From NCBI GenBank assembly GCA_000002445.1, contig CH464491.1, positions 3,776,001 to 3,840,000 of the forward strand: a stretch of 64,000 bases of DNA. Reading direction: 5' to 3'. Source of the stretch: Trypanosoma brucei (Eukaryota). Positions 1 to 64,000 of the stretch are shown here, piece after piece (within the stretch, counting starts at the first letter, position 1; every line of letters starts with the position of its first letter). The translations under genes were made by a program, and so were the position numbers. A model generated the notes under the pieces. That model saw only the letters and a program-made list of their open reading frames with translations, did no database searches and had not been told where the DNA came from.

Positions 1-887
1 AATGCGATCTGCGCATAGCACCACCGCGTCACGCGCACGATCCTGTTACCTCCACAGTGCAGCGGAAGTTATTATCTCCTCTTCCCACTGTAAGGATTTG
101 TGACCCTACAACTTCTCTCGGTCCCGTAAGTGTTACTGAGCCCATTCGCGTGTGCTCCATGTCTTCACCTGTGGGTACGTTGTCTCCGATAGAGAGGGCT
201 TGTAGCTCCGGTTACTCCTCTTCCGAAGAGAGTACAATCACAATTATTCGTGCACTAGACGATACTGTGAAACCCCGTACGGTACGGCACGTGCGGTTCG
301 CTCCGTCCAGATTGAGTAGCTCTCCTCACTGTGCCCGTGTTTCCCCTCCCACGGAGGGAGCTGACCGCGGCGGTGTGTGTACACGGGGTTCATTTTTTCC
401 TACTCGTTTCACAGTTGCCACACTTGAGAGGCAATATACCGAGTCAGGTGCTTCCACTCAACAATGCGCGGCGGCGTCAGAGTCTGAGTGCCATCGAGGT
501 GGGGAAATTGCTGCACCTTCCGAGGTTGAGACCGGTGGCGGTCCTAATGATATTGATACCGTACATTATGTTAGGCGACGTGTGACTAGTAGCCGACGCC
601 CCTCAACTCGCCTGTCTGCAAGCAATACCTCAGTGGAGTTGTTAATTTCAAACAACTCAGCGGCAACTTGCTCTAGTCCCGGCGCGAAAGGTAGAGGTCG
701 ACATGCTCAGTGTAATATTCCCCGAAAGAGGTGGCGTAAATCCGAGTCACGCGGGGTGAGTGCGGGTACAAGTGCCAGTGTAAGTGCCGCACGACCGAGA
801 ACTGCGGTTGTCGCGGAGGAGGAGAAAGAGGAGGGAATAGACGCTGGTATTACACTTGCCTGTGGTCCCACCCTGTTTTTCGAGTAA
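1..887 (+). CDS. 5'-truncated CDS (3' end of a gene starting upstream of the window); Ser/Arg/Thr-rich low-complexity protein of unknown function
   Basis: Frame 3 is open from nt 3 to the stop at 885-887. The track 'start' at 57 is a GTG, and the reading frame continues to the window edge, so the gene is probably cut at its 5' end. Composition is low-complexity with no recognisable domain. Confidence 0.35.
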   Translation, partial: CDLRIAPPRHAHDPVTSTVQRKLLSPLPTVRICDPTTSLGPVSVTEPIRVCSMSSPVGTLSPIERACSSGYSSSEESTITIIRALDDTVKPRTVRHVRFAPSRLSSSPHCARVSPPTEGADRGGVCTRGSFFPTRFTVATLERQYTESGASTQQCAAASESECHRGGEIAAPSEVETGGGPNDIDTVHYVRRRVTSSRRPSTRLSASNTSVELLISNNSAATCSSPGAKGRGRHAQCNIPRKRWRKSESRGVSAGTSASVSAARPRTAVVAEEEKEEGIDAGITLACGPTLFFE

Positions 888-1342
888 TCATCACATACAA
901 AGTTCTTCACATTATTACGGGATGTGCTATTTCATATCCCGTTCCCCACTTGTTCTCTAGCCCTTTTTCCCTCCTTTTTTAATGTTTTACATTGGTGCTT
1001 TATGTAATAGTGCGGTGACCTGTTATTACGGTTGTCGTTATCCTTAAAAAAAAACCTAATCCGCTTTCCTTCAGTGTGCCCGAATAACGATTCTTTTGCA
1101 GTTCAAGGTGACCGTGGCGCTTGGGGTGGGTCGCGTTGCCTTCATGTGTGGATTTCACCGCAGTGGGTAAATTTGTCTTTTTCCGTACGTTGTGTGTTCC
1201 CACCGCACGCAGTGCCGAGCGAGTGAAGTATTTTTAGGTAGGAGCATACAGACGTTTCGATATTCAGGTGCGCCCCTTTCTCGGTACGTTGGACCCGAAA
1301 GAGTTGTCTGTGTGTTGCTTTTAGTGTGATTTTATTAAAGGG

Positions 1343-2167
1343 ATGTTGACCACCACCGACGTTGGTGGTGTAGTTCGCCGTATCAACGTGGATTACAAAA
1401 AGTTGAAGGCTGCGTACGATCAAAATAATGACAGCCTTTGTCTCAACCTTGTCAACGGCCTGAAAAAACAACTGATTCTTCTACCAACGTTCCTCAATCC
1501 TGCCGCGGCAAGCGCTACGTGGCTGGAGGAAGTTACCCTTACACGTGAAGTTCTGGAGTACGCTGTGTTGGTGAGTGCCCGGTTGGAGGACCTCGCCAGT
1601 TTTGAGTTGTACTTCAACCAACTAAGTGTGTACTACACTGACATTGATCCCACGAAGTTGGAAGAGTCACCCTTGTACTCACTGATACTAGGTTTAAACC
1701 TTGTTCGTCTGCTAGTGGATGACCGCATTGCACAGTTTCACACGGAATTGGAGAAGGTACCCAACCACATATATGCCCCGAATGCCTACGTCCGCTTTGC
1801 AGTGCTGCTGGAGCGGTATCTGATGGAAGGGAGTTACAGTAAACTACTCAACTCCCGCGACCAGGCACCGTCAAAAGAGTATATCCCCATTGTGGGAATG
1901 CTGGAGAAAACGGTGCGCCAAGGTGTTGCCGAGTGTATCCCACACTCCTACGCAAAGTTATCATTTGAACGTGCGCAGAAGATATTGATGGTGGACTCTA
2001 CAGATGCCGTCCGGGAGATTGGTAAGCAGTATGAGTGGGAACTGGGTAAGGATGGAGCCAGCTTCGTTTTCACCCGGAGGGAAGATATCGCAAAAAGGGA
2101 GGTTCCGTTTCAAGAAATGCTCGGTCATCACCTTAACTTTGCCGCTGATCTGCAGCGCATTGTGTAG
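1343..2167 (+). CDS. RPN12: 26S proteasome regulatory (lid) subunit RPN12 / PSMD8 homologue (PCI/CSN8 family)
   Basis: ATG verified at 1343. The 274 aa length matches yeast Rpn12. The segments 'FELYFNQLSVYY', 'FHTELEKV' and 'LERYLMEGSYSKLL' are colinear with yeast Rpn12 'FENYFNQLKPYY', 'FHSELQYL' and 'LDRWLMEGSYQKAW'. Confidence 0.8.
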   Translation: MLTTTDVGGVVRRINVDYKKLKAAYDQNNDSLCLNLVNGLKKQLILLPTFLNPAAASATWLEEVTLTREVLEYAVLVSARLEDLASFELYFNQLSVYYTDIDPTKLEESPLYSLILGLNLVRLLVDDRIAQFHTELEKVPNHIYAPNAYVRFAVLLERYLMEGSYSKLLNSRDQAPSKEYIPIVGMLEKTVRQGVAECIPHSYAKLSFERAQKILMVDSTDAVREIGKQYEWELGKDGASFVFTRREDIAKREVPFQEMLGHHLNFAADLQRIV

Positions 2168-2485
2168 TCTCCCGGTGTGTAAATGCGTGAGGTAAGAAGG
2201 GAGAGTACCGAGGATGGTGTTAGATAGCAAACTTGGTAAAGTGGACGTACCAGTTCCACTCATTTTTGCGCACAAATGAGTGTGTGACACAAATTTTTGG
2301 TACCGTGCCCCTTTTTCCCGTTTCTATTATTCTTCTGTTTGTGACAACAGCAGACACGCATTCAAATTAATTGTCACTCCTTATTTTAAAAAAAAATTGT
2401 ACGAGTGCTTTGTTTCTGCAATTCTTTTCTGTGTTTGTTTTCGTTTTGTTTGCGAAAAAAAAAGGTTAGTATTCTTTTCGCTTAG

Positions 2486-4954
2486 ATGATGAGTGCAAAA
2501 CTTGGGATCAATTTGAAGGGTCCCGCTGAGGTTTTTATCAAGCATCCTGATGGTTCTGAAACTCGGGTTATTCGGCGGAAAAAGGGCGTCGTACAGCAAC
2601 GCAACGATGTAGACTTGCTAAATCGTGATGAAGAACGGGAAATGGTGTATGCTTGCCCTCCGTATACAGCCAGCTTCAACGCTATGTTGAAGGAGCGGAA
2701 GGAAAAGAACAGTCGTGCCCTTGTAAACGCTGTTTTGGAACGGATGCACGCAGAATCTATTCCCCTCAATGTTATCACCTACAACTCGCTGTTGGAGCGT
2801 GTGGTAGGTGCTTCTGATGATATTGCCTTCGAATTGTATGATGAAATTAGGGAGGACTCTATGTGTGTGAATAGCAATGTTCAACCGGACCTCACTACAT
2901 ATCAGTTGCTCTTTCGCGCTTGTGAGCGCAAAAGCCAGTATCATCGTGCGTTTCATCTGTACATGCAAATGAGGGAGATGCCACACATTGTTCCAGATAC
3001 GACCACATATGACACGTTATTAGGTTTTTGTGCTGCGGTGAAAGATGTTCCCCAAGCCCTTTTCTTTATGGAGGAAATGAAAAAGAACTGCGTAGCTCCA
3101 AGCGTCAACACATACAATTGTCTAATGGGAGCACTTCGGGAAAAGGCACCTTACGAGGAAACTTTACGCGTATACAATGGGATGACAGAGTGGGGTGTTA
3201 AGCCAACTGTACGAACATTCAATACAGTAACTGGAGCTGCACTCATTCACGATGACTATGAGATGGCCTTTCAGTTGTTTGAAGAAATGAAGAAGCAGGG
3301 AGTACTCCCAAATGTTGTTTCATACAACACACTACTCTGTTTGGTACGGCAACGACTCGACTACGTAATGGGGCGCAATGCGTACGCAAGTGTAAAGCGA
3401 ACAAGAGAGCAACAGGCACATGGTATGAAAGCTATTTCTGAACTGACAACGACGCTTTTTCATGAAATGGGCTCGATGGTTGTGGAGCCGAACACCTTCA
3501 CTTTTAACTTAGTAATGGAAATACTCATTGAGTGTGATGATTTTGGTGTTTTCGACATTTATCGCATGATGCAGGAACACTACAACAAAAACAATAACAA
3601 AACGAGCATTATTGAAGAGAAAATAGAGGCAACACGGATGAGTGTTTCTATCATGATGGCGGAGGCAAGCCTCAGTTTAGACAGTAACAAGATTCAACCA
3701 AGGGAGAGAAATCCAAGTATCGATAGCATTTTGTGTTCTATTGACGTAAACAAGGACACATCAAATGCCGCAAACCTGGCCGGACTCCCTTCTCTTGACG
3801 TGATCATGGGTATGGACAACCGAAAGCGGTCTGCACGGATCACAGCTAACGAAATGCAACCGAACGTAGACACTTATCGACTTATTGTCCGCGCATGTTT
3901 GCATTTTGGATTTGCGAAGCATTGCCACTACTTTTATAACGCAATGCTCAACGAGGGTCTGGGTCCCGATTATAATTTCGCACTACTTATGGAAACTGTT
4001 TGTGAAGAGATCCGCGACGTTGAAAAGGCCTTCGCGGTACTTTCCCACGCAAAAATGGCGGGGGTTTATATTGACGTTTCACTATTCAACGCATACCTCA
4101 GAGTACTAGCTGCTGTTGGAGATGACAAACTGCTTTCAATACTGGGTGAGATGGAACTTGGTATTAACTCATTTTGTTCGCAACCGGACGTGGAAACGTA
4201 CAACATAGTGCTACGGTATCATCTTGGTTTGAAGCACTACGACGCGGTAGTGGAACTCTTTGATTCAATGTATGACTCGTACAGGCAAGTGAGACCGAAT
4301 GCCGACACCTATTTGTGGATGTTACAAACACACCGCGCAATGAATGATGCGGAAGCTGCAACGCAATTGCTCGAGTCCATGCACAAGCGGCAAATTCCAG
4401 TTGATATACAACACTATCACGAGTTGATGCGTGTGTACGTTCAGGCGGGCGACGAAAGGTTGTTACAAGTCTTTCAACAGCTCCAAAATGGCGACGACGG
4501 AGAATATCAATACCCAAAGGTAGATGTGATTTGTTTTTCCCTTGTCATGGAATATTACGTTCGACTCAAAGAATGGGATAAGCTGGATGCACTTTTTCAT
4601 AAACTTCTGGGCTACCCGGATATGGAAGCAGATGTTAACTGTTATAACATTATGTTTGACATGTGCCTTCTCTGCGGTAAGTACGTAGAAGCGAAGTCCC
4701 TGTTCAACGAATTGCGCATGAAGTGTGTGAAACCAGATCTAAGAATGTACAACACACTCCTTCACATATTTGCCGCCGCTGCTGATAGCGCGATGTATGA
4801 AGTTTTAGAAACAATGAGGATGAACCATGTAGCTCCAGAGGCTAGCACGTTGTCCATCTTACTGCAATACGCCGAGGGAAGACACCTGGTGTCAGATGCT
4901 GTGGCACGCAATCTTTTCTGGGACCCAACAACGGATCTAAAGGGTCTTCTTTAG
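2486..4954 (+). CDS. Pentatricopeptide-repeat (PPR) protein, probably mitochondrial RNA-binding
   Basis: ATG at 2486, 822 aa. More than 10 tandem 35-aa PPR units with the hallmark 'x(T/S)YNxLL' starts: ITYNSLL, TTYDTLL, NTYNCLM, RTFNTV, VSYNTLL, FTFNLVM, DTYRLIV, ETYNIVL, DTYLWML, NCYNIMF, RMYNTLL. Confidence 0.85.
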   Translation: MMSAKLGINLKGPAEVFIKHPDGSETRVIRRKKGVVQQRNDVDLLNRDEEREMVYACPPYTASFNAMLKERKEKNSRALVNAVLERMHAESIPLNVITYNSLLERVVGASDDIAFELYDEIREDSMCVNSNVQPDLTTYQLLFRACERKSQYHRAFHLYMQMREMPHIVPDTTTYDTLLGFCAAVKDVPQALFFMEEMKKNCVAPSVNTYNCLMGALREKAPYEETLRVYNGMTEWGVKPTVRTFNTVTGAALIHDDYEMAFQLFEEMKKQGVLPNVVSYNTLLCLVRQRLDYVMGRNAYASVKRTREQQAHGMKAISELTTTLFHEMGSMVVEPNTFTFNLVMEILIECDDFGVFDIYRMMQEHYNKNNNKTSIIEEKIEATRMSVSIMMAEASLSLDSNKIQPRERNPSIDSILCSIDVNKDTSNAANLAGLPSLDVIMGMDNRKRSARITANEMQPNVDTYRLIVRACLHFGFAKHCHYFYNAMLNEGLGPDYNFALLMETVCEEIRDVEKAFAVLSHAKMAGVYIDVSLFNAYLRVLAAVGDDKLLSILGEMELGINSFCSQPDVETYNIVLRYHLGLKHYDAVVELFDSMYDSYRQVRPNADTYLWMLQTHRAMNDAEAATQLLESMHKRQIPVDIQHYHELMRVYVQAGDERLLQVFQQLQNGDDGEYQYPKVDVICFSLVMEYYVRLKEWDKLDALFHKLLGYPDMEADVNCYNIMFDMCLLCGKYVEAKSLFNELRMKCVKPDLRMYNTLLHIFAAAADSAMYEVLETMRMNHVAPEASTLSILLQYAEGRHLVSDAVARNLFWDPTTDLKGLL

Positions 4955-5511
4955 AGCGGGTAGAACTCACCTTTGTACATATACGTATGTGCATGTATCT
5001 ATATAAGTATGCGTGTTTGTATTTGACACCACTGCGCAACATGACGTTCGTGTATATCCTCTATGTTAATGTACAATTTGTATCTTCTTGTCTTAATGAC
5101 TTACTTACAGTGGAGTTACTTATACACGGAAACACCGTTCGTAATCTGGAGGCTCTGCGCCCTCCGTTCACGCTTATATCGGTGGTGTTGCTTTCCTGTT
5201 GGATAAAGTGACATTTCGAATTCCTTTTTGTTGCCGAGAGAATATCGTTAGACAATCACTTCGATTTTATTGGATCGCATCTTTTTTTTTTCTTTCCGCA
5301 TGCTGTCAACCTCGCTTCTCTCTTTCCTGTCATCCCTTTTTTTGTTAACATGTGTGTTTGTGTCCGTGTCTAACTTGTGAGAAGCCTGCGAGGGTGCTCA
5401 TTTGCCAACCCAAGGTATATCTTTGGGTACCAATTGAAAGTACAACAAAGGAAAGGAAGAAAATTACAACTTCCACGTTGACCGCTAGTTGACGTTATAC
5501 GATTAAACAAA

Positions 5512-7785
5512 ATGACTATTTTGCGGCGTGTGACATCTGCCGGGCGCCGCCGAGAGCAGGCGTCAAAGGCAGTGCAAACGGAAATGACATATCCACCTGA
5601 TTGTTCAAATCTTGACAACTATGTTGAGGCGTGCGCGGCTAGCCAGTTCCAAGACTTATGTAGACTACGAAGTATGATTGAGGATGCCCTGAAGGAAGTT
5701 GCGTGTTCCGTGTATGACGTCAACTCTTTCAAAGATGTCATTTTTAAACTCGACGATCAATTATCGTCGAAGCTACCCCTAACAGACCTACTACTACTAA
5801 CATCGAAACTCTTTCGGCGTACGGCGAACCTTGGTCGCTTTCTTGCTTGTTTCTTTGCCGTTATATTTGCAGAAGGGCACGCGGACGAACGGTTTCACTT
5901 CACTGAGTTGCGATTGCTTCGGCGAGAGTTGCTCGAACTGAAGGGGAAGTACGCTAAAGTAGAGGAGGAGCGTGTTCGTCTACAACACATGCTGGATGAA
6001 GCCGGTGAGGTCGCCATCAACCACAACAGGACAGTGGAGCTGCTTGAGGCACGAAATGCTGTGCTAAAGTTGCACTCTTTGGGATTGGAGGATCAAATGG
6101 CTTTGCTTTTTTCGCAGATGAACAAAGACATGCAGCGGTATTGCAAAGATGCCTACGATAAGGTTTATAGCGAGTTTGACCAAGATCAGGCTAACATGTC
6201 CAAAGAAGTTTTCCGGCAGTCTATGGACACTCTCAGTGATCAGCTTCGCCATTCTCGGACGCTTATCACCGAAGTTCGTGACCTTGTCATGAATTGTGCT
6301 CAGTCTCCCACTGGAGGGTCTCGCGCGGCCGATCAAAAGATAGCGAAGGAACCAAGCATCCGTTTTAAACTCAAGCAGGTTGAGGGCAACTTTCAACATA
6401 TTGTGGCCCGCTTCTCTGCCGTGAAGGACTTTGTCTCCGAGACAACTCACAACCTCATGAGTGCAATGCAGGAAAGGAAGAATATTCTCTTCCTGGCTCT
6501 GCAGCATATTCGTTTGTACGATATACAGAATTCAAAGATGCGTAAGTGCAAAGCCAGTTTGTCAGAGATGAAACGCCTTGTTAATAACCTTCAAAAGCGT
6601 ATGCCTTTAACGTTTCCACCTGGAACAGTTGCGATAGTGGATCGCATAGGGCACATATCCACGCAAAAGTGGCACGTCGGGTGCACACTCGAAGCAATCC
6701 GTGGCCAGCGAAGTGGAGAACCTGTAGACGATCGAGTCATGGCTGGCTCACCTACGCGGGATGATGCCAGTGACCAAGGGCGGCAGTGCTCCAAGACGCT
6801 TGGTGCATCCGAGCCCCAAGTGCAAAGGTCAACTGCTCAGCACCACCTTACGGGGTTACACGGGCTGGATGACCACTCTGACGAGCACCCCACTACTGAA
6901 ACGCGGAGCATGCCATCGTACGTGAGCAGCAATCACACAACCGCTTTTCAGAGTGTTTACAGTATGATTGACATGATTTCTACTCTGGGCACTCAGATAG
7001 ACGAACTTAACGACAACCTGATGTTTGAGAACGAGGTAAACACCTTCCTCAAAATACTTACTCTCTCAATCCCTACCACTCCTCGTGGCACGGATGAGCT
7101 GAGCAATGCAATTGATGAGGAAGTCAGATTGGGATTAGCTCTTTTCCCTACGGGTGACATTGGTGGAAAGCATCCCCAATCTGTTATGGGAGCCTCTGTG
7201 GTTCCTAACGCAAGTGACCGTGATGGGGCGCCGGTGCTGGCTGGCACTACCAGTGATAGTAAAACAGAGGCGCTCCCACATCAAGAAAGGGTGAAGGACG
7301 GCTCTGTCACATCCTCAGAAACAGAAAAGCAAGTGGTAAAGGAGGTACAAGAAGGTACCATGGCCGAGTTTGCTTCAAAACTGGGATTCCTCCGGCACAC
7401 TTACGAAACTCGCATAGCCGATTTGGAGCGACGCGAGGCAGATTTCCATCGATTCCTTGCTGGGGGTGCTTTTAAACTGAAGGAGAAGCACGATGAGTCC
7501 AAAGACGCAGGTCGGAAGGGTAGTCCCCAAAACCGCAATGTACGGGGCAGGCAGAGATCTAAGGCTGGTTCCGTTTCAGAGGAACGCAAGCAACAGGAAG
7601 ACATGAACCAGTTGGTGCAGGCTCGCTCGGAGTGGCAGCAGTCGAAAGTAGATCTTCAAAACAACAAAAGGTTACGGGAAACGGTAATGAAGGAGATAAC
7701 CAAAATGTCCAATGTGAGCTCAGACACCGGAGAGGTGACAGACTACATTGATAGGAGTGAGAGATCCAACAGCTCAGCTATGTGA
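5512..7785 (+). CDS. Hypothetical 757-aa protein with coiled-coil segments and an acidic/Ser-rich C-terminal half
   Basis: ATG verified at 5512. This is a long uninterrupted ORF on the coding strand of the unit. Heptad-like E/K/L-rich stretches occur, for example 'LRLLRRELLELKGKYAKVEEERVRLQHMLDEAGE'. No catalytic motif was recognised. Confidence 0.6.
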   Translation: MTILRRVTSAGRRREQASKAVQTEMTYPPDCSNLDNYVEACAASQFQDLCRLRSMIEDALKEVACSVYDVNSFKDVIFKLDDQLSSKLPLTDLLLLTSKLFRRTANLGRFLACFFAVIFAEGHADERFHFTELRLLRRELLELKGKYAKVEEERVRLQHMLDEAGEVAINHNRTVELLEARNAVLKLHSLGLEDQMALLFSQMNKDMQRYCKDAYDKVYSEFDQDQANMSKEVFRQSMDTLSDQLRHSRTLITEVRDLVMNCAQSPTGGSRAADQKIAKEPSIRFKLKQVEGNFQHIVARFSAVKDFVSETTHNLMSAMQERKNILFLALQHIRLYDIQNSKMRKCKASLSEMKRLVNNLQKRMPLTFPPGTVAIVDRIGHISTQKWHVGCTLEAIRGQRSGEPVDDRVMAGSPTRDDASDQGRQCSKTLGASEPQVQRSTAQHHLTGLHGLDDHSDEHPTTETRSMPSYVSSNHTTAFQSVYSMIDMISTLGTQIDELNDNLMFENEVNTFLKILTLSIPTTPRGTDELSNAIDEEVRLGLALFPTGDIGGKHPQSVMGASVVPNASDRDGAPVLAGTTSDSKTEALPHQERVKDGSVTSSETEKQVVKEVQEGTMAEFASKLGFLRHTYETRIADLERREADFHRFLAGGAFKLKEKHDESKDAGRKGSPQNRNVRGRQRSKAGSVSEERKQQEDMNQLVQARSEWQQSKVDLQNNKRLRETVMKEITKMSNVSSDTGEVTDYIDRSERSNSSAM

Positions 7786-8420
7786 CAATCTCTCACTTAG
7801 AGTGGTGCGACGGCACGTGGTTCGCCAAATTTCGTTTAACGCGAGGTGTGTATATATGTACGTATAGAGGTAGGACCTGGAGGAGGGTTGGCGAAGGCCT
7901 AACTTACACATTGTGTGGTCATGCTTTGTTTCCTTCTAATTCTCCTTATTCCCTTTACACTATAACGTAGACATGTTTCACTGAGGTGGATATGTTGGTA
8001 TGGCAAATCCTGCCTCATGTTCCACTGGTGCATTCATTGCTGTCACCGGCGTTTTTGTGCTCTCGTGCAGGTGTGCTTGTGTTGCCAAACAACTGCTTGG
8101 GATCACCCCTATGATGACTTATGTAGAAAATGGGATGGTACATCGGTGAATATATATGTGTGCCGCTGTGGCATACCCATCAACCCTCTCTTCGCACTGA
8201 CCAAAATTTGCCCTGTGATTTTGTGACTCACAGTCTTTACGCGGCCCTGGTTCCCTGGTCAAAATCAAGTTTATCTCTCAGTTTTTTTGTTTTATTCCGT
8301 GGGACACCTACCTGCACGGGTGTGCACAAGAGCCTTAAGTTTGATCGGGAATTTCCCTTTTTTTAAAAAAAAAGCGATTTTGGAAAGATAGTGAGGTGAA
8401 AGAGGCTGAGCAAACTGCAC

Positions 8421-8478
8421 ATATATATATATATATATATAAACTAGTCAAACATCAAATTGAAAAATATATATATAT
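8421..8478. repeat. (AT)n microsatellites (8421-8441 and 8467-8478) just upstream of the ArfGAP start
   Basis: Read directly: 'atatatatatatatatatata' and 'atatatatatat'. Confidence 0.9.
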
Positions 8479-8486
8479 TACTTGCT

Positions 8487-9410
8487 ATGTCACATACTGC
8501 TGAGGATGCCCGTGTATTCCGTGAGATCCTGCAACGTGACGAAGAATGCAAACACTGCTTTGAGTGTGGTGCTTTAAGTCCACAGTGGTGCGATGTGAAT
8601 CACGGTGTTTTTGTCTGCCTGGACTGCAGTGGTGTTCACCGCAGCTTGGGGGTCCACCTTTCGTTTGTGCGTAGTCCCACCATGGATGGATGGACCAACT
8701 GGCGGCCGGAAAAACTTCGCCAGATGCAAATTGGTGGTAACCGGAGAGCCCGCGAATACTTTGAACGAAATGGAGTTCCCAAGGCACCCATCAGAGAGCG
8801 TTACCAATCTCTTGGTGCGCTACGGTACGGTGCCATGTTGGAAGCGGAAGCTCTTGGCCAACCGTTTGATGAGAGCTCGTGGGCACCACCTGAGTGGTAC
8901 GAGCGCATGGTGCAAAGTGAGCGAAACCGACCGAATGGCGAGGGGATGCCTCCGCAAGCACCTCAACAACATCGACCAATCAACGGCATGTGGGGAGAGG
9001 GCCATGGCAGTACGGGAAGTGGTGGTGGTAAGGAGTGGTTGGATACTCTCAGCGGTGGGTGGTCCGTATTTTCAAAGAAGACAAAAGAGATAGCGGAAAC
9101 GGCCGGCGCTCAAGCGCGATCTCTCATAACAGAAACGAATGTCGAGGGTGTAAAGGGCACGTTGGCGTCAGGTTGGGGCGCGATCTCGGGGTTTGCTACG
9201 CAGATGTCGTCGAAGCTTCTGAATAAAAATCAGGAAGATGATTTGAGCGTTTTGTCGGATATGACCCAACATGTAAAAACGGCAGTACAGGATGACAACC
9301 AAGGTTTAGTGGGTCGAAACATGACCCAAAGCCACTCTGAGGTTGGAAATGCGGCTTTTAAGGGTCAAGCAAACCCTTACGATGGGGACTTCCAATCAAA
9401 GAAAGACTAA
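8487..9410 (+). CDS. ADP-ribosylation factor GTPase-activating protein (ArfGAP)
   Basis: The track start at 8460 is TTG, and the first in-frame ATG is at 8487 (MSHTAEDAR...). The ArfGAP C4 zinc finger '[40 protein letters not shown]' is present with the catalytic Arg ('HRSLG'). Confidence 0.85.
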
Positions 9411-9992
9411 AAATAGCCTGTTACATGGTAGTGTATACGACTATTTGTGAATATATGCCGCCTCTTTTTCAACCCGAGTGAGCGGAGCATTGGAACAAGG
9501 TGTCTTGGTGTCGCTTAAGTCTCTATGTGGGCAAGTTGTGTGTGCGTGTGTGGGGAGGGTTCCAGGTTGGTCTACTGTGCAAGTCGCACGCAAATTTTTA
9601 TTCCTGGTTCTAATTTCGCAGCCTGCATAAGGGTAAGTGTCTCTGTTCGTCGAAACTTATATGATTAGCTTTATGTACTGGGGTATACGAAAAAAAAAAG
9701 CGGTAAAGGGTGTTCCCGGTTAGCTTGAGAGTCTCTCCTTTTAGTCAGAGGAAATAAACCGTACGGTAGAGGAAGTGTGTACTGTTCGCCTCGTGCTTTT
9801 TCAGTTTGTCTCAACTCTGACTTCTCTATACTACGGTTTGATACCTTTGCTTTCGTTTCTATTGGGTAACTTGAACAGTTCTACATTCTTTTACTTTATT
9901 TTTATTTTATTCTTCCAACGCCCCCTTGTAAATCATGGGCACTTCCCCTCTTGGCGTTCTTCTCGCTGTTATAATAGCGCTTCACGAGCCGA

Positions 9993-12503
9993 ATGGGATC
10001 CCTATTCAAGCTACGTGACCATTGGTACACTAGGTATGGCGGGGAAGAGTTTAGTCACACACAGCCACTCGCTGTGGGAAATATTGACAATCATGCAAGT
10101 GGGGAGAACAAAATAATTATAGGTTCTTTTTCGGGGTTGCTACGCATTATGCAACCAATGAAGAAGGGTGCGGCCTTACCGGAAGATACACTTCTCGAAA
10201 AGGACCTTGGTGAACCAATCCTGCAGCTAGCATGTCGTCCCTTAGAGTTGAACTCTAAAGGAGTTGCAGCAAACCTATTAGCTGTGCTATTCCCCAAACG
10301 TCTCGCCCTTTTCCGTGTTAGGTGTGGGAAAACTAGGAGTGGAGAAAAGGAAAATTCTGGTGCCTTTAACGCGTCATGTAGCATTCACCTATGTTATAAA
10401 ACGTCCTTGGAGGGACATGCATACAATTTCACGTGTGGTGCTTTTGGTGGTGCTAAGCATGAGATGGTGTGCGTGCAGTCGATGGACGGCCAACTCACTA
10501 TCGTTGATCGCAACCTAGTTTTACTGCGGTTCCTTCTTCCAGAGAAGGAATTTCTTTTGCCGGGGTGTTTAACATACTGCCGTAATAGAGATTGCTTCCT
10601 CACGTGCAACTCCTCAATGAAGGTTCTGTGCTACAAATTTAGTGCGCTTACCAACGACCAGCCACAGACGGAAACTCAGGGCGGCGCTCTCAAGAGCATT
10701 AAGTCTGAGGAACACAAGGAAACTTTGACACCCTTGTGGGCGTTTCCGTTAGGTGAGGATGCAATTGCCATTGAAGTGTGTCGTTTTTCCCGTGGACTTG
10801 CAGAAAACGACGCTGACATCGTTATATTATGTCAGTACGCTTTGTTCGTTCTTAAGCTTAACGGCCAGATGCGGTATTCGAAGCGCCTGGACGTGGCGGG
10901 ATTGTGCCTTACCTCCTACGACGTACCTGCCGCCGGGGCGTCCAATGTCCTCGTTGGAACCGCAACTGGTTCGGTTTTAGTGTTTTCTGATACGTCACTC
11001 GAGTGGAGTGCAAAAATGACTGAGGGTGTTCCCTTGTGCATGGAAGTGACACAACTGATGGAGATGCAAGGGCTTGTTGTATCACTGAACACGGAAGGAA
11101 CTGTTGCAGTCAATTATCTTGGCACGGATCCGGAGGAGGAGCCAATTCAACCACTGCAGAGCAAAGAGGTAGATTACGCTGAAGCTGTTGATGAACTTCG
11201 ACGGGTGCAGCAAGCCATCAAGCGAATAACAAACGCGGAAGATGGTACGAGCAAGACGCGGGAGGCAGAAAAGGTATTGGAGGTGACTTGGGATGTTATT
11301 GGAGATGAAGAGAATTCTCCTGCAGAGGTCGTGGTGCTTCTAGTAATTCGAAATTGCAGCAAAGACATGACGGCGTTCCGAGTCACAGCACTTCTGCAGG
11401 TTGTAATACCTATTGAAGTGGATGCTCATAAACACACCATAGAGAGCATCACACCGGGTGGCAGTGCCCGCATTACAGTGCGATTCAGCACACCAAGCAG
11501 TCTAAATTATGTCATTCCCTCTTCCCTTGACGCACGAGTTGTGATCCTGTACACATGTGGCCGCACCACCGGGTGTAGTGTAGGTACCACTATACATCTT
11601 CCCTTTACCCTTGTGGCCCAGCCGATACCTTATGTGGATGCTTCAAATTTTGTGTTACAGTTTGACACAAACAAATCTGAACCCCCATCACTCATAGACG
11701 TCTTCACCGATTTTGCGCAAAGCGAGCACATATCGTCCAACTTGCTAGCAATACAGTACGTAAACGGTGCGCACGCAGTCCTTTTCGTATCGAGGAATGC
11801 TGGGAGGTTTCGATTGCAAGCCTCAACAATGGAGGCGTTGTGGCTCTTTACCTTCGAGTTACATGCAAGGTTACTTACTTTTTATGATTCGGAGGTGCAG
11901 TTCACCTTTCCAAATCCTATCCCATTGGATGATTACTTTCGGGTGATTGATGAGCACGTTGAGACGAGGAAGCAGCTCAACACGGCGAAGAATACACTTG
12001 CGCGGGCTTCTCAAATGTTTTTCGCAGTGCAAAAGCGTCTCTTGGCTCTTTTTCGCACTAACAGTTCAACATCTGTTGCACTAACAAGTACTCTGTTGGG
12101 GGCTTGCTACGGTAACCTTCAGCGGTGCACAGACACCGTTTGTCGACTTATCTTGCAAAGGAAAAAGGCGGCAGCATCACTGTGCTGCTGCTCAAGACTC
12201 GTTGTAATGGATTTGCTAATAAAGTGCCAAAAGACGCTGACTGATCCCGAGGATATTCATCTCATCGAGTCGATCTTTACATGTTCCATTGACGCTGATG
12301 ACGAATTAGACTGGGAAGAGAGCACCGATGCAGCGCTGGGTCGGCTTGTCGTAGGTAATAAAGGAAGCTGTGACTTCATACCGGCAGATCTTTCCGCCAA
12401 CGATGGTATGTTTGTAGAACCCAACGTCGAGCGCTTGAGGAAGCGGATTACTGAGTTTTTCGACAAACTTCTCAGTGGAGCATTGACCTCCTTCCTGAAG
12501 TGA
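9993..12503 (+). CDS. BBS9: BBSome subunit BBS9 / PTHB1 homologue (ciliary/flagellar trafficking)
   Basis: ATG at 9993. The N-terminus 'MGSLFKLRDHWYTRYGGEEF...VGNIDNHASGENKIIIGSFSGLLRIMQP' parallels human BBS9 'MSLFKARDWWST...DKEEF...VDNSGNGQDKIIVGSFMGYLRIFSP' (recalled from memory). Two later blocks also match: 'FGGAKHEMVCVQSMDGQLTIV' against 'FGGVKGRDLICIQSMDGMLMVF', and 'NYLGTDPEEEP' against 'SYLGTDP'. Confidence 0.8.
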   Translation: MGSLFKLRDHWYTRYGGEEFSHTQPLAVGNIDNHASGENKIIIGSFSGLLRIMQPMKKGAALPEDTLLEKDLGEPILQLACRPLELNSKGVAANLLAVLFPKRLALFRVRCGKTRSGEKENSGAFNASCSIHLCYKTSLEGHAYNFTCGAFGGAKHEMVCVQSMDGQLTIVDRNLVLLRFLLPEKEFLLPGCLTYCRNRDCFLTCNSSMKVLCYKFSALTNDQPQTETQGGALKSIKSEEHKETLTPLWAFPLGEDAIAIEVCRFSRGLAENDADIVILCQYALFVLKLNGQMRYSKRLDVAGLCLTSYDVPAAGASNVLVGTATGSVLVFSDTSLEWSAKMTEGVPLCMEVTQLMEMQGLVVSLNTEGTVAVNYLGTDPEEEPIQPLQSKEVDYAEAVDELRRVQQAIKRITNAEDGTSKTREAEKVLEVTWDVIGDEENSPAEVVVLLVIRNCSKDMTAFRVTALLQVVIPIEVDAHKHTIESITPGGSARITVRFSTPSSLNYVIPSSLDARVVILYTCGRTTGCSVGTTIHLPFTLVAQPIPYVDASNFVLQFDTNKSEPPSLIDVFTDFAQSEHISSNLLAIQYVNGAHAVLFVSRNAGRFRLQASTMEALWLFTFELHARLLTFYDSEVQFTFPNPIPLDDYFRVIDEHVETRKQLNTAKNTLARASQMFFAVQKRLLALFRTNSSTSVALTSTLLGACYGNLQRCTDTVCRLILQRKKAAASLCCCSRLVVMDLLIKCQKTLTDPEDIHLIESIFTCSIDADDELDWEESTDAALGRLVVGNKGSCDFIPADLSANDGMFVEPNVERLRKRITEFFDKLLSGALTSFLK

Positions 12504-12850
12504 GTATAAATGACGCTACCACCTGCGTTGGATCTTTTTGCGAACATCCGACCCACGCGCGGACAAATATGCAAAGTTTGAAAAAAACAGAAAGAAACGG
12601 AGCCGACAATGCGTCGAGTGGCGATTTCACATTTTTGTTTTCCGTCTTGGTTTGCCGTCAGCTACTTTGGAGAATTTCTCTGTGCTAAATTGTTGTTACC
12701 ACTGTTTCATTTTCATTTTTTTCCTTTCCGACGGCTACAGCTTTGCCCCCTTTTCCCTTTCAATTTATCCTTTCCTGCTCCCCAAATCCCCTTGAGAGGA
12801 AGATCTTCAGTGTCTCCTTGTATTACTGGGAAGGGGGCGAAGACGAAGAA

Positions 12851-14179
12851 ATGGCTAGTGTTTTACCATCCGCTCCACCGGGATCGGCTGTTATTTCCTC
12901 TAAGAGGAGGTCTCGAAGGGGCGCTCAAAGGTTGGCAGGCAAGCAACCCGATGTCAAACATATTGGTGTAAGTCAAACGGTTATTGACAGACTCGATTTG
13001 ATGAGTTTACACCAGGAGCTCCTGGAAACATTTTCCACATTTGACGTGCAAGGGGGGATGCGGCGGAAGGGTCAAAGGGGATCCTTTGCCTCTAAATTCA
13101 ACCATGTACCCATAGCAAAAGGAATCGTGAACAGAACTAATTCTTGTTTTATGAACGCAATGCTCCAGGCAATAATTTTTACCCCGCCCCTTGCTCAATT
13201 GATCATTTCTGCTTCCGACAGTGAGTTGTGCCCAACACTCTCTGCGTTAGGCAAGTGGATGTTGAGTTATTGGACGAAACCAGCTAATCAATCTATTAGC
13301 CCCCCTCAACTCTCCGTTGCTCAGTCTGCAAATGAGGGAGTCGCCTCGACGTACTTGCTGTTGGCCAGAATGAACGGCTATGCGCAAGAAGATGCGCTTG
13401 AGTTTTTACAGCATCTTCTCGATACGATAAATACTGAGCTGTGCTCTTTGGAAAAACATTACTGTAATCGTGCTGCGATTGATAGTGGCGATGAAAAAGG
13501 ATGGACATTTGTGCATGGGCGTGAGCGCCGATCGTTGCGCGAGGAGAAAACAGGACCCCACTCGATTCTACTCGACGCTGTGTTTGGTGGTACGATACAA
13601 AGCCACTTGAAGGGAAAGAGCCGTGTCCGAAGCCACGCCTCCGTTGTTTTAGATCGCTTCTTTGTGTTACAGGTTGATGTTGGTTTTAATGCTGAGTGCA
13701 CGTTGGAGGAGGCCCTCGAACGCACACTCCAGACAGAGAAAGTGTACGATGATTCACGTGCGAAAGACTTGGTAAAGACAATGAAACTGCACCAGCTGCC
13801 GCTAGTGCTCTTCGCCCAACTACGGAGATGGGCCGTGACAGCTGAGGGTGAACTTGTAAAACTCGATAACATTGTACGCTTTGGAAAGACGCTGGTGTTG
13901 CCCAAGTCTATATGCTCGGATGAAACGTTGAGCGGGACGGCAAGAACGTATCAACTTGTTGCGTTTGTGGCTCACCGTGGCTCCGCGACGGGTTGTGGCC
14001 ATTATGTGACGTATATTGTGAACGCGTCTTTACCTGAGAACGCGCGTTCTAATTCATTGGTTACCGGGGGAGAAGAAGTGCTTACACTCTGCAATGACGT
14101 GCGGATTTCACATGTCACCATGCGGGAGGCGATTGAAGGCGAAGCGGCGTACTTGTTAGTGTACCAGCGCAAGACATGA
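12851..14179 (+). CDS. Ubiquitin carboxyl-terminal hydrolase (USP/UBP family deubiquitinase)
   Basis: The track start at 12743 is TTG, and the first in-frame ATG is at 12851 (MASVLPS...). The Cys box 'GIVNRTNSCFMNAMLQAI' is present. The His box 'YQLVAFVAHRGSATGCGHYVTYI' lies near the C-terminus. Confidence 0.85.
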   Translation: MASVLPSAPPGSAVISSKRRSRRGAQRLAGKQPDVKHIGVSQTVIDRLDLMSLHQELLETFSTFDVQGGMRRKGQRGSFASKFNHVPIAKGIVNRTNSCFMNAMLQAIIFTPPLAQLIISASDSELCPTLSALGKWMLSYWTKPANQSISPPQLSVAQSANEGVASTYLLLARMNGYAQEDALEFLQHLLDTINTELCSLEKHYCNRAAIDSGDEKGWTFVHGRERRSLREEKTGPHSILLDAVFGGTIQSHLKGKSRVRSHASVVLDRFFVLQVDVGFNAECTLEEALERTLQTEKVYDDSRAKDLVKTMKLHQLPLVLFAQLRRWAVTAEGELVKLDNIVRFGKTLVLPKSICSDETLSGTARTYQLVAFVAHRGSATGCGHYVTYIVNASLPENARSNSLVTGGEEVLTLCNDVRISHVTMREAIEGEAAYLLVYQRKT

Positions 14180-14399
14180 AATTTGTCTTTTTATCGTAGT
14201 TCATGTGAGTATGCGAGATGAACTGTATAAGTGTACTTTCTCGTTGCTTCACGCCACGTGTATATATTATATACTGAGGACGAATTTAAACACCGCTTCT
14301 GCTTGTGCAAATGTGTGACTCATTATTTGTGGGTTAAATGTACCGGCTCCCATACCTTCGCTTGTAGTTGTGGTTTTCGAATGGTGAACCACTCGAAGG

Positions 14400-14452
14400 A
14401 GTAGTTTTCTCTCCTCTTTTTTTTTTTTTTACCTCTCTTTCTTTTTTTTCGT
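14400..14452. promoter_or_regulatory. Long poly(dT)/polypyrimidine tract of the kind that directs trans-splicing and polyadenylation between trypanosomatid genes (one example of many in the window)
   Basis: Read directly: 'gtagttttctctcctctttttttttttttacctctctttcttttttttc', lying between the USP gene and the Rpb7-like gene. Confidence 0.4.
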
Positions 14453-14621
14453 GTAGGTGATCGTGTAGAAGTTTAGCTTCCGCGTTTCACGGTACATATT
14501 TTCCGTACGTGCACCAGCAAGTGCACATAAAAAGACCTGTGATTCCTGCGTGTGTGAATAAAAATTTTAGAGTCCAGACTCTGGAGTACAGACGCTGTGG
14601 AGCTGTAAAGAAAAAGAAGGT

Positions 14622-15194
14622 ATGTTCTACAAAATGAAATTGGAGAGGAATATAAAAGTGGAGCCTCATCTTCTAGAGCGGACCTTACACCGCCATCTTG
14701 AAGAGTACCTTCGTAAGGCGGTTGAGGGGACGCCGCTGCACCTATCGCTAGGAAATGCGTTGCGAAGTGGTTTGGCCCGCACAAATCAGAATTCTTCGGC
14801 GGTCATTATTGCCGTCCTCGACATATTAAACACAAGTTCGCTGGAAGGAAGGGTGTTGGATGACGGGAGCGTGTCCTTCTTCGTGAAGTACGAGGGGCTT
14901 GTGTTTAAACTTCACCGTGGTGAGGTAATTGACGTGATAGTCAGTAGTGTGGAGCGTGAGGGCTGGTGGGGTGACGTAATGGGCGTCGGGCGCATGTACA
15001 TTAGTCGTGGACAAATGGGCAATGAGTGGGTTTACGAAAGTGATGGTATGAGGGGTATTTGGATCACAAAAGATGGCGCACGGTCCGTAAAGGAGGGGGA
15101 AATTGTTCGCGTACGTGTGGTTGCGGAGACACCACAGTCGGAAGGCGTACTGGCAGTTGGTTCGATGGTAGGGAATTATTTAGGACCACTGTAG
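14622..15194 (+). CDS. DNA-directed RNA polymerase subunit of the Rpb7/Rpc25/Rpa43 family (N-terminal RNP-like fold plus S1-like fold)
   Basis: ATG at 14622, 190 aa. The start 'MFYKMKLERNIKVEPHLL...' follows the canonical Rpb7 opening ('MFF..L...I.LHP..'). It is followed by a 'GEVIDVIVSSVEREGWWGDV' S1-like segment. Which polymerase it belongs to cannot be decided by eye. Confidence 0.55.
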   Translation: MFYKMKLERNIKVEPHLLERTLHRHLEEYLRKAVEGTPLHLSLGNALRSGLARTNQNSSAVIIAVLDILNTSSLEGRVLDDGSVSFFVKYEGLVFKLHRGEVIDVIVSSVEREGWWGDVMGVGRMYISRGQMGNEWVYESDGMRGIWITKDGARSVKEGEIVRVRVVAETPQSEGVLAVGSMVGNYLGPL

Positions 15195-15468
15195 TGTTGA
15201 TTGTAATGAAAGTGGCAAACTGAGAGAAATGTGGATGAGGAAATGCAAGAACAGCGGAGAGGGACTGAATCACAGTTTTAAATGATTATAAATGCATATA
15301 TGCATCTTTCAGTCAACGCATGCGCGGACTTGTGCACATACAGTGCTATCGGCTATTTTTTAGAACATGTGCGTTTGTGCAAATGATGACTTCTACCTCT
15401 ACTAGTGACTAGTCTTTATTTTCCTAAATATTTTCTTCTGGTTAAGTGTATTGTAAACTAAAGGAGAG

Positions 15469-15759
15469 ATGCAACATGACAATGTTGGAGACCGGGAGTC
15501 GAAGCGCACCAGTGAGTTAGACGACAAGAGGCGTTCTGCGTATCGATGGTCACTTGCGATACTTGGACTGGCCACTGTTGTTACCTTTGCATTCGCCTGG
15601 CGGAAGTTGTACCGATTTAACCAACGTGAGTTGGTTTTGCAACGGAAACTGCAAATGGATAGGTCACTTGCCGCCGCTCTGGCGGAGGTGCCCGGTCGCC
15701 GTTTTACGGTAATGGATGTAAACCCAGAAGCTCTCCGTAAGAGCGCACTAATCACATGA
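15469..15759 (+). CDS. Candidate small (96 aa) single-pass membrane protein, hypothetical
   Basis: ATG verified at 15469, preceded by a polypyrimidine tract and an AG (a plausible trans-splice signal). One predicted TM helix 'WSLAILGLATVVTFAFAW' has balanced non-repetitive composition. It sits in an otherwise empty 1.3 kb spacer on the coding strand. Confidence 0.25.
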   Translation: MQHDNVGDRESKRTSELDDKRRSAYRWSLAILGLATVVTFAFAWRKLYRFNQRELVLQRKLQMDRSLAAALAEVPGRRFTVMDVNPEALRKSALIT

Positions 15760-16528
15760 AAGAAGCGTAGAACAGACATTGTTCTGCGGGCGATGCCGCG
15801 ATGGGGAAGATGATTGTGTCAAATGTGCCACTTTAGTCTTTATCGTTCCTGCGCATATTGTTCAAAGTTTTTCTTAATCTTTTTTTTCTACTCGGCGCGG
15901 ACGAAATTATAGCATATATATATATACATATTGCCCTGTTAACGCGTTTACGTTAGTTTTTCTGAGCTTCCTGTTCACTAACAGTGCAAGAACCATCAAG
16001 CGGCACTTAAAGTTTTCTCTGCGTGCTCTTCTTCTGTTGTATACACATATGTGTGGCTTGTGATAATGATTTAGTACGTTACATAGAGTTAGGAGCTGTG
16101 ATAGTTGGTTGAGAGTGGTTGTGTACCTGTTTTGAGCAGCGTGCGTGAGAAGCACCCGTTAGCTGCTATACTGGTTTCACAACAGGCATCAAAACGCAAC
16201 GCGCAAACTGAATAAGGTGAGTTGAGGGAATAACAGGAGATATTCAGTTTGTTGAGAGCTGCCGATTTTGAACCTCACCAAGGTAAAATAATAATAGTGG
16301 ATCCGCATCTTCCCTCTTGAGGTAGTGGTAGTGAGCGAGCGTTAGCAATACGGTCGTGTCACTCTTTGCAAGGGAAAAGGTGGGGACGTGTAACCAACCT
16401 TGTCCTTTACACACGACTCCGTGTTTTGTTACCTCACAACCACGTTTCATTCACCGCTGAGACGTGACCACTGAAGTCACATATACTCTTGCTGATAGGT
16501 GAGAAAGGTGATTGTGGGTTTCTTGGTA

Positions 16529-17809
16529 ATGTCAAGCGGTTGCGCACCACATTACCGAACTAATTTATGTCCACCATTACGCGAACTGAAAAGCAACGGT
16601 GAAGAAGTCGATACTTATGCAAATATGTGGCAGTACCATTGTGAGCGTCGCGGGGAAATCCAGGTTGGTGAAACGATTGGCTACGGCGGTGACCGTGGTT
16701 CTATGGTCTACAGCGTCGTGCGTTGTTGTTCTCCAGGACTAAGCAGCGTGAACTGCCAACTTGTTCTTAAAGTGTACTCTACGGAGATCAACGAGAATGA
16801 ATTTGAGTTTATTAAAATACTTTTGGGACTCGATGATCATCAGTCAGAGGATGCAGTTATGCGGAAAAGCATATGCCGGACACTGCCGTACTTGGTGTTG
16901 CCCATGGCGACCGTCCGTGTTGATGGAGTCGATCGTGGAATTCTCATGGCGAAACGAGAAAGGAACCTAAAGGAGTTACTCATCTATGCATCAAAGCGAC
17001 ACGGGAGCAGAGGTAATGCCATAATAAATCGCTGTGATGACACTATGGGTAACCAAGAAAGTAGGGAGGGTGTGAACTACCAGCGAACTGCGTTTCGCTG
17101 GAAGAAGGACTTTTTACCAATTCTACAGATGGAGGTCATCATCGCCATCTCGTTTCAACTCGTACTTGCAACCGCTTGTTTGAATGAGGAGCTTCCTCAC
17201 ACTGTGAGCGGCATTTCCTACAGTGGTTTCGCGCACAATGATATTCATCTTGAAAACATACTAGTGGAGGAAAAGGAAGGTCGTGTTGCTCTCTGTGATT
17301 TTGAACTCGTAAGTTCAAGCCCAGGAAGCAGTAGTGACAAAGGACCGCGACTTCAGCCACCACAAAGGAGACTTCCGCCTCCGTGCAGGCGTTCTCCACG
17401 TGACTTCTTCTGCCGGAAAGCAGACTCATGGGGCATTGGTCTTGTAATCATTTCACTTCTTACGGGCATTGATCCACTTTTTGATAGCACTGTTGTGTTG
17501 GATGATTTCGGTGAGGGCCCAATACTTAGGAGTCATGAATTCTACAAGGGCAACCTTCAGGTGCTTGACTGGGAGCAGAATATAAAACCGCACGTGGAGA
17601 AGCTACTTATTCACGATGATCCAACTGGCAGACGACTGAAGGAGGCGCAACCCCTTCTACATTTGTGCTCTAAATGCCTCGTGAATAACCCTCGAGCAGA
17701 CCCGTGTATTCCAATCGAGTTACTTTCCGATCCTGTCTTCAGTTGTTTCGTCAGCAAAGAGAAGGTGTCTGAAAATATCTTGATCTCGTGGATAAAGCAG
17801 ATTGGTTAA
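16529..17809 (+). CDS. Protein kinase-like protein with degenerate catalytic motifs (probable atypical kinase or pseudokinase)
   Basis: The track start at 16499 is GTG, and the first ATG is at 16529. A kinase fold is supported by 'VLKVY' (the VAIK-like Lys), the catalytic loop 'HNDIHLENILV' and 'ALCDFEL'. The catalytic-loop Lys is replaced by His and DFG by DFE. Further features are a long insert between subdomains and a Pro/Arg-rich insert after DFE. Confidence 0.6.
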   Translation: MSSGCAPHYRTNLCPPLRELKSNGEEVDTYANMWQYHCERRGEIQVGETIGYGGDRGSMVYSVVRCCSPGLSSVNCQLVLKVYSTEINENEFEFIKILLGLDDHQSEDAVMRKSICRTLPYLVLPMATVRVDGVDRGILMAKRERNLKELLIYASKRHGSRGNAIINRCDDTMGNQESREGVNYQRTAFRWKKDFLPILQMEVIIAISFQLVLATACLNEELPHTVSGISYSGFAHNDIHLENILVEEKEGRVALCDFELVSSSPGSSSDKGPRLQPPQRRLPPPCRRSPRDFFCRKADSWGIGLVIISLLTGIDPLFDSTVVLDDFGEGPILRSHEFYKGNLQVLDWEQNIKPHVEKLLIHDDPTGRRLKEAQPLLHLCSKCLVNNPRADPCIPIELLSDPVFSCFVSKEKVSENILISWIKQIG

Positions 17810-18152
17810 AAGTACTGGTGTTGGTGGAATATGTAATTTGTGGGGATTTGAACAAGTTACATGAGCGTTTCTTTCCTATATGTTGGTCTCTATCCATGTA
17901 CTAACATCGTATGAGGCATTTTTCATTAGCTGCATTTTCGTTGCATCTCCTCTTCACCAAAGTCTCATGTGAATGGAGAATATGAGGGATGTAATTGTAT
18001 TTTGCTGCGCAGCTACGCACCACGTTAGTCACCCATATGACTGTCTCATCTCCGGTAGGGCTGTAAAAGGAGTGACACAAATTGACGATGTAACTTCGTC
18101 CTTTGGCATGTGGTGTGTTGGTGTTCTTTTTATGAGGTGAATATGTGTCGTT

Positions 18153-18182
18153 TTTTGTTGTTGTTTTTGTTGTTGTTGTTGT
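18153..18182. repeat. (GTT)n microsatellite
   Basis: Read directly: 'ttgttgttgtttttgttgttgttgttgtc'. Confidence 0.85.
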
Positions 18183-18554
18183 CGCGTCTGTGCGGCTGGG
18201 TGTGATGGGGGAGGGCCACATGCGGTGGTGTGACATGCCGCTAACTAATGTGCATATATAAGCATGCAAGTGGTGAGAAACATGCTGTACCCTGATGCAC
18301 GTTGTGTGTGAATGGACTGTTGGAAGAGTTGACGTTTCCGTCTTGGGAAGAGAGCTGAAACGTTTGTATATTTTTCTTTTTTTTGTTTTGCCTCTCATAT
18401 CCAGGATATTTTATCTTAATAGTGAGGCTTGTGCACTTGGCAAAGCGTAATGTCCCAGAGGCCCAGCAACACAACATTTTGTTTTATGCACGATCTAGTG
18501 TGCCAATGATAGTGTTATGGGTAGCGAGAACATTAGTGAGTCTACAAGCGATAG

Positions 18555-18589
18555 GTGTGTGCGCGCGCTCGCGTGTGTGTGTGTGTGTG
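18555..18589. repeat. (GT)n / (GC)n alternating purine-pyrimidine tract
   Basis: Read directly: 'gtgtgtgcgcgcgctcgcgtgtgtgtgtgtgtgtg'. Confidence 0.85.
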
Positions 18590-18699
18590 ATAAAGGAACA
18601 ACGAGGGAAGAGGGCGAAAAAAAAACAAAGCAAGATTGGGAGCTTCAGCTCTCTCTATATTTGGTTGCATGAGAAAAAGAGGTCCGGCGGTGTGTGCGT

Positions 18700-18735
18700 G
18701 GGCAGGGGAGGGGGAAGGGGAGGCGGAGTGGGAAT
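18700..18735. repeat. G-rich tract with at least 4 G-runs (G-quadruplex-capable)
   Basis: Read directly: 'ggcaggggagggggaaggggaggcggagtggg'. Confidence 0.7.
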
Positions 18736-19541
18736 GCGGCAGTAAAGTTGTTGACCAATATTAATACTTCGCGTGTGTAAGATGTTAGACTCCTCTCTTT
18801 TTATTTTGACCCGCTTGTACCTGCGTGGGGAGACCCGTCTCGCACTTTCTTTCCCTCCATTGACCTTTTCTTCATCTTTGCTGTTTTGCTTCCGCGCTCC
18901 CTTGTCTTTCTTTCATTTGGATACCGTCGTTTCCCTGTTATTACGCGGCACACCATTACAGTGAAGATTGCAACCTTCTTGGCAACAAATTGTTTAGGGA
19001 AGAACAATAATATTGTTGTGTGAAAAAAGGCGCTTTGACACTGCGATATGTCACGCGCCACTCTGCTTTGACCGCATAGGCAAATGAATGTTTCGTCATT
19101 AACCTTTCTATTGACATTTTGTTCTGCTTGTTAGTGATTTTTTTTTCTATTTTATTGGTGTATTTACCTGTGTTCCAAAACTCAGTCGTTCGTACACCTG
19201 CCTCGTTGCAATTTGAGGTCCGTTTCGCATGTGTTTCTTCATAAAAGCTCTCCATACGTGTCCCTTCCCTCCCTCCAGGCAGCACTCTTAAAATCATCAT
19301 TGATTTTTTGTGCACATGTTGTCTTCATTCCTTCGTGTATGTTTCCTGCTCGACCTACTTTTTGTTCAACCCAACTGGCAATCTTCCGTCACATCCTTTC
19401 ACTTTGGTTGATCTATTGTTATCCTTTTCGATATATGTGTATGCGTTTGCATGGAATTGGGCTCATAATCATTATACTAGCGTAGCCACATTATCACTGT
19501 AATACCGTGGCTGGGGAAGAGTGTAACTTAGTTCCTGGGCT

Positions 19542-20324
19542 ATGTTACGGCATTTGTTCCGATGTACTGCGGCTTGGGCCCCAAAGCGGTCGGCCACTCG
19601 AGAGCAGCGGCTTAAGGAGCGTGTGGCAGCCAGAATGGAACTTGAGGCACAGGTTAAATCACGAGTGGCATGTTACCCCCATCGTTCACTAACACGTCCG
19701 GCACTGCGATTAGAAAGACATCAGGTGAATACTCCACTCTTTCATTCGCAACTCCTTAACCTCAACAAGATGGCAACTGACCTTCAGTGTATTTCGTTTA
19801 GCGCACCGAAAGGCCACTGGGATGCTGCCATTGTTCTTATAAAGGGTCATCCAAATGAGGCAAATTTCGAGGTTTGGGTGAACCCCACCGTACCCGGTTA
19901 TGATGATCGTCACTCTATAGCACCAATGTATGGCATGTGGGAAAATTGCATCTCATGCGGAGCCTGTACGGCGTGGGTCATTCGACCACAATCCATCACC
20001 TGCAGTGGCTTGGACGAGTACGGGAACGAGAAAACTGAAGTACTTGATGGCATGCGTGCGCGCTGCCTCATGCATGAGTTGGATCACTTGAGTGGGAGGA
20101 CTATCCTTGATCAGGCACAGGGACCAGAGTTCATCGTAAGTGGAATTGCAATGGGTCAGAGGGATCTGTGGCCCCCAAATTTCCCTTCTGCAGAAGCGTA
20201 TATGACTTCCCCCCATCAGTTCTTTGATTATGTCAAAAACGGACCAATTATCCCACCAGGAATGGAGTGGTTTTATGCGCAAAGTATGAATCAGCAGTTT
20301 GAGGACGCTCGCCTGAGCCACTAA
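19542..20324 (+). CDS. PDF: Peptide deformylase (organellar, metal-dependent)
   Basis: ATG at 19542. The N-terminal 'MLRHLFRCTAAWAPKR' resembles a mitochondrial presequence. Motif 3 'CLMHELDHLSG' (HExxH with the downstream G) is canonical for PDF. The upstream 'ENCISCG' corresponds to the EGCLS motif. Confidence 0.8.
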   Translation: MLRHLFRCTAAWAPKRSATREQRLKERVAARMELEAQVKSRVACYPHRSLTRPALRLERHQVNTPLFHSQLLNLNKMATDLQCISFSAPKGHWDAAIVLIKGHPNEANFEVWVNPTVPGYDDRHSIAPMYGMWENCISCGACTAWVIRPQSITCSGLDEYGNEKTEVLDGMRARCLMHELDHLSGRTILDQAQGPEFIVSGIAMGQRDLWPPNFPSAEAYMTSPHQFFDYVKNGPIIPPGMEWFYAQSMNQQFEDARLSH

Positions 20325-20689
20325 CAACTTGTGGGGGTACGTCCTGAAGCCGGCTTGCTGTGCGTTTCTGTGTGTGTTTTTTGTTTTCGCTTTCGAATGG
20401 AAGTGGTGATAATGACGATCGAAATATGTTGTTGTTTGTATGGTTACATATGTTGTTACCGCACACTTTGAATCGCTTTTTGGCAAAAATAATTTCTCCC
20501 CATGTTCGTTGGTTTACCGTAGTGTTGTGCTTTCCTACCAGATCTGTGCGACAGTCGTCGAACTACTCTCCTCTGTTCTATTTCTTATGTTTACTTAACG
20601 CAAATTTGTAGGACGCGTGAAACGAAAGCAGTTCTCAATTCGCGACTGAAGGAAAGTATATTTATTGGTTTTGGAAGAGCGCTAACCTC

Positions 20690-22360
20690 ATGCCGGTTAC
20701 GACACACTTTTCTAGCATTGGCGTTAAGCAGTCTGAAGTCATCGAGACTGCTACAACATTGGGATGGACAAATGATCATCAAGCGCAGGATTATCTCCAG
20801 AAACTGTTGATCATCGGTCGGCCTATCCTTAGAGCACACAACTGGAAGATACACCGCTTGAAAGAATTTTACCCGCGTAGCGCGCGGCTGCTGGGGCAAA
20901 ATTTTAATAGAGGGGAAGAAGTGTGTGTTAGATTTCGTGTACCCAAGGAGAAGAACACATTTTTCCCATTTCATGAGGTGGTTTGTACTTTTTTGCATGA
21001 GCTTGCCCACTGCAAGTACTCCAAGCACGACCGGCACTTTTGGGAACTGTACACAGAGCTTTCAGTGGAGTGTTGCAGATTAGATCTAAATGCTTCGCTA
21101 GAGAGGGAAGCTGCTGCCCCACCAGATCGTCGTCATACAGGCAGTGGTAGGCGTCTTGGCGGGAGCAGAATAGTTCCACTTCCTCGCGAGCCAGAGGCGA
21201 TGCGGCGCATTCTTTCTGAGGCTGCGGAGAGGCGCCGGCAATCGAGTGAAAATGGTCAGTGTTATGGATGTGCACACGACAAAACGGGAGTAGGGAGTGA
21301 GTTGAATGACGGTTTGTGGACTTGTGATAACTGCGATGGCGTCATTGATGCTCTGCGTGGAAAGTGTGAGTTCTGTGTGGAGGTGGGCGACTCAACCGAA
21401 CAAGTTGAGGAGTGGAGTTGTAAACGGTGTTCTTTTCATAATCACTGTGCTCTTGTGCAGTGTGAGGCGTGCGGTCGCTTCAAGTCAGGACGTACAGCTG
21501 ACGGAACGAACACTGTTCATACCGTGAAAGCGTTGGCAGCGTCGTCCGACCACTTGCTCTTCACCATGACTTTGGGCCGAGTAGCTGATGCGTTAGCTCC
21601 TATCCTACAGGAAATGCGGTGGAGTGTGGCATGTCTTGAGGAATTCGCGCCTCCATTGAAGCGTGTGATGTCAAGATCTAGTTTCAAGAATAGCAACGAG
21701 TGCGACACACTGAGCATTCGCCTCCGCTCACCGAATAATCCCCACGAGCCTTTGACATTTACCTGTGTGCTGGCGCATGCACTGCATCAGTTGGCGCATC
21801 TGACAGAGAAGAACCATGGCGCAAACTTTGTTCACACGTGGATAGCTATGATTCACCGTTTTCTCACTGAAACAAAGGCGTTTAGTGACGATTTCATAAG
21901 TAGTCAAGAGCAAGAAGACCTTCTCTGTTTGGCAATGGAGTTGGAATTACTTCTTAATGGATTAAGTGGGAGAGATACTGCGCTTTGTGACGATTTGTTA
22001 GACAATGTTCCTCATCTGCAGCGACTTTTTGAGAACTGTGCCACCTTTGTTAAACGTGAGCGCCTTTTTACCGTTGCTACAACCCGTGAGGCCGGTGTGG
22101 TAGGACACAGTAAGCACTTGGAACTGTGGCAGTGCAGAAGATGTAGCGTTAACAACAATGGTGGTTTCATCATATTCTGTGAAGTGTGTGGCGCGCCCCG
22201 CCAGCTTTCAGTGCTACTTCGTACATCTCGCACTGTTGCCGTTCGTGCTGCTAGTAACGAAACGGTTATTGACATTTCCGATGATGACGGTGATGATGGT
22301 TCCGCGACGTCAGCAGGAGAGGCAACGATTTCCCCCGGTGTCGTCTTCATAATTGATTAG
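20690..22360 (+). CDS. WLM-domain (Wss1/SprT-like) zinc metalloprotease fused to three RanBP2-type zinc fingers
   Basis: ATG at 20690. The WLM/HExxH signature is 'FLHELAHCKYSKHDRHFWELY'. Three RanBP2 zinc fingers follow: 'WTCDNCDGVIDALRGKCEFC', 'WSCKRCSFHNHCALVQCEACG' and 'WQCRRCSVNNNGGFIIFCEVCG'. Confidence 0.75.
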   Translation: MPVTTHFSSIGVKQSEVIETATTLGWTNDHQAQDYLQKLLIIGRPILRAHNWKIHRLKEFYPRSARLLGQNFNRGEEVCVRFRVPKEKNTFFPFHEVVCTFLHELAHCKYSKHDRHFWELYTELSVECCRLDLNASLEREAAAPPDRRHTGSGRRLGGSRIVPLPREPEAMRRILSEAAERRRQSSENGQCYGCAHDKTGVGSELNDGLWTCDNCDGVIDALRGKCEFCVEVGDSTEQVEEWSCKRCSFHNHCALVQCEACGRFKSGRTADGTNTVHTVKALAASSDHLLFTMTLGRVADALAPILQEMRWSVACLEEFAPPLKRVMSRSSFKNSNECDTLSIRLRSPNNPHEPLTFTCVLAHALHQLAHLTEKNHGANFVHTWIAMIHRFLTETKAFSDDFISSQEQEDLLCLAMELELLLNGLSGRDTALCDDLLDNVPHLQRLFENCATFVKRERLFTVATTREAGVVGHSKHLELWQCRRCSVNNNGGFIIFCEVCGAPRQLSVLLRTSRTVAVRAASNETVIDISDDDGDDGSATSAGEATISPGVVFIID

Positions 22361-22891
22361 GCAACAGCAAATATATATATACATATATTGTATGTTTGAG
22401 GGGCATGTGTGCCTCCTTCTTCCTTTTCACTCTTATTTGTATTATTGCACTACAGACTTGCATAAAGCGGTCAAGGCAAGTTATTTTGTTCCTTTCACGA
22501 GTTTAAATATTTTCTTTCATATGGCGTAAATTGTAAAACCCATTTCTCTTTTAATCTGGTTTACTACGCGTGCATGATTTTTGCTCGATGCCCTCATCAT
22601 GCGGATGGATTTCTATGCGTTTGTACACCCTGCGGACGTTTTTTTTTTGTTGCTGGTACGTGCATTTGTTTGTTTTCAACAACGAAGCGGCGTGCAGTAG
22701 GTAGGTACTGGTTTGTACTACTATCCCACACCGAAATTAGGGGGTTAATTTATTTTATTCTATTTTTGTAATGTCGTAGCAACAACTTACATACCAGATT
22801 CTGCCGTTCCTTCACTTCGAATTGCCTTGTTTCATTCTCCTCCTTGTTTGCCTCATTGTTCTTCTATCTTTAGATTTAGTACGACCTCTCG

Positions 22892-24595
22892 ATGGATACC
22901 GCGTACGCGACCCTCTTCAGCAAGTACAGAGAGGCTGCCGTATTAGCCTGCGATGAAATCGGCATTGAGCCGAAGGATTTGTTGTATAGGGCCAAGAAGT
23001 CTTTCAAACAGTCAGACAACGACAGCTCCAGTGCGATCCTCGTGCGGTACACGCTAAATGAGCGCACGAGACAGAACCGAATTCGGCAAGTGCTCGTTAT
23101 TAGGAACAAACTTGTTCTTCAGGGCAACGTATCTGACAGGTGGAAGAAACGATGCCAACAGTACCCTGACGCACCGCGAGCACCACGGATACCGAAGGCA
23201 GTGTTAGAGAAGTTGTTAGCACAGTTGGAAAAGGAGCGAGAAGATAAGAGCGATGAGGTAGGCAGTGCTCACCCTTCATCGCCAGCGTTTTCTCTTACGG
23301 GGGAAATACATAAAGGGCTTAGGTTGAGAAGATCATTGGGGAGGAGTGGTGGTGCATCTTTTGTTCGTTCACCTTCGGGAACCGAAACTTTCCGCTCACC
23401 GATGGCGGGGTCGCCTATGCACATGAGTCGAACCTCACCAACAGCAGCTGCTGCTCGAGGTAGGAGGGGTAGTAAAGTACTATTTGGGAGAGAACTCGAG
23501 GTGAAGGACCTTGAGGTACGCCGTGGGGGTCACTCTGCCACAGCTCCCATCATAAAATACTCTGAGGAGTGTCGTTCCAGCCCTTCTCGCAGCAGGCAGT
23601 CGGGGAGGAAAGCGCGTAAACATGGACCTGTCCCCCCATCTGACCCTCCACTATTTCCTCCGATTCCGCGGCACGGGCGCAGTGATGAAACGCTCGCTCA
23701 AGAGGCGGAAGATCTCGAGAGGTATCGACACACTCTTTCACTGTACGCAGTCGACAGCGCCTCATTACTAGAAAAATTCATGGAACAAACTGCCAAAAGG
23801 GGACTGAACGGCAGTAATACCGAGTCGAATGCTACGGCGCAAGATTCGGCACGCTCAAAGAGTGCTGCGCAAGATGGAGAAGTGGAGGCAACCAAGAAAG
23901 GGAAGAGGAGCGATATCGTGTGTTTGCCACAGAGAACAGCGCAAGAACGGAGGACTGCGGTTTTTATGCGCTTAGCGAGAATGCAATTGGCCCGTAACAT
24001 GGATGAATTCAGGAAGATGAAAATTTACCTCGGTGAAATGGATGAAATTGGACAAGCAGGTACCATCGTAGCATCTATCAGAGCTCGCGCCAACATAAAT
24101 AAACCTCCCACACATGAAGAATACATGGAAACACTGCGGGACAAAGAGCGCCAGCGTGAACTTCGACTCCAGCGTGAGAAGAAAGAGTTCCAGCGGACTT
24201 TGAAACTGCACGAAAAGAAGGAGCGCAGTGCGAAGAAAGTTCTTGAAAAGATAAAGAGCAAGTGGACAAATGTACGTTTGGAGGCTCTGACCACCAAGCG
24301 TGACATTGCTCTAACAAACCGCAAACGCGCGGACAGACGACTAAAAATGAAACAAGATCATTATTGTGTGCGTCTTTCCAAGAAGGAAATGGAGGCTGAA
24401 GAACGTCGCAGAAAACTATTCCGAACCATCTCCATGAAGCGGTATGAACATGACCAGGAGGAACTCTTCCGCAAAAACATAAAGGGGAAAATAATGGAGA
24501 TGGATAGACTGAAAAACTGGCGTAGTGAATCCCTTGCGCTGCCAGATGTATCACCACACTCAGAAAAGAAAAAAACAATACTTTGTCCCTTGTAA
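22892..24595 (+). CDS. Hypothetical 567-aa protein with a highly charged K/E/R coiled-coil C-terminal third
   Basis: ATG at 22892 on the coding strand of the unit. The C-terminal region 'KERQRELRLQREKKEFQRTLKLHEKKERSAKKVLEKIKSKW...' is coiled-coil-like. No enzymatic motif was recognised. Confidence 0.55.
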   Translation: MDTAYATLFSKYREAAVLACDEIGIEPKDLLYRAKKSFKQSDNDSSSAILVRYTLNERTRQNRIRQVLVIRNKLVLQGNVSDRWKKRCQQYPDAPRAPRIPKAVLEKLLAQLEKEREDKSDEVGSAHPSSPAFSLTGEIHKGLRLRRSLGRSGGASFVRSPSGTETFRSPMAGSPMHMSRTSPTAAAARGRRGSKVLFGRELEVKDLEVRRGGHSATAPIIKYSEECRSSPSRSRQSGRKARKHGPVPPSDPPLFPPIPRHGRSDETLAQEAEDLERYRHTLSLYAVDSASLLEKFMEQTAKRGLNGSNTESNATAQDSARSKSAAQDGEVEATKKGKRSDIVCLPQRTAQERRTAVFMRLARMQLARNMDEFRKMKIYLGEMDEIGQAGTIVASIRARANINKPPTHEEYMETLRDKERQRELRLQREKKEFQRTLKLHEKKERSAKKVLEKIKSKWTNVRLEALTTKRDIALTNRKRADRRLKMKQDHYCVRLSKKEMEAEERRRKLFRTISMKRYEHDQEELFRKNIKGKIMEMDRLKNWRSESLALPDVSPHSEKKKTILCPL

Positions 24596-25643
24596 TTACT
24601 ATAAAGGATGTAAATGTACAATAAAAATAACTACCTCTAGTTCACTTATGTTTGGCTTTTTGCTTTTATTACGGTTTAATTTCCTCTGTTGAGTAAGCGG
24701 CGAAAAGGAGATCATTGAGCGGTGAGAAATGTATCATATGTTTCTTTAATTTCTGTTTTTCGTGTTCGTGCATTCTTTTTTTTAAAAAAAAGAGTGCGGT
24801 AAAAGAAAATTTTAAAATGTCGTTGAAATGAGTGTATGGGTACGAGACTGCTTGACCTACCCTTTTCCGCGAGTGGCGGAAGTTTCGTTACCGTTGAATC
24901 TTTTTTTTTTGTTTGCTCTCCCTTCTCTTTTATACTTTTTACTCAGCATATAATGTGCATCTGTACGTTTGGTAATCTTTCCGTCTCTTCCCTCAGATAT
25001 TTTTTTGAGACGACGTGTGAGCTTCTGTTTATTTACCCAAAATTCTCAAAAAGCCGCCGCATGTAGTTGCAGCTGCTGCCTCTTTCTGTGTATTTTCGTT
25101 TATTCGTGTTCTTTTTTTTTTCAACTATCGGTTAGAATTTTTTTTTTTACTCTCCCCTCACCCATCAAAAATAACTTCCCCCCCCTTTCTTGATGAAGTT
25201 TGTTAACATTCCCTCGCATATCGTCGCTGTTCTGTGTGTTATCTGAGCTATAGAACTCGCATTACAATCTTACTTGAATATATAAGCATACATTTTCTCA
25301 TTGGTGACCATTCTATTTTGCTATGTTATTTCACAACCGAATGGCTGTGTTGGTTTTTCTTCTAATTTACTCCTTGTAACGTATCAGGAGTAACCAAAAT
25401 AAAGCGTAAGGTAACTAAAATTAAACGAAAGGGACAAGGTACCACTCCGTTTCACCGCACACACATTCTTGCGCGATCTTGAACGAATTAAATTACACCC
25501 ATTCTTATTAACAGATAGTTATAGTCTATATCCGTGTTTTGTTAATTATTTTTTTTTGTTTTTGGGTTGAAAGTCTCGCTTGAACTTTCACTCTATATTT
25601 GCCTGGTTATTTGGTGTTTAGGCTCGTTGCCTTTCTGAAGCTG

Positions 25644-27434
25644 ATGGAAAATTTGGTGGACGTTGGAAAATCCAATGGAACAACCAATGGCGCTGCTACA
25701 CGCCGTGGTAAAACCCAGTGTACTGAATGGAGGGGGAAATGCAAACGACAAAAGGTAAACAAACAACTGAGTGGTGGTGCATCCATTGGTTTCCCACCAC
25801 GGTTAACTAACGAACATATTGTCCCCCCCTCCAACGCGGCAAAAGGCGGTAAGGAACCGAATTCCACTGCCTTAACAGAGTCCGCAAATCACGGTTCTGT
25901 GCCGAAGGACGTTCCGTGTTTCCAGCAGAGTAATGATAGTCTCAGTTGTGGTTTGGCGTCTTCTCGTATAACTTTTGTCTTACCATGTTCCGCATCAGAC
26001 GAAAATAAAGTCGTAACTCCTGTGTACCTGCATATCTATGAGCTAAGTCATGGAATTCTGCATCGGCACAGCAAAAAAGTAACGGGGAAATACGTTAAGG
26101 GTGTTTATCATAGTGCTGTGGTGTGCTACGGAATGGAGTTTTTCTTTGAAGGTGGCATAACAGTTACTTGTGCTGGTCGAACGCGCTTCGGTGAGAAGTT
26201 TGACAAGGTCGAAATTGGGCACACCAATAAACCGCTTAGCTCTTTCCTGGATTGGGCAGGTCAACGTTCGAGGAGCACATACATTTTCCATTCTTATCAT
26301 CCAACGGAGCACAATTGTCACACGTTTACCTCGGACGCAATCAGTTTTCTCATGGGACCTGAAGCATCTTTGCCATCGTACCTAACGGAAACCATCGACA
26401 CGATTGTGAAAACACCCGTAGGGACCGGTGTGGTGGAGCTGCTGGTGCATTTTTTGGGAGGTATGAAATATGTGGCTGCTGAAAATCAGAGAAGGCGAAT
26501 GAGTGAGCGGAAGGCCTGCCTGACGAGGGCGAGGAGGTGCATTGCCAATAATGTCATTAATACAACTCCTCCAGCGAGTGTTACACTGTTTCGTGTGAGT
26601 GACCCCTCAAGTTGTCATCGCACCCTTGCTGCGGTAGAACCCTATGGAAGGCGGTTGTTGGAGCATAAGGCCATAGAGCCACCAGCGATGAATTTCCTGC
26701 GATGTGTGCAAGGTTTATGCGCGGGAGTTGAGTTCATTGATCCAGATTATGTTACTGAATACGTCAACCTTGCAACATATGCGCTCATACACACAACACC
26801 AACACTCAGGGGGCCCATACTGAACAGCCTGCGGGTTGCTGTTCTTCACAAGATGGTTTCATGTACCTGTGCTTTTCATCCTCTCCTTCTCTGTGCTTTA
26901 TCTGAGACTGTCCGTAACTTTATGAACCTGACGGCGGAGGGCAGGCTTGCGTTACTGCGTCTTTTGTGCAATATGGGTGGTAGCATCCATGGGGCTGTGG
27001 CACTGAGTTCTGCTGAGTACTCACAAATGTGGGTGGCGGCCGCTGGGCAAGCCGTGATGGATTATAGAAACCCTGCTATCGTTTATACGGGAGCCGCACT
27101 AATTGCCAACCTTGCTGTGGCATTTGTTCTAACCGAAAATTTTGTTTCAAAAACTGTGGAATACCCCCATATTTCTGACCAGTGTCAAAACCTCATTACT
27201 GTGACACTTTTTTACCTTGGGTCTTGGCCGAGGGAACGTGTCCCGGAGGCGGCAACAACTTTGATGTTGTTTGCCCTTTTTATTTTGCTTTCATCTTCTT
27301 TTGATGCTTCTAGAGCGGCCAAACTTCATCCTTTCCAACTGAATTTTGACTGCTTGATCAGGGAGGTACGGACGTTGGAGAGCTCAACCCTCATCCGCAT
27401 GCTGCAGGACATTTTAAGGTGTCCCCACGCATAG
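25644..27434 (+). CDS. PPPDE/DeSI (DUF862) putative deSUMOylating/deubiquitinating peptidase with a roughly 380-aa C-terminal extension
   Basis: The track start at 25599 is TTG, and the first ATG is at 25644. PPPDE hallmarks are 'VYLHIYELSHG' (compare 'V.LNVYDL'), 'YHSAVVCYGMEFFFEGG' (the His-containing motif) and 'NCHTFTSDAISFLMG' (the catalytic Cys). Confidence 0.6.
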   Translation: MENLVDVGKSNGTTNGAATRRGKTQCTEWRGKCKRQKVNKQLSGGASIGFPPRLTNEHIVPPSNAAKGGKEPNSTALTESANHGSVPKDVPCFQQSNDSLSCGLASSRITFVLPCSASDENKVVTPVYLHIYELSHGILHRHSKKVTGKYVKGVYHSAVVCYGMEFFFEGGITVTCAGRTRFGEKFDKVEIGHTNKPLSSFLDWAGQRSRSTYIFHSYHPTEHNCHTFTSDAISFLMGPEASLPSYLTETIDTIVKTPVGTGVVELLVHFLGGMKYVAAENQRRRMSERKACLTRARRCIANNVINTTPPASVTLFRVSDPSSCHRTLAAVEPYGRRLLEHKAIEPPAMNFLRCVQGLCAGVEFIDPDYVTEYVNLATYALIHTTPTLRGPILNSLRVAVLHKMVSCTCAFHPLLLCALSETVRNFMNLTAEGRLALLRLLCNMGGSIHGAVALSSAEYSQMWVAAAGQAVMDYRNPAIVYTGAALIANLAVAFVLTENFVSKTVEYPHISDQCQNLITVTLFYLGSWPRERVPEAATTLMLFALFILLSSSFDASRAAKLHPFQLNFDCLIREVRTLESSTLIRMLQDILRCPHA

Positions 27435-27921
27435 CATTCGCAGCGTGGTCGCCTCCTCCCCTCTCCTCTAATTCGGAAGCGAGGGGAAGAATAATTGTGT
27501 GAAGAATCTTTTTTTTTATCGTAACGTTTCTATCGGCAAAAGGGTGATGGTGCTCAACGCTTCCATGGGTGAAAATGCTATCACCTGTAACAGTTAGTTA
27601 CACGGTTGTTGTTTTTTTATGTGCAGAGCTCGCATATGGCCTCTGCCCTCCCTGCTGACCATCGTATCGCATTGGTTCCCTTCTGAAACTTCTTTTTTTT
27701 CTTCCTTTTCTGCTTAGGGGCGGGCATCGACGTACCTTTCGTACTTGAATACAAGTACTGAATCACCTGTGGTGCACAAGTGCCGTTCCCACATTTCCTT
27801 TGATTGGTCTTCATATTTAAATTTTGGTCCCTTTTTTTTTTTTACAAAAAATCGTACGGTAGTCATTTTAACCGAAAAGAAACCGGTAGTCCTTCCTCCC
27901 CATTACCTGTGTTGAACCACA

Positions 27922-30900
27922 ATGCTGCATGCAACTGTGGCGCCGTCGTTACCCGCGTCTGCAGTCACACACTCCGTATCGGGACGATTCTCTGAAGGTT
28001 TACCGGACAATGTTAGGGAATTGTTTATTTTCAAGAAGAATCACGTAGAATTGTGGCGTGTACCACAGGATCTGCCATCTGGTGAGAAGCGACTCTTATA
28101 TGTCACAGGGATACAATTGAATGCCCCGCCTGCATGTGTTGCAGTATGCAGGCCGACTGGATTTAGTGTGGATGTTCTTGTGATGTGCTTTGACGATTTT
28201 CATGTATCATTTGTCCAGTACGACCTGCTGTCGATGCGTCTCCGTACAGTGTTGCTTGTACAGTTGGATGACCGTGAGGTTTCACGCGACATGACACCTC
28301 TGGAACCTATCATGCGAGCAGATCCCACTGGAAGGTTTGTGATTGTGTTGGCTCGGCGACGGCACTTATTCCTTCTTCCGCTGTTGGGGCCAATGACATC
28401 CGAGGGCGCCTTGAAATCCGAGGCACAGCAGCCCGACAATGCTGAGGAACCAAATATCCCGGGTGCCACCCCTTCCGCATTGGGCGTTGCAGATGACTGG
28501 GGTGACGAGGGGGATTACGATGAGGAAACTAAAGAAAATAAGGTGGCAGAGTCGAGTGACGCCGCATGTGGAGGCGCGTCACCTGAGGAAAACAGCTCAA
28601 AGGTTGTCGGATCATCAAGTGTGCTTCTACGCATTGGCGCTATTTCCATGTTCACCCTTTCAAAGGTTCTGAAGAGTTCGATTCGCTATGTACGCGACGT
28701 GCAGTTTATCGGTACCCTCGGTGAACCTCTGTTAGCCATATTGTGTGAGCGGAAGCCAACATGGGCCGGGCGGGTGAAACTCGTGGAGTGGCGTACAAAA
28801 GCGGTTGAGTCGAATATGCTTTCTCAGCAAGTTACTTGGGTGCAGATCTCCGGTACGGCGAGTGCCCTCCCGAAGCTATTACTCGTTGGGGAGGTTGATG
28901 GTGTCCCTTACAACGTAACTCACATGTTACCGGTGGGCTCTATCTCACAGGCCATGTCGGGTGTAATTTGCTTCGGCGTTAACACGATTATGCACATCAC
29001 AACGAGGCGAGGTTATGGTGCCTACTGGAACGAAACAGGGAAGGAAGAGTGCACCAGTTCCAAGTCGTCTGCTGTCTCTTATGGTAAGATAAACTGGTGT
29101 GACAAAAAACTGGAGTCTTCAACCGCATTATTCCGAGTGAACCTTTCGTTGGCTAATTGTGTGGCGGCCACATTAGAGGGTAAGGATGATGAAGGGTCGT
29201 TACAAGCTGTTGCTGTGTCAGAGGACGATGGTGTCGTTCTGATGCTTCAGTTCCTCTCTCAGGGATCCAACATTCACGACATACGCATTGCCGTATTGAC
29301 ATCCGGGTGCTACTGCTCGAGCATAACTCCAATAAGTGAACGTCTAATGTTTCTGGGTTCCGCGGTAAGTGACTCTTGTATAGCAACCGTTCGCCCACAA
29401 GGCAGCAGCATGGAAAGTCGTTTCCAAGTTGTGGAGAGTATGGAGGCGATAGGTTCAATTAGGGATGTTGATGTTGTCGACTGCAGCGCCTTACCTGACG
29501 GGGGATCCAACACAACACCTCGCTCCGAAGCGGGTGGCTCGTGGCTTGAGGAGACGCCGTTTGCTGAGCTTGCTGGAATGACTTCGCTGGATCCTATGCC
29601 AAATCTGTCTTCCATGGATTGTCGTGCAGTGATGGATTTAGCAGTGTGTGCAGGACAGGGCAGTTCTGGTTGCATATATGTGCTGCGTCAGTCGATACGA
29701 AATGCGGTTGTTCGCCGTGAGAAAGTCAACGCTGTGTCAGCTTTCTTTTTGGAGCTACCGCGTAACCCCAAACGGCTGCGAACAGAGGGGGATGATAGGG
29801 AAGGGGCAGCTCAGAACGTCGCGGGACCGCCCTCACGACTTTTACTGACCGGCCTTTCTTTTACCATTCCGTTCACTGTTCGGGGGGAGTCGGTACAGCA
29901 AGAACGGCATTCGGAGTTCATTGCTAATTGTCGTACTGTTTTTGCGGCGGGGGTTCCGTGGTTGGGTGCCTTGCTTCAGCTGACGGAAAAGGAGGGTCGA
30001 ATTATATCGTCTAATGGACGAAAATTACTCCACCGCTTCTCCTTTTCCGGTGAGCGGGATTTGGATGAGAACAGGCAGGTTAAATCTGCATGTCTTGCCC
30101 CTGAGTTGCAAGCTTTATTTGTTCTCCTAGACGGTGGAGTGTTGTTGCAGTTCACGCTTTCAGAGATGGGAGGAGCGCCGCAGAGGAAGGAATTCGCTGC
30201 AGGTGTCGTGGCTTTTACACTCTGGAGGGAGCCCAAGTCCATCATTATGTTTATGTCAAGTCTCACAATGATGATTCAAGATGCGGAAACAGGAAGTATA
30301 CAATGGATAATCCCTCAGATGGGTACGTTGCCTCCGTACACTGTTTCGGAGGAACCAGTTGCTGAGGCAACAAAGGAACCATCTGCCAGTGACGATCTTC
30401 CCCACGTGACACACGTGGAGGTGTTGAACTTACTAGAAGAATCCGCTACCGATCCTGGTGGGATCGTGGCAACCGCCCTTCTTGTTGTACTTGGTACGGG
30501 TGAGTTGGCTGTATATCACGTTGTGGGGCCTGATAAGTTTGGTCCACTCCGCCTAATCAAGAAGTTTCACCACTTTCTTGATACGAAAGCCGTCCGTGAA
30601 GTTATCGAATCTATTGAGGCGAAAAAGATGCGCCTGCAAAGTGAGCGTACCATGATAGAGAACGACACGCAGTCGGTGCGACACTGCAGCCGGCGCATTA
30701 TACCATTTGCAGCTGTGGCGGGCCAATCTGGAGCATATGTCTGCGGACAACATCCATTGTTTCTCATGTGGGACAACCGTACCCGTCAACTCGTAGCGTA
30801 TCGTCACCAGGCCCCTGGACTCGTACGCGGCTTCGTTCCATTTACATCTATGCCTGGGGGTTTCATTTACTGTTGTGAGGGATTTGTTGATTTCGCCGTT

Positions 30901-32280
30901 ATGAATACCTATTGCAGTCCAGGTGGAAATGGGTGGCTGAGGCGACGTATCCACATTGGCGCAACACCGCATTTCATTGTGTACGACCCCCCAGGGAGAA
31001 GCTGTTTCGTCGTAACTTCAAAAAAAGTACCATTTCGTCCTCAGCGTGCATCTTTTGACGTACAACTGAAGATTCAGTACGATGAAGATTCGAACACTGT
31101 TCAGAGTGTAACAACGGAGGCACCCGTTTGCAACATGCCGGCCATTAAGCCAGGCACTGGTGTGCGGGTACCTTTGACAGAAAGGTTTGAAGTACGCCTC
31201 CACTCGACATTTAAGAAGGGATGGGACTGTACAGATAAGTTAATGCTTGACGAAAATGAGAAGGTGCTGGGCGCACAAATGGTTGAGATACACCAAGACG
31301 CAAACGCAGACGGGTCAGCTACGGCACCCGTATGTGTCGTATGCACTGCATTTCCCTTGGGGGAGGATGTTACGTGCAGAGGCCGCATCATTTTGTTGGC
31401 GTCCAGGAACATTAAGGGAAGGCGCTCTATTGTACAACTTCACTCCGAACCACTGAATGGTCCGGCAACTGCGGTAGCGGGAATCTGTTCCCAAATTGCA
31501 GTCGCAGTGGGTGGAACGATCAAAATATTTCGCTACGATTGGGAAACAAAGAAATTGGTGGTGAGTGCCTTCCTGTACGCGGGAATGTACGCAACGAGGT
31601 TATCTGTCTTTCGAAACTATATTATTTATGGTGATCTTTGCCGTTCTTGCTCGATGGCACGCTTTAACGAGGAGAACCACACTTTAACTGTGTTGGGTAG
31701 GGACCGTAGTGCGGTGTCCGTTGTCCACTGTGACATGATGTACCACGACCGTGCGTTCGGTATTCTTTGTTCCGACGATGAACGTAACGTGCTAATAATG
31801 GGATACACTCCACGCGTGCAGGAAACGGATGCAGGCACGCACCCCAAAGTCCTCGAGTCGGTTCTCTCACTTGATGGTGAGTACCGGCTACCCAGCGGTA
31901 GTCTTGTGAAATCCCTTCGCTTCCGCTCAACTGCGGGAAATTCCAGCGTGACTCTGTACGTAAGTAACTACGGTGAAATTGGCTTTATCGTGCCCATCGG
32001 CGAACAGGCTAACCGCACTGCGTTGTGGGTTACACGTCGTTTACAGATAGACCTTCCTTGTGAGGCGGGACTGACACCACGCATGTTTCTCAGCCTTAAT
32101 CAAAGGTCCCCGCGGAACTCACTACGCGGGAAGGAAATGCTTGTACCGGCTCCGCTGCTTCGGGGACTTTTTTCTCTCGACCTTCGTTCCCGGAAGGCTA
32201 TTGCGAGGGCCGCATACACGCAATTGGACCGCGTAGCAAATATTGTTGCGCTTGTGCATGAAGAATGTGGTTTGTTTTGA
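27922..32280 (+). CDS. CPSF160 / DDB1 / SF3b130-family triple beta-propeller protein, most consistent with cleavage and polyadenylation specificity factor 160 kDa subunit
   Basis: ATG at 27922. At 1452 aa its size matches CPSF160 (human about 1440 aa) rather than DDB1 or SF3b3 (about 1100-1200 aa). The N-terminal pattern 'NVRELFIFKKNHVELWRV' resembles the family N-terminus. The sequence is beta-rich throughout and the C-terminus is CPSF_A-like. Confidence 0.55.
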   Translation: MLHATVAPSLPASAVTHSVSGRFSEGLPDNVRELFIFKKNHVELWRVPQDLPSGEKRLLYVTGIQLNAPPACVAVCRPTGFSVDVLVMCFDDFHVSFVQYDLLSMRLRTVLLVQLDDREVSRDMTPLEPIMRADPTGRFVIVLARRRHLFLLPLLGPMTSEGALKSEAQQPDNAEEPNIPGATPSALGVADDWGDEGDYDEETKENKVAESSDAACGGASPEENSSKVVGSSSVLLRIGAISMFTLSKVLKSSIRYVRDVQFIGTLGEPLLAILCERKPTWAGRVKLVEWRTKAVESNMLSQQVTWVQISGTASALPKLLLVGEVDGVPYNVTHMLPVGSISQAMSGVICFGVNTIMHITTRRGYGAYWNETGKEECTSSKSSAVSYGKINWCDKKLESSTALFRVNLSLANCVAATLEGKDDEGSLQAVAVSEDDGVVLMLQFLSQGSNIHDIRIAVLTSGCYCSSITPISERLMFLGSAVSDSCIATVRPQGSSMESRFQVVESMEAIGSIRDVDVVDCSALPDGGSNTTPRSEAGGSWLEETPFAELAGMTSLDPMPNLSSMDCRAVMDLAVCAGQGSSGCIYVLRQSIRNAVVRREKVNAVSAFFLELPRNPKRLRTEGDDREGAAQNVAGPPSRLLLTGLSFTIPFTVRGESVQQERHSEFIANCRTVFAAGVPWLGALLQLTEKEGRIISSNGRKLLHRFSFSGERDLDENRQVKSACLAPELQALFVLLDGGVLLQFTLSEMGGAPQRKEFAAGVVAFTLWREPKSIIMFMSSLTMMIQDAETGSIQWIIPQMGTLPPYTVSEEPVAEATKEPSASDDLPHVTHVEVLNLLEESATDPGGIVATALLVVLGTGELAVYHVVGPDKFGPLRLIKKFHHFLDTKAVREVIESIEAKKMRLQSERTMIENDTQSVRHCSRRIIPFAAVAGQSGAYVCGQHPLFLMWDNRTRQLVAYRHQAPGLVRGFVPFTSMPGGFIYCCEGFVDFAVMNTYCSPGGNGWLRRRIHIGATPHFIVYDPPGRSCFVVTSKKVPFRPQRASFDVQLKIQYDEDSNTVQSVTTEAPVCNMPAIKPGTGVRVPLTERFEVRLHSTFKKGWDCTDKLMLDENEKVLGAQMVEIHQDANADGSATAPVCVVCTAFPLGEDVTCRGRIILLASRNIKGRRSIVQLHSEPLNGPATAVAGICSQIAVAVGGTIKIFRYDWETKKLVVSAFLYAGMYATRLSVFRNYIIYGDLCRSCSMARFNEENHTLTVLGRDRSAVSVVHCDMMYHDRAFGILCSDDERNVLIMGYTPRVQETDAGTHPKVLESVLSLDGEYRLPSGSLVKSLRFRSTAGNSSVTLYVSNYGEIGFIVPIGEQANRTALWVTRRLQIDLPCEAGLTPRMFLSLNQRSPRNSLRGKEMLVPAPLLRGLFSLDLRSRKAIARAAYTQLDRVANIVALVHEECGLF

Positions 32281-32678
32281 CGTTTTGTTACTCAGGCATT
32301 GACGCTGATGTTTTAATGGTTTCGTTCATCAATAATAATGTGTTGTCGAAGGGGGAAAAAGCCACAGTAGCGGTACTATTTCGACTCATACTCTGGTTGG
32401 CTCTAGTAACTTTTTTTTTTTAAAAAAGGGAACGCAATTATTCGTCCGGACTGCGCCCATTTCCTCCTCCCTGTGCCAAACATCATCTCACCAGCGCGAT
32501 GTGACACTCTTCCGTTTTTCTACTTTGTAAACACGTTATATTTCCAAACGTATTTGTACTGTATTTGTGATTTCATACGGCAAAAGTACAAAACAAATCC
32601 ACCACACAAGGGGTGAAGCGATTAATACAATAATCGTTGGCGGAGGTAGGGTGCAGACGTGGAATAGACATATTTCCG

Positions 32679-33923
32679 ATGAGTTATAGCTGGCGCGGCT
32701 GCCGTGTTCTGCTTGGTTCCATGCCCTCCTTCCGACCGCATATTCACAGACACCCATGCACAATATGCAGCAGCGCAGTGACGCAGTATCAAGATGCAAC
32801 TGAGACAACTAGTGCGGATATTTGTGACGACAAAAACATTCGCAACGATATTCATTCTGCCTCCCACGTTAGTTGTTTCAATTACCTTAGCAGCGATAAA
32901 GCCGCGACTGCTACGCCAGCATCGCTTCATTTTAGAGATCGACAGCCTTCAGGATGGAGTGGTAGGGCACTTGGCGCCACAGTATGCGAGAGTCGCAGGG
33001 CCGCTCTTAACGAGTGGCTCGGGATGATGCAGAATGCAGCAAAAACGACACAATCGCAACCTGAGGATGCATACCTTCAACAATGTTGGCAGGCGTTCCG
33101 TGATCCATCACGGGCTTTAACTGATCGTGAGATGGAAGGTGCTATCGAACTTCTCGACCGGCAATGTGAGTTTCAGAAGAGTTGTACAACAAGTGACAAG
33201 TGTTTGGTGGGGGAAAGTGCAAATTCGTTTTTGATGCGTCTGAGAGGTGGCGATGTCCATTCCGTGGATGAAGAGCGACAATTGTCGTTTCAGCGGACGC
33301 TCCTCGAGTTTCGTGATTTAGCCAATACCATAAAATTACCCTTCTTCCTTTGCTGTGGCACGGCGCTTGCAGCTCACCGTGAGGGTTATTTTATTCCGCA
33401 TGATGTTGATATCGACGTAGGTGTATTCTACGAAGACCTTCAGGACTTAGGTGATCCACAGAAGGCTGTCGTGGGTTTATTGTCACATGCCGCCCTTGGT
33501 GGGCGTTTTGTTCTTTTCGATGTATGTGGTACGGTGGAAAAAGGTCTCGAGTTGCGTTTCCTCCACAGTGAAACGCAAGTGCCAATAGACTTGAACGTGT
33601 ATTATCAACCGCTCCCACAGGATGACAAAATTGTAGCAGAGTTCGGCCCGTTTGTGTGGACGGCAACATATTATGAATCCTCTGCCGCGCGCCGTCACGG
33701 CATGTATCGTTACAGGCATGCGCCATTCCGTGCGGCCATGAAACACATGTCGTTCTGCGACACCATGGCGTCTTCATCTGATCCTACAAATACGGTGGGG
33801 TTTCTTGTTCCTCCGGAATCTTACGTGGAGGAATGTTATGGTAAGGATTGGCGCACCCCGCGGCGGTTCACGTATGCAGAGGGGTTACAAAATGGAGGCT
33901 TTGCAAATATCATTGACGAGTAG
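32679..33923 (+). CDS. LicD / fukutin-family nucleotidyltransferase-fold protein (putative phospho-sugar or phosphocholine transferase)
   Basis: The track start at 32637 is TTG, and the first ATG is at 32679. The LicD/fukutin signature is 'FFLCCGTALAAHREGYFIPHDVDIDVGVF' (compare LicD 'L..GTLLGA.R...IPWDDDIDV'). Confidence 0.6.
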   Translation: MSYSWRGCRVLLGSMPSFRPHIHRHPCTICSSAVTQYQDATETTSADICDDKNIRNDIHSASHVSCFNYLSSDKAATATPASLHFRDRQPSGWSGRALGATVCESRRAALNEWLGMMQNAAKTTQSQPEDAYLQQCWQAFRDPSRALTDREMEGAIELLDRQCEFQKSCTTSDKCLVGESANSFLMRLRGGDVHSVDEERQLSFQRTLLEFRDLANTIKLPFFLCCGTALAAHREGYFIPHDVDIDVGVFYEDLQDLGDPQKAVVGLLSHAALGGRFVLFDVCGTVEKGLELRFLHSETQVPIDLNVYYQPLPQDDKIVAEFGPFVWTATYYESSAARRHGMYRYRHAPFRAAMKHMSFCDTMASSSDPTNTVGFLVPPESYVEECYGKDWRTPRRFTYAEGLQNGGFANIIDE

Positions 33924-34472
33924 CATCACGATAATGCGGTGCTAGGTGCACCAAGTAGTTTAACCAGAAGCGGCACTAAGCTAACAGGCAAGAAAAAGTA
34001 GAAAAAAAAAAAGAAACATTTCTTCACCGCTTTTTTTTTGATAGTGCTTCATGATAAACAAGACGTGGCGCATTTACCACGCTGTTATCAGGTTAGACTT
34101 TGTGGCTTACGAATCCATTCCTTTGCCCGCAGACTCATTGTGTATGTTCATGTGTACACGAGTTAGAAACAAATTTCTTTGTGACCTTCCTTCCTCCTTC
34201 CTCTTCCTCTTCCTTTCCCTTTTTCGATTTTCCTTTTTGTTGCGCAGCTGTGCTCTCCTTTGATAATAAAATAACCTCCTTTATTTTCGCACCTTTGCAA
34301 AAGCCGACATTCTCGGGACCACATCGCGGGATCGAAAAGCGGGGAGGGAAGGGAGCCACGCCGGAAAGTGAAGGTAGGCGGTAGATCAGCCGTAGAATTG
34401 CACGACACATAACGATATTAGTGAGGCATTGCGTCACAACCTACTGCTCATACAAGCGGATCGCTCTGTCAC

Positions 34473-36233
34473 ATGTCAGCTACTGATGTCGCATCTGAAC
34501 TGAGATCAGGCGCACCGGAGTATGTTCCCACTTTCCTACGTTGTAAGCAGTCCGAAAATGTTACGGCGTTTGAATCACCTGTTGTCTTTCTTATGTTCGG
34601 GTGCCGGGGTGCGGGAAAAAGTACTCAGTCCACGCTTCTTTCCAAAACATATAATTTACTCTACCTGTCTTCTGGTGACATATACAAGAGTGGAAAGCAA
34701 CCATTTGTAGAGTTGCGCAAAATATTGAATGAACACTTTGGCGATGGTAAGGAAAGGGTTTACAATGGCGTCGTGCTGGATCGATTCATTGCAAACTCCG
34801 AGTTTGAAGCGTTCTACGTGCAGACAGCGCTGCGGTCGGTAGGACTTCCGGTTCCGTTTGTTTTCATGCTGGCAATCGATCAAGGACTTGCAGCGAAACG
34901 GGCGGAGGAGCGTGGTGACAATAAAGGTGGTAACCAGCGGTGGCGGGCTGTGGAACAAAAGGCACAGGCAATCACTGCCAATACCGTATATGCCCCGATT
35001 CAGTGCCTCAAAACCATCCGTGTGGAAAGTGACATGACAATCGATGATGTGTTCAATGAGATCAAGACAACCATTGCGAATCAACTTCCTCCAGATCTTT
35101 TCAACCTTCAACTTCCTCGCGAAGCACGGCGAGAGGTGGAAGGGACGGTATTGGTTGAAGACTATGAGCTATATATGGAGCTCGCAAACGATGTGCACAC
35201 CGTCGTTGGAAACCTCCGCGGCCGCCGTGACAGCGCTCCACTCTCCAACGTGGGGGCTCATTTGGATAAGGAATATTTTTCCTTCGCCAATAAGAGACTC
35301 CGCTCACAGCTCACAACAATGCATGTGACACTAAAGGCAGACGGCTTACGATTCCTAGTGATGAAGCATAAGACGCGTGGTTACATTGGCTTTCCCTCAG
35401 CTTTTACGCATTGCTACGAGCTCAATGATCTCTTCGAAGGTGTAGAGATGGCCCCAAAACCCTACACGGAACTTAAGAAATGGATGAATGATAAATCATG
35501 TGAACTCCCAGCAGATTTTCTTCTCGACACGGAGGTTGTTGTGCACGAGAAGAAGCCAACATTGTACATTATTGACTTTATTTACTTCTGGGGTCTGGAT
35601 GGAAGGCGGATGCAGTTCGAGCAGCGACTAAAGGTATTGCGAGAATACTTTGGAGATATGAAGCCACAGGGTCAGGTTATTGCAATGAAGGATTACGTGC
35701 CCATAAACAAGATACGAACTCTGGTGGAGGAGATGAAGAGGAGAACTGAGCTTCCAGTTGATGGTTTAATATTCCAGCACAATGGCTCGTACAGATTTGG
35801 GTCCGACAAGTTTCTAATCAAATGGAAGCCCGTGCATTTGTGCACTGTCGACTTTCGTCTAGCCAACGGAAGGGTGGAAAATGGTGTTTGGACGTTTGAC
35901 CTTTTTGTTACAGACGACTTCATTGAAGAGAACGGATTTAGAGAAGTTGCTTACCCTGGCGCTACGGCATTAATACCGGCATCAGTGGTTGAGGAAAATG
36001 GCTTGCAGAACGGAATGATTATTGAAATGGCTCTTTCTGAAAAGGAATCCGTGAAAAAAACGTCACCAAATGCACCTTCTGAGAAAACAAGATGGACCTT
36101 TCGGAATGCGCGCAATGACAAACCGTCCCCAAATAAGTACAGTATAGTGACCAGGATTTGTGAACTTATGCACGTTGATCTAGACGAGCTCGTGAGCTTG
36201 TGCGAGAAAGTTCCCTTTTACAGAAATGTGTGA
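34473..36233 (+). CDS. CE1: mRNA capping enzyme with an N-terminal P-loop kinase-like domain and a C-terminal GTP:RNA guanylyltransferase domain (TbCe1-type)
   Basis: ATG at 34473, 586 aa. Walker A is 'GCRGAGKST'. Guanylyltransferase motifs appear in order: I 'KADG' (in 'VTLKADGLRF'), III 'FLLDTEVVV', IV 'DGLIFQ', V 'FLIKWKP'. This two-domain layout is the one described for trypanosomatid CE1. Confidence 0.8.
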   Translation: MSATDVASELRSGAPEYVPTFLRCKQSENVTAFESPVVFLMFGCRGAGKSTQSTLLSKTYNLLYLSSGDIYKSGKQPFVELRKILNEHFGDGKERVYNGVVLDRFIANSEFEAFYVQTALRSVGLPVPFVFMLAIDQGLAAKRAEERGDNKGGNQRWRAVEQKAQAITANTVYAPIQCLKTIRVESDMTIDDVFNEIKTTIANQLPPDLFNLQLPREARREVEGTVLVEDYELYMELANDVHTVVGNLRGRRDSAPLSNVGAHLDKEYFSFANKRLRSQLTTMHVTLKADGLRFLVMKHKTRGYIGFPSAFTHCYELNDLFEGVEMAPKPYTELKKWMNDKSCELPADFLLDTEVVVHEKKPTLYIIDFIYFWGLDGRRMQFEQRLKVLREYFGDMKPQGQVIAMKDYVPINKIRTLVEEMKRRTELPVDGLIFQHNGSYRFGSDKFLIKWKPVHLCTVDFRLANGRVENGVWTFDLFVTDDFIEENGFREVAYPGATALIPASVVEENGLQNGMIIEMALSEKESVKKTSPNAPSEKTRWTFRNARNDKPSPNKYSIVTRICELMHVDLDELVSLCEKVPFYRNV

Positions 36234-36824
36234 AGGAGTTAACCGCCAATATGTGGGGTATACAAGTGGATAAACACACCTTCGCTGGTTGTGGACGTGT
36301 GATCGCTAACAAAAAAAAACATCTAACGAATATTATCAATGTTTCTATCGTATACTTGTATGAGTGGTTACGGTTTTGATACCGACGGCTGCGTGCATTC
36401 CTCAATACCCACGTAATACACTTGGCTTCCCTACTTCTTTCTCCTCTTGTCTTGCTTTAAAAAAAAAAAAAACGTTCTTAACTTCGTCTTACAACTCATA
36501 ACAGAAGCTTATCCTAGTTGAAGGTACCCGGCACTCCTCTTTTATTTTTTTTTTGTGGCCCTTAGCGATACACGGGACGCATTGCTGGTGAGGCTGCACC
36601 GTATTACGAATACCTCGTTATTACATCGCCAACAATCAATTAATTAGTAGTGAAAAGGGGCTCAGGAAGGTGGAGAGGGAAAAATATATAAAAGAACGCT
36701 ATATTTCTTCTGCAGTCGCGCGTCAGAAGTATTTCGTGAAATAAAAATATTGTGCCCGGACAAGTAGGAGAGAGGGAAAGATAACATATATCCTTAGCTC
36801 CAGGGTTGGCGTATACATATATAT

Positions 36825-36844
36825 ATATATATAATAACGTGTAA
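36825..36844. repeat. (AT)n microsatellite
   Basis: Read directly: 'acatatatatatatatatataat'. Confidence 0.85.
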
Positions 36845-37070
36845 TAGCAACAGCTACCTTCTGTGGTGGCAGTGTGAAAGGATTGCGCACAAATAACAGA
36901 AAAGTGGGAACGGTACAACTGCGCAAGGGAAAGAATATCAAAAAAAATAGAGGAAGCGATATCAAGTGCCTGGAGTAGAAACTATCCCACCTTTTAAATA
37001 GTGGAAGTGATTAGAGGAGATCTCAAAGGGAAGGGACCTTTCTTGTTCTCTTACTTCCTGTTACTTTCTA

Positions 37071-38960
37071 ATGTCACTAAACCCTAACGCTCCTCCATGG
37101 AATGTTCCTGATCACAATATGGACCACGGCATGGACCCGCATGGTCGTCACGGGCACCAAGACCCCCGGTTTCACAATTTCAGCGGTTACTATCCTCAGC
37201 ACATGCCCATGCACCAAATGCAAAGTGTGCAAAATATGGGAATGCCACGGTCTATGATGAATCACGGCTACAACCATCCAGCTGCTCATATACATCCCAT
37301 GCAACATAGTGCGCCACCCGGTCAGGCGTTCCACCAGGGGCGAGCGCGAGGTCAGGCTTATCTTGGTGGACACGTGAACGCAATGCCCGCCGTTCCCGCG
37401 CCATCATATAGGAAACAGCACATTGTGGTGGTGGTGGTGCTCGGTTACAGGTGCGTAGGGAAAACAACTGTTGCCCGACAAATAGCAAAGGTACGCAACT
37501 ATCGGTACGTCTCCCTGAAACCTAGTGAAGATGCCGGTAGCGTTTCGCCAGAGGCATTCGTGGCGCCGGTGGTGGAACTTTTGGCCAGTAAGAATTCATA
37601 TGAAGGTATAGTCATTGATGACATTGTGTCACAGAATAAGTACGACCCCTACTACGTACAGTCTGTGTTGCAGAAACACGGACTCAAGCTGGATGTTGTG
37701 GTTTTATTGGACAGTGAGTTGGACAATGCAAAGGAAGGCGTGGATTATGAAGATCCGCAGCAGCGGAAGCTGCATCCAGAGAGCTACGAGTTCTGTGCGT
37801 GTCACCTCAATGGTGGAAATGCCGTTGTAGTGGAATGTCGCGGGAAGGATCTCGACGAAACAGTTGCTGAAGCAATGCGACAACTGAATGATGTGAACAT
37901 TGTGAAGGAATCAACTATTACGCTAAAGGAGGTTGCGCTAATGCCCAACTGCCCACTGGTGTGCAACCCATCAATGGTGACAGAGGTATTGGCGGCGCAA
38001 AGTGGAGTGTTAGGCCTTGCTGAGTCTGCTTCCTTTCCCTTCTCGGAACCTAATTACCTGTTAGAGTATACCATATTCGCGCGTCAGGCGCACGCGTTCC
38101 GAAGCTATATGATCATTCCATGGATCAAAGGCGATAAGGTGTCACTCATTGGTTACAAAGATGCTATTTATTTGCACCTTCCAGCATATAATATACTATT
38201 TCAACTTAATGATAGCCCAACTGCACTAACGCACCTACTCAAAGAGACAACTGCAACGGGCGGATTGGCCTTCATATTCGAGGCCACTTTTGCCGCAAAT
38301 AAACTACACGTATCCGACTTACTCCTGTTGGGTGGCATGAAAGGATCCGAAATGCTGGTAAATGAACGTGTGGATTTGTTGAAGGAGAAACTTGGTGAAT
38401 TGAGGGAAGGTGCTGTGCAGCTGCTTCCCTGGTACCCTGTAAAGGATATGGAGATGTGCAAGAAGGAAAATCCAGAAGCAGATGGCATACTTTTCGTAAA
38501 TCCTGACGGTATTCAAGTTGGAGAGTACGACAGTCGAAACTATCTGTACCCGCTGCACAGGAAGAAAACAGTAGAACTTCGCATATGGAATGGTAATTTC
38601 ACTGGAGGGGTGTGGACATTCGATGCATACTGTGAGGAGGTGGGTACTGAGAAACTTGTCGAAGGCATTCCTGTGCACATCAATGATGATGTTGTGACTG
38701 AATACTGCATCAATGATGGTAACATTTTGGAGTGCACTCGAGAAGAGCAAAGTGTCGGAACAAATAAAGCACGCAAAGGGGGGAAACACTACGTGTTCAA
38801 GAGCCGTTGTCAGTGGGCTTCCAAGCCAACGACAACATACAAACAGGAATGCTTTGTTAATGAACCCAAGTGGCCATCAGACCGGCTAGCACAGGCGTGT
38901 GCTGCGATTACTTACACTCCCGCTGTGCGACGGGAAGTGCAGAATGAAGCTTCTGGGTAA
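37071..38960 (+). CDS. Divergent tandem paralogue of the CE1 capping enzyme: N-terminal PAM2-like motif, an M/H/Q-rich low-complexity region, a P-loop domain and a degenerate guanylyltransferase-like domain
   Basis: ATG at 37071. 'SLNPNAPPWNVP' matches the PAM2 consensus (compare Paip2 'NLNPNAKEFVP'). Walker A is 'GYRCVGKTT'. Three blocks are colinear with CE1: 'IKGDKVSLIGYK' with 'LKADGLRFLVMK', 'EADGILFVNPDG' with 'PVDGLIFQHNGS', and 'GGVWTFDAYC' with 'NGVWTFDLFV'. The KxDG motif has eroded to KGDK and motif V is lost. Confidence 0.65.
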   Translation: MSLNPNAPPWNVPDHNMDHGMDPHGRHGHQDPRFHNFSGYYPQHMPMHQMQSVQNMGMPRSMMNHGYNHPAAHIHPMQHSAPPGQAFHQGRARGQAYLGGHVNAMPAVPAPSYRKQHIVVVVVLGYRCVGKTTVARQIAKVRNYRYVSLKPSEDAGSVSPEAFVAPVVELLASKNSYEGIVIDDIVSQNKYDPYYVQSVLQKHGLKLDVVVLLDSELDNAKEGVDYEDPQQRKLHPESYEFCACHLNGGNAVVVECRGKDLDETVAEAMRQLNDVNIVKESTITLKEVALMPNCPLVCNPSMVTEVLAAQSGVLGLAESASFPFSEPNYLLEYTIFARQAHAFRSYMIIPWIKGDKVSLIGYKDAIYLHLPAYNILFQLNDSPTALTHLLKETTATGGLAFIFEATFAANKLHVSDLLLLGGMKGSEMLVNERVDLLKEKLGELREGAVQLLPWYPVKDMEMCKKENPEADGILFVNPDGIQVGEYDSRNYLYPLHRKKTVELRIWNGNFTGGVWTFDAYCEEVGTEKLVEGIPVHINDDVVTEYCINDGNILECTREEQSVGTNKARKGGKHYVFKSRCQWASKPTTTYKQECFVNEPKWPSDRLAQACAAITYTPAVRREVQNEASG

Positions 38961-38964
38961 TAGA

Positions 38965-39100
38965 CGCTGGTATGAACATGAAAAGAAGAAAAAGGTGGGG
39001 AAGGGAGAGAAGGAAGAAAGGGAATGTCAGGGAGAAAATACGGAAAAGAAAAAGGAAAAGAAGGAGAGTCAGACTAACAAAGAAGAGGAGTAAGGGAAAG
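38965..39100. repeat. Polypurine (GA/GAA-rich) tract of about 135 nt immediately 3' of the CE1-paralogue stop codon
   Basis: Read directly: 'gaaaagaagaaaaaggtggggaagggagagaaggaagaaagggaa...gaaaagaaaaaggaaaagaaggagag...aagaagaggag'. Confidence 0.8.
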
Positions 39101-39829
39101 AAGGACCGCGTATTTGAGGCATTCCCCGTTATTTTTAAATGTTGTTATTACTATTATCTGTTCTGACCTTCAAGTTGGGTTGTGCAGGTGGCGAATCTTT
39201 GGCGTTACTGTTTCTTCACGATGGTGGTACAGGGAGCATGTGCCTCCTTTCAGTGTCATCTCGTTTTCTTTTTTTTTTTGTCTTTCGTCCAGAAACGATC
39301 AGACCAAAGCATTTATAGCAACCAGTGAACTAATGGTGCTTGCGTTAACATCACCTGCGGAGAAATGTGCATCTACTCGTGTAAATCTGAGTTTACATCA
39401 CGGAGACAAAATCCGACTGCCAGAAGCAGCAGCATACAAAACAGTGCACTGTACAAAATCGTGCAATGGGAGAAGTCTTCAAGTTGTACCGCGCACGCGG
39501 TGGTGTAACTCCATTCAGAATTGGAGCAAATTTCGGTGGTGGGCACGCTGATAATTTCAATCGACTTCCACTGTTCCTCATAAATGGCGTGAAAATTTTA
39601 TTTAACGAAGTGGAGTGGTGAAAAAGAGGCTACGTAGCCACTTGCAACAGATGGTGTTCCGGTAAGAGAAACAAGGTTAAGGTAAAACCGTTGCCAAAAC
39701 TGGCGAACCGAAATTTGACCGCTTCTTCCTTCTCGTTGGCGCTCAATAGTGGTAACAAGGTGCTTGGTACTGGAGCGCAGGGGAAAGCGGGTTTTGCGGT
39801 TTAACTCCCGTGGCACATGTACCAAAATA

Positions 39830-39922
39830 ATGATAACAATAATAATAATAATAGTCGTGAGCTCTGCGCGGAAAGGCCACTGTTGTGTGTGAGTGAGTGA
39901 GTGAGTGTGTGTGTGTGTGTGT
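39830..39922. repeat. Compound microsatellite (AAT)n ... (GTGA)n(GT)n
   Basis: Read directly: 'aataataataataatag' followed by 'gtgtgtgagtgagtgagtgagtgtgtgtgtgtgtgtgtaa'. Confidence 0.85.
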
Positions 39923-41358
39923 AATAACTGTCAATGAAGCTTCCAAATGAGCAACGTACTCATGGCAGGTCCGTCAGTTGCACCGATGCATTAATCTTGG
40001 GAAGTTCGGGTACACTATAGGTGCGAAACTCCAGGTTCCCGGCGCATAAAAATTCAAATGCAATGTAATCCACATGGCGTCTACGGCTCCTGGACGACAC
40101 ATAAGCAGTTGCGTTTGTGAAAGTTGCACTTGAGGTCATATGTGGAAATTTGGGGTTCTATGGGCATTCTCCGTTAATGGAATTCGAATTAATAAAAATG
40201 ATGCTTTTGAACGTCGTTTCCAAGCGGAGGCCTCAAAGGCGAGGACAAAAAGAAAAAAACAGTGGAAAAACATAACGTTGGACTGAGGGTTGGTTCTGTT
40301 GATTTAAAAAAAATCGGTCAAACGCTTCATTTCGGACCAACAGCTGTCATAGGCCTTCCGGAAGGAGCCGCATCGTGGCTGGTGAGAACAAACGGGTTTG
40401 GCGTGTGTTCCTCCGCTGTAACTCCAAATGTTAGCGCTTCGTTAAGTAACATGGGGGGAATATGCATTTTCAGGTGCGTAAATTAACTTACGTGGAACTT
40501 GCTGTTTTTTGTTACTACATATCTCAGTTATTTGCAGTATGTCCAACACAATACATGTCTTCACAGTGGCGAATAGTCTGCCCAGACACGCTGACAGTTG
40601 ACGCTGAAGGTAAGGCGCGTAAAGGTATGGCAGTATTGTGTGAATTCATGCAACATCAACATTGATACGTTGTGCCGGATGGCTCTGTTATCTACCGAAG
40701 TCCGCGTATGGTTCACAAAAAAAAATATTGGGAGTAGTTTTGTGGAAAGACATTTCAAGCTGCTTGATTTCCCACTTCCTCGTGACTGTGAAGGTGGCGG
40801 TAATTCAAAAGAAAATCATACTGCGGAGGCACTGGAGATTACAATTATTTTGCTGCGTTTAAACACCTGCACAGAGCATGTGCATAAGTTTATTTTCATT
40901 GAGAACAGCGACTTTGGGTGCAAGGGGATCGCTGCGTTGGTTACCGTTGGCTAACCCACTGCGTCTCTTCCTCCACATCTTTTTCAATGAATTCTTTTAC
41001 GTTTTCAGCACTTGCTTTTGCTCTTATTGTTTTCGCTGCGTTTCCGAAATCCAAAAGGAGTGCCGCCGACGCTACGAAGAAAAAATTATATCAAAAAAGA
41101 CATCTTGAATAATGTCTAATGATAATGGGGGTACAATTTTCAGGCATATTTATGAGAGAACTTCCCGTTTGCACCTATTCTCGTTTCGTTACTTTCCACC
41201 GCGGCCGGCATAGCACAGAGGGCAACCTCTCGTCGTGCCTTCATTTTCTCTCTTCAATATTTCATGGAAACAATTGTTTCGTTAAACTGTCGGTACAAAT
41301 AGTTCGTTGGCGTCACCGAACAATGAGCACATGAATTTAAAAAATAAATAAACTATCG

Positions 41359-41390
41359 GTGTGCGTGTGTGTGTGTGTGTGGGGGGGGGG
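41359..41390. repeat. (GT)n microsatellite fused to a G10 homopolymer run
   Basis: Read directly: 'gtgtgcgtgtgtgtgtgtgtgtgtgggggggggggaag'. A second G7 run lies at about 41505. Confidence 0.85.
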
Positions 41391-42942
41391 AAGTGCCTAA
41401 TGTAGAAATCGTTACCTTCTGTCGGTCAGTGAATGTGTAAGTGCTCTGTGCCATAATACCTCGTTGCACATTTTTAAGAGTCAAAGTAAATATTGTATTG
41501 GCGTGGGGGGGAACGTGTAAATTAACGGAGAGACAACACAACGAAGTCTCCGCTGCTAACGACTTTGGAAGCAAACGTATTATCGTAAAATTGCGGTAAC
41601 GCTATACTGCAGGTGAGAGAAATGTAAAGGATATGCGCGCTGGTCGAGTGTCCAACATGGGTGGAATACAAGTTACGTGTACGAAATAAACAAAAACACA
41701 TGTGACCTAAATTATATAGATTAAGAGGATGAAGTACAGGAAAGTCTTGAAGGAAACAATAACTCGTGGTCCTAACTCCCTTTCTTTTGAGATGCAGCAG
41801 GAAGACAATTACCTGTGTGTTGTTTGTGTAAAGGTGGAATGGGAAAGAGTTATGAGGGAAGAGCTGTGGATGCTGAGCAAGAGGAGTCGTGATGTAAAGC
41901 TAAGAGGAATGGTTGGAATTGAAATGGGATCGAGTGTGAATAAGGTGATGGTTGCGTTTTGTCTGGTACGGATCTCAGATGGCAATGACATATTTTGTAA
42001 TGTGGTTGAATATGAATAAATAAGCAAAAGGAAAGTTGGACAGAAACTCCCCCTTTAACATCTTCCATTAAAGGATGGAAGAATGTGGTTTTCAATCGTT
42101 AATTTTTAATAATGCTAGTTTCGTGGAGAAAGGGTAATGATTTCTCGGATGCAAAGGCCGATATTTTCAGACGGAGGAGAACAGAAATTGATGGAGTGTT
42201 ATATCGCATGAATGAGTAACAAAATATTTATCTTTACTACGGGGATGCAATATTTGTGTGTATTTATTCAAATTCTTATTTACTACACACACCGAGAAGT
42301 GGAGAACATCTCATTACAAATAGTTGGGTGCTCTACAGGGACTCATCTTCTGGAGTCTCAAAGTGGTTTGGGTTCGCCAGTATGAGTGAGCAATGGGAAG
42401 GTAAAGGTAAGTTGAAGAAATAGGTTCATTTATCGGCAAACAGGATGTAAAGGGACACTGTAAGCGTACGAATAGCTGTTTATTTGATTGTCTTTGGTAA
42501 TGTGTATATTTTATGATGACTGACAAAAAGGTTGTGTGTCACCCCTTGTGACTGCGGCGGGAGGGGCGCAAGGGGTAATCTATTGTTTTTGGTTGAGTGC
42601 TAACTGATGGTAGTGTGATGTTTCTCGCTGCGGTGCGGGGGGTAATATCCAGGTTAATGAGTGTGGGTCCACAACATCGAAGGCAGAACCTATTCCTACG
42701 CTGCTTTCCAATGCGTCAAAGCTCTGCAAACAAAACCGGCAATCCTCTCCCACCCAACCTCGCGGAGCCGCATGCTGTAATCAAATCCGCTTGCAAACTG
42801 CAGCAACCACTTTGTACAATTTTTTTTTTCCTGCGTCCCATGTGATAACTGTCGCATAAACGAGGGGTAGCGGCCAGCGCTACACATACCCACATTATGT
42901 ATGCATTTGCCTACCGTTTCAGTCATTTGTATTTCTATAGAC

Positions 42943-44154
42943 ATGCTTGCAACAGTAGTTTTGTTTGTTGTGGCATTGGGAGTTAGCGTCGGTGATATAA
43001 ACGCCGAGAGGGCGGCGCTGAAGTTGAAGGTAGCTCAAGGGGTTTGTGCAGCAACGAAGGCGCTGAAGTCAGTTCACAGATACACGGTAGAAAAGGTGAA
43101 GGAGGCTGAGGGAAAATTGGAAGATGTACAGAATATGGTGAAACTGGCGAAACTCAAGGTGCTGAGGGAAAAAAAGGCTGGTAGTGTCGATTGCAGAACG
43201 ATGGCGTTTTTCCTCAACTATACAGTGAAGAAGGTGTCCGGTATGATAGAGTTACTTCCGAAAATTAGGGAGCAGGGTTTAAATCTCACGGCGTCAGCGG
43301 GTATAGCTGCAGGGAGATTGGAAGAAATGATAAATGTATTTCACCAACCATCTGACAGGCAGGAGAGTGATATCTTTTTCTGCATTGCAGGTAAACAAGG
43401 TGAAGGAGTTACAAAAAGCGAATTGGCTGACTGCTTCAAGGGTGGGAGGGATGCGATTGACTCTTCCCATTTTGTGGCCTTTGGTGATGCCGAGGCAACG
43501 AAGGGTTGGCAAGATATTTTCAAGGAGAAGGACGGGCTGGAGGGAGCATTGAAGAAACATCTAACAGTGGACGACAACGACCCTAGGTTTACGAGGGGGG
43601 AGGGACGCGGATGTCAGTTGGTACACGGAATGCAGGGAGGGGGATATATCAAGGATGCGAACTTCACGGAGCACATGCTATGGGGGGATGGTATACTTGG
43701 GGTGAAGAAAGATGGAAATGGAACGACTGGATATGTAGGAAGCACGAGGGGTAGCGACTACGATCACGATATTCTTTGGGAGAAGGATCCAACGGCGAGT
43801 GTCCCCAGTCTTCACGCAACCGTAAGTGATTACCACTCTTTCAGTGGTTTGCTGCACAAGTATGACACCATTTACCGCAGTGTTACAGAGGAGTGGACTG
43901 CAGATTTAATCCAGAGAGATCCCGAGGCTACTGATTTGCTAACCGCATCGGAGCTCACCGTCGAGGACGTTGCTGCACTCAACAGCCGCACGAAGCAGGA
44001 GTGGCTTTCCCAGAAACACGCCAAGGAAGCGGACAAGGAGTTTCTAATGACAGAGATACGATTTTGCGGGAAACTGAAACGAAGGGGATTCATCAGACGA
44101 ATGGTGAAGAAGATCCTTGGCGGACTTCGTATAAGTTGGACATCGGAGGGTTAG
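42943..44154 (+). CDS. ESAG7/PAG-like VSG-fold surface/secreted glycoprotein with a signal peptide and no C-terminal GPI signal
   Basis: The track start at 42901 is ATG, and a second in-frame ATG at 42943 begins the signal peptide 'MLATVVLFVVALGVSVG'. 'AAGRLEEMINVF', 'FFCIAGKQG' and 'LADCFKGG' resemble ESAG6/7 transferrin-receptor-family blocks (from memory). There are several NxT/S sites. The C-terminus is hydrophilic. Confidence 0.55.
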   Translation: MLATVVLFVVALGVSVGDINAERAALKLKVAQGVCAATKALKSVHRYTVEKVKEAEGKLEDVQNMVKLAKLKVLREKKAGSVDCRTMAFFLNYTVKKVSGMIELLPKIREQGLNLTASAGIAAGRLEEMINVFHQPSDRQESDIFFCIAGKQGEGVTKSELADCFKGGRDAIDSSHFVAFGDAEATKGWQDIFKEKDGLEGALKKHLTVDDNDPRFTRGEGRGCQLVHGMQGGGYIKDANFTEHMLWGDGILGVKKDGNGTTGYVGSTRGSDYDHDILWEKDPTASVPSLHATVSDYHSFSGLLHKYDTIYRSVTEEWTADLIQRDPEATDLLTASELTVEDVAALNSRTKQEWLSQKHAKEADKEFLMTEIRFCGKLKRRGFIRRMVKKILGGLRISWTSEG

Positions 44155-44284
44155 CAGTTTGTTTTGTGTGTGTCAACAGTTCTTTATTTGCAAATACGGA
44201 GGTTTGTACTGACTTCTTTGTCAATGGGTATTCGTGCAGGTGTACGTGTAGTGCTGTCTCTTTATTCCTGAAGTTATTGCCATT

Positions 44285-45394
44285 ATGAGGTTCATGCTAA
44301 GGTTAGTTATGTTGCTTGGTGTCCCCGTTGTATTTGCGGATGTGGCTACTATTGATAACAAACCACTGTCTAACAAAACAGTAGAGAGCATTTGTGATTT
44401 GTCAAAGATGTTGAAATTTGGGGTTCGTGCTTATGTCCTCAGTAAGACAAGGGAAGTGGAAGAGAAGTTGAAAGAGGTGACAATAGTAGGGAATTATGCG
44501 AAGCTGAAGATGCTGACGGGTAATTTAAGTGGCTTTGAGTGCGCCCAAAAGAAAATATACGTTACACATACACTGGAAACGAAAAGGGCAAGGATCAGTG
44601 ATTTGTTTAGGGACATGTGGAGCACAGGGGCGAAGCTGGTAGGCTCGTCAGGTCTTGTAGCAGGGAGGTTGGACGAGTTGGTAAATGTGTTTGCAAGTGC
44701 ATGGGCGAACGAAAGTCATTACTGTGCCCAAGGCTTTAAAAAAATTGTTACTTGCAATACATCAAAAGATAGTAGTGTGTCCTTAGAAGATTTTGACCGC
44801 AAGGGTCTAGCAAGTATTGTGGATGAAACACTCAGCATTAACAGCGATGAAGTGTTAGAAAACAAGAGCACTAGTTGCCTGCTAACTCAGGGGTTCAATG
44901 GGGGAGGATATCTGAAATACTCAAACAGCCAAGATCAAACTAAGAGTTCCGGACTGAAAAGGAATCTTGTTTGGGGTGACGGAATATTTGGTATCAGGAG
45001 AGACGGAAATGGTAGTACCTCGTCTCAAGGTATTGTTTCTAGTGCAGAGTATCCGACGGATGTCATGTGGGAGCACCAGCCATCAAAAATGATTCCCATT
45101 ATCAAATCGACAGTGAAAGATTTTGTAGACTTTCAAAAAGGCTTTAAGGAAATTGGCGTTGAGTTGAGGGCCCTTTTTAAGGAGTTGAAAGCGAAGGGTA
45201 TGATGACCACTGTGGCTGACAGTGATATTGCCGACAGTGATCAGCAGCTACTGAACCACAATTTCAAGATGTGCGGGAAGTTTTCTGTTGGAAAGGGAGA
45301 TTATTTTAAAGGGAGTGGGGTAGTGGGTCATACCACGTTGGGTGGAAACTGCATGCGTGCTGTTTTTTTTGTATTCTCTGTGGTATTGTGGTAA
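44285..45394 (+). CDS. ESAG6/PAG-like VSG-fold surface glycoprotein, paralogue of the upstream gene, with a signal peptide and a C-terminal GPI-anchor signal
   Basis: ATG at 44285. The signal peptide is 'MRFMLRLVMLLGVPVVFA'. 'VAGRLDELVNVF' and 'LVWGDGIFGIRRDGNG' are paralogous to 'AAGRLEEMINVF' and 'LWGDGILGVKKDGNG' of the upstream gene. The hydrophobic C-terminus 'AVFFVFSVVLW' is typical of a GPI signal. Confidence 0.6.
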   Translation: MRFMLRLVMLLGVPVVFADVATIDNKPLSNKTVESICDLSKMLKFGVRAYVLSKTREVEEKLKEVTIVGNYAKLKMLTGNLSGFECAQKKIYVTHTLETKRARISDLFRDMWSTGAKLVGSSGLVAGRLDELVNVFASAWANESHYCAQGFKKIVTCNTSKDSSVSLEDFDRKGLASIVDETLSINSDEVLENKSTSCLLTQGFNGGGYLKYSNSQDQTKSSGLKRNLVWGDGIFGIRRDGNGSTSSQGIVSSAEYPTDVMWEHQPSKMIPIIKSTVKDFVDFQKGFKEIGVELRALFKELKAKGMMTTVADSDIADSDQQLLNHNFKMCGKFSVGKGDYFKGSGVVGHTTLGGNCMRAVFFVFSVVLW

Positions 45395-45495
45395 CTGCAA
45401 TTCTAATGAGTGCTCTCCTTTTTGTTGTATGGAAACACTTATTCTGCTTACGCGATCCAAATATTTCTCATAAACTTTTAATTTTTAAAGTGAGA

Positions 45496-46872
45496 ATGGA
45501 AAAGCTTGGAATATTGCTTTTGGCTACCACTACGTTTGTAGTTGGGACAACTACGGAAAATAAGGAAAACCTCCGCAATCAGCAAGAATTTAATCAACTA
45601 TGCAGGATTTTGAGACTTGTGGAAGGGGATCCAGGACAAGTCGTTAAGGAGCCTCCAAACTTGGGAATCCTCATAGAAGTGCTCCAAAAAATGGTGAAGG
45701 CAACCTTTGTAAAGGAGTCGTCTTACCAAGAAGCAGTTGATGCAAGGGAAAAATGGAAGAGCACAGACAGTACGGTCGAAACAAAGAATATTATGGATAA
45801 GCAACGTGCGGATGATTTGGTGAGGTATAAGATTACACACGAGAAACTCAAGAAACTCCTCGCGAAAGCCAAGATGCTGGTGAGCAGGATCAAGGAGGAA
45901 AGGTACTTGGCATATGTATCGAGGAATGCTGCACTAGAGAAGATGGCGAAAGTTGTATATGGAAGCAGCGCAGAAAAAATGTTCAGGAATGAAACTGAAT
46001 TTGAAAAGTTTTTGGCCAATTCACAAGGCACAATAGTGGGTAAAACGGCCAAGGAGACATGTGGGATGTCAAATGATAAAATGAAGAATGTAAGTTTTGC
46101 GGGTTACTCACTGGTTGGAGACTTTTTCTGCTTGTGTGTTGGTGAAAATAATAATGCCACGCTATGCGACAAAAGCTTCAGTGGACCCAGGGAGGAGCAT
46201 AAGTGGACAAAAGTGATGTTTGAGGACAAACTTGTTGACTTTGCTGCTGGTTGGTTTAAGATAAGAGGTTTGTGTTATGTCAATGCCACGAGTGGAATAA
46301 AGGATGTGGTAACTCCAGAAAATATTAGCACGGAGATTGTAGCCTTCAACAAGATGCTTGGAAGACAGCGGGATGATGTTCAAATTTATCGAAGAGAAGC
46401 CGAATCATATCGACAGTACATTCTTGGGAGGGTTGAGCAAGTAGGATTTACTGACAGTGCAATATGCACTGGAGAGCACCAGCATATGTGTGTAAATTAC
46501 GCACAATGCTTGGTCTCGAATAAAGGTATTCCATGGCAACTCAAGCTAATGGAGGCAGAGGAGGATCTAGAGGATGTGGAAAAACATAACATGGAGGTGC
46601 ATGTGCTAATTGGGAGGTTGGATAAACTCATTGAGAAAATCAAGAAAGCAGCAGAGCAACTCAGTCAAGAGATGGAAGGAATTGATGTTGCAGTTGAGAA
46701 GGTTCAGTTGCTGGAGGAAGAGATCGAAGAAAATGAAACCACGGGAAAAAGTGAGGCAACCGCAGGAGAGTTTAATGATAATGCGCAACCTGAGGAGGGG
46801 AGTTTAGATAAATGTGAATATTGGGGTATGTTTTCTATTTTGTTCGGGGTTGTAGCATTTAGCCTCGTGTAA
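45496..46872 (+). CDS. VSG-fold GPI-anchored surface glycoprotein, second subfamily of the array
   Basis: The track start at 45388 is GTG, and the first ATG at 45496 begins the signal peptide 'MEKLGILLLATTTFVVG'. The Cys-rich core carries 'GDFFCLCVGENNNATLCDK'. An acidic coiled-coil segment follows, then the GPI-signal-like C-terminus 'YWGMFSILFGVVAFSLV'. Confidence 0.55.
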   Translation: MEKLGILLLATTTFVVGTTTENKENLRNQQEFNQLCRILRLVEGDPGQVVKEPPNLGILIEVLQKMVKATFVKESSYQEAVDAREKWKSTDSTVETKNIMDKQRADDLVRYKITHEKLKKLLAKAKMLVSRIKEERYLAYVSRNAALEKMAKVVYGSSAEKMFRNETEFEKFLANSQGTIVGKTAKETCGMSNDKMKNVSFAGYSLVGDFFCLCVGENNNATLCDKSFSGPREEHKWTKVMFEDKLVDFAAGWFKIRGLCYVNATSGIKDVVTPENISTEIVAFNKMLGRQRDDVQIYRREAESYRQYILGRVEQVGFTDSAICTGEHQHMCVNYAQCLVSNKGIPWQLKLMEAEEDLEDVEKHNMEVHVLIGRLDKLIEKIKKAAEQLSQEMEGIDVAVEKVQLLEEEIEENETTGKSEATAGEFNDNAQPEEGSLDKCEYWGMFSILFGVVAFSLV

Positions 46873-47006
46873 TGTTTTTGTTTGACGTTGGTGTTATGGT
46901 GATGAATCTCTTTGTTTGACCTGACTGATTAAGGCGAAAATAACGCTGCTGATAACTTTGTACCTCCCTTTTCCACCTTTTACCTCTTAAGATATAAACA
47001 ACAACA

Positions 47007-48374
47007 ATGAGGAGTGAAATAGTGCTTGTTGTTGGGTTGTTTTTAACTGTTTTATTCTCTTCTCCACAGGGTGATTTGGCTGGATATAAATGGAGCACAG
47101 AATCTATTAACTGGAGTGCGATTACGAAACTCATTGGAGTCAATGACGAGTACCATAACGCTGGCGAGTTCGAAGCTCTTTGCAAGATTTACAGAATCAC
47201 GCAGGCAGAAGCCCCGCAGCCTTTCTTTAAGAATCGTGAGAGGGAAGGTGAGATTGTGAAGAAGTTGCAGGAAATGATCAGTGAGACGGAGGCTGCGGGT
47301 GGTAATAAAGTTTTGAATAAATCAGCTAACAGCACAACAGCATATCAGGAGATAAAGAAACTTCTTGAAAAGGCGAAAAAGCTGAAGGAAGAAATAGAAG
47401 TCAACAGGACAAAAGCCTTGAATGCAAGTCGCTCTGCTGAAGAAAATATGCTGAGGGCTGTGTATGGCGATGCTGTGGATGTGGCAAGAAATGGGAATAA
47501 AACATTGGAGGAGGCCATGAGGGGAAACAAGTCACTGCTGTTCAATAGTGTTGATGATGCAGGTACAAGTTGTGGTTCTTACGGAGAGAAGCTGGTTGGC
47601 AAGACACTAATCAATGACTTTTTCTGCCTATGTGTGGGAGAGGCTAAGAACGTGAAAATAAAGCAAAATCTTCTGCACCCCGGGCATGTCACACCTTATG
47701 ACGGTGTGTATAATGGATACAATTGTCCCTGCAAGGATGAAATAAGGAGACCGAAAAGCGGCAGTTGGACTATGATGGCTGAATATTGTAAAGGTGGCGA
47801 AGACATTTGTAACCCTGACAACGTAACATATGACCATACTGAAGCATGGGACGTGATCAGTAAAGCTTGTGTATACAAAAATGTTGCATCTAATGTAAAA
47901 ACCTTGAAGAGTGCACTGGCTCAGTTTGATGCGTTGTTGAATTTGGAACAGGATGAGTATCAAGTCAGGGGTATTTTTGGTTATGTTAGAACGGAAAATA
48001 ACGAAAATCGCACGTGCACAGGTCACACTGCTGGGTTTACATGTGTCAGTTACAATCACACACTTGAAAATGGTGGAATTCCTTGGTACAACCGCCTTAC
48101 TAATGCTACCGAGCAACTACAAGAAATGGCAAAGTATGCCAAAGAAGCTGACAGTCATCTTCATGAATTGGAAGAGTACCAACATGAGGCAGAGGAAATA
48201 TTTCTTGAGGTGAAACTTGGTGGTGATGCAGAGCTGTGGAAAAATAGCCGAGCTCAAGGTGAAAGTGACAGTGAAGGTTATGATACTGGGGTAAATAATG
48301 ATGGACTTACTCATTTGAATGTGGAAACTGGGGGGTTTACATTATTAATTTTATCTCTTATTTGTATCTTTTAG
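47007..48374 (+). CDS. VSG-fold GPI-anchored surface glycoprotein, paralogue of 45496-46872
   Basis: ATG at 47007. The signal peptide is 'MRSEIVLVVGLFLTVLFSS'. 'NDFFCLCVGEAKN', 'GIPWYNRL' and the acidic helical region are colinear with the upstream gene ('GDFFCLCVGENNN', 'GIPWQLKL'). The GPI-signal-like end is 'GGFTLLILSLICIF'. There are many NxS/T sites. Confidence 0.55.
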   Translation: MRSEIVLVVGLFLTVLFSSPQGDLAGYKWSTESINWSAITKLIGVNDEYHNAGEFEALCKIYRITQAEAPQPFFKNREREGEIVKKLQEMISETEAAGGNKVLNKSANSTTAYQEIKKLLEKAKKLKEEIEVNRTKALNASRSAEENMLRAVYGDAVDVARNGNKTLEEAMRGNKSLLFNSVDDAGTSCGSYGEKLVGKTLINDFFCLCVGEAKNVKIKQNLLHPGHVTPYDGVYNGYNCPCKDEIRRPKSGSWTMMAEYCKGGEDICNPDNVTYDHTEAWDVISKACVYKNVASNVKTLKSALAQFDALLNLEQDEYQVRGIFGYVRTENNENRTCTGHTAGFTCVSYNHTLENGGIPWYNRLTNATEQLQEMAKYAKEADSHLHELEEYQHEAEEIFLEVKLGGDAELWKNSRAQGESDSEGYDTGVNNDGLTHLNVETGGFTLLILSLICIF

Positions 48375-48576
48375 TTTGATTCTATGCCACCAACTATATT
48401 ATGTTATGCCATGTTTTTTTATTTCGTTTCTTTGTTGTGTTTGAAATGATATGGTGCATGCATATATGCATATACATGACTGCATCACTGTGTATTTGTG
48501 TTTTTCTCACGATATGAAACTGTATTAATTACCCTTTAGATATTTTCTTCTCTCATTTAGATAAACAATAAAGGAA

Positions 48577-49707
48577 ATGTCTCTGTTTATTGCAGCGGTG
48601 TATTTGACAGCGTTGACCGTGGTTGAGGTGGTCATGGGGAAGCATGCTGGTAAGGCCATGACTGAGAAGGATGCCGAGACATTGTGTAATCTTAGCTATG
48701 CTTTGAGGGTTGTGAGCGCTGACATTCAAAGAAAGCAAAAAGATGCGACTGCAAAGGTGGATGAAGTGCGAGAGTGGCGGCACCGGCATGGTGTAAAGGG
48801 GAGGACATGGAAAGCAATAGTACAGGGTTTGGAGAAGATAAGGGTTGTTAATGAAAGTTACATGGAAGGTATAAAGAAAACATATGGGGAAATGGAAAAG
48901 ATAATGAACGGTACGGATAGTGCCCTTTTGATAATGGATACTAGTTTTTTAAGCATTGTGAGAGTGTCCTATCATGTTGTGAATGCGTCAGAATCTATTG
49001 GACAGGTATTGAGGGATCTGGTGGTGATGTTTGAGAAAACGAAGGATGAAAAAGATAGTTGGTGCTGTTTGGTGAAAGGTAAAGAAGCGTTGAGTGGCGA
49101 AGGATGTGGAAATGGTGGGGATGGTAATGATCAGAAATACAAAGTGGTTGGTATACCCGAAAAATGTAAGACATCTGTTACTGTGAATACAACGAGCGAA
49201 GGAATAATGACATTACTAAAAGAACATGAGAGAAGTCAAGAAATCGAATTTACAACTAATGAGAGACCGAATTGCTGGATCATGGGTACGGAAAAAGTTG
49301 CTAATGGAGGAGCTGGATCTTTCATAGTGGGAGCTACTGGAGGCTTTGTTACGTACCGTAACGGCGATGCTGTTACTCTGAGATCTCAGAATATGATACC
49401 CGAACTCATCAAGAACTACACCTTAGTTAGAAAGGGATATGAAAGTATCAAGGACAAATACAATAAGTTAAAACCAAATTTTGGACCTTTTGATGAACAC
49501 GAAAACCAACTAAAAGAATTGTTAACTCAGAGCCCGATGGTACGTAGGTATTTCAAGGAGAGTGGGAAGAAGCGCAAGGGAGGTGAGGATGATGATGATG
49601 TAATAGATGATGAAGGATCCTCCATGAGAAAACAATGGGCGGCAGCAGGCGTAATCTCTCGCTGCAGTTCTAGTTTTGTAGCTTTATCATTTTGCACGGT
49701 ATTGTAG
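48577..49707 (+). CDS. More divergent member of the same surface-protein array (signal peptide plus GPI-signal-like C-terminus)
   Basis: ATG at 48577. The signal peptide is 'MSLFIAAVYLTALTVVEVVMG'. 'IGQVLRDLVVMF' echoes the '...GRLxExxNVF' helix of the first two genes. It has a G-rich 'ANGGAGSFIVGATGGF' segment and a hydrophobic C-terminus 'FVALSFCTVL'. Confidence 0.5.
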   Translation: MSLFIAAVYLTALTVVEVVMGKHAGKAMTEKDAETLCNLSYALRVVSADIQRKQKDATAKVDEVREWRHRHGVKGRTWKAIVQGLEKIRVVNESYMEGIKKTYGEMEKIMNGTDSALLIMDTSFLSIVRVSYHVVNASESIGQVLRDLVVMFEKTKDEKDSWCCLVKGKEALSGEGCGNGGDGNDQKYKVVGIPEKCKTSVTVNTTSEGIMTLLKEHERSQEIEFTTNERPNCWIMGTEKVANGGAGSFIVGATGGFVTYRNGDAVTLRSQNMIPELIKNYTLVRKGYESIKDKYNKLKPNFGPFDEHENQLKELLTQSPMVRRYFKESGKKRKGGEDDDDVIDDEGSSMRKQWAAAGVISRCSSSFVALSFCTVL

Positions 49708-51772
49708 GCAACAGTTTTATTATTGGGATTATTCACTTTTTGTATATTATGTTTGTGTGTGATGAAATTGTGGCTCTTCCTCCGCTTGATAAACTGATGT
49801 AGCGTAGTGCAGATGATGATGCACCTCGCGGTGAAGTTAGCAATCTTAACCCGTTTTTTTTTTGCAGTATTGAGGCAGAATACGTTGAGTGCTTTTCTAT
49901 TAATGTTGAAGAAGTTGATAGAGTGCTCGAGTCCATATGTTATCTTAGTTGCCTTTCGAGCACATTAAACAGGTTGTACACCGATGGTGAGCAGGAGCTG
50001 TTTGTGAACGAGGAGGTGCACGCAAATGTGTCTCGTATAGTAGGGGCGATATGGAAGGGGAAAGCAAGTTCGAGCACGGAACAGCGTGGTGTTATTAGCG
50101 GTGCAGTGGAAGAACGTACCGAAATAAGCTGGAATACCTCACATCATATGGGAATGGAATGGGAAATCTTTCGGAGAAAATTGGTGGATTATTCGCTAAA
50201 GTTAGTGACGGTGTAGGTGAGTGGGGAATCTACTACCTTGCACCTCCTGCACGCAATTAAATGTTATACGGCCATTGCGGATGTAGTTAGTACGATATGG
50301 AATGATGTTGTGGTGAAGCATGGATCCTCAATATGGATAAATGCAAACATCAAGTTTGAAGGACGAGTGTGATTACCAAACGTGTCCATTAGGATGTGGC
50401 GTCAGGAAAAGTGCTCTTAGAAAAAAAAAGGAAGGGAGGCTGCTCTTGTGTGGTGCAAGCAAGTGCCCGATGCCACGGATAAATTTAGACGCTTGTGGGG
50501 TTATGAACAACCCAAGTAATGTTCTGAAATGGAAAGACAGTCGTTTCTTCTTTCCAACGACGGATGTCCGTGATGTCTTCACTCCCCTCATCGTTTCTTC
50601 TGCTAGTCAACTACCTTCGAGACTCTCGGATATGATCGCAAATGTAACTTCCTTCCACTCACACTTCAACGAAACCCGCAGTAAGTTTATGTCACGTACC
50701 CACGACACTCTCCTTGTCACCGCGGGTAGAGATTCCGCTTTTAACAATCACGCATGTACGAGTTATCTCCTCTGCTCGTAACATTCCCACATTGATACCT
50801 CTGCGTGCGTGTTTTCTTTTTCTACTGTTATGTCCTCATGAGCCCCTTTTAATTCTGTGGTAAGGGCAATATTTCAAACACGTATGTGTGGCCGTGGGTG
50901 TTACTTTTTGTGTCAGGAATCACGATTGCTACGCGTTGCATTTGCTCCGAGACCGCCGACGCGGTTAATAACTTGTGCGACCAACTTGAGTTCGGGTGTG
51001 AGCGCTCGCTTTTGTGACGAGTGCGCGGCGGCCTTAATGTTGCAATCGTGATGTGATTCGGGTTAAAATGAGGTATCGAGTGGCGTGAGATGCAGCGATA
51101 CCGCATGCTATCGGTAATGGTGCAAGAGATAGAGGTTACTTAAGCTTATACTTGAGCCTAAACAATGCACTTGACGGTTTGTCAAACGCGTCACCACGCG
51201 TGCGCCTATCGTTGTGCTTTTTTTTTTTTTAGTAGAAGGGCGCGCATGTCATGAATGACTCACGCGATTTTTTTCTTCATAAAAAGAGGGTGGACGATAC
51301 CGCAACGGCCGGTTGGGAAAAGCCGCTCATTGCAGAGTGCGGCTCTATAATAAGTTCACGCATGTGAATGTTGCGTGTTGTGAGGAGGAACCCAACTCCC
51401 TCTCGTGTCGTTGTGGCCCCGTTTCTATGAGAAATTCATCCCCTGAAAGTGTGTTTGTGTGTGGGAAAAGCAAGCAATGACTGGGAGTTGATCAGTAAAC
51501 AAGCTGTGGCTAACTGAGCCCCAAAGTTCCACTTCGTTGCGCGGTTAACCCCAGTGAAAGGAAAGCAGCGGGCAACAATCGTCGGAAAACGGGATGCATC
51601 TGCAGAACGCGATAACTGGCGAGAAAACGTTTTTTTTTTTTAAATCCAAGCTCGCAGGCAGTTAATGTAAAAGCAACTTAAAAAGAACTAAGAGCCCAAA
51701 GTAAGGATTATAACAGGACGGGTAAAAAAATAAATAAATAAATAAACGCGTTAAAGTTAACCGGTAAAAGGG
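49708..51772. other. Convergent strand-switch region between the + strand and - strand polycistronic units (putative Pol II termination zone)
   Basis: The last + strand CDS ends at 49707 and the first long - strand CDS ends (3') at 51773. In between lie only short ORFs, poly-T tracts and GC-rich palindromic stretches such as 'aacgcgtcaccacgcgtgcgcc'. Confidence 0.7.
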
Positions 51773-54700
51773 TTACCACCATCCTCTGTGTACCGTAGTG
51801 TGGCGGACAACACCTCTCCTAATGGATGGATCAACGACTCCGTTATGTGATGTATATCCTCCAAACTCTGTGGGACGTGCCCTCCGGAGTGGCGAGGGTT
51901 CAGCTCGCGGCACTTCCCCAAAACATGCCACGCTCCCTCCAAGCGGCAACTGAGGTGCGCTGCCATGAGCAAATGCCCCGGACGCATTTGCGACACACCG
52001 CGGGCCCCACGTGAAGGGGGCGAAGCACTCGGCTTTTGAGAAAGTGCTTTGGCGATAGGCATCAACGCCGACGTGTGACAACTGGCGGCCGGAAGTGGCA
52101 GCATTTGTTGTCACCCGAAGTTGGTGCACGACTCCCGTGCGGTGCGGAGGGGTGCTGGCGTGTGGACATTCAAAAATGCTCCGCTGAAAAGTGGGATGGC
52201 CAGTGGAATACGTAGCAGGAGGCGTTGTGTGAGGAAAGAGTGGCGAGACACCAGACTCTATTGTGTTAACTATGGGATGTGTCGCTGCTGCGCGTGTATC
52301 CCCATAGCATCCTTGGTAATGGGCGTGCCTTCCAACCGTTGTATAAGGGGAAACGCCTTGTACATTAAAACGAAACCGTTTTGATGGGCGCGCGCCGCCA
52401 CGTCCAACATCTGTTACGGGGTTTGGAGGAGGCGACAGGGTTTTGGGAAGGACGACTTCCATTCCACCAAGCAGCATGTCGTCCCCTTCCTTGCACGATA
52501 TTTGTGGGCTCCACCGTGTTTCTGGTGAGTCACCAGATCCGTTTTCTTTGTTCTCCCGACGTCTCTTGTAGCCAAATGGAGATGACACTACCCTGATTCC
52601 CATGGAAGACGCTATCTGAGCCTTCCGCTCTAACAAATACTTGAATGCCTCGTCCGTTTGACCAGCTTCAGTATCCCGTCGCCTACTGCTTTCCGAGTCC
52701 GCCATTTTCGTCTTGACGACAGTTGCCTCGTCATCGCAGCCGACAGCGGCCGAATGAGCCCCCCGTTCAGCACTGGTTGTGCCAATCTCCCCTCCTTCAA
52801 GATCCGAAGCGCACTGATCGGCAATAACACTCGTGTCCCCTCTCACTTGATGCGGTGTCGTGACGAAGGGTTCGGTTGATCGCCGGTTGTGTGGCACGGG
52901 CTCATTTATGCTGTCGCGGTCGGCGTTCCGATCGGTAACCTTCACGTCGTCTGGCGTCTTCTTCAGGGTGCCTTGCATTTTTTCCGCAGTGGTTCGATGC
53001 TTTGGCTGCTGCGCGAATCCGGTCGCTGTTTGCAGCTTTACCGAATCGCCCGCTTCGACGCCGCCCACCTTCAGTGTGGCGTTGCAGTCGTTCCCGAGAA
53101 AGTTCCCGTTGGTGAGGCTCCCCATAATTTGTCCCCGATACCCGGGGGAAACCTGGAAGGTGAAAACGAGCGGCCTCCGATTGGCGGTCCTGCAATCGAT
53201 CTGACGAAGAAGGTGTGTACGATCAAGTTCGAGATCCCCAACAAGCAGTATCATATGGCACTGCTCTAGTGGAGGATCTCTTCGTGTGGAGACGCCCGCC
53301 TTATAGGAGACTACGACACGCACGGTGCCGGCTTCCGTAACATGCTCAAGCGCTAAGTTGTACATTGGACGCGAGTGGCACTTTTCCTGGAGATCTGTCC
53401 CGAATGGGGGATTCTTACCGCATAGAGCCTCCAACTTTCTTGGGTTGGCTTGCAGCACGTCAGAAAAGTTCTTTATTCCACCTTCATGGAGCGCCTTCGC
53501 CATGTTTTCACCAATTCCCTCAATTTGCTTAATGATGAGTCCATCCCACCAAGTGCCCTGTTCAATACACCTGCAAAGAAGTGAGCTCTGTTGGATGAGG
53601 GAAAAGCATGGATGGGTTGTGGCGTAGTCGACGACAAAGCGAGCGACGCGTGGGGCTACCGTCCACAGGCGCACGCAATCGTTCCTGAGCGAAAAATCCG
53701 ATACCGCCACTCGATCAAGATGGGCCTGGATGAGCACATACACTTTGTGCCAATCTTCCCTCACCTCACGCCCGCCGCGCATTCCACAGTTGAGCGGGAA
53801 TCGGATAACTTTGTTGAGCTCGTTAAGGTGCTTCTTATCCCCTTGCCGCAGTCGAAGACCGTCAAATTCGCTGGAGTGGCAAAAAACACGGAGGACTTGG
53901 TGCAGAGTGAAGGACTCACCTGTTTTTTGTTGAATTTGCCCTTCCTCCTCTGCCATTGCCGCGCCCATTATTTGAGGTGCTCCCTGCCGACCGCTCTGAT
54001 GGGAAAACCGGTGCAGTAACTCTCTGTTGAGTGTTTCAACCGTTTTGAAGAGAATATACCGACGTGCCATGGCGCGTCCTACGCGAGTACTCTCTACGGC
54101 GCAATTCACATCGCTTACATCACGGCAGCCGGTGCTGCTGGGTGACCTGTCCTGGAGGGTTTGTGTAGCTGACTCATTCAAAATGACATCCCCTGCCTTT
54201 AGTGCATCGCGGCCGATCGCGACACAGCCTTGTTTTTCAAGTTCGGCTAACATCCTCCGCATCAGTTGATCCGCGAACTGTTCTCGGTCAAAATCGTCTT
54301 CCTCTTGTTTGGTAGAGAAAATAATGCCGTAGCGGCGTGGGCAGCGTCGAAGCCGGATCCAAAAAAAAGTTGTTTTGATCCACTCCACACCAAGTGATAA
54401 GTTGTGAATAGTTCGCAGGGCCACCTCTGCATTCACATGTTCAATCATGTTCTGGTGCAGGCGACTCTCTACGGTTGTGCACGTGTCTCCGTGTTGCAAT
54501 GGTTTGTACAGGTACGCCTTGTCATCCGTTGTGAGCACAAGTGCGACGCCGTGCGTGTCGAGTCCTGGTCGTCCAGCGCGACCGCTCATTTGTGCAATTT
54601 CCGAAAGGGGAAGGTCGTCACGGTTACCATTCTTGAAGAACGTTGTGCCCTTGACGATCACAAGGTGTGCGGGAAGGTTGACGCCCAGTGCCAGGGTTGT

Positions 54701-55999
54701 AGTTGTGCAGATGACTGAAACGTAGTGCCCCATGAACATGCGCTCCACGAGGGTCCTGTCATTTGCTGTCATGGCGGCGTGGTGGTATGCGATACCCAGC
54801 AGAAGCATCGTTCGCAGCTGTTTATCATTTGCGGAGGATGCCAATCGCTGGACCTCCTCACTGGCGCACAACTGCCGTTCGCAACCTTCCCGTGCTGCCG
54901 CCTCGTTCAGTTCTTCCGTAATACGCCTCGCGGAATTCATGGTTTCTCCGCGTGACGCGCAAAACACCAGTGTCGGACGGCCCTCGCTGTACCGCCGAAT
55001 CAATCCAAACAGTTTGAGGGTGAGGAAACGGTCGAACGCGAAGGGATTGCTTGAAGTGCTGGGATACGACACCACCCGCAGTGTTAGTGGCAGAGGGCGG
55101 TCTGCTGATGTAAACGAAAATACCCCTGCAGGGGGAACCTGAAGCCACTCAGCGAAATCTTCAATATTGGGGAGAGTTCCGCTGATGGCAACAAAACGGG
55201 TTCGACAAACCTGCGGCCCGCGGGTCGTCATAGATAATTTTATTGCCTTCATGCGACTCACTACTGCCTCCAACGCTGCGCCGCGCTCCTCACTGACAGT
55301 GTGAACCTCGTCTAGCATCAAAAGTGCTACGGAGGCCACAAGGTTCCACACAACACCTTCTTTCCATCGCCGTGTAATGCCGTCCCAGCGCTCAGGCGTT
55401 GTGATGATGATATCCGTTTGGAACACTTCATCCATAATTGCATCAACCGTTCGCATGGCTTCCTGATCCCCCGTCTCCATTACAACTGAAAGCGCGGGGA
55501 ACCGCTCGCGCCACTGCGTGTACTTTTCAAATGCGAGGGCCTTCATTGGGCATATGTACACTGCCTTTCTATTCGTAGGGCTATTTGCATATTCCTTGTT
55601 CCCGGAAGCGGCATCAACCTCATCATCAGCATTTGGGGGAAGCGCCGCATCGGAACCCACTGTGTTCAGTGTTAAACGGTCCTTGAACAGTCGAAGCATT
55701 GCCGCCTCCAGCAACGCTGTCTTTCCGCTCCCTGTGGGGGCAGCAACCACAACGTTAAAATCGTTCTGAATTATTGCTGGTATAACTCGCTCTTGCACGC
55801 GCGTAAAGTTTGTGTGAGGAAAATACGATGCGAGGGGCCCTAGGCAATCGCACAAGATTGGCATCAGCACAACCGCCTGAGGGGTGTTTGTGGGAAGGCG
55901 GCTATTCAACACAAATCCAAGAAGTGAATAAATGAAAAGTGAGCAATAAAATTTTAGAAGGATATACTCCACTGGAACACAGAGAGAGCGATAAACCAT
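51773..55999 (-). CDS. Ski2-like DExH-box helicase with a single helicase cassette plus a Sec63-like module (HFM1/MER3-like) and a roughly 500-aa low-complexity C-terminal tail
   Basis: ATG (reverse complement) verified at 55997-55999. An alternative start is 'MPILCDCLG' 45 codons in. Walker A is 'VVAAPTGSGKT', DExH is 'LMLDEVH' and motif VI is 'QMSGRAGRPG'. The single cassette and the 1408 aa length argue against the dual-cassette Brr2/Slh1 type. Confidence 0.75.
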   Translation of the reverse strand: MVYRSLCVPVEYILLKFYCSLFIYSLLGFVLNSRLPTNTPQAVVLMPILCDCLGPLASYFPHTNFTRVQERVIPAIIQNDFNVVVAAPTGSGKTALLEAAMLRLFKDRLTLNTVGSDAALPPNADDEVDAASGNKEYANSPTNRKAVYICPMKALAFEKYTQWRERFPALSVVMETGDQEAMRTVDAIMDEVFQTDIIITTPERWDGITRRWKEGVVWNLVASVALLMLDEVHTVSEERGAALEAVVSRMKAIKLSMTTRGPQVCRTRFVAISGTLPNIEDFAEWLQVPPAGVFSFTSADRPLPLTLRVVSYPSTSSNPFAFDRFLTLKLFGLIRRYSEGRPTLVFCASRGETMNSARRITEELNEAAAREGCERQLCASEEVQRLASSANDKQLRTMLLLGIAYHHAAMTANDRTLVERMFMGHYVSVICTTTTLALGVNLPAHLVIVKGTTFFKNGNRDDLPLSEIAQMSGRAGRPGLDTHGVALVLTTDDKAYLYKPLQHGDTCTTVESRLHQNMIEHVNAEVALRTIHNLSLGVEWIKTTFFWIRLRRCPRRYGIIFSTKQEEDDFDREQFADQLMRRMLAELEKQGCVAIGRDALKAGDVILNESATQTLQDRSPSSTGCRDVSDVNCAVESTRVGRAMARRYILFKTVETLNRELLHRFSHQSGRQGAPQIMGAAMAEEEGQIQQKTGESFTLHQVLRVFCHSSEFDGLRLRQGDKKHLNELNKVIRFPLNCGMRGGREVREDWHKVYVLIQAHLDRVAVSDFSLRNDCVRLWTVAPRVARFVVDYATTHPCFSLIQQSSLLCRCIEQGTWWDGLIIKQIEGIGENMAKALHEGGIKNFSDVLQANPRKLEALCGKNPPFGTDLQEKCHSRPMYNLALEHVTEAGTVRVVVSYKAGVSTRRDPPLEQCHMILLVGDLELDRTHLLRQIDCRTANRRPLVFTFQVSPGYRGQIMGSLTNGNFLGNDCNATLKVGGVEAGDSVKLQTATGFAQQPKHRTTAEKMQGTLKKTPDDVKVTDRNADRDSINEPVPHNRRSTEPFVTTPHQVRGDTSVIADQCASDLEGGEIGTTSAERGAHSAAVGCDDEATVVKTKMADSESSRRRDTEAGQTDEAFKYLLERKAQIASSMGIRVVSSPFGYKRRRENKENGSGDSPETRWSPQISCKEGDDMLLGGMEVVLPKTLSPPPNPVTDVGRGGARPSKRFRFNVQGVSPYTTVGRHAHYQGCYGDTRAAATHPIVNTIESGVSPLFPHTTPPATYSTGHPTFQRSIFECPHASTPPHRTGVVHQLRVTTNAATSGRQLSHVGVDAYRQSTFSKAECFAPFTWGPRCVANASGAFAHGSAPQLPLGGSVACFGEVPRAEPSPLRRARPTEFGGYTSHNGVVDPSIRRGVVRHTTVHRGWW

Positions 56000-56288
56000 T
56001 AGGTCGTAATTGTATCAACAGCAGTGGGCATCGTGATGCCGCCCATGGCTTCCGCGGCAGACCACATGAAACCAAATATGCATTCCTGCATATTTTTTTT
56101 TACTACCACCAGAGCCACCACGTTTATTCGTACACCGCGCCAACTGTTGTAATACTGGCAGTTGGGGAATAAGCACTTTTCCATCACGCGCAAACATTTC
56201 CCTCTGCAGTGGAGGCAGATGCAATAGGATTGGCACAGGCAGTCAAGGGCGTCAAAACCAGCAAACACAATCTTTCCATCGTGCATCT

Positions 56289-58106
56289 TTAGGGAGTCCA
56301 AAAAACATTACCGGTTGCGCAAACAACATGCAGCGCTTTCTCCACCTGTCCCTGTGCCCCGACAGACTCGAGGACGTCGAGGATCGCATCTGAGGAGGGG
56401 ACGCCCTCTGCTTCATGCATGGCGGTTACCGCTCGTAGGGCTGAAACCCACGGGGAACGGCTCGCCGCAGCTAACGCATCGTTGTACACGCCTGCCTCTA
56501 GTTTTACACCACCAGTGTGAGCACGCTCCATCCAGAATAATGCGCTGCGCCAACGACCGGCGTACACCGACGACTGTACACACAACTGTAAATTATTTGT
56601 AGTAAAAGGGCCCCTATTTGACAAACAAACCGCCATGGCCTTAGCTGCAAGCGCCCAGCGGCCTTGATGGGCAACGTAGGATGAAAGTAATGGTAGCGCA
56701 TGAAATTGCTTCCGCGCCACCATAGCGGACATAAACCGTGCGGCAAGCTGCCAATGACCGGGCCGATTGGATACGGTGCGGGCCAACACATACGCGTCTG
56801 TGTCTGCCATCGTCGCGTCACAAAGTTGTTGATACAACCGGTCACCAACATGTGATGGTAGTGAAGCTGGATTTTGGTGGGCCAACACATTTAGCAGTGA
56901 GTTCAGGTTCATGGTGGTGGGTTTCTTGCTGTACAACGCGTTGGCTACGGCCACCACATCGTCAGAGCAGGGTAGGGAGGGCACATCAGAGGTACTTGCT
57001 TGTGTGGATTCGCGCAGCCAATGTAGAGCTAGTTGCCTTCCATTATTCGTGTGGAGACACCTAAGCAGCACGTCCACCGCAGATTCTGGTTCATCTGCCA
57101 TCATGGTACGGTAGAACTGTTCAAGTTTTTCTGGTTGCCGATCAGCGACAAGCGGCACAAGGATGTGATAAAGAAATTTCAATGGCTTTGTTACTGGCGG
57201 AGCCAAAGTACCTCCAACGTGCACTTCACGGGGTCTAAGAATCACCCCTCCACGTTCCGCTACTTGTGATAGTAGTCGAGCCATCCTCGACTGTTGCAAC
57301 TGGCAGCCCCTTTTTGTGTAGTCATGATAAACAACCAATGCCTCCTGCCACTTAAACCGTGCGGCTACGGTCAGACAGCACGCGTATACAACTGGTGTCC
57401 ACTCAGACTTGAAGGGTTGAACACTCCCGTAGAGGTCCAAACTTTCCTTCTCTGAGTTCCTGCAAACATCAAATAATGAGACAAGCACGTCATCGGAAAG
57501 AAGCACCTCTTGTGCGTATTTCACGCAGTAGTCAACCGCCATTTTAGTATGTCCTGTTGCGAGAAGCGTCCGCACGACACTCTCTAAGTTTCTTTTGATG
57601 AGGTACGCAAAGTGGCCGCCACTTTTCGCCCCCTCTGTTATTGTAAGAGCAGCTTCCCAATCACCCTCTAACTCAATTGCTTCGTGGAGTCGGCAAACTT
57701 CAGCTACGGAGTATCTGTTCAATGTCGCCGCAATCTCTTCGGAGGAGCACGTCAGAAGCTCAGTGGCCGAGGTTCGGTTGTGTCTTGCGTAATGAACACG
57801 GCGGTGCGGGACGCACGGGTACTCGTGAATAATCTCTTTGCTGTATTTTTCCACAACACTGCTGGACACGAGCGTCTCTTCCGCTCCATTTTTAATCCCT
57901 CGTGTGCGGTCCGACTTGATGCCAGGAAGTAAAATACAGGGGGTTGTTTGGCTCCTTCGCACTGGTGTTTGTGGGGACGATACGCCTCCGCTTGCAGTTA
58001 ACGTCCTCCTCGGAACACTCGAGGAAAATAAATCTCGGCGTTTTAGCCAAAGCAGTGGTGAAGCAGATGCGACGACTAGAATGATGTCATCCAAGCCCAA
58101 CGGCAT
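56289..58106 (-). CDS. Hypothetical 605-aa alpha-helical-repeat protein (PPR/TPR-like), possibly organellar
   Basis: ATG (reverse complement) at 58104-58106. The N-terminus is R/S-rich 'LLWLKRRDLFSSSVPRRTL'. Repeated amphipathic helix pairs occur, for example 'VVYACCLTVAARFKWQEALVVYHDYTKRGCQL'. There is no catalytic motif. Confidence 0.45.
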   Translation of the reverse strand: MPLGLDDIILVVASASPLLWLKRRDLFSSSVPRRTLTASGGVSSPQTPVRRSQTTPCILLPGIKSDRTRGIKNGAEETLVSSSVVEKYSKEIIHEYPCVPHRRVHYARHNRTSATELLTCSSEEIAATLNRYSVAEVCRLHEAIELEGDWEAALTITEGAKSGGHFAYLIKRNLESVVRTLLATGHTKMAVDYCVKYAQEVLLSDDVLVSLFDVCRNSEKESLDLYGSVQPFKSEWTPVVYACCLTVAARFKWQEALVVYHDYTKRGCQLQQSRMARLLSQVAERGGVILRPREVHVGGTLAPPVTKPLKFLYHILVPLVADRQPEKLEQFYRTMMADEPESAVDVLLRCLHTNNGRQLALHWLRESTQASTSDVPSLPCSDDVVAVANALYSKKPTTMNLNSLLNVLAHQNPASLPSHVGDRLYQQLCDATMADTDAYVLARTVSNRPGHWQLAARFMSAMVARKQFHALPLLSSYVAHQGRWALAAKAMAVCLSNRGPFTTNNLQLCVQSSVYAGRWRSALFWMERAHTGGVKLEAGVYNDALAAASRSPWVSALRAVTAMHEAEGVPSSDAILDVLESVGAQGQVEKALHVVCATGNVFWTP

Positions 58107-58601
58107 TAAAATGCCAGCAGCGCCCCTTTATTCCACGGCATGCTTCAATTTATTTTGTTAACGAAAATTTTTGTGGAGAAGGAAGAAGTTCCATCAGCAA
58201 CTACGTCAGAAAAAAAAAACATAAGACAACTGGAGGGTCCATACTGAATGAACAACCCTACAAAACAAAAGATATAATAATAGCCTTTTTTTGCCGTCCG
58301 TGCACCACCATTCAACTTGTAGCCTTCTCCGCTTTTGGATTGACAATACAAACGACACTAAGAGAAAGTACAATACCTGTTTCCGTTTTTTTTCTTTTTC
58401 ATTTTTTTAAACGATACGACCTCATGTGGGCATCTATGTTCTCTCTATGCACATTCACCGTTGTCAAAGCTTCCATTGCCGCTGATATCTATGAATGTTC
58501 TTCTCGTTCCATGCCATCAGCGTGTGGTCCTCCCACCAACCTGCATTTCAATATCCGTCTTCATCTCTCACCATTCATTTTTTCGGCATCGCACTTTTTT
58601 A

Positions 58602-61600
58602 TCATGTTGTCAACAACTGGGGGCCGTCAATTAACCTGACGTCACCAATGCGTCCACCAAATGTTATTTGTGGGTAACAGCTCCTTGCTGCCCTCCACTG
58701 TGGGATATGACCGTCATCCAGTTGCTTCCCATTCGTGTTGTGGACGGTTAGTTTTGCGTGACCAACTCGTGGGGCTAAGGTTACTCTCAAGTTAAAGTGC
58801 TGACGTCTCGCACCCTCAGGTACAACCCACAGGTGGCCAAGATCGGGCGTATGGTTTTCACTCCATGTTGTTAAATTACCTCCTACGCCCACGCCAATGC
58901 CAACCCATTCACCCGGGTCGTCTACACGAAGAGTCCATTGGAGTGCAATTGGCCGCGTCGACAGGTTTCTACCCTCTCGACATGCCTTGATAATCTTGTG
59001 AATAGGGGCATTGAAAATGCATGTCCCCCGGCACCCAGGGACAGTAATCCACTGCCCTAGGCGACGCACTCTCTTGATGTTCTCGTCATCTCCCAGTATA
59101 TCACTATCTTCAAATACCTCGTGAGGCAACAGCGGTGCAGCTCGTCGGCCGGTTGGGGATCCTCTCCCAACTGAACGTCTGCGACGTACGCTTGTGAGAG
59201 GCCGTTTATGTGGGTGGGTAGACAGATTCAAATGGTCATCGAGGGTTAACTCTTTTGTGGGAACGCTTTTCTGGGAAGTCCTTCTTTTGCTTTCGTAATC
59301 ATCCGTCTGCGTAACCTCTTCCTGTCTATCATCCCCCATTCTGCGGCGTCTGGAACTAGGAGGACGCGTGTATGGGACCACGGAAACAAGCTGCAACTCC
59401 GCCATAACACCCTCCAAATTAACCGATAACCCCGAATTCAGAAGTGAGATGTCAGTTGCATCCGTCGAAGTGCCCCACGGGGTTTCTTCCCCTACGTGAA
59501 GCGCGCTGGCCACCGTAGCAACCTGAAGGGAATACAGTGGCTTGAGGGCGTCCGAGCGCAAATGGTCTATTGCCGCTTTCATTAGTGCAACTTTTTCTTC
59601 GGCCAGTAGTATTTCTTTGGCTACGCTGCTCAATGTCGATGCGAAGGAAGCATCACAGTGCTCCAAAAATTCGTCCCGCTTCGATTTCACCGCAGATATG
59701 AGCATGTCGAATTGCCGAATAACGGCCTCCTTTTTGTGCTTCGCCACCGATATTATCCGCTGATGATGGCCCATCCACTCAGCAGTTTTATCGATGCTCC
59801 TTTTCAAATGCTCGCCCAGGGTTTCCGTGACGCGCCTTCGTGAATCACCTTCGAGAGCTTCAGGGACGACAATTAATTTCGATGTGTCAACCCCACTTTT
59901 CGACAGACAAAGAGAGCAACAAAGTTCTCTCGTTGAGCTGTCATACAGTTGAAGCTCCTTGTGATGAACGGGGCAAAGAGGTTCGGAGCCTTGAACAGAA
60001 TACGGGATCCATCGGACATCCAACATGGCCTTTGGGAGCACATACCTTACGGGGTCGCGGAAAATAATTGCGGATTTATCCAAAGTAAAGCAGCTGGTGA
60101 CGGTAGAGTCGTTTTCAAATATATGTTCAGCCTCAACTTCAGTGCCAGCAAACACCATATTGCCTGGCGCCGCCTCACATAGAACTATGGAGGTGTCCAA
60201 CTGCCCCGGAATATCGGCAGATGTCGCTTCCACCCCATCGCATTGCGCGAGACGCAACTGTGGATAAAATAACTGGTTCGGCAATACACCCTTGGATGCA
60301 ACTAAAATGGTGGCGTGCTCTTTCAACCCAGGAGCTCGCGAGCGTTCAGAGTTTATTAGGCGGATGCGGTGTAGCTTAGTAACCTTCCCGTAAAACTGTT
60401 GAGGGCACAGAATCGACAGAAACTGTTCAGCAATATGCTTGCGACTAGCTTCTTGAAGTTTGTTAGACGTTTCCAGTGACGGAGCCGTTCTCCTGCTAAC
60501 ACCATTGGAACTCTGATCTTGTAATGTAGACATCATTGCGTTCCACTGATTTTTGGGATTCTCGGCAACAGGTAGCGAAGGCTCATGTTTACCCTCTGCA
60601 GGTGTCGCTTCTTCTATTTTTTCCTCCTCATCCACTTCCATCACTGATGCTTTCTGCACCCCTTCTACGGAAGGTAACCCAAAACGAGATCGGGATTTGC
60701 TCGATATCCCGGACCCCTTGCTCTTGGGTGTCTCTGGCGCCGATATTCTATGTGAATTATGACGTTGTGTGCGGCTTGCACTTCGTGGTGACTCAACGTC
60801 CATCGGCTTCGCACACTTTTCATTCACAACACTTTTTTCTTCCGGGGTCGGTGTAGTCTCCTCCTCCTTACACTGGCCCTCAGGGGGATTCGTATCGGTA
60901 AATTGGAACGAAACCGAGGAGTCACTAGAGGAAGAAGAGGACTTTCTTGCGTCCCCTGAACGCTGCTTTGCTTCAGTGTTCGCGCCCTCCTTTCCTTCTT
61001 CCTCTGCGACAAACGCAATTTCATCACCATTATCGCCATTAACAACAGGGTTTTCTGGAGTCGGGGGAACGTCCTTCGATGCTTTTTCTCCGGCGAGGGC
61101 TGATGATGAGCGTCGTGCAGTTGTACGTCGGCTGAGACGATGATGTCGACGGTGACGTGATTGCTCCGCCGGTAAACTCCCTTCAGTCGCAGCTGCCAAT
61201 CCCTCCATACATTCCATTTCGTTCGTGCGTGACCGGTGTTTCTGTGGAGTGTCAACAATTTTCCCCTCCGATCGTCTTCGCCGCCGCCGACTCCGTTCTC
61301 CCGGACTCACATGGTCGCTGGACTTCCTTGCCAATCCCGGAGTCAGTGCAGGTGCTGGAGACGCCGGAGACGGTAGGGCCACGGACTGCATGGGGGATGA
61401 AACACTGGTTTGACTTCTGTTAAAATGGGGCGATAGTCCTGGCGATTTTATCGCCGAAGGTGAAACGGGGATCTTAACCATCCCTGGAGGTGGTGGCCCC
61501 GCCATGACTTTAACAAAACCAATCGGTGGGCTCTTGGCCGGGCCTACAAGTGGGGTCCGACCCCCAGGGGGAGTGAACCGCTTCGAAGCTACCATATCCG

Positions 61601-61952
61601 CCGGTATGACGGCTGCAGATGACAACATGAGAGAGGATGATCTCGATCTTGGCAGAAGGATCCGTTCTTGTGTTTGTGAACTGCTCATTGATCTCAAATT
61701 AATTGCCCTTTGTTGTTGTGCACGGAGTGGAACAGGGAGACCCCGTGGAGGTAGCCGTCCTATTGAAGCCGCTCGCGGTGACTCGGACCGACTTCGTGAC
61801 TCTAAAGCCCCGCTTCCTGCGCTCGGTGATCGCTGGATGGAAATCATGGGCGGTGCCTCCACACTTGGCCTTCGAGCCCTTATCACATTATTCGGAGAAA
61901 CACCAGCAAAAACCGAAGAGCCGCTCCGCACACCTTCCGCCAACTCCATCAT
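58602..61952 (-). CDS. TRIM-like protein lacking a RING finger: Ser/Pro-rich disordered N-terminus, B-box-type zinc finger, coiled coil and a C-terminal SPRY/B30.2-like domain
   Basis: The track start at 62000 is TTG, and the first ATG (reverse complement) is at 61950-61952. The B-box-like element is 'CPVHHKELQLYDSSTRELCCSLCLS'. The helical region is 'DKTAEWMGHHQRIISVAKHKKEAVIRQFDMLISAVKSKRDEF'. The C-terminus 'WVGIGVGVG...HLWVV...NLRVTL' has SPRY-like beta-sandwich spacing. Confidence 0.55.
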   Translation of the reverse strand: MMELAEGVRSGSSVFAGVSPNNVIRARRPSVEAPPMISIQRSPSAGSGALESRSRSESPRAASIGRLPPRGLPVPLRAQQQRAINLRSMSSSQTQERILLPRSRSSSLMLSSAAVIPADMVASKRFTPPGGRTPLVGPAKSPPIGFVKVMAGPPPPGMVKIPVSPSAIKSPGLSPHFNRSQTSVSSPMQSVALPSPASPAPALTPGLARKSSDHVSPGERSRRRRRRSEGKIVDTPQKHRSRTNEMECMEGLAAATEGSLPAEQSRHRRHHRLSRRTTARRSSSALAGEKASKDVPPTPENPVVNGDNGDEIAFVAEEEGKEGANTEAKQRSGDARKSSSSSSDSSVSFQFTDTNPPEGQCKEEETTPTPEEKSVVNEKCAKPMDVESPRSASRTQRHNSHRISAPETPKSKGSGISSKSRSRFGLPSVEGVQKASVMEVDEEEKIEEATPAEGKHEPSLPVAENPKNQWNAMMSTLQDQSSNGVSRRTAPSLETSNKLQEASRKHIAEQFLSILCPQQFYGKVTKLHRIRLINSERSRAPGLKEHATILVASKGVLPNQLFYPQLRLAQCDGVEATSADIPGQLDTSIVLCEAAPGNMVFAGTEVEAEHIFENDSTVTSCFTLDKSAIIFRDPVRYVLPKAMLDVRWIPYSVQGSEPLCPVHHKELQLYDSSTRELCCSLCLSKSGVDTSKLIVVPEALEGDSRRRVTETLGEHLKRSIDKTAEWMGHHQRIISVAKHKKEAVIRQFDMLISAVKSKRDEFLEHCDASFASTLSSVAKEILLAEEKVALMKAAIDHLRSDALKPLYSLQVATVASALHVGEETPWGTSTDATDISLLNSGLSVNLEGVMAELQLVSVVPYTRPPSSRRRRMGDDRQEEVTQTDDYESKRRTSQKSVPTKELTLDDHLNLSTHPHKRPLTSVRRRRSVGRGSPTGRRAAPLLPHEVFEDSDILGDDENIKRVRRLGQWITVPGCRGTCIFNAPIHKIIKACREGRNLSTRPIALQWTLRVDDPGEWVGIGVGVGGNLTTWSENHTPDLGHLWVVPEGARRQHFNLRVTLAPRVGHAKLTVHNTNGKQLDDGHIPQWRAARSCYPQITFGGRIGDVRLIDGPQLLTT

Positions 61953-62222
61953 GGCCACTAACAAACCTTTTACGATCCAACCCGTATGGGTGGAAGACAA
62001 AGTAGTGGATTTTTAAAATAAAAAAATAGATATAATAATCATCATCATAACGGAGGTAAGCGCAGGCAAATAAATATTACCACATAAAGCACTGTAACAA
62101 ATGCCATCTTGTCGATTCATGGATAAGTAATATGGCAACGGTCTTTTTTCCGTCATTTATATACTCGCCGCGTGGTGTATATGCCGGAAGACCACCGCCA
62201 CAACGTGAGCGGCTGCGCCCTA

Positions 62223-62657
62223 TTACTCACCTTCGATAAGAGGTTCTTCCTCAAAGGAGCTAATTCCTTCCATGCAGGAAATTTGTTCGTTAAAAAGATT
62301 CTGCACTGTTGACGCTGTCTTTACCTGGTGAATTGTTTCTGCCATCCTACCCAGCGCGGCGACACGTTGCGATAGTGGTGTTTGCCTCTGGACTGCCAGG
62401 GCCCGCGCGCTCTCACCCCACGCACAATGTTCCGATAAGTGACTCAAATGCAACTGGTGGAGATTCTCATTTGCGGCAGCGCCAAGGAGAAGTGGCATTG
62501 CCCGGCGTCCATTCACTCGCATGAATTCCTCTCGTATGAAATTGTAATCCATCTGTTCTTTCGTCACCTGTGTCGCTGCCCACAGGGTCCCATGGCAACG
62601 CATAAGTTGATGAAACATTGTTGCTTGCGCCAACCGCCGTGCGTAAATATCGTTCAT
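62223..62657 (-). CDS. Hypothetical 144-aa protein
   Basis: ATG (reverse complement) at 62655-62657 on the coding strand of the - unit. Composition is non-repetitive. No motif was recognised. Confidence 0.35.
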   Translation of the reverse strand: MNDIYARRLAQATMFHQLMRCHGTLWAATQVTKEQMDYNFIREEFMRVNGRRAMPLLLGAAANENLHQLHLSHLSEHCAWGESARALAVQRQTPLSQRVAALGRMAETIHQVKTASTVQNLFNEQISCMEGISSFEEEPLIEGE

Positions 62658-62769
62658 TTTAGGGATTTCTCACTACAAGCGTTCCACACAACGGTTTCTG
62701 TCTAGTACACGGGGTGGTGAAGGTATTTGCATACACCGAGTAAAGGAGGAGTAGACACATGATAATTTT

Positions 62770-62803
62770 CTTTTTTTTTTGCGTGTGTGTGTGTGTGTGT
62801 GTG
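62770..62803. repeat. T-run followed by a (GT)n microsatellite in the spacer between two - strand genes
   Basis: Read directly: 'ctttttttttttgcgtgtgtgtgtgtgtgtgtgtgcg'. Confidence 0.85.
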
Positions 62804-62996
62804 CGAAAACACAACGATAATGTTACTCCTAAAGTAGACACATTCAGAATATACACGTGTATATAGGTGTTAAAAGATGAGGCGATTACAAAGCGAATTC
62901 ATCGGGGAATGGGGGAAGATCAGTGACAACAAAACGATCCCTCCACACCATTCAAGTGGATGCTGAACTGTAACAATACACACACCACCACATTAT

Positions 62997-63485
62997 CTAT
63001 TTTTTCCTTTCCTGGGCATCGGCCTCCGCCACGAGACCGAGGTGGTCTAACTTCTTTACTCCGACATATGCAAACCCAGCGGCTCGCAACTCCTCCTCGG
63101 TAGCCTTCTCATCTCTGGCGTAATCCGGTACTGGAGAAACCGTTGTTGTACTCGTAATTCGTGGAGGAGCATCTTTCAAACACATCATCGACCGCATTTC
63201 CCAATAAAATATAAGCACAAATATTAGCAAGGACAGTTTGAAGAGTGACCAACTCCAGTCTCTATTAAAGCCCCACACATCAAAAAAAGGAACACTTTCC
63301 CGTGACTCAAAGCGCGGGTCCTGCCAGTGGGGCTTTTCCGGGTCCACATGTTTTAAATCGTTGGGGTCATACATTCTAATGTCTGACATATGCTTAGAGG
63401 AGGATGCGGTATCGACATAAGGTTTTGGTGGGATTGGTGTCTTTTTTTTTCCACGCCGCCCAACGAGCCTAAGGAGCCATTTCAT
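62997..63485 (-). CDS. Hypothetical small single-pass membrane protein (about 162 aa), possibly mitochondrial
   Basis: The track ORF starts with GTG at 63671 and its first 60 codons read through a poly-T/poly-A tract. The internal ATG at 63483-63485 (MKWLLRLVGRRGKKK...) gives a basic N-terminus, one TM helix 'LFKLSLLIFVLIFYW' and an acidic C-terminus. Confidence 0.4.
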   Translation of the reverse strand: MKWLLRLVGRRGKKKTPIPPKPYVDTASSSKHMSDIRMYDPNDLKHVDPEKPHWQDPRFESRESVPFFDVWGFNRDWSWSLFKLSLLIFVLIFYWEMRSMMCLKDAPPRITSTTTVSPVPDYARDEKATEEELRAAGFAYVGVKKLDHLGLVAEADAQERKK

Positions 63486-64000
63486 AGGTCTGGAATACAC
63501 AATGTTTCGGTTGTGTCCCGTTGTGGAACAGCAAAAAAAAAAGCAAACGAAACGAAAGCAAAAAAAAAAGGAAAAGTACAAGTATTGTTTAAAAGGAGAA
63601 AACCAACAATGCCAGAATCTGCTAACAGTAACTTGCAGTACGGTAATTATGTGTGCCATTTGCCTCCCCACTTGTAAAGATGAGAAAAAATGTCACCGTG
63701 TGTATATTACGTTTGTTCCAACAGCCTCCCCTATTCGGAGTTCACGTTGCATTACCTACAACACCCTGTCATGATTACTTTTAAAATCCACATTACAGTT
63801 TCGCGCAGAGTTTGAAAAAGAAAAAAAAATCAAGTATTTTGTGAACCCTTATCTTTCTCTTTTTTTTTTCCTATCCGCAGTGGTGGCAGCACATCACAAC
63901 CACGCCATCCACCAAATGTACATTTCAGATATGTTTTCGATGGCGGATGAGTGACTGATCAACCGGGAGACCTGACCTTCACAACCCAATGCGAGTGTAT

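What the first reader, a model, noticed from the sequence alone, without database searches (positions are those of the whole stretch)
34473..38960. Tandem pair: two-domain (kinase + guanylyltransferase) capping enzyme followed by a divergent, probably catalytically eroded paralogue carrying a PAM2-like PABP-binding motif
Gene 1 (34473-36233) has Walker A plus the guanylyltransferase motifs KADG, DGLIF and KWK in the order described for trypanosomatid CE1. TbCe1 is reported to be cytoplasmic and to have an RNA 5'-kinase activity used for re-capping. Gene 2 (37071-38960) is clearly homologous. It has a P-loop and the colinear blocks 'IKGDKVSLIGYK', 'EADGILFVNPDG' and 'GGVWTFDAY'. Its nucleotidyl-transfer motif I is KGDK instead of KxDG, and motif V is absent. 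It has gained 'SLNPNAPPWNVP', a near-consensus PAM2 peptide, followed by a Met/His/Gln-rich low-complexity region. A pseudo-enzyme paralogue that docks to poly(A)-binding protein next to the re-capping enzyme would be a plausible mRNA-surveillance or translation module, and I am not aware of one being described.
Basis: partly seen in the sequence, partly recalled or inferred. Interest (0 to 1): 0.7.

Follow-up and report, generated by a model that had tools for sequence, protein, structure and literature searches.

The report
TbCe1 and its dead paralogue G5-IP
The two neighbouring genes are the already-studied Trypanosoma brucei cytoplasmic mRNA re-capping enzyme TbCe1 and its known paralogue G5-IP, whose guanylyltransferase catalytic residues are lost in every orthologue examined and whose predicted poly(A)-binding-protein docking peptide was already reported in 2024.

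Summary
Both ORFs are present exactly as described and are true paralogues (BLASTP E = 8e-18; profile-profile probability 99.65%).

**Gene 1** is TbCe1. All six guanylyltransferase motifs are invariant, and its K288 is the published active-site lysine.

**Gene 2** is TbG5-IP (Tb927.11.14590, 70.3 kDa), the published partner of EIF4G5 in the EIF4E6/EIF4G5 complex.
- Across 17 orthologues the nucleophile lysine position is an invariant Trp (W351).
- The catalytic side chains of motifs III, IV, V and VI are also gone.
- It is therefore a pseudo-guanylyltransferase.

**The N-terminal LNPNAxxW/F peptide** is conserved wherever an N-terminus is available. In Trypanosoma it is a PAM2w-type variant (Trp at position 10). 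It was not gained by gene 2, because CE1 orthologues carry the same N-terminal motif.

**The tandem pair**, within a CPSF160–LicD–CE1–G5-IP gene order, also occurs in distant kinetoplastid-like contigs.

The literature already describes G5-IP as a capping-enzyme homologue. A 2024 paper lists PAM2 motifs in G5-IP and CE1. The finding is therefore mostly known, and only small refinements are new.

The parts
34473..36233 (+). TbCe1, the cytoplasmic mRNA re-capping enzyme (586 aa, 66.9 kDa): an N-terminal PAM2-like peptide, a P-loop RNA 5'-kinase domain and a guanylyltransferase domain
   Evidence: ORF. Pfam mRNA_cap_enzyme E = 4.1e-10. 99% identical to T. b. gambiense 'RNA guanylyltransferase', and its T. 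cruzi orthologue is named 'RNA capping enzyme, cytoplasmic'. K288 in this numbering is the published active-site mutant K288A (PMC11417388).
34494..34529 (+). Degenerate PAM2-like peptide of TbCe1 (SELRSGAPEYVP)
   Evidence: Orthologues read NFNPDAPVFIPTF, SELNTDAKEFFPTF, MSLNPGAKEYKP and MSLNPNAPSFDP. Pfam PAM2 scores 21.1-23.6 bits for the T. cruzi and L. tarentolae CE1 N-termini, but gives no hit for the T. brucei peptide itself.
34599..34622 (+). TbCe1 Walker A (GCRGAGKS)
   Evidence: G43, G48 and K49 are invariant in 11 orthologues.
35334..35351 (+). TbCe1 guanylyltransferase motif I, KADGLR, with the K288 nucleophile
   Evidence: K288, D290, G291 and R293 are invariant. K288A lacks guanylyltransferase activity (PMC11417388).
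37071..38960 (+). TbG5-IP (Tb927.11.14590; 629 aa, 70.3 kDa): PAM2w, a low-complexity linker, a P-loop domain and a pseudo-guanylyltransferase (nucleotidyltransferase plus OB-like) domain
   Evidence: ORF. The best hit is T. b. equiperdum 'G5-interacting protein', listed at 100% identity although one residue differs between the two printed sequences. The computed mass of 70.3 kDa matches the 70.3 kDa given for Tb927.11.14590 in PMC5750579.
37074..37109 (+). N-terminal PAM2w-type peptide SLNPNAPPWNVP (L3, N4, A7, W10)
   Evidence: The LNP(N/D)AxxW/F/Y core is present in 15 of the 17 orthologue models. Of the other two, P0009 has the related KLNPLAHPFQ at an upstream in-frame ATG, and P0007 lies on a 1.9-kb contig. 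Trp at position 10 is the PAM2w variant shown to bind MLLE in LARP4/4B (PMC7356810).
37110..37406 (+). His/Pro/Met/Gly/Gln-rich low-complexity linker, predicted to be disordered
   Evidence: Composition. pLDDT < 50 for residues 1-114. The region cannot be aligned between genera and is longer in Leishmaniinae.
37419..37970 (+). Adenylate-kinase-like P-loop domain of G5-IP. Walker A GYRCVGKT lies at 37443-37466 and the VIDD Walker-B-like motif at residues 181-184.
38028..38510 (+). Nucleotidyltransferase-fold domain without catalytic residues. W351 (TGG, 38121-38123) occupies the Lys-nucleophile position, in WIKGDK against KADGLR.
38511..38957 (+). OB-like C-terminal part. It lacks motif V (KxK) and motif VI (RxDK), and carries an invariant RCxW at residues 579-582.
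   Evidence: The model has low confidence here.

Best explanation
**Identity.** The window comes from Trypanosoma brucei. Gene 1 is TbCe1, the active cytoplasmic re-capping enzyme. Gene 2 is TbG5-IP, an old tandem paralogue that kept the same architecture: N-terminal PAM2, a disordered linker, a P-loop domain and a guanylyltransferase fold.

**Shown here.** G5-IP has lost the chemistry of guanylyl transfer.

- The lysine that would form the enzyme-GMP intermediate is an invariant tryptophan.
- The motif III Glu, the motif IV Asp, the two motif V lysines and the motif VI Arg/Asp/Lys are all absent in every orthologue.
- The fold itself is under strong purifying selection.

**From the literature.** G5-IP binds EIF4G5 directly and is a stable subunit of the EIF4E6/EIF4G5 cap-binding complex.

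**Inferred.** G5-IP acts as a non-catalytic adaptor. Its N-terminal PAM2w peptide would dock onto the MLLE domain of a poly(A)-binding protein, linking the EIF4E6/EIF4G5 complex at the 5' end to the poly(A) tail. EIF4E6 itself has no PAM2-bearing extension. The conserved pocket of the dead guanylyltransferase domain (G354, K356, E404, F475, W351, W582) may still bind a nucleotide or the cap-4 5' end. In trypanosomatids the intact Walker A and B motifs suggest that the P-loop domain still binds NTP.

**Adjacency.** The two genes sit side by side because of ancestry, not because of co-regulation.
For: - **Identity.** Searches give the names and identities. The computed 70.3 kDa matches PMC5750579, and K288 matches the published K288A mutant.
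- **Homology.**
- **Loss of catalytic residues.** CE1 family, 11 of 11: K288, D290, G291, R293, D352, E354, D430, K450, K452, R547, D549 and K550. G5-IP family, 17 of 17: W at 351; T, S or V at 406; R, S, N, D, A or G at 471; no KxK; C/S-x-W at 580-582. The register is agreed by BLASTP and hhalign (both place G354 opposite G291), by hmmalign and by the strand pattern.
- **Age of the loss.** In a search of 1.84 billion representatives, every sampled hit whose motif I aligns with G5-IP rather than CE1 also lacks the Lys and the KxK, while the CE1-like hits keep TLKADGxR and KWKP.
- **PAM2.** Present at the extreme N-terminus in all orthologues with an intact 5' end. It is also present in CE1 orthologues and in distant homologues. 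Chance expectation is 0.007 per window.
- **Literature.** G5-IP binds EIF4G5 directly (PMC5750579, PMC10810786). [quoted passage not shown] PAM2w with Trp binds MLLE (PMC7356810).
Against: - No binding or activity was tested here.
- The T. brucei peptide gives no Pfam PAM2 hit. The Leishmania G5-IP peptide scores 16.6 bits, below the cut-off of 20.
- PMC11754739 states that direct binding of G5-IP to PABP has not been demonstrated.
- Position 12 of the motif is Val. The Pro comes one residue later.
- The OB-like part and the motif V region of the model have low confidence (pLDDT < 50 for residues 485-503 and others), so absence of motif V rests on sequence alignment.
- An invariant basic residue (K356) sits near the old active site, so unconventional chemistry cannot be formally excluded.
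- Several distant G5-IP-like proteins have also lost Walker A. T. brucei itself lacks a near-invariant Arg that corresponds to CE1 R143. The P-loop may therefore not be catalytic either.
- I could not read the primary 2014 paper.
Confidence: 0.75

Rival explanations
1. G5-IP is an active capping or re-capping enzyme that works inside the EIF4E6/EIF4G5 complex, as reviews have speculated ('putative cap-generating proteins').
For: It has the fold and domain order of TbCe1. The P-loop is intact in trypanosomatids. The T. brucei sequence on its own shows K353 and D471, which look like remnants of motifs I and IV. The possibility is raised in PMC5750579.
Against: K353 and D471 are specific to T. 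brucei (W/Q/A/Y and R/S/N/A/G in the other orthologues), and K353 aligns with the motif I Asp, not the Lys. The nucleophile position is Trp in 17 of 17. Motifs V and VI are absent. There is no Pfam capping-enzyme hit even at E <= 10, and no capping enzyme is found by a profile search of PDB sequences.
Confidence: 0.05
2. G5-IP is a stand-alone P-loop RNA 5'-kinase or NTPase. Its dead guanylyltransferase domain only positions the RNA 5' end, for example making ppRNA ends or sensing ATP/GTP.
For: Walker A (G125, G130, K131, T132) and the D183/D184 pair are invariant in 17 trypanosomatid orthologues. The domain has an adenylate-kinase fold at high pLDDT. The homologous TbCe1 domain is an RNA kinase stimulated by cap-4 methylation (PMC11417388).
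Against: Several deeper G5-IP-like homologues have lost Walker A altogether (P0039, P0040, P0041, P0047 and P0052). T. brucei G5-IP has deleted the Arg that is present in 16 of 17 orthologues and aligns with the invariant R143 of CE1. CE1's LDRF is VIDD in G5-IP.
Confidence: 0.15
3. The PAM2-like peptide is a chance match or serves another purpose, and the pair forms a co-regulated re-capping surveillance module because the genes are adjacent.
For: There is no Pfam PAM2 hit for the T. brucei peptide. Direct PABP binding is unproven (PMC11754739).
Against: The motif is conserved at the extreme N-terminus across trypanosomatids and in distant homologues, while the flanking linker cannot be aligned. 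Chance expectation is 0.007. The adjacency sits inside a conserved CPSF160-LicD-CE1-G5-IP order of functionally unrelated genes on one strand, which fits a tandem duplication. The LeishIF4E-6 interactome, which contains G5-IP, contained no other capping-process proteins (PMC8657474).
Confidence: 0.05

Closest known systems
TbG5-IP (Tb927.11.14590), the EIF4G5-interacting protein of the EIF4E6/EIF4G5/G5-IP complex (Freire et al. 2014; reviewed in PMC5750579)
   Same: It is the same protein. The best database hit is T. b. equiperdum 'G5-interacting protein', listed at 100% identity although one residue differs between the two printed sequences. The mass of 70.3 kDa, the NTP-hydrolase plus guanylyltransferase-like domains, and the resemblance to TbCe1 noted in the review all match.
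   Different: Nothing differs in identity. The accessible literature still speaks of 'predicted guanylyltransferase activity'. The residue-level loss of all catalytic motifs shown here may or may not be in the 2014 paper, which I could not read.
TbCe1, the cytoplasmic RNA kinase/guanylyltransferase re-capping enzyme (PMC11417388; Silva 1998 and Ignatochkina 2015 are cited there and in PMC5750579)
   Same: Gene 1 is this enzyme. Gene 2 shares its whole architecture, including the N-terminal PAM2 and both domains.
   Different: Gene 2 lacks K288 and the other catalytic residues. It has a roughly 100-residue His/Met/Gln/Pro-rich linker, and it is found with EIF4G5 rather than acting as a free enzyme.
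Snurportin-1 m3G-cap-binding domain (PDB 1xk5)
PAM2w motifs of LARP4 and LARP4B (PMC7356810)
   Same: The core is LNxxAxxW, with Trp replacing the canonical Phe at position 10, located near the N-terminus of an mRNA-binding factor. It has been shown to bind the PABP MLLE domain.
   Different: The Trypanosoma G5-IP motif has Pro-Pro at positions 8-9, and its Pro at position 13 rather than 12. Leishmaniinae orthologues have Phe or Tyr. Binding is untested.
TbG1-IP (Tb927.11.6720), a guanylyltransferase/methyltransferase-like partner of EIF4G1 in the EIF4E5 complex
   Same: It is another cytoplasmic capping-enzyme-like protein bound to a trypanosomatid eIF4G paralogue, and also reported to carry a putative PAM2 (PMC11754739, PMC5750579).
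   Different: Its domain composition differs (guanylyltransferase plus methyltransferase, related to TbCgm1). It is not in this window and was not analysed here.

Membership tests
mRNA capping guanylyltransferase (covalent nucleotidyltransferase superfamily): gene 1 | Motif I KxDG with the Lys nucleophile, followed by motifs III, IIIa, IV, V and VI in order | tested here: met
   KADGLR (K288), DTE, D368, DGLIF, KWKP and RNDK. All are invariant in 11 orthologues.
mRNA capping guanylyltransferase: gene 1 | Pfam PF01331 and PF03919 above the gathering score | tested here: met
   PF01331 scores 40.3 bits against 29.6. PF03919 scores 24.6 bits against 26.5, just below.
mRNA capping guanylyltransferase: gene 1 | Formation of enzyme-GMP and capping of ppRNA | not testable with these tools
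   From the literature only: TbCe1 K288A lacks guanylyltransferase activity (PMC11417388).
mRNA capping guanylyltransferase: gene 2 | Nucleotidyltransferase plus OB fold | tested here: met
mRNA capping guanylyltransferase: gene 2 | Lys nucleophile in motif I (KxDG) | tested here: not met
   The position is W351 in 17 of 17 orthologues. K353 aligns with the motif I Asp and is W, Q, A or Y elsewhere.
mRNA capping guanylyltransferase: gene 2 | Motif III Glu, motif IV Asp, motif V KxK and motif VI RxDK | tested here: not met
   T/S/V at 406. R/S/N/D/A/G at 471. P494 plus a gap in place of K450/K452. C580-x-W582 in place of R547-x-D549.
mRNA capping guanylyltransferase: gene 2 | Pfam PF01331 or PF03919 match | tested here: not met
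   No hit at E <= 10. A profile search against PDB sequences finds only P-loop kinases and ATPases.
G5-IP orthologous group (Tb927.11.14590) | Near-identity to the annotated G5-interacting protein, with the same size | tested here: met
   Listed at 100% identity and full coverage to T. b. equiperdum G5-IP, with one residue differing between the printed sequences. 70.3 kDa, as given in PMC5750579.
G5-IP orthologous group | Direct binding to EIF4G5 | not testable with these tools
   From the literature only (PMC5750579, PMC10810786).
PAM2 (PABP MLLE-binding motif, Pfam PF07145; consensus xxLNxxAxEFxP): gene 2 | Leu3, Asn4, Ala7 and an aromatic residue at position 10 | tested here: met
   M1-S-L3-N4-P-N-A7-P-P-W10-N-V-P13. 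Position 10 is W in Trypanosoma and F or Y in Leishmaniinae and Phytomonas. Trp at position 10 is the PAM2w variant (PMC7356810).
PAM2: gene 2 | Pfam PF07145 above the gathering score (20 bits) | tested here: not met
   No hit for the T. brucei peptide, and 16.6 bits for the L. tarentolae G5-IP peptide. CE1 N-termini of L. tarentolae (23.6 bits) and T. cruzi (21.1 bits) do pass.
PAM2: gene 2 | Binding to the MLLE domain of PABP | not testable with these tools
P-loop NMP-kinase-like fold (adenylate kinase type): gene 2, residues ~117-300 | Walker A GxxxxGK[ST], a Walker-B Asp and the adenylate-kinase fold | tested here: met

The most novel reading that the evidence does not exclude
G5-IP and its deep relatives form an ancient family of pseudo-guanylyltransferases. 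Their dead active-site pocket, now lined by invariant tryptophans (W351 at the former Lys nucleophile position and W582 at the former motif VI Asp), would read the hypermethylated cap-4 5' end in the way snurportin reads m3G. On this reading G5-IP would supply the cap affinity that the EIF4E6/EIF4G5 core lacks (PMC10810786), and would tether the complex to PABP through PAM2w. One subunit would then contact both ends of the mRNA.
Probability: 0.25. Interest if true: 0.55.

Novelty: already known. Interest (0 to 1): 0.25.

Why it matters
Trypanosomatids control gene expression almost entirely after transcription and have six eIF4E and five eIF4G paralogues. How the unusual EIF4E6/EIF4G5 complex recognises mRNA, and how it communicates with the poly(A) tail, remains open.

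If G5-IP cannot transfer GMP, the idea that this complex performs cytoplasmic re-capping becomes unlikely. Attention then shifts to an adaptor or cap-reader role. The analysis also points to specific mutants worth making: W351, K356, W582, K131 and L3/W10.

For the genome scan itself, the result is mainly that the finding rediscovers two named, published proteins.

Tried and rejected
- **Pfam scan of gene 2** at E <= 10 gave only weak AAA-type P-loop hits and no capping-enzyme model.
- **A profile of G5-IP orthologues against PDB sequences** found only P-loop kinases and ATPases, so the fold had to be established by structure prediction.
- **The TbCe1 model** was poor in its nucleotidyltransferase domain (pLDDT about 40). 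I used it only for the order of strands.
- **Primary papers not held.** Freire 2014 (PMC4135740), Ignatochkina 2015 (PMC4460440) and Silva 1998 (PMC109047) could not be read. I therefore could not check whether the loss of catalytic motifs is already published.
- **Supplements of PMC11754739**, which contain its PAM2 table, are not held.
- **A search for Tb927.11.14580**, my guess for the TbCe1 gene id, found nothing. I make no claim about the id.
- **Naming the distant homologues failed.** Cluster look-up gave no names, a word-based search with P0039 found only itself, and the afdb50 library was unavailable. The taxa behind loci L003 and L004 remain unidentified.
- **Chance as the origin of the PAM2 core** is rejected on conservation and on an expectation of 0.007 per window.

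Full report
**1. The observation**

ORFs 34473-36233 (586 aa) and 37071-38960 (629 aa) lie on the + strand, 837 bp apart. They sit in a long run of same-strand genes that ends at a strand switch near 50-51.7 kb. This layout is typical of a trypanosomatid polycistronic unit.

- Gene 1 matches Pfam mRNA_cap_enzyme (E = 4.1e-10, above threshold) and weakly matches mRNA_cap_C and several P-loop kinase models. Gene 2 matches only weak AAA-type P-loop models.
- The two proteins are homologous over about 500 residues. BLASTP gives E = 8e-18 at 22% identity. Profile-profile comparison of their orthologue families gives 99.65% probability, E = 3.7e-25, over 495 columns covering both domains.

**2. Identity**

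The best database match to gene 2 is 'G5-interacting protein' of T. brucei equiperdum, listed at 100% identity although one residue differs between the two printed sequences. Orthologues at 36-60% identity occur across Trypanosoma, Phytomonas, Leishmania and Leptomonas. The computed mass of 70.3 kDa equals that given for TbG5-IP, Tb927.11.14590, in the review PMC5750579.

Gene 1 is 99% identical to 'RNA guanylyltransferase' of T. b. gambiense, and its T. cruzi orthologue is named 'RNA capping enzyme, cytoplasmic'. Its motif I lysine is residue 288. [quoted passage not shown] Gene 1 is therefore TbCe1, the cytoplasmic RNA-kinase/guanylyltransferase re-capping enzyme.

**3. What the literature already says**

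- TbG5-IP binds TbEIF4G5 directly and forms a complex with TbEIF4E6. It has 'NTP hydrolase and guanylyltransferase' domains, and 'TbCe1 is similar in structure to TbG5-IP' (PMC5750579; also PMC10810786; PMC6075789).
- Leishmania G5-IP co-purifies with LeishIF4E-6 and LeishIF4G-5. That interactome contained no other capping-process proteins (PMC8657474).
- A proteome-wide HMMER search reported PAM2 motifs in G1-IP1, G5-IP, CE1, 4E-IP2 and RBP35, conserved in trypanosomatids. The authors noted that direct G5-IP:PABP binding has not been shown. They also proposed that eIF4Es without N-terminal extensions could reach PABP through G1-IP or G5-IP (PMC11754739).

The pair, the homology and the PAM2 are therefore all in print.

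**4. Is gene 2 catalytically eroded?**

I aligned 17 G5-IP orthologues (A1) and 11 CE1 orthologues (A2). In CE1 every catalytic residue is invariant: K288, D290, G291, R293 (motif I); D352, E354 (III); D368 (IIIa); D430, G431, F434 (IV); K450, W451, K452 (V); R547, D549, K550 (VI).

The register in G5-IP was fixed in four ways that agree:

- BLASTP places G354 opposite G291, K356 opposite R293 and P371 opposite P308, with CE1's L287-KAD290 falling in a gap.
- hhalign places W351 opposite K288 and G354 opposite G291.
- hmmalign of CE1 sequences to a G5-IP HMM aligns HVTLKADGLRFL with MIIPWIKGDKVS.
- The predicted strand pattern matches with a constant offset of 63 residues: E347-351, E355-362 and E365-370 in G5-IP against E283-288, E293-299 and E303-308 in TbCe1.

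On this register the G5-IP family reads as follows:

| CE1 catalytic residue | G5-IP position | Residues in 17 orthologues |
|---|---|---|
| Motif I Lys (K288) | 351 | W in 17/17 |
| Motif I Asp (D290) | 353 | W8, Q6, K1, A1, Y1 |
| Motif I Gly (G291) | 354 | G in 17/17 |
| Motif I Arg (R293) | 356 | K in 17/17 |
| Motif III Asp (D352) | 404 | E in 17/17 |
| Motif III Glu (E354) | 406 | T11, S5, V1 |
| Motif IV Asp (D430) | 471 | R9, S3, N2, D1, A1, G1 |
| Motif V lysines (K450, K452) | 494 and a gap | P, F or A, then a gap |
| Motif VI R-x-D-K (547-550) | 580-583 | C/S, x, W (17/17), x |

The K353 and D471 that made the T. brucei sequence look half-intact are peculiar to that species.

**5. 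Fold**

The AlphaFold2 model of G5-IP is confident for the P-loop domain and the nucleotidyltransferase domain, with pLDDT mostly 80-93. It is disordered for residues 1-114 and weak for the OB-like part.

- Foldseek against the PDB puts human RNGTT, Candida Cgt1, PBCV-1 and S. pombe Pce1 guanylyltransferases on top (E = 3e-11 to 1e-8). DNA ligases, snurportin-1 and nucleotide kinases follow.

**6. The PAM2 peptide**

The core LNP[ND]A..[FWY] occurs once in the six-frame translation of the window, with 0.007 expected, at codons 3-10 of G5-IP.

- It is present at the very N-terminus of 15 of the 17 orthologue models. Of the other two, P0009 has the related KLNPLAHPFQ at an upstream in-frame ATG, and P0007 lies on a 1.9-kb contig that ends near its start.
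- Position 10 is Trp in all Trypanosoma sequences and Phe or Tyr in Leishmaniinae and Phytomonas. Trp at this position defines the PAM2w variant of LARP4/4B, which has been shown by crystallography to bind MLLE (PMC7356810).
- Pfam's PAM2 model does not report the T. brucei peptide. It gives 16.6 bits, below the cut-off of 20, for L. tarentolae G5-IP. By that criterion membership is not met for gene 2 itself.

**7. The PAM2 was not gained by gene 2**

CE1 orthologues begin with the same kind of motif:

- T. theileri MSNFNPDAPVFIPTF
- T. congolense SELNTDAKEFFPTF
- Two unnamed ~710-720-aa CE1 homologues from Logan assemblies, MSLNPGAKEYKP and MSFNPNAHEYTP
- L. tarentolae MSLNPNAPSFDPTAKPFIPSF, followed by a low-complexity extension of about 540 residues

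Pfam PAM2 scores 23.6 bits for L. tarentolae CE1 and 21.1 bits for T. cruzi CE1, both above threshold. T. brucei CE1 keeps only a degenerate SELRSGAPEYVP. The architecture PAM2, linker, P-loop, guanylyltransferase fold is thus most simply ancestral to both paralogues.

**8. Age of the pair**

A trimmed G5-IP profile (A3) searched against 1.84 billion representative proteins found 50 proteins at E <= 1e-3. Aligned to the G5-IP HMM, the sampled hits fall into two groups by their motif I residues.

- **CE1-like** proteins keep TLKADGxR and KWKP.
- **G5-IP-like** proteins have W, Y, N, L, A, I, V, D, H or M at the nucleophile position and no KxK. Ten of the 17 G5-IP-like proteins listed carry an N-terminal PAM2-like peptide. 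Several of the deeper ones have also lost Walker A.

Three loci outside Trypanosoma keep the gene order:

- L. tarentolae: CE1 followed by G5-IP.
- A Logan contig: a CE1-like gene followed by the G5-IP-like P0039.
- An ENA metagenome scaffold: CPSF160, a LicD-like gene, a CE1-like gene and a G5-IP-like gene. Both capping-enzyme homologues have N-terminal PAM2 peptides (GINPNAAPFVP and SMNPEAVPFVS) and proline- or histidine-rich linkers.

The last of these is the same four-gene order as window 27922-38960. One EukProt gene model (P0032) even fuses the two genes. I could not name the organisms.

The adjacency therefore reflects an old tandem duplication preserved by synteny. It is not evidence of a functional operon-like module.

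**9. Mechanism**

- **Shown here:** loss of catalytic residues, with strong conservation of the fold and of a subset of pocket residues (G354, K356, E404, F475, W351, W582). Also an intact Walker A and B in trypanosomatids, and a conserved N-terminal PAM2(w).
- **From the literature:** direct binding to EIF4G5, membership of the EIF4E6 complex, and cited evidence of association with PABP2.
- **Inferred:** G5-IP is a non-catalytic adaptor that connects the EIF4E6/EIF4G5 complex to PABP.
- **More speculative:** the dead pocket still binds a nucleotide or the cap-4 end. Three observations prompt this. First, snurportin provides a precedent. Second, TbCe1 is stimulated by cap-4 methylation (PMC11417388). 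Third, the EIF4E6/EIF4G5(79-116) core does not bind cap, and the authors of that study suggest G5-IP may be needed (PMC10810786).

**10. Verdict**

However, the proteins are TbCe1 and TbG5-IP, both published, and the PAM2 was reported in 2024.

- An invariant Trp at the nucleophile position, and the loss of motifs III-VI across the family.
- The PAM2 is ancestral to both paralogues, and is of the PAM2w type in Trypanosoma.
- Deep conservation of the tandem arrangement.
- Loss of the P-loop in deep relatives.

Some of these may already be in the 2014 paper, which I could not read.

Noticed in passing
window 42901-48374 (+), with 48577-49707 and the strand switch near 50-51.7 kb: There is a chromosome-internal cluster of four VSG-family ORFs: two match Trypan_glycop A-type and two match VSG_B. 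It lies in a stretch of unusually high GC skew (0.22-0.30 between 42 and 50 kb), just before a convergent strand-switch region. Genes from 51773 onward are on the minus strand.
   Followed up: partly
window 25599-33923 (+): The upstream neighbours are a PPPDE/Peptidase_C97 protein (25599-27434), CPSF160 (27922-32280; CPSF_A E = 1.6e-72) and a LicD-family protein (32637-33923). The order CPSF160, LicD, CE1, G5-IP is conserved in an unidentified metagenomic scaffold (L004).
   Followed up: partly
window 37071-38960, around residue 222 of G5-IP (A1 column 467): T. brucei G5-IP has a one-residue deletion of an Arg ('KE-GVDY' against 'KERGVDY'). That Arg is present in the other 16 orthologues and aligns with the invariant R143 of CE1. 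The P-loop domain may therefore also be eroding in this species.
   Followed up: no
L001:1204-4524 (Leishmania tarentolae CE1 homologue): Leishmania CE1 is annotated as 1106 aa. It has a low-complexity N-terminal extension of about 540 residues that begins with two adjacent PAM2-like peptides (MSLNPNAPSFDP and AKPFIPSF). Pfam PAM2 reports two stretches.
   Followed up: partly
L002:1342-1824 and L004:7305-8000: Automatic gene models for two G5-IP homologues (P0009 and P0041) start at internal methionines. They omit an upstream in-frame PAM2 peptide and low-complexity linker. Database absences of the motif can therefore be annotation artefacts.
   Followed up: yes
P0032 (EukProt model, 1253 aa): This single gene model fuses a CE1-like protein (which appears to lack the motif I region) with a downstream G5-IP-like protein that has its own PAM2 (KKLNPEAPAFVP). 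It is probably a merge of the tandem pair across an AT-rich intergenic stretch.
   Followed up: no
P0039, P0040, P0041, P0047, P0052 (distant G5-IP-like proteins; L003:5630-7750, L004:7305-9857): Deep relatives of G5-IP have lost Walker A as well as the guanylyltransferase lysine, while P0039 and P0040 keep a DGxR remnant of motif I. In those lineages the whole protein appears to be a double pseudo-enzyme.
   Followed up: partly

What the first reader, a model, noticed from the sequence alone, without database searches (positions are those of the whole stretch)
42943..45394. Chromosome-internal ESAG7-like / ESAG6-like gene pair (first copy without, second copy with a GPI signal)
The two adjacent paralogues share the blocks 'AGRLEE/DELxNVF' and 'LxWGDGIxGxxxDGNG'. 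As far as I can recall ESAG6/7 sequences, these fall in the transferrin-receptor (ESAG6/7, PAG) family of VSG-fold proteins. The upstream gene ends in a hydrophilic tail. The downstream gene ends in a hydrophobic GPI-signal-like peptide. That is the asymmetry (ESAG7 soluble partner, ESAG6 GPI-anchored partner, in that gene order) that defines the heterodimeric transferrin receptor in bloodstream expression sites. Here the pair sits in a Pol II polycistron far from any telomere, suggesting a receptor-like heterodimer with unknown ligand, or an evolutionary source copy.
Basis: partly seen in the sequence, partly recalled or inferred. Interest (0 to 1): 0.65.

Follow-up and report, generated by a model that had tools for sequence, protein, structure and literature searches.

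The report
Known bloodstream-stage PAG2-like/PAG4-like gene pair
These are two already annotated and published Trypanosoma brucei genes (Tb11.01.6210 and Tb11.01.6220) that encode transferrin-receptor-like surface proteins, one without and one with a lipid-anchor signal; their resemblance to the two-subunit transferrin receptor has been noted in print, but their function is still untested.

Summary
Two adjacent + strand genes (42943-44154 and 44285-45394) are paralogues (26% identity, E=5e-33). Both have signal peptides. The first ends in a basic tail and the second in a GPI-signal-like hydrophobic tail.

Both belong to the transferrin-receptor-like branch of the A-type VSG fold. The best solved-structure matches, by sequence and by predicted fold, are ESAG7 and ESAG6 (6SOY). 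They sit in the PAG branch, not the ESAG6/7 branch: gene 1 is 49% identical to PAG2 and gene 2 is 38% identical to PAG4, against about 21% to ESAG6.

The window is T. brucei TREU927 chromosome 11. The genes are EAN80404 and EAN80405 (Tb11.01.6210 and 6220). [quoted passage not shown] Veitch et al. 2010 reported this cluster as 41-90-fold up-regulated in bloodstream forms.

The GPI-minus/GPI-plus pairing and its likeness to the transferrin receptor are already published (Jackson 2013; Tiengwe 2021). PAG2-PAG4 on chromosome 10 and T. congolense PAG-like pairs show the same order.

A heterodimeric receptor with a non-transferrin ligand is the likeliest mechanism but is untested. The "source copy of ESAG6/7" idea and the frameshift worry are not supported. 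Novelty: already known.

The parts
42943..44154 (+). Gene 1: PAG2-like protein, 403 aa from the ATG at 42943 (annotated as 417 aa from 42901). It is EAN80404.1 / XP_829516.1 / Tb11.01.6210. This is the GPI-minus subunit type.
   Evidence: The ORF is and the exact protein match to the TREU927 annotation. Pfam PF00913, E=8e-13. PAG2 is the best paralogue at 49% identity. ESAG7 (6soy_B) is the best solved-structure relative, E=1e-17. The AF2 model has pLDDT 75 and its top Foldseek hit is 6soy_B at 1e-11. The ATG at 42901 is ATA in T. equiperdum.
42943..42996 (+). Signal-peptide-like N-terminus of gene 1 (MLATVVLFVVALGVSVGD).
   Evidence: The maximum 9-residue Kyte-Doolittle score within the first 35 residues is 3.18. 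The segment aligns with the N-terminal signal regions of PAG2 and ESAG6/7.
44068..44151 (+). Basic C-terminal tail of gene 1 (GKLKRRGFIRRMVKKILGGLRISWTSEG, net charge +8). It follows the family-conserved Cys375 and has no GPI signal.
   Evidence: Searches find no omega candidate. The tail is conserved with PAG2 (GGLGRRSFFRRMFRKAWRKIFGGNWGKDD). T. congolense GPI-minus partners have basic/aromatic tails in the same place. Amphipathicity is not significant against shuffles, p about 0.1.
44155..44284 (+). 130-nt spacer between the two genes. It holds a short GT-rich run (44158-44176) and a pyrimidine-rich stretch followed by an AG just upstream of the gene 2 ATG.
   Evidence: Sequence, spacer lengths, no tandem repeat found by TRF. 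The spacer is not alignable with the 116-nt PAG2-PAG4 spacer beyond background.
44285..45394 (+). Gene 2: PAG4-like protein, 369 aa. It is EAN80405.1 / XP_829517.1 / Tb11.01.6220. This is the GPI-plus subunit type.
   Evidence: The ORF is and the exact match. Pfam PF00913, E=1e-9. PAG4 is the best paralogue at 38% identity. ESAG6 (6soy_A) is the best solved-structure relative, E=5e-12. The AF2 model has pLDDT 74.5 and its top Foldseek hit is 6soy_A at 9e-12.
45311..45391 (+). GPI-signal-like C-terminus of gene 2: candidate omega region G343-G348, a polar spacer, and the hydrophobic end AVFFVFSVVLW (45359-45391).
   Evidence: The rule-based scan scores it like the ESAG6 and VSG positive controls. 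It aligns with the hydrophobic tail of PAG4 and is identical in DAL972 and T. b. equiperdum.
45496..49707 (+). Rest of the co-regulated cluster: two ESAG2-like (VSG_B) genes at 45496-46872 and 47007-48374, and an ESAG11-like gene at 48577-49707. They correspond to Tb11.01.6230-6250. All three have signal peptides and hydrophobic C-termini. Spacers are 101-202 nt.
   Evidence: Pfam VSG_B, E=1.5e-51 and 4.8e-27. Termini, spacers, source names. Veitch 2010 reports all five genes 41-90-fold up-regulated in bloodstream forms.
49708..51772 (.). Convergent strand-switch region. The + strand unit ends here, and - strand housekeeping genes begin at 51773.
   Evidence: ORF orientation. Pfam finds a DEAD/Sec63 helicase at 51773-55999 on the - strand. 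No tRNA genes. Veitch 2010 describes this as a convergent strand-switch region.

Best explanation
Shown. The pair is the annotated T. brucei TREU927 chromosome 11 genes Tb11.01.6210 (PAG2-like) and Tb11.01.6220 (PAG4-like). Both are secreted-pathway proteins of the transferrin-receptor-like (ESAG6/7 + PAG) branch of the A-type VSG fold, and they fall in the PAG subfamily (Fam14). They form a GPI-minus then GPI-plus tandem, paralogous to PAG2-PAG4 at the EP procyclin locus. They open a five-gene cluster that published work shows is strongly bloodstream-form specific.

Inferred. The two proteins assemble through their long helical bundles into a heterodimer that is held on the membrane by the single GPI anchor of the PAG4-like subunit. 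By the GPI-valence rule established for ESAG6/7, such a one-anchor dimer would reside in the flagellar pocket and endosomes. There it would act as a receptor for a host macromolecule other than transferrin. The conserved basic tail of the PAG2-like subunit may add a peripheral contact with the membrane or with the partner.
For: Identity:
- The proteins match EAN80404 and EAN80405 of TREU927 exactly, on a 5.26-Mb contig.

Family:
- PF00913 hits.
- PAG2 at 49% identity and PAG4 at 38%.
- ESAG7/ESAG6 are the only strong solved-structure relatives.
- The AF2 models' best Foldseek matches are 6SOY chains (E about 1e-11, TM 0.68-0.76 on target length), ahead of VSGs.

Pair as a unit:
- The same order and a 116-nt spacer are found for PAG2-PAG4.
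- T. congolense PAG-like genes form GPI-minus then GPI-plus tandems with 72-880-nt spacers.
- The literature states the same (PMC3605285; PMC8259959).

Co-expression:
- 90-fold and 73-fold up-regulation in bloodstream forms, confirmed by RT-PCR (PMC2837033).
- 3.3-fold and 4.1-fold on microarray (PMC2771046).

Functional genes:
- Both are intact in four genomes, including tsetse-independent T. equiperdum.
- dN/dS is 0.28 and 0.40.

Why a heterodimer:
- GPI-less ESAG7 homodimers are sent to the lysosome, while one-anchor heterodimers stay in the pocket (PMC5426795).
- A conserved GPI-less subunit therefore makes most sense with an anchored partner.
Against:
- ESAG6 and ESAG7 can each form homodimers, so homodimers are possible here too.
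- The GPI signal rests on a home-made rule set.
- The GPI-plus partners of T. brucei and T. congolense are not clearly orthologous. P0014 scores higher on gene 1 than on gene 2, and deep tree nodes have under 50% support. The pairing may therefore have arisen more than once.
- As summarised in PMC4288722 (citing Haenni 2006), deletion of all procyclin-locus PAGs gave no obvious phenotype.
- No ligand is known.
Confidence: 0.5

Rival explanations
1. The two proteins work separately as homodimers. The PAG4-like protein would be a two-anchor, VSG-like invariant surface protein. The PAG2-like protein would be a soluble, secreted or lysosome-directed protein, or one attached peripherally by its basic tail. 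Adjacency would reflect tandem duplication only.
For: - A-type VSGs are homodimers, and ESAG6 and ESAG7 each form homodimers when expressed alone (PMC5426795).
- The two subunits are only 26% identical.
- The PAG2-like tail is conserved and strongly basic, which could give it a membrane contact of its own.
- The GPI-plus partners are not clearly orthologous between species.
Against: - GPI-minus then GPI-plus tandems with very short spacers recur at two or more T. brucei loci and at several T. congolense loci.
- The two genes are co-regulated to nearly the same degree.
- GPI-less dimers are degraded in bloodstream forms. That makes a conserved stand-alone GPI-less protein (dN/dS 0.28) harder to explain.
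Confidence: 0.25
2. The main role of the locus is at the DNA or RNA level. PAG-like sequences would mark or enforce transcription boundaries at strand-switch regions, and the encoded proteins would be dispensable.
For: - PAG1 contains elements that terminate Pol I transcription.
- This pair lies at the end of a unit, about 5.6 kb before a convergent strand-switch region.
- Procyclin-locus PAG knockouts had no obvious phenotype (PMC4288722, citing Haenni 2006).
Against: - Three further expressed genes lie downstream of the pair. In bloodstream forms spliced transcripts are made downstream of Tb11.01.6210-6220 (PMC2916883), so transcription does not stop here in that stage.
- Both ORFs are intact in four genomes, with dN/dS below 1.
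- The mRNAs are abundant and stage-regulated.
- Signal peptide, cysteines, fold and tails are all conserved.
Confidence: 0.1
3. The pair is a second, chromosome-internal transferrin receptor, serving as a backup or a host-range variant of ESAG6/7.
For: - ESAG6/7 are the closest solved relatives.
- Jackson 2013 reports that positions of the transferrin-binding region are conserved across ESAG6/7, PAG and T. congolense relatives.
- Some PAGs rise on iron starvation (PMC8259959), but that paper's main text does not say which PAGs.
Against: - Identity to ESAG6 is only about 21%.
- Silencing ESAG6/7 alone abolishes transferrin uptake and viability in bloodstream forms (PMC5426795), the stage in which this pair is expressed. 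The pair therefore does not substitute for ESAG6/7.
- The membrane-distal regions align poorly with ESAG6/7.
Confidence: 0.05

Closest known systems
PAG2 and PAG4 of the EP/PAG1 procyclin locus, T. brucei chromosome 10 (cell-surface phylome Fam14)
   Same: - They are the closest paralogues: gene 1 vs PAG2 49% identity, gene 2 vs PAG4 38%, and each pair groups at 100% bootstrap.
- The order is the same, GPI-minus then GPI-plus, with a short spacer (116 vs 130 nt) and a position just before a convergent strand-switch region.
- The GPI-minus member has the same basic tail, and the GPI-plus member the same hydrophobic tail.
   Different: - PAG2/PAG4 lie in a Pol I procyclin unit and are associated with procyclic forms. 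This pair is 73-90-fold higher in bloodstream forms.
- This pair is followed by ESAG2-like and ESAG11-like genes rather than preceded by procyclin genes.
- The spacer sequences are no longer alignable.
ESAG7/ESAG6 heterodimeric transferrin receptor (Fam15; PDB 6SOY/6SOZ)
   Same: - They share the protein superfamily and predicted fold.
- The tandem order is the same, with the GPI-minus gene first and the GPI-plus gene second.
- Both are expressed in bloodstream forms.
   Different: - They belong to a different subfamily, at about 21% identity.
- This pair is not telomeric and not promoter-proximal in an expression site.
- Its subunits are 26% identical, whereas ESAG6 and ESAG7 are near-identical.
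- The GPI-minus subunit here is longer (403 vs 369 aa) and carries a conserved basic tail, whereas ESAG7 is a truncated ESAG6.
- Transferrin binding is unlikely.
T. congolense 'Transferrin receptor-like, PAG-like' genes (Fam14)
   Same: - They are the next-closest homologues: P0006 vs gene 1 at 33% identity, 193 bits.
- They occur as tandems of a 421-432 aa GPI-minus protein with a basic/aromatic tail, followed on the same strand by a 367-405 aa GPI-plus protein.
   Different: - They form a multi-copy family on short, unplaced contigs (Jackson 2013 places the ESAG6-like Fam15 tandems, not these, at subtelomeres), whereas this is a single core-chromosome pair.
- The GPI-plus partners are not clearly orthologous to gene 2 or PAG4.
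Tb10.70.1300/1310 PAG cluster on chromosome 10 (Veitch 2010, cluster 2)
   Same: [quoted passage not shown]
   Different: - Its PAG members are of the PAG1 and PAG2 types. P0012 is a 394 aa GPI-plus protein that groups with PAG1.
- It is accompanied by hypothetical genes rather than ESAG2/ESAG11 relatives.
- I did not examine it at DNA level.

Membership tests
Transferrin-receptor-like branch of the A-type VSG fold (ESAG6/7 + PAG; Fam14 + Fam15) | Significant sequence similarity to ESAG6/7 that is stronger than to VSGs | tested here: met
   Gene 1 matches ESAG7 at 1e-17 and ESAG6 at 8e-15, against 0.16 for VSG MITat1.2. Gene 2 matches ESAG6 at 5e-12 and ESAG7 at 2e-10, with no VSG below E=1. 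PF00913 is above its cut-off for both genes.
Transferrin-receptor-like branch of the A-type VSG fold (ESAG6/7 + PAG; Fam14 + Fam15) | Fold: two long antiparallel helices plus a third helix forming a bundle, with a membrane-distal head of loops and short strands | tested here: met
   The AF2 models (pLDDT 75.4 and 74.5) have helices of about 50 residues at 28-79 and 84-134 (gene 1) and 30-78 and 84-138 (gene 2), a strand-rich head, and a third helix at 288-315 or 271-303. The top three Foldseek PDB hits are 6SOY/6SOZ chains (E 1e-11 to 1e-9), followed by A-type VSGs. Model confidence is moderate, and the heads and tails are the weak parts.
Transferrin-receptor-like branch of the A-type VSG fold (ESAG6/7 + PAG; Fam14 + Fam15) | N-terminal signal peptide | tested here: met
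   Both genes have hydrophobic N-termini, with maximum 9-residue Kyte-Doolittle scores of 3.18 and 2.70. This is a hydropathy check only; no trained predictor was run.
PAG subfamily (Fam14) | Closest relatives are PAG1/2/4/5 and T. congolense PAG-like proteins rather than ESAG6/7 | tested here: met
   Gene 1 is 49% identical to PAG2 and gene 2 is 38% identical to PAG4. Identity to ESAG6 is about 21%. Profile-search scores are 662-234 bits for PAG and PAG-like proteins against 108 bits for ESAG6. Gene 1 + PAG2 and gene 2 + PAG4 each have 100% bootstrap support. The source annotation agrees.
ESAG6/7 sensu stricto (Fam15, the transferrin receptor) | Promoter-proximal position in a telomeric bloodstream expression site | tested here: not met
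   The window has no telomere repeats, and housekeeping genes flank the cluster (CPSF160-like, capping enzyme, a DEAD/Sec63 helicase). The locus is an internal site on chromosome 11.
ESAG6/7 sensu stricto (Fam15, the transferrin receptor) | Two near-identical subunits, with the GPI-minus one being a C-terminally truncated copy of the other | tested here: not met
   The subunits are 26% identical. The GPI-minus protein is 34 residues longer and has its own conserved tail. By contrast, ESAG7 is 57 residues shorter than ESAG6 and otherwise very close to it.
ESAG6/7 sensu stricto (Fam15, the transferrin receptor) | GPI-minus gene immediately upstream of a GPI-plus gene | tested here: met
   (rule-based GPI scan with ESAG6 and VSG as positive controls and PAG5 as a negative control).
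ESAG6/7 sensu stricto (Fam15, the transferrin receptor) | The two products form a heterodimer | not testable with these tools
No interaction data were found in the papers read.
ESAG6/7 sensu stricto (Fam15, the transferrin receptor) | Binds host transferrin | not testable with these tools
   Only indirect evidence is available. Silencing ESAG6/7 abolishes transferrin uptake in the stage where this pair is expressed (PMC5426795), which argues against binding.

The most novel reading that the evidence does not exclude
Bloodstream-form T. brucei carries a second heterodimeric, single-GPI-anchored receptor (PAG2-like and PAG4-like subunits) for a host ligand other than transferrin. It would be encoded in a chromosome-internal, expression-site-like cassette together with ESAG2 and ESAG11 relatives. 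The GPI-minus/GPI-plus two-gene module would be older than the T. brucei / T. congolense split, making the two-subunit architecture ancestral to the whole transferrin-receptor-like family rather than an ESAG6/7 peculiarity.
Probability: 0.3. Interest if true: 0.6.

Novelty: already known. Interest (0 to 1): 0.22.

Why it matters
PAG protein function has been unknown since PAG1 was described in 1992. Bloodstream-form trypanosomes have only a few characterised receptors for host macromolecules (transferrin, haptoglobin-haemoglobin, factor H, complement C3).

A stage-specific, invariant, receptor-like heterodimer encoded outside the expression sites would be a useful target for ligand discovery and possibly for intervention. 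It would also bear on how the transferrin receptor evolved from VSG-like ancestors.

That question, and this locus as a candidate, are already in the literature. The scan finding rediscovers them and adds no new handle.

Tried and rejected
There is therefore no interface test.
- The third homologous-protein search, run with a profile, returned only the four proteins already known. The index-free representative search supplied ESAG6 and the T. congolense proteins instead.
- The neighbour-joining tree gave 100% support only for the shallow pairs. Deep nodes had 1-54% support, partly an artefact of scoring rooted clades. I therefore do not claim that the GPI-minus and GPI-plus lineages are each monophyletic across species.
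- I tested the basic tail of gene 1 as an amphipathic helix. The hydrophobic moment was 0.58 against 0.43 +/- 0.14 in shuffles, p about 0.14. PAG2 gave p about 0.10. I dropped that claim.
- The frameshift reading of the out-of-frame hydrophobic stretch is rejected. The in-frame tail is conserved with PAG2 and is identical in the three other genomes examined.
- I looked for extra PAG-like fragments in the 3.98-kb upstream gap and in the strand-switch region by tblastn. None were found.
- The PAG2-PAG4 and gene 1-gene 2 spacers are not alignable above background.
- I could not map the old gene IDs to current Tb927.11.x IDs, because the cap on papers read was reached. Proteomic and localisation data sets that use the new IDs were therefore not checked.
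- PMC6881179, my guess for the paper describing the receptor structure, is not held. Transferrin-contact residues could not be compared.
Full report
**1. What is at the coordinates**

Two + strand ORFs lie at 42901/42943-44154 and 44285-45394, separated by 130 nt. Their products are 403 aa (from the ATG at 42943) and 369 aa. They are clearly paralogous: BLASTP gives 26% identity over 307 columns, E=5e-33.

Both proteins start with a hydrophobic, signal-peptide-like segment. Their C-termini differ:

- Gene 1 ends in a strongly basic tail, GKLKRRGFIRRMVKKILGGLRISWTSEG (net charge +8), with no hydrophobic end and no candidate omega site.
- Gene 2 ends in GSGVVGHTTLGGNCMRAVFFVFSVVLW. It has an 11-residue uncharged hydrophobic end behind a polar spacer and small residues.

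In a rule-based scan, gene 2 behaves like the positive controls ESAG6 and a VSG. Gene 1 behaves like the negative control PAG5.

Two small corrections apply:

- The out-of-frame hydrophobic stretch after the gene 1 stop comes from a short GT-rich run, not a (TGT)n array.

**2. Identity of the locus**

Exact-sequence look-up identifies the window as T. brucei brucei TREU927, on a 5.26-Mb contig.

| Gene | Accession | Annotation |
|---|---|---|
[quoted passage not shown] In the older nomenclature these are Tb11.01.6210 and Tb11.01.6220.

Upstream lie housekeeping genes: a CPSF160-like protein, the RNA guanylyltransferase TbCe1, and an AAA-domain protein. A 3.98-kb ORF-free gap follows.

Downstream, with spacers of only 101-202 nt, lie two VSG_B-domain ESAG2-like genes and an ESAG11-like gene. 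All three have signal peptides and hydrophobic C-termini.

The + strand unit then ends. From 51773 onward the - strand carries housekeeping genes, so 49.7-51.8 kb is a convergent strand-switch region. The window has no telomere repeats and no tRNA genes.

**3. Family**

- Both proteins match Pfam PF00913 (A-type VSG) above its cut-off.
- Among all solved structures, the only strong sequence relatives are the two subunits of the T. brucei transferrin receptor, 6SOY. Gene 1 matches ESAG7 at 1e-17 and ESAG6 at 8e-15. Gene 2 matches ESAG6 at 5e-12 and ESAG7 at 2e-10.
- AlphaFold2 models built from a 27-sequence family alignment reach pLDDT 75.4 and 74.5. They show the expected long helical hairpin, third helix and strand-rich head.
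- Foldseek against the PDB ranks the 6SOY/6SOZ chains first (E 1e-11 to 1e-9, TM 0.68-0.76 on target length), followed by A-type VSGs.

Within the family the genes belong to the PAG branch:

- Gene 1 is 49% identical to PAG2, and gene 2 is 38% identical to PAG4.
- Identity to ESAG6 is about 21%.
- A profile search of 1.8 billion representatives ranks PAG and T. congolense "PAG-like" proteins at 662-156 bits, well above ESAG6 at 108 bits.
- In a neighbour-joining tree, gene 1 + PAG2 and gene 2 + PAG4 each have 100% bootstrap support. Deeper nodes are unresolved.

"ESAG7-like / ESAG6-like" is therefore right at superfamily level and wrong at subfamily level.

**4. The pair is a recurring module**

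- At the EP procyclin locus on chromosome 10, PAG2 (basic tail, no GPI signal) is followed after 116 nt by PAG4 (hydrophobic tail). This pair also sits just before a convergent strand switch.
- In T. congolense IL3000, PAG-like genes occur as tandems. A 421-432 aa GPI-minus protein with a basic/aromatic tail is followed on the same strand, after 72-880 nt, by a 367-405 aa GPI-plus protein. Several annotated "proteins" there are in fact fusions of the two.

The basic tail of gene 1 is conserved with PAG2 in the reading frame. It is identical in T. b. gambiense DAL972 and T. b. equiperdum, and the T. equiperdum DNA has no indel.

One caveat stands against a single ancient origin of the pairing. 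The T. congolense GPI-plus protein P0014 scores higher on gene 1 than on gene 2, and the deep tree nodes are weak.

**5. What is already published**

- Veitch et al. 2010 (PMC2837033) describe exactly these five contiguous genes as "differentially expressed gene cluster 1". [quoted passage not shown] They note the very short intergenic regions, found no similarity to known Pol I promoters upstream, and left the polymerase open.
- Jensen et al. 2009 report 3.3-fold and 4.1-fold higher mRNA in bloodstream forms.
- Nilsson et al. 2010 report that bloodstream forms, but not procyclic forms, make spliced transcripts downstream of Tb11.01.6210-6220.
- Haenni et al. 2009 show that PAG-like sequences lie at strand-switch regions enriched in histone H3V.
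- Jackson et al. 2013 place PAGs in Fam14 and ESAG6/7 in Fam15 and map predicted GPI presence or absence on the tree. They argue that both lineages predate the T. brucei / T. congolense split, and that ESAG7 is a recent truncation of ESAG6.

I found no functional test of it in the papers I could read.

**6. Mechanism**

*Shown:* family, fold, signal peptide, tail asymmetry, tandem order, recurrence of the module, bloodstream-form co-expression (from the literature), and conservation.

On conservation: both genes are intact in four genomes, including tsetse-independent T. equiperdum. dN/dS is 0.28 and 0.40, from small counts. dS is 0.022-0.035, against 0-0.007 in the two upstream genes.

*Inferred:* the two proteins form a heterodimer anchored by the single GPI of the PAG4-like subunit.

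The argument rests on work with ESAG6/7. There, GPI-less ESAG7 homodimers are sent to the lysosome, one-anchor heterodimers stay in the flagellar pocket and endosomes, and two-anchor ESAG6 homodimers reach the surface (PMC5426795). A conserved, co-expressed GPI-less subunit next to an anchored paralogue is most simply explained as its partner.

The ligand is unlikely to be transferrin. Silencing ESAG6/7 alone abolishes transferrin uptake and viability in the stage where this pair is expressed.

I put this mechanism at about 0.5. The rivals are:

| Rival explanation | Probability |
|---|---|
| Independent homodimers | 0.25 |
| Primarily DNA-level boundary role with dispensable proteins | 0.1 |
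| Backup transferrin receptor | 0.05 |

**7. Comparison and verdict**

The pair works like, and is related to, ESAG7/ESAG6, but it is not a member of that subfamily. Three features separate it from ESAG6/7:

- It is not in a telomeric expression site.
- Its subunits are 26% identical rather than near-identical.
- Its GPI-minus subunit is the longer one, with a conserved basic tail rather than a truncation.

The pair is a member of the PAG subfamily, and its closest known counterpart is PAG2-PAG4.

The "evolutionary source copy" reading is not supported. However, the genes, their annotation, their stage-specific expression, the cluster structure and the GPI-minus/GPI-plus analogy to the transferrin receptor are all already known.

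- Novelty: already known.
- Interest: low (0.22). What interest remains comes from the still-open function of PAG proteins.

Noticed in passing
window 38961-42942: A 3.98-kb stretch with no ORF above 145 aa lies between the last housekeeping gene and gene 1. It contains (TG)n at 39884-39922, (AAT)n at 39826-39853 and (GT)n at 41359-41381, and is 94-98% conserved in T. equiperdum (L006). The five genes after it are co-regulated, and Veitch 2010 left the transcribing polymerase open, so this gap could hold a termination/re-initiation boundary or a promoter.
   Followed up: partly
window 45496-49707: Two ESAG2-like (VSG_B) genes and one ESAG11-like gene follow the PAG pair, with 101-202-nt spacers. 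All have signal peptides and GPI-signal-like tails. A TfR-like pair followed by ESAG2 and ESAG11 relatives resembles a miniature, VSG-less expression site. Veitch 2010 lists other ESAG2-ESAG11 clusters on chromosome 1.
   Followed up: partly
window 42901-42945: The annotated start codon of gene 1 (ATG at 42901, giving 417 aa) is ATA in T. equiperdum. The ATG at 42943, which gives a clean signal peptide, is conserved, so the database gene model is probably 14 codons too long.
   Followed up: yes
window 45388-45500: The start of the first ESAG2-like gene is ambiguous. The protein from the ATG at 45496 is not in the protein collection, and the published "12 bp" spacer implies an annotated start at 45406. 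The VSG_B profile match and a signal-peptide-like segment fit the ATG at 45496 better.
   Followed up: no
window 42901-45394 vs L006 8617-11110: Between TREU927 and T. equiperdum the two PAG-like genes have dS of 0.022 and 0.035 and 6 and 12 amino-acid changes. The two upstream housekeeping genes have dS of 0-0.007 and 0-2 changes. Gene 2 changes cluster at residues 141-145 and 215-245, in the predicted head. The counts are small.
   Followed up: partly
L004 232-2765; L003 761-4150; proteins P0010, P0081, P0090: T. congolense IL3000 PAG-like genes form tandems in which a GPI-minus gene is followed by a GPI-plus gene, with spacers as short as 72 nt. Several deposited proteins of 565-846 aa (for example P0010, 667 aa) are gene-model fusions of the two neighbours.
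   Followed up: partly
window 38000-50000: GC skew is strongly positive (+0.15 to +0.30) across the gap and the surface-gene cluster. It drops to about zero or below beyond the strand-switch region. GC content falls to 0.40-0.43 over 44-50 kb.
   Followed up: no
L002 8599-9885 (T. b. equiperdum chromosome 10) and protein P0003: The 428-aa "PAG" upstream of PAG4 in T. b. equiperdum and T. b. gambiense has a PAG1-like N-terminal third joined to a PAG2 body. This matches the PAG1/PAG2 fusion allele (PAG2*) described for the heterozygous EP procyclin locus (PMC4288722).
   Followed up: no

What the first reader, a model, noticed from the sequence alone, without database searches (positions are those of the whole stretch)
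45496..49707. Three further GPI-signal-bearing surface-protein genes of a second subfamily ('FFCLCVGE' Cys core plus acidic coiled coil) completing a five-gene tandem array at the end of the transcription unit
Genes 45496-46872 and 47007-48374 are clear paralogues, sharing 'DFFCLCVGE' and 'GIPW'. Both have long E/D-rich helical segments reminiscent of GARP/HpHbR-like elongated three-helix bundles. The gene at 48577-49707 is more divergent. All have signal peptides, many N-glycosylation sequons and GPI-type C-termini. The array is the last thing transcribed before the convergent strand-switch region. In trypanosomes that position is associated with base J and H3.V-dependent attenuation, so these genes may be stage-restricted or normally silenced surface antigens.
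Basis: partly seen in the sequence, partly recalled or inferred. Interest (0 to 1): 0.55.

Follow-up and report, generated by a model that had tools for sequence, protein, structure and literature searches.

The report
Known bloodstream-stage ESAG2/ESAG11 gene cluster
These three genes are already-annotated Trypanosoma brucei chromosome 11 genes (two ESAG2-like, one ESAG11-like) from a five-gene cluster published in 2010 as strongly switched on in bloodstream parasites, so the finding is real but ordinary.

Summary
The window is T. brucei brucei TREU927 chromosome 11. The three ORFs are intact genes, Tb11.01.6230, .6240 and .6250. Together with the two PAG-like genes upstream they form "differentially expressed gene cluster 1" of Veitch et al. 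2010. That cluster is 41-90-fold higher in bloodstream than in procyclic forms. All ten of their RT-PCR primers map exactly inside the five ORFs.

Genes 3 and 4 carry the b-type VSG N-terminal domain (Pfam VSG_B). Gene 4 is 77% identical to a true expression-site ESAG2. Gene 3 is a deep paralogue, 22% identical to gene 4. The "FFCLCVGE" and "GIPW" motifs are family-wide b-type VSG hallmarks, not a new subfamily.

Gene 5 is not a divergent member of that group. It is an ESAG11, 60-66% identical to named ESAG11s, with a predicted three-helix bundle. A frameshifted ESAG1 pseudogene follows it, so the order matches the ESAG2-11-1 block of bloodstream expression sites.

Silencing by base J/H3.V is not supported. 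The genes are abundantly expressed in the base-J-containing stage, and they are absent from the published H3.V/J-responsive gene list. Gene 3's protein has been detected by mass spectrometry. dN/dS is 0.26-0.37. Already known; low interest.

The parts
45496..46872 (+). Gene 3 = Tb11.01.6230 (EAN80406). It is annotated 'ESAG2, putative' from ATG 45406, giving 488 aa. It is a b-type VSG-domain protein and a deep-branching ESAG2-like paralogue.
   Evidence: Pfam VSG_B 1.5e-51, 176 bits. The exact 488-aa sequence is EAN80406. Veitch primers 6230-A/B map at 45819 and 46394 with 0 mismatches. It is 95% identical to the T. b. gambiense orthologue, 43% to paralogue P0002 and 24% to BES ESAG2 P0034. 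The protein was detected by MS in bloodstream forms (PMC4003530).
47007..48374 (+). Gene 4 = Tb11.01.6240 (EAN80407). It is a chromosome-internal ESAG2 (GRESAG2).
   Evidence: Pfam VSG_B 4.8e-27. It is 77% identical over full length to the Lister 427 expression-site ESAG2 (P0034 = CAQ57316). Primers 6240-A/B map exactly. phmmer hits VSG615 (8ok8) at E 1e-4.
48577..49707 (+). Gene 5 = Tb11.01.6250 (EAN80408). It is a chromosome-internal ESAG11 (GRESAG11).
   Evidence: It is 60-66% identical to ten named ESAG11 proteins, including Q9Y021, with E 1e-114 to 1e-155. There is no Pfam hit. The AF2 model has three long helices (30-88, 93-154, 273-316). Its top 17 Foldseek PDB hits are trypanosome three-helix-bundle surface proteins. 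Primers 6250-A/B map exactly.
50099..50781 (+). Frameshifted ESAG1 pseudogene. It completes an ESAG2-ESAG11-ESAG1 order.
   Evidence: Pfam ESAG1 matches lie in three different frames. Profile positions 5-36 fall in 50099-50257 (4.2e-08), 47-71 in 50217-50369 (5.5e-04) and 87-215 in 50341-50781 (1.9e-22).
46988..49635 (+). Dispersed segmental duplicate spanning ESAG2, the intergenic spacer and ESAG11.
   Evidence: blastn gives 78% identity over 2688 bp, collinear with locus L003 on another T. b. gambiense chromosome. L003 carries a VSG_B gene followed by an ESAG11.
42901..45394 (+). The two upstream members of the cluster: Tb11.01.6210 (PAG2-like, 42901-44154) and Tb11.01.6220 (PAG4-like, 44285-45394). 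Both are a-type VSG-domain, ESAG6/7-related proteins (Fam14).
   Evidence: Pfam Trypan_glycop 1e-12 and 1.2e-09. Primers map exactly. Tb11.01.6220 is the Fam14 example gene in the cell-surface phylome.
50782..51772 (.). Convergent strand-switch region between the ESAG1 pseudogene and the - strand helicase gene (51773-55999).
   Evidence: ORF orientation is shown. No tRNA, Rfam family or tandem array was found there. Only T-runs and a (TAAA)6 repeat are present.

Best explanation
Identity (shown). The three ORFs are the known T. brucei genes Tb11.01.6230, .6240 and .6250. They are the distal part of a chromosome-internal cluster of 'genes related to ESAGs'. Genes 3 and 4 encode b-type VSG N-terminal-domain proteins of the ESAG2 family (cell-surface phylome Fam13). 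They have no VSG C-terminal domain. Gene 5 encodes an ESAG11 (Fam3), predicted to be a three-helix bundle. A decayed ESAG1 pseudogene follows. Genes 4, 5 and the pseudogene therefore reproduce the ESAG2-11-1 block found just upstream of the VSG in bloodstream expression sites. The ESAG2-ESAG11 segment is a dispersed duplicate that is also present on other chromosomes.

Expression (shown in the literature). All five cluster genes are co-regulated and 41-90-fold more abundant in bloodstream than in procyclic forms. Spliced transcripts downstream of the two PAG-like genes are seen only in bloodstream forms. Gene 3's product is found among tomato-lectin-binding glycoproteins of bloodstream forms.

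How it works (inferred). Each protein enters the ER through an N-terminal signal peptide. It is then N-glycosylated and has its C-terminal hydrophobic tail exchanged for a GPI anchor. It is displayed as an invariant, low-abundance bloodstream-stage surface glycoprotein beneath or among the VSG coat. Tagged family members place ESAG2 on the cell body and a GRESAG11 on the cell body plus flagellum. These proteins share their fold with the transferrin, haptoglobin-haemoglobin, factor H and C3 receptors. They are therefore most likely host-ligand receptors or immune modulators; the ligands are unknown. How the co-regulation is achieved is unresolved. It could be stage-specific transcription or termination around the PAG-like genes, or mRNA stability.
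For: Organism and accessions: exact protein matches to EAN80404-EAN80409 on the 5.26-Mb TREU927 chromosome.

Link to the published cluster: 10 of 10 RT-PCR primers of Veitch 2010 map with 0 mismatches inside the five ORFs. That paper's text and Table 2 give 74.8-, 40.7- and 59.8-fold BSF/PCF for .6230.6240 and .6250.

Family placement: Pfam VSG_B for genes 3 and 4. Gene 4 is 77% identical to BES ESAG2. Gene 5 is 60-66% identical to ESAG11s. The BES order '...ESAG2, ESAG11 and ESAG1' is stated in PMC2567434.

Duplicated block: 78% identity over 2688 bp with L003.

Targeting signals and sequon excess.

Fold of gene 5.

Protein-level detection of gene 3: PMC4003530.

Spliced-leader evidence: PMC2916883.

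Microarray evidence for .6210 and .6220: PMC2771046 and PMC3605285 Table S1.

Localisation of family members: PMC4587319.

Purifying selection: dN/dS 0.26-0.37.
Against: No function or ligand has been shown for ESAG2 or ESAG11.

Surface localisation was shown for other family members, not for these three gene products.

Gene 5's GPI tail in TREU927 is frameshift-derived and may be a poor GPI signal.

The gene 3 structural model is low-confidence (pLDDT 47.7). Its matches to class B VSGs are weak, E 0.07-0.3.

Gene 3 is only 24% identical to ESAG2. It scores better against T. congolense VSGs (E 2.6e-33) than against BES ESAG2 (E 1.7e-14). Its 'ESAG2' label is therefore loose.
Confidence: 0.88

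Rival explanations
1. The genes lie downstream of a base J/H3.V-marked termination zone at the end of the transcription unit. They are therefore attenuated or silenced in wild-type cells and form a reservoir of variable surface antigens.
For: The position at the PTU 3' end next to a convergent strand switch is real. Published work shows that many VSG, ESAG and RHS genes at PTU 3' ends are derepressed when J, H3.V or PNUTS is lost (PMC4721609 and PMC7055916).
Against: The genes are among the most strongly bloodstream-enriched mRNAs. Gene 3's protein is detectable in bloodstream forms. Base J is characteristic of that same stage (PMC4721609 discussion).

None of Tb427tmp.01.6210-6250 appears in the H3.V KO / DMOG differential-expression table, although 11 other Tb427tmp.01 genes do.

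Orthologues are 95-98% identical between subspecies with dN/dS below 0.4. There are no 70-bp repeats.
Confidence: 0.05
2. The cluster is an autonomous, RNA polymerase I-transcribed 'mini expression site', or has its own stage-specific promoter in the 3.9-kb ORF-free gap upstream of gene 1. In that case it is not the tail of the upstream Pol II unit.
For: Five adjacent genes are co-regulated to a similar degree, with very short intergenic spacers. This is unusual for Pol II units and prompted the same speculation by Veitch et al..

The gene content and order mirror a BES. A 3.9-kb gap with no ORF over 145 aa precedes the cluster.

Composition changes over the cluster: GC falls to 0.40-0.43 and GC skew rises to 0.28-0.30, against 0.02-0.13 upstream.
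Against: Veitch et al. found no similarity to procyclin or VSG Pol I promoters upstream. I found no shared upstream DNA between this locus and the paralogous loci L002 and L003. No direct polymerase data are available here.
Confidence: 0.12
3. The genes are decaying relics of a transposed expression-site fragment and have no function of their own.
For: The ESAG1 copy is frameshifted in three frames. Gene 5 carries a 2-bp deletion that changes its C-terminal tail in TREU927. The ESAG2 copy in the paralogous block L003 is frameshifted near its 3' end. ESAG11 is usually a pseudogene within BESs (PMC2567434).
Against: Genes 3, 4 and 5 are full-length and intact in T. b. brucei and T. b. gambiense. 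Genes 4 and 5 are also full-length in T. equiperdum-group genomes. dN/dS is 0.26-0.37. The genes are highly expressed, and gene 3 is translated.
Confidence: 0.05

Closest known systems
[quoted passage not shown] 2010, BMC Genomics 11:124 (PMC2837033)
   Same: It is the same locus. [quoted passage not shown] All ten published primers map here with 0 mismatches.
   Different: Nothing differs in kind. This analysis adds four points: the ESAG1 pseudogene, the better start codon for gene 3, the 2-bp tail frameshift in gene 5, and the 78% duplicated ESAG2-ESAG11 block.
ESAG2-11-1 block of bloodstream VSG expression sites (Hertz-Fowler et al. 2008, PMC2567434)
   Same: The gene order is the same: ESAG2, ESAG11, ESAG1. 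Gene 4 is 77% identical to a BES ESAG2, and gene 5 is 60-66% identical to ESAG11s.
   Different: This copy is chromosome-internal and sits at the end of a housekeeping + strand unit. It has no 70-bp repeats or VSG downstream. ESAG1 is a pseudogene here. ESAG11 is intact here, whereas it is usually a pseudogene in BESs.
b-type VSGs of T. congolense and T. brucei (Pfam VSG_B; phylome Fam13/16/0b)
   Same: They share the N-terminal domain, the PhiPhiCLC and GIxW motifs, a signal peptide and a GPI signal.
   Different: Genes 3 and 4 are single-copy and conserved between subspecies (95-97% identical). They are not variant antigens and have no VSG C-terminal domain.
Trypanosome three-helix-bundle receptors (TfR ESAG6/7, HpHbR, ISG65, factor H receptor, GARP, MISP)
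   Same: The gene 5 model's best PDB matches are these proteins: Foldseek probability 0.93-1.0, E 3e-4 to 0.08. All are elongated helical bundles with a membrane-distal head.
   Different: There is no detectable sequence homology. No ligand is known. The head region of the model is low-confidence.
Base J/H3.V/PJW-repressed genes at PTU 3' ends (Reynolds 2016; Kieft 2020)
   Same: They occupy the same genomic position and include the same gene families (ESAG, VSG-like).
   Different: These genes are highly expressed in wild-type bloodstream forms. They are not listed among the H3.V/J-responsive genes.

Membership tests
ESAG2 / b-type VSG-domain family (Pfam PF13206 VSG_B; phylome Fam13) | VSG_B domain above Pfam's gathering score | tested here: met
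   Gene 3 scores 176.2 bits and gene 4 scores 95.6 bits, against a cut-off of 25. Gene 5 has no hit.
ESAG2 / b-type VSG-domain family (Pfam PF13206 VSG_B; phylome Fam13) | Conserved cysteine motif (PhiPhiC-L-C) and G-I-x-W motif of b-type N-terminal domains | tested here: met
   Both motifs are present in genes 3 and 4. The first occurs in 117 of 136 family representatives and G[IVL]xW in 61 of 136.
ESAG2 / b-type VSG-domain family (Pfam PF13206 VSG_B; phylome Fam13) | Close identity to an ESAG2 resident in a bloodstream expression site | tested here: met
   The test is met for gene 4, which is 77% identical over full length to CAQ57316. It is not met for gene 3, which is 24% identical at E 1.7e-14. 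Gene 3 is ESAG2-like only in the broad sense.
ESAG2 / b-type VSG-domain family (Pfam PF13206 VSG_B; phylome Fam13) | Signal peptide, GPI-type C-terminal tail, and no VSG C-terminal domain | tested here: met
   Hydrophobic N- and C-termini are shown by a Kyte-Doolittle heuristic. There is no Trypan_glycop_C hit. PredGPI was positive for Tb11.01.6230 according to PMC4003530.
ESAG11 (phylome Fam3) | Full-length sequence similarity to characterised or named ESAG11 proteins | tested here: met
   Gene 5 is 60-66% identical over 96% of its length to ten ESAG11s, including Q9Y021, with 125 invariant alignment columns.
ESAG11 (phylome Fam3) | C-terminal GPI-addition signal matching the family consensus | tested here: inconclusive
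   The T. b. gambiense orthologue ends in the consensus-like ...GVISLAAVLVL. The TREU927 copy has a 2-bp deletion that gives ...GVISRCSSSFVALSFCTVL. That tail is still hydrophobic (KD 1.90 over 12 aa) but atypical.
ESAG11 (phylome Fam3) | Position immediately downstream of ESAG2 and upstream of ESAG1 | tested here: met
   The order gene 4, gene 5, ESAG1 pseudogene is shown. The BES order is given in PMC2567434.
GARP / HpHbR-type three-helix-bundle proteins (phylome Fam50 and relatives) | Sequence-level homology to GARP/BARP/HpHbR | tested here: not met
   None of the three genes has a Pfam or PDB-sequence hit to these proteins.
GARP / HpHbR-type three-helix-bundle proteins (phylome Fam50 and relatives) | Elongated three-helix-bundle fold | tested here: met
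   The test is met for gene 5. Its model has helices with pLDDT 70-93, and its hits include HpHbR (E 1.4e-3) and GARP (E 0.08). For gene 3 the model is too poor (pLDDT 47.7) to count. Its fold is inferred from VSG_B homology.
Base J/H3.V-repressed PTU-terminal genes | Location at the 3' end of a Pol II unit next to a convergent strand switch | tested here: met
   ORF orientation is shown.
Base J/H3.V-repressed PTU-terminal genes | Low or absent mRNA in wild-type bloodstream forms | tested here: not met
   The literature reports 41-90-fold higher expression in bloodstream than in procyclic forms, confirmed by RT-PCR. Microarray signals were 10444-22849 in cultured bloodstream forms. Gene 3's protein was found by MS.
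Base J/H3.V-repressed PTU-terminal genes | Derepression on loss of H3.V and/or base J | tested here: not met
   No Tb427tmp.01.62xx entry appears in the supplementary tables of PMC4721609, as far as they are held as text, while 11 other Tb427tmp.01 entries are listed. The PNUTS RNAi table of PMC7055916 is truncated in storage, so that source is uninformative.
Base J/H3.V-repressed PTU-terminal genes | Base J and H3.V occupancy upstream of or over the genes | not testable with these tools
   No ChIP or J-IP tracks are available here.
Variant surface antigens (VSG sensu stricto) | Upstream 70-bp repeats, a VSG C-terminal domain, and hypervariability between strains | tested here: not met
   There is no tandem array other than short (AAT)n, (TG)n and (TAAA)n repeats. 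There is no C-terminal-domain hit. Identity to T. b. gambiense is 95-98% with dN/dS 0.26-0.37.

The most novel reading that the evidence does not exclude
The locus may be a chromosome-internal 'proto-expression site'. It has a GPI-minus/GPI-plus pair of ESAG6/7-like PAG genes, then a conserved adjacent pair of divergent b-type VSG-domain genes (gene 3-type plus gene 4-type), then ESAG11 and ESAG1 in BES order. The adjacent pair is also found next to each other in the chromosome-4-type array L002.

Under this reading the locus is switched on as a unit in bloodstream forms by stage-specific control of Pol II termination or initiation around the PAG-like genes, rather than by mRNA stability. Genes 3 and 4 might then form a heterodimeric receptor analogous to ESAG6/ESAG7.

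The available evidence does not exclude this. That evidence is the co-regulation, the very short spacers, the spliced transcripts downstream of the PAGs only in bloodstream forms, and the 3.9-kb empty gap upstream. None of it tests the idea directly.
Probability: 0.12. Interest if true: 0.55.

Novelty: already known. Interest (0 to 1): 0.12.

Why it matters
It matters little as a discovery. The genes are annotated, they are assigned to cell-surface phylome families, and the five-gene cluster was published in 2010 as a bloodstream-specific co-regulated unit.

Three open questions remain of moderate interest to trypanosome biologists. First, ESAG2 and ESAG11 still have no known ligand or function. 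They share the fold of receptors that were each important discoveries: the transferrin, haptoglobin-haemoglobin, factor H and C3 receptors. Second, how five adjacent genes in a polycistronic unit come to be co-regulated 40-90-fold is unresolved, in an organism thought to lack gene-specific transcriptional control. Third, the locus preserves expression-site gene order at an internal site, which bears on how expression sites were assembled.

Tried and rejected
1. The word-indexed protein search with gene 3 and with a gene 3/4 profile returned only orthologues. The candidate list was apparently swamped (8000 candidates scored). The exhaustive representative search, followed by name look-ups, was needed to place genes 3 and 4.

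2. I guessed the new-style IDs as Tb927.11.14430-14470, using an offset remembered from other genes. No paper text holds these IDs. They remain unverified, and only the Tb11.01 IDs are used in this report.

3. I searched the supplements of the J/H3.V and PNUTS papers for the locus. The result was negative for Reynolds 2016. It was uninformative for Kieft 2020, because that file was cut when stored.

4. Reynolds 2016 describes a siRNA-producing 'cSSR 11.9' at 3826-3835 kb of chromosome 11. The T. b. gambiense copy of this locus lies at 3829-3850 kb. The assemblies use different coordinates, so I could not establish or exclude identity.

5. The AF2 model of gene 3, built from 5 sequences, was too poor (pLDDT 47.7) to give independent fold evidence.

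6. Direct PDB sequence searches with gene 3, gene 5 and the ESAG11 profile found nothing significant.

7. Rfam, tRNA, repeat and tandem-repeat scans of 38-52.5 kb found no RNA gene, no 70-bp repeat and no notable element in the upstream gap or the strand-switch region.

8. The dN/dS calculation for the flanking helicase failed. The T. b. gambiense gene model is frameshifted.

Full report
WHAT IS THERE

The region holds five + strand ORFs:
- g1, 42901-44154
- g2, 44285-45394
- g3, 45496-46872 (the GTG-started ORF begins at 45388)
- g4, 47007-48374
- g5, 48577-49707

The next long ORF is a 1408-aa helicase on the - strand at 51773-55999. Every ORF of 200 aa or more from 57 to 49707 is on the + strand. 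Every one from 51773 onward is on the - strand. The array therefore sits at the 3' end of a + strand unit, next to a convergent strand-switch region.

- 'FFCLCVGE' and 'GIPW' occur once each in g3 and g4.
- g3, g4 and g5 each have a hydrophobic N-terminus, a hydrophobic C-terminal tail and no internal TM-like segment.
- N-x-S/T sequons number 6, 11 and 6, which is 2.5-3 times the shuffle expectation.
- The C-terminal thirds of g3 and g4 are acidic.

g3 and g4 are paralogues, but distant ones: 22% identity, E 2.5e-14. g5 has no significant similarity to either.

IDENTITY OF THE LOCUS

Exact-sequence look-ups show that g1, g2, g4, g5, the helicase and the upstream 629-aa gene are EAN80404, EAN80405, EAN80407, EAN80408, EAN80409 and EAN80403. 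These are proteins of T. brucei brucei TREU927, on a 5.26-Mb chromosome. g3 is EAN80406 when translated from ATG 45406, giving 488 aa.

The source annotations are:
- g1: PAG2-like
- g2: PAG4, putative
- g3: ESAG2, putative
- g4: ESAG, putative (ESAG2 in UniProt)
- g5: ESAG, putative (ESAG11 in UniProt)

The T. b. gambiense chromosome 11 carries the same gene order (L001).

Veitch et al. 2010 (PMC2837033) describe 'five contiguous genes (Tb11.01.6210 ... [quoted passage not shown] PAG2 and PAG4'. These genes were up-regulated 41-90-fold in bloodstream forms and confirmed by RT-PCR. I mapped all ten of their primers onto the window. Each pair falls with zero mismatches inside g1, g2, g3, g4 and g5 respectively. 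The finding is therefore this published cluster.

FAMILY PLACEMENT

g3 and g4. Pfam gives VSG_B (b-type VSG N-terminal domain) for g3 (1.5e-51) and g4 (4.8e-27). It gives the a-type VSG domain for g1 and g2, and nothing for g5.

An exhaustive profile search returned 138 relatives. BLAST against them, followed by name look-ups, gave the following:
- g4 is 77% identical over full length to an ESAG2 from a Lister 427 bloodstream expression site (CAQ57316).
- g4 is 45% identical to a chromosome-4 'ESAG' (AAZ10919 group).
- g3's nearest relative outside orthologues is a 43%-identical T. equiperdum protein (P0002).
- Beyond that, both genes match T. congolense VSGs at 26-30%.
- g3 is only 24% identical to the BES ESAG2.

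So g4 is a bona fide GRESAG2. g3 is a deep-branching b-type VSG-domain paralogue. Both correspond to cell-surface phylome Fam13, 'ESAG2' (12 T. brucei and 254 T. congolense members; PMC3605285 Table S1).

PhiPhiC[LIVM]C occurs in 117 of 136 representatives, and GIPW in 28.

g5. It is 60-66% identical to ten named ESAG11 proteins, including Q9Y021. It therefore belongs to Fam3, not to the g3/g4 family.

Structures. An AF2 model of g5 was built from 11 sequences. Its mean pLDDT is 59.8, but 70-93 over the three long helices at 30-88, 93-154 and 273-316. Its top 17 Foldseek PDB hits are:
- the T. brucei transferrin receptor
- HpHbR
- ISG65
- the factor H receptor
- MISP
- GARP
- VSGs

Probabilities are up to 1.0 and E-values run from 3e-4 to 0.2. 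There is no sequence-level membership.

The g3 model was poor (pLDDT 47.7). Its best hits were class B VSGs at E 0.07-0.3. A g3/g4 profile hits VSG615 at 2.7e-4.

A SIXTH ELEMENT AND EXPRESSION-SITE COLLINEARITY

Pieces of the Pfam ESAG1 profile lie between g5 and the strand switch, in three different reading frames:
- profile positions 5-36 in 50099-50257
- profile positions 47-71 in 50217-50369
- profile positions 87-215 in 50341-50781

This is a frameshifted ESAG1 pseudogene.

Hertz-Fowler et al. [quoted passage not shown] They refer to the 'ESAG2-11-1 cluster' (PMC2567434). The window's g4, g5 and pseudogene reproduce that block. g1 and g2 are relatives of ESAG6/7 (Fam14/15).

The ESAG2-ESAG11 segment, including its spacer, is a dispersed duplicate. 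Window 46988-49635 aligns at 78% identity over 2688 bp with a locus on another T. b. gambiense chromosome (L003). Veitch's Table 2 lists further ESAG2-ESAG11 pairs on chromosome 1.

A T. equiperdum contig (L002) carries a g3-like gene (43-46%) directly followed by a g4-like gene (45%). Further downstream it has an ESAG11-related ORF (25%, E 1.6e-8). The g3-type/g4-type adjacency is therefore old and conserved.

EXPRESSION AND THE BASE J/H3.V IDEA

Several published data sets bear on expression:
- Veitch 2010 gives BSF/PCF ratios of 74.8, 40.7 and 59.8 for g3, g4 and g5.
- Microarrays show g1 and g2 higher in cultured bloodstream than in procyclic forms (PMC2771046; PMC3605285 Table S1).
- Spliced-leader trapping found no mature transcripts downstream of PAG genes at five of six sites. 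The exception was downstream of Tb11.01.6210-6220, where spliced transcripts were present in bloodstream forms and absent in procyclics (PMC2916883).
- Tb11.01.6230 protein was identified by LC-MS/MS among tomato-lectin-binding glycoproteins of bloodstream forms (PMC4003530).

However, they are strongly ON in the stage that contains base J, not silenced.

The H3.V KO / DMOG differential-expression tables of Reynolds 2016 list 11 Tb427tmp.01 genes, none of them in the .62xx range. The PNUTS RNAi table is truncated in storage and is uninformative. J and H3.V occupancy itself could not be examined.

SELECTION

I compared the genes with T. b. gambiense.

| Gene | dS | dN | dN/dS | Amino-acid identity |
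|---|---|---|---|---|
| g3 | 0.083 | 0.028 | 0.34 | 95.1% |
| g4 | 0.052 | 0.014 | 0.26 | 97.4% |
| g5 | 0.042 | 0.016 | 0.37 | 97.6% |
| G5-IP (neighbour) | 0.0096 | 0.0014 | 0.14 | 99.7% |

The array evolves several-fold faster at both kinds of site than its housekeeping neighbour. It still shows net purifying selection. This does not fit a hypervariable antigen.

In g3, 9 of the 24 differences fall within 11 residues. This could be a small conversion tract or a variable exposed loop.

GENE-MODEL DETAILS

The annotated start of g3 (45406) leaves only 11 nt after the g2 stop codon. Nakanishi et al. noted that the annotated protein has no obvious signal peptide.

Several points favour the ATG at 45496:
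- It gives MEKLGILLLATTTFVVG....
- It aligns with the N-terminus of paralogue P0002.
- It is preceded by a pyrimidine-rich stretch and an AG at 45489-90.

This is an inference, because splice-site data were not available.

g5 in TREU927 has a 2-bp deletion near 49655 relative to T. b. gambiense. It replaces the family-consensus tail ...GVISLAAVLVL with ...GVISRCSSSFVALSFCTVL. Whether this still works as a GPI signal is uncertain.

MECHANISM

Shown:
- the identity of the genes
- their family placement
- co-regulated bloodstream-specific mRNA
- translation and glycosylation of g3

Inferred:
- ER entry, N-glycosylation and GPI anchoring.
- Display as invariant bloodstream-stage surface glycoproteins. 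Tagged family members place ESAG2 on the cell body and a GRESAG11 on the cell body plus flagellum (PMC4587319).
- A likely role as host-ligand receptors or immune modulators, by analogy with the other solved members of this fold.

Unresolved: how the five genes are co-regulated. Veitch et al. speculated about Pol I transcription but found no promoter similarity. I found nothing notable in the 3.9-kb gap upstream or in the strand-switch region.

VERDICT

g5 belongs to a different family, the motifs are family-wide, and an ESAG1 pseudogene was missed. It is wrong on silencing and on antigenic variability. The feature is already annotated and published, so novelty is nil and interest is low.

Noticed in passing
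window 42901-45394: g1 (PAG2-like) ends in a basic, non-hydrophobic tail (...RRMVKKILGGLRISWTSEG; best 12-aa KD 0.73). g2 (PAG4-like) ends in a hydrophobic GPI-type tail (KD 2.28). The pair therefore has the same GPI-minus/GPI-plus layout as ESAG7/ESAG6, the heterodimeric transferrin receptor. g1's likely signal peptide starts at Met15.
   Followed up: partly
window 50099-50781: A frameshifted ESAG1 pseudogene lies here. Its Pfam ESAG1 pieces fall in three reading frames.
   Followed up: yes
window ~49655 (3' end of gene 5): There is a 2-bp deletion relative to T. b. gambiense. It shifts the last ~15 codons and replaces the ESAG11 consensus GPI tail with RCSSSFVALSFCTVL. The protein becomes 8 residues longer.
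   Followed up: partly
window 45394-45496: The GenBank start of gene 3 (ATG 45406) lies 11 nt after the stop codon of gene 2 and gives an N-terminus without a clear signal peptide. The ATG at 45496 follows a pyrimidine-rich stretch and an AG. It matches the N-terminus of a paralogue.
   Followed up: partly
window 46066-46098 (gene 3 residues 191-201 of the 458-aa model): Nine of the 24 amino-acid differences between the T. b. brucei and T. b. gambiense gene 3 fall within 11 residues, just upstream of the FFCLC motif. This suggests a small gene-conversion tract or a variable exposed loop.
   Followed up: no
window 42000-50000 versus 1-38000: The cluster is compositionally distinct from the rest of the + strand unit. 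GC is 0.40-0.46 and GC skew 0.22-0.30, against GC 0.44-0.52 and skew mostly 0.02-0.13 upstream. Synonymous divergence from T. b. gambiense is 3-9 times that of the neighbouring G5-IP gene.
   Followed up: partly
window 38961-42900: A 3.9-kb stretch between the G5-IP gene and gene 1 has no ORF above 145 aa. It contains (AAT)9 and (TG)19 microsatellites at 39826-39922 and a second GT-rich run at 41361-41389. There is no Rfam or tRNA hit. It could hold a long UTR, or control elements for the cluster.
   Followed up: partly
L002 1925-4548 and 7183-7989 (T. equiperdum contig CZPT02001283): This is a second array in which a gene 3-like and a gene 4-like VSG_B gene are directly adjacent. Five further same-strand ORFs without Pfam hits follow (371, 306, 333, 470 and 297 aa), together with an ESAG11-related ORF.
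   Followed up: partly
L003 6442-7822 (T. b. gambiense, 2.16-Mb chromosome): The ESAG2 copy in the paralogous ESAG2-ESAG11 block is split over two reading frames near its 3' end (tblastn HSPs 1-354 and 345-455). It is probably a pseudogene or a truncated gene.
   Followed up: no
L001 16357-20582 (T. b. gambiense orthologue of the helicase at window 51773-55999): The gambiense gene model is 1 nt out of register with a clean ORF and is flagged 'LOW QUALITY PROTEIN' by NCBI. A straight translation of the listed coordinates gives 38 stops. This is probably an assembly frameshift.
   Followed up: no
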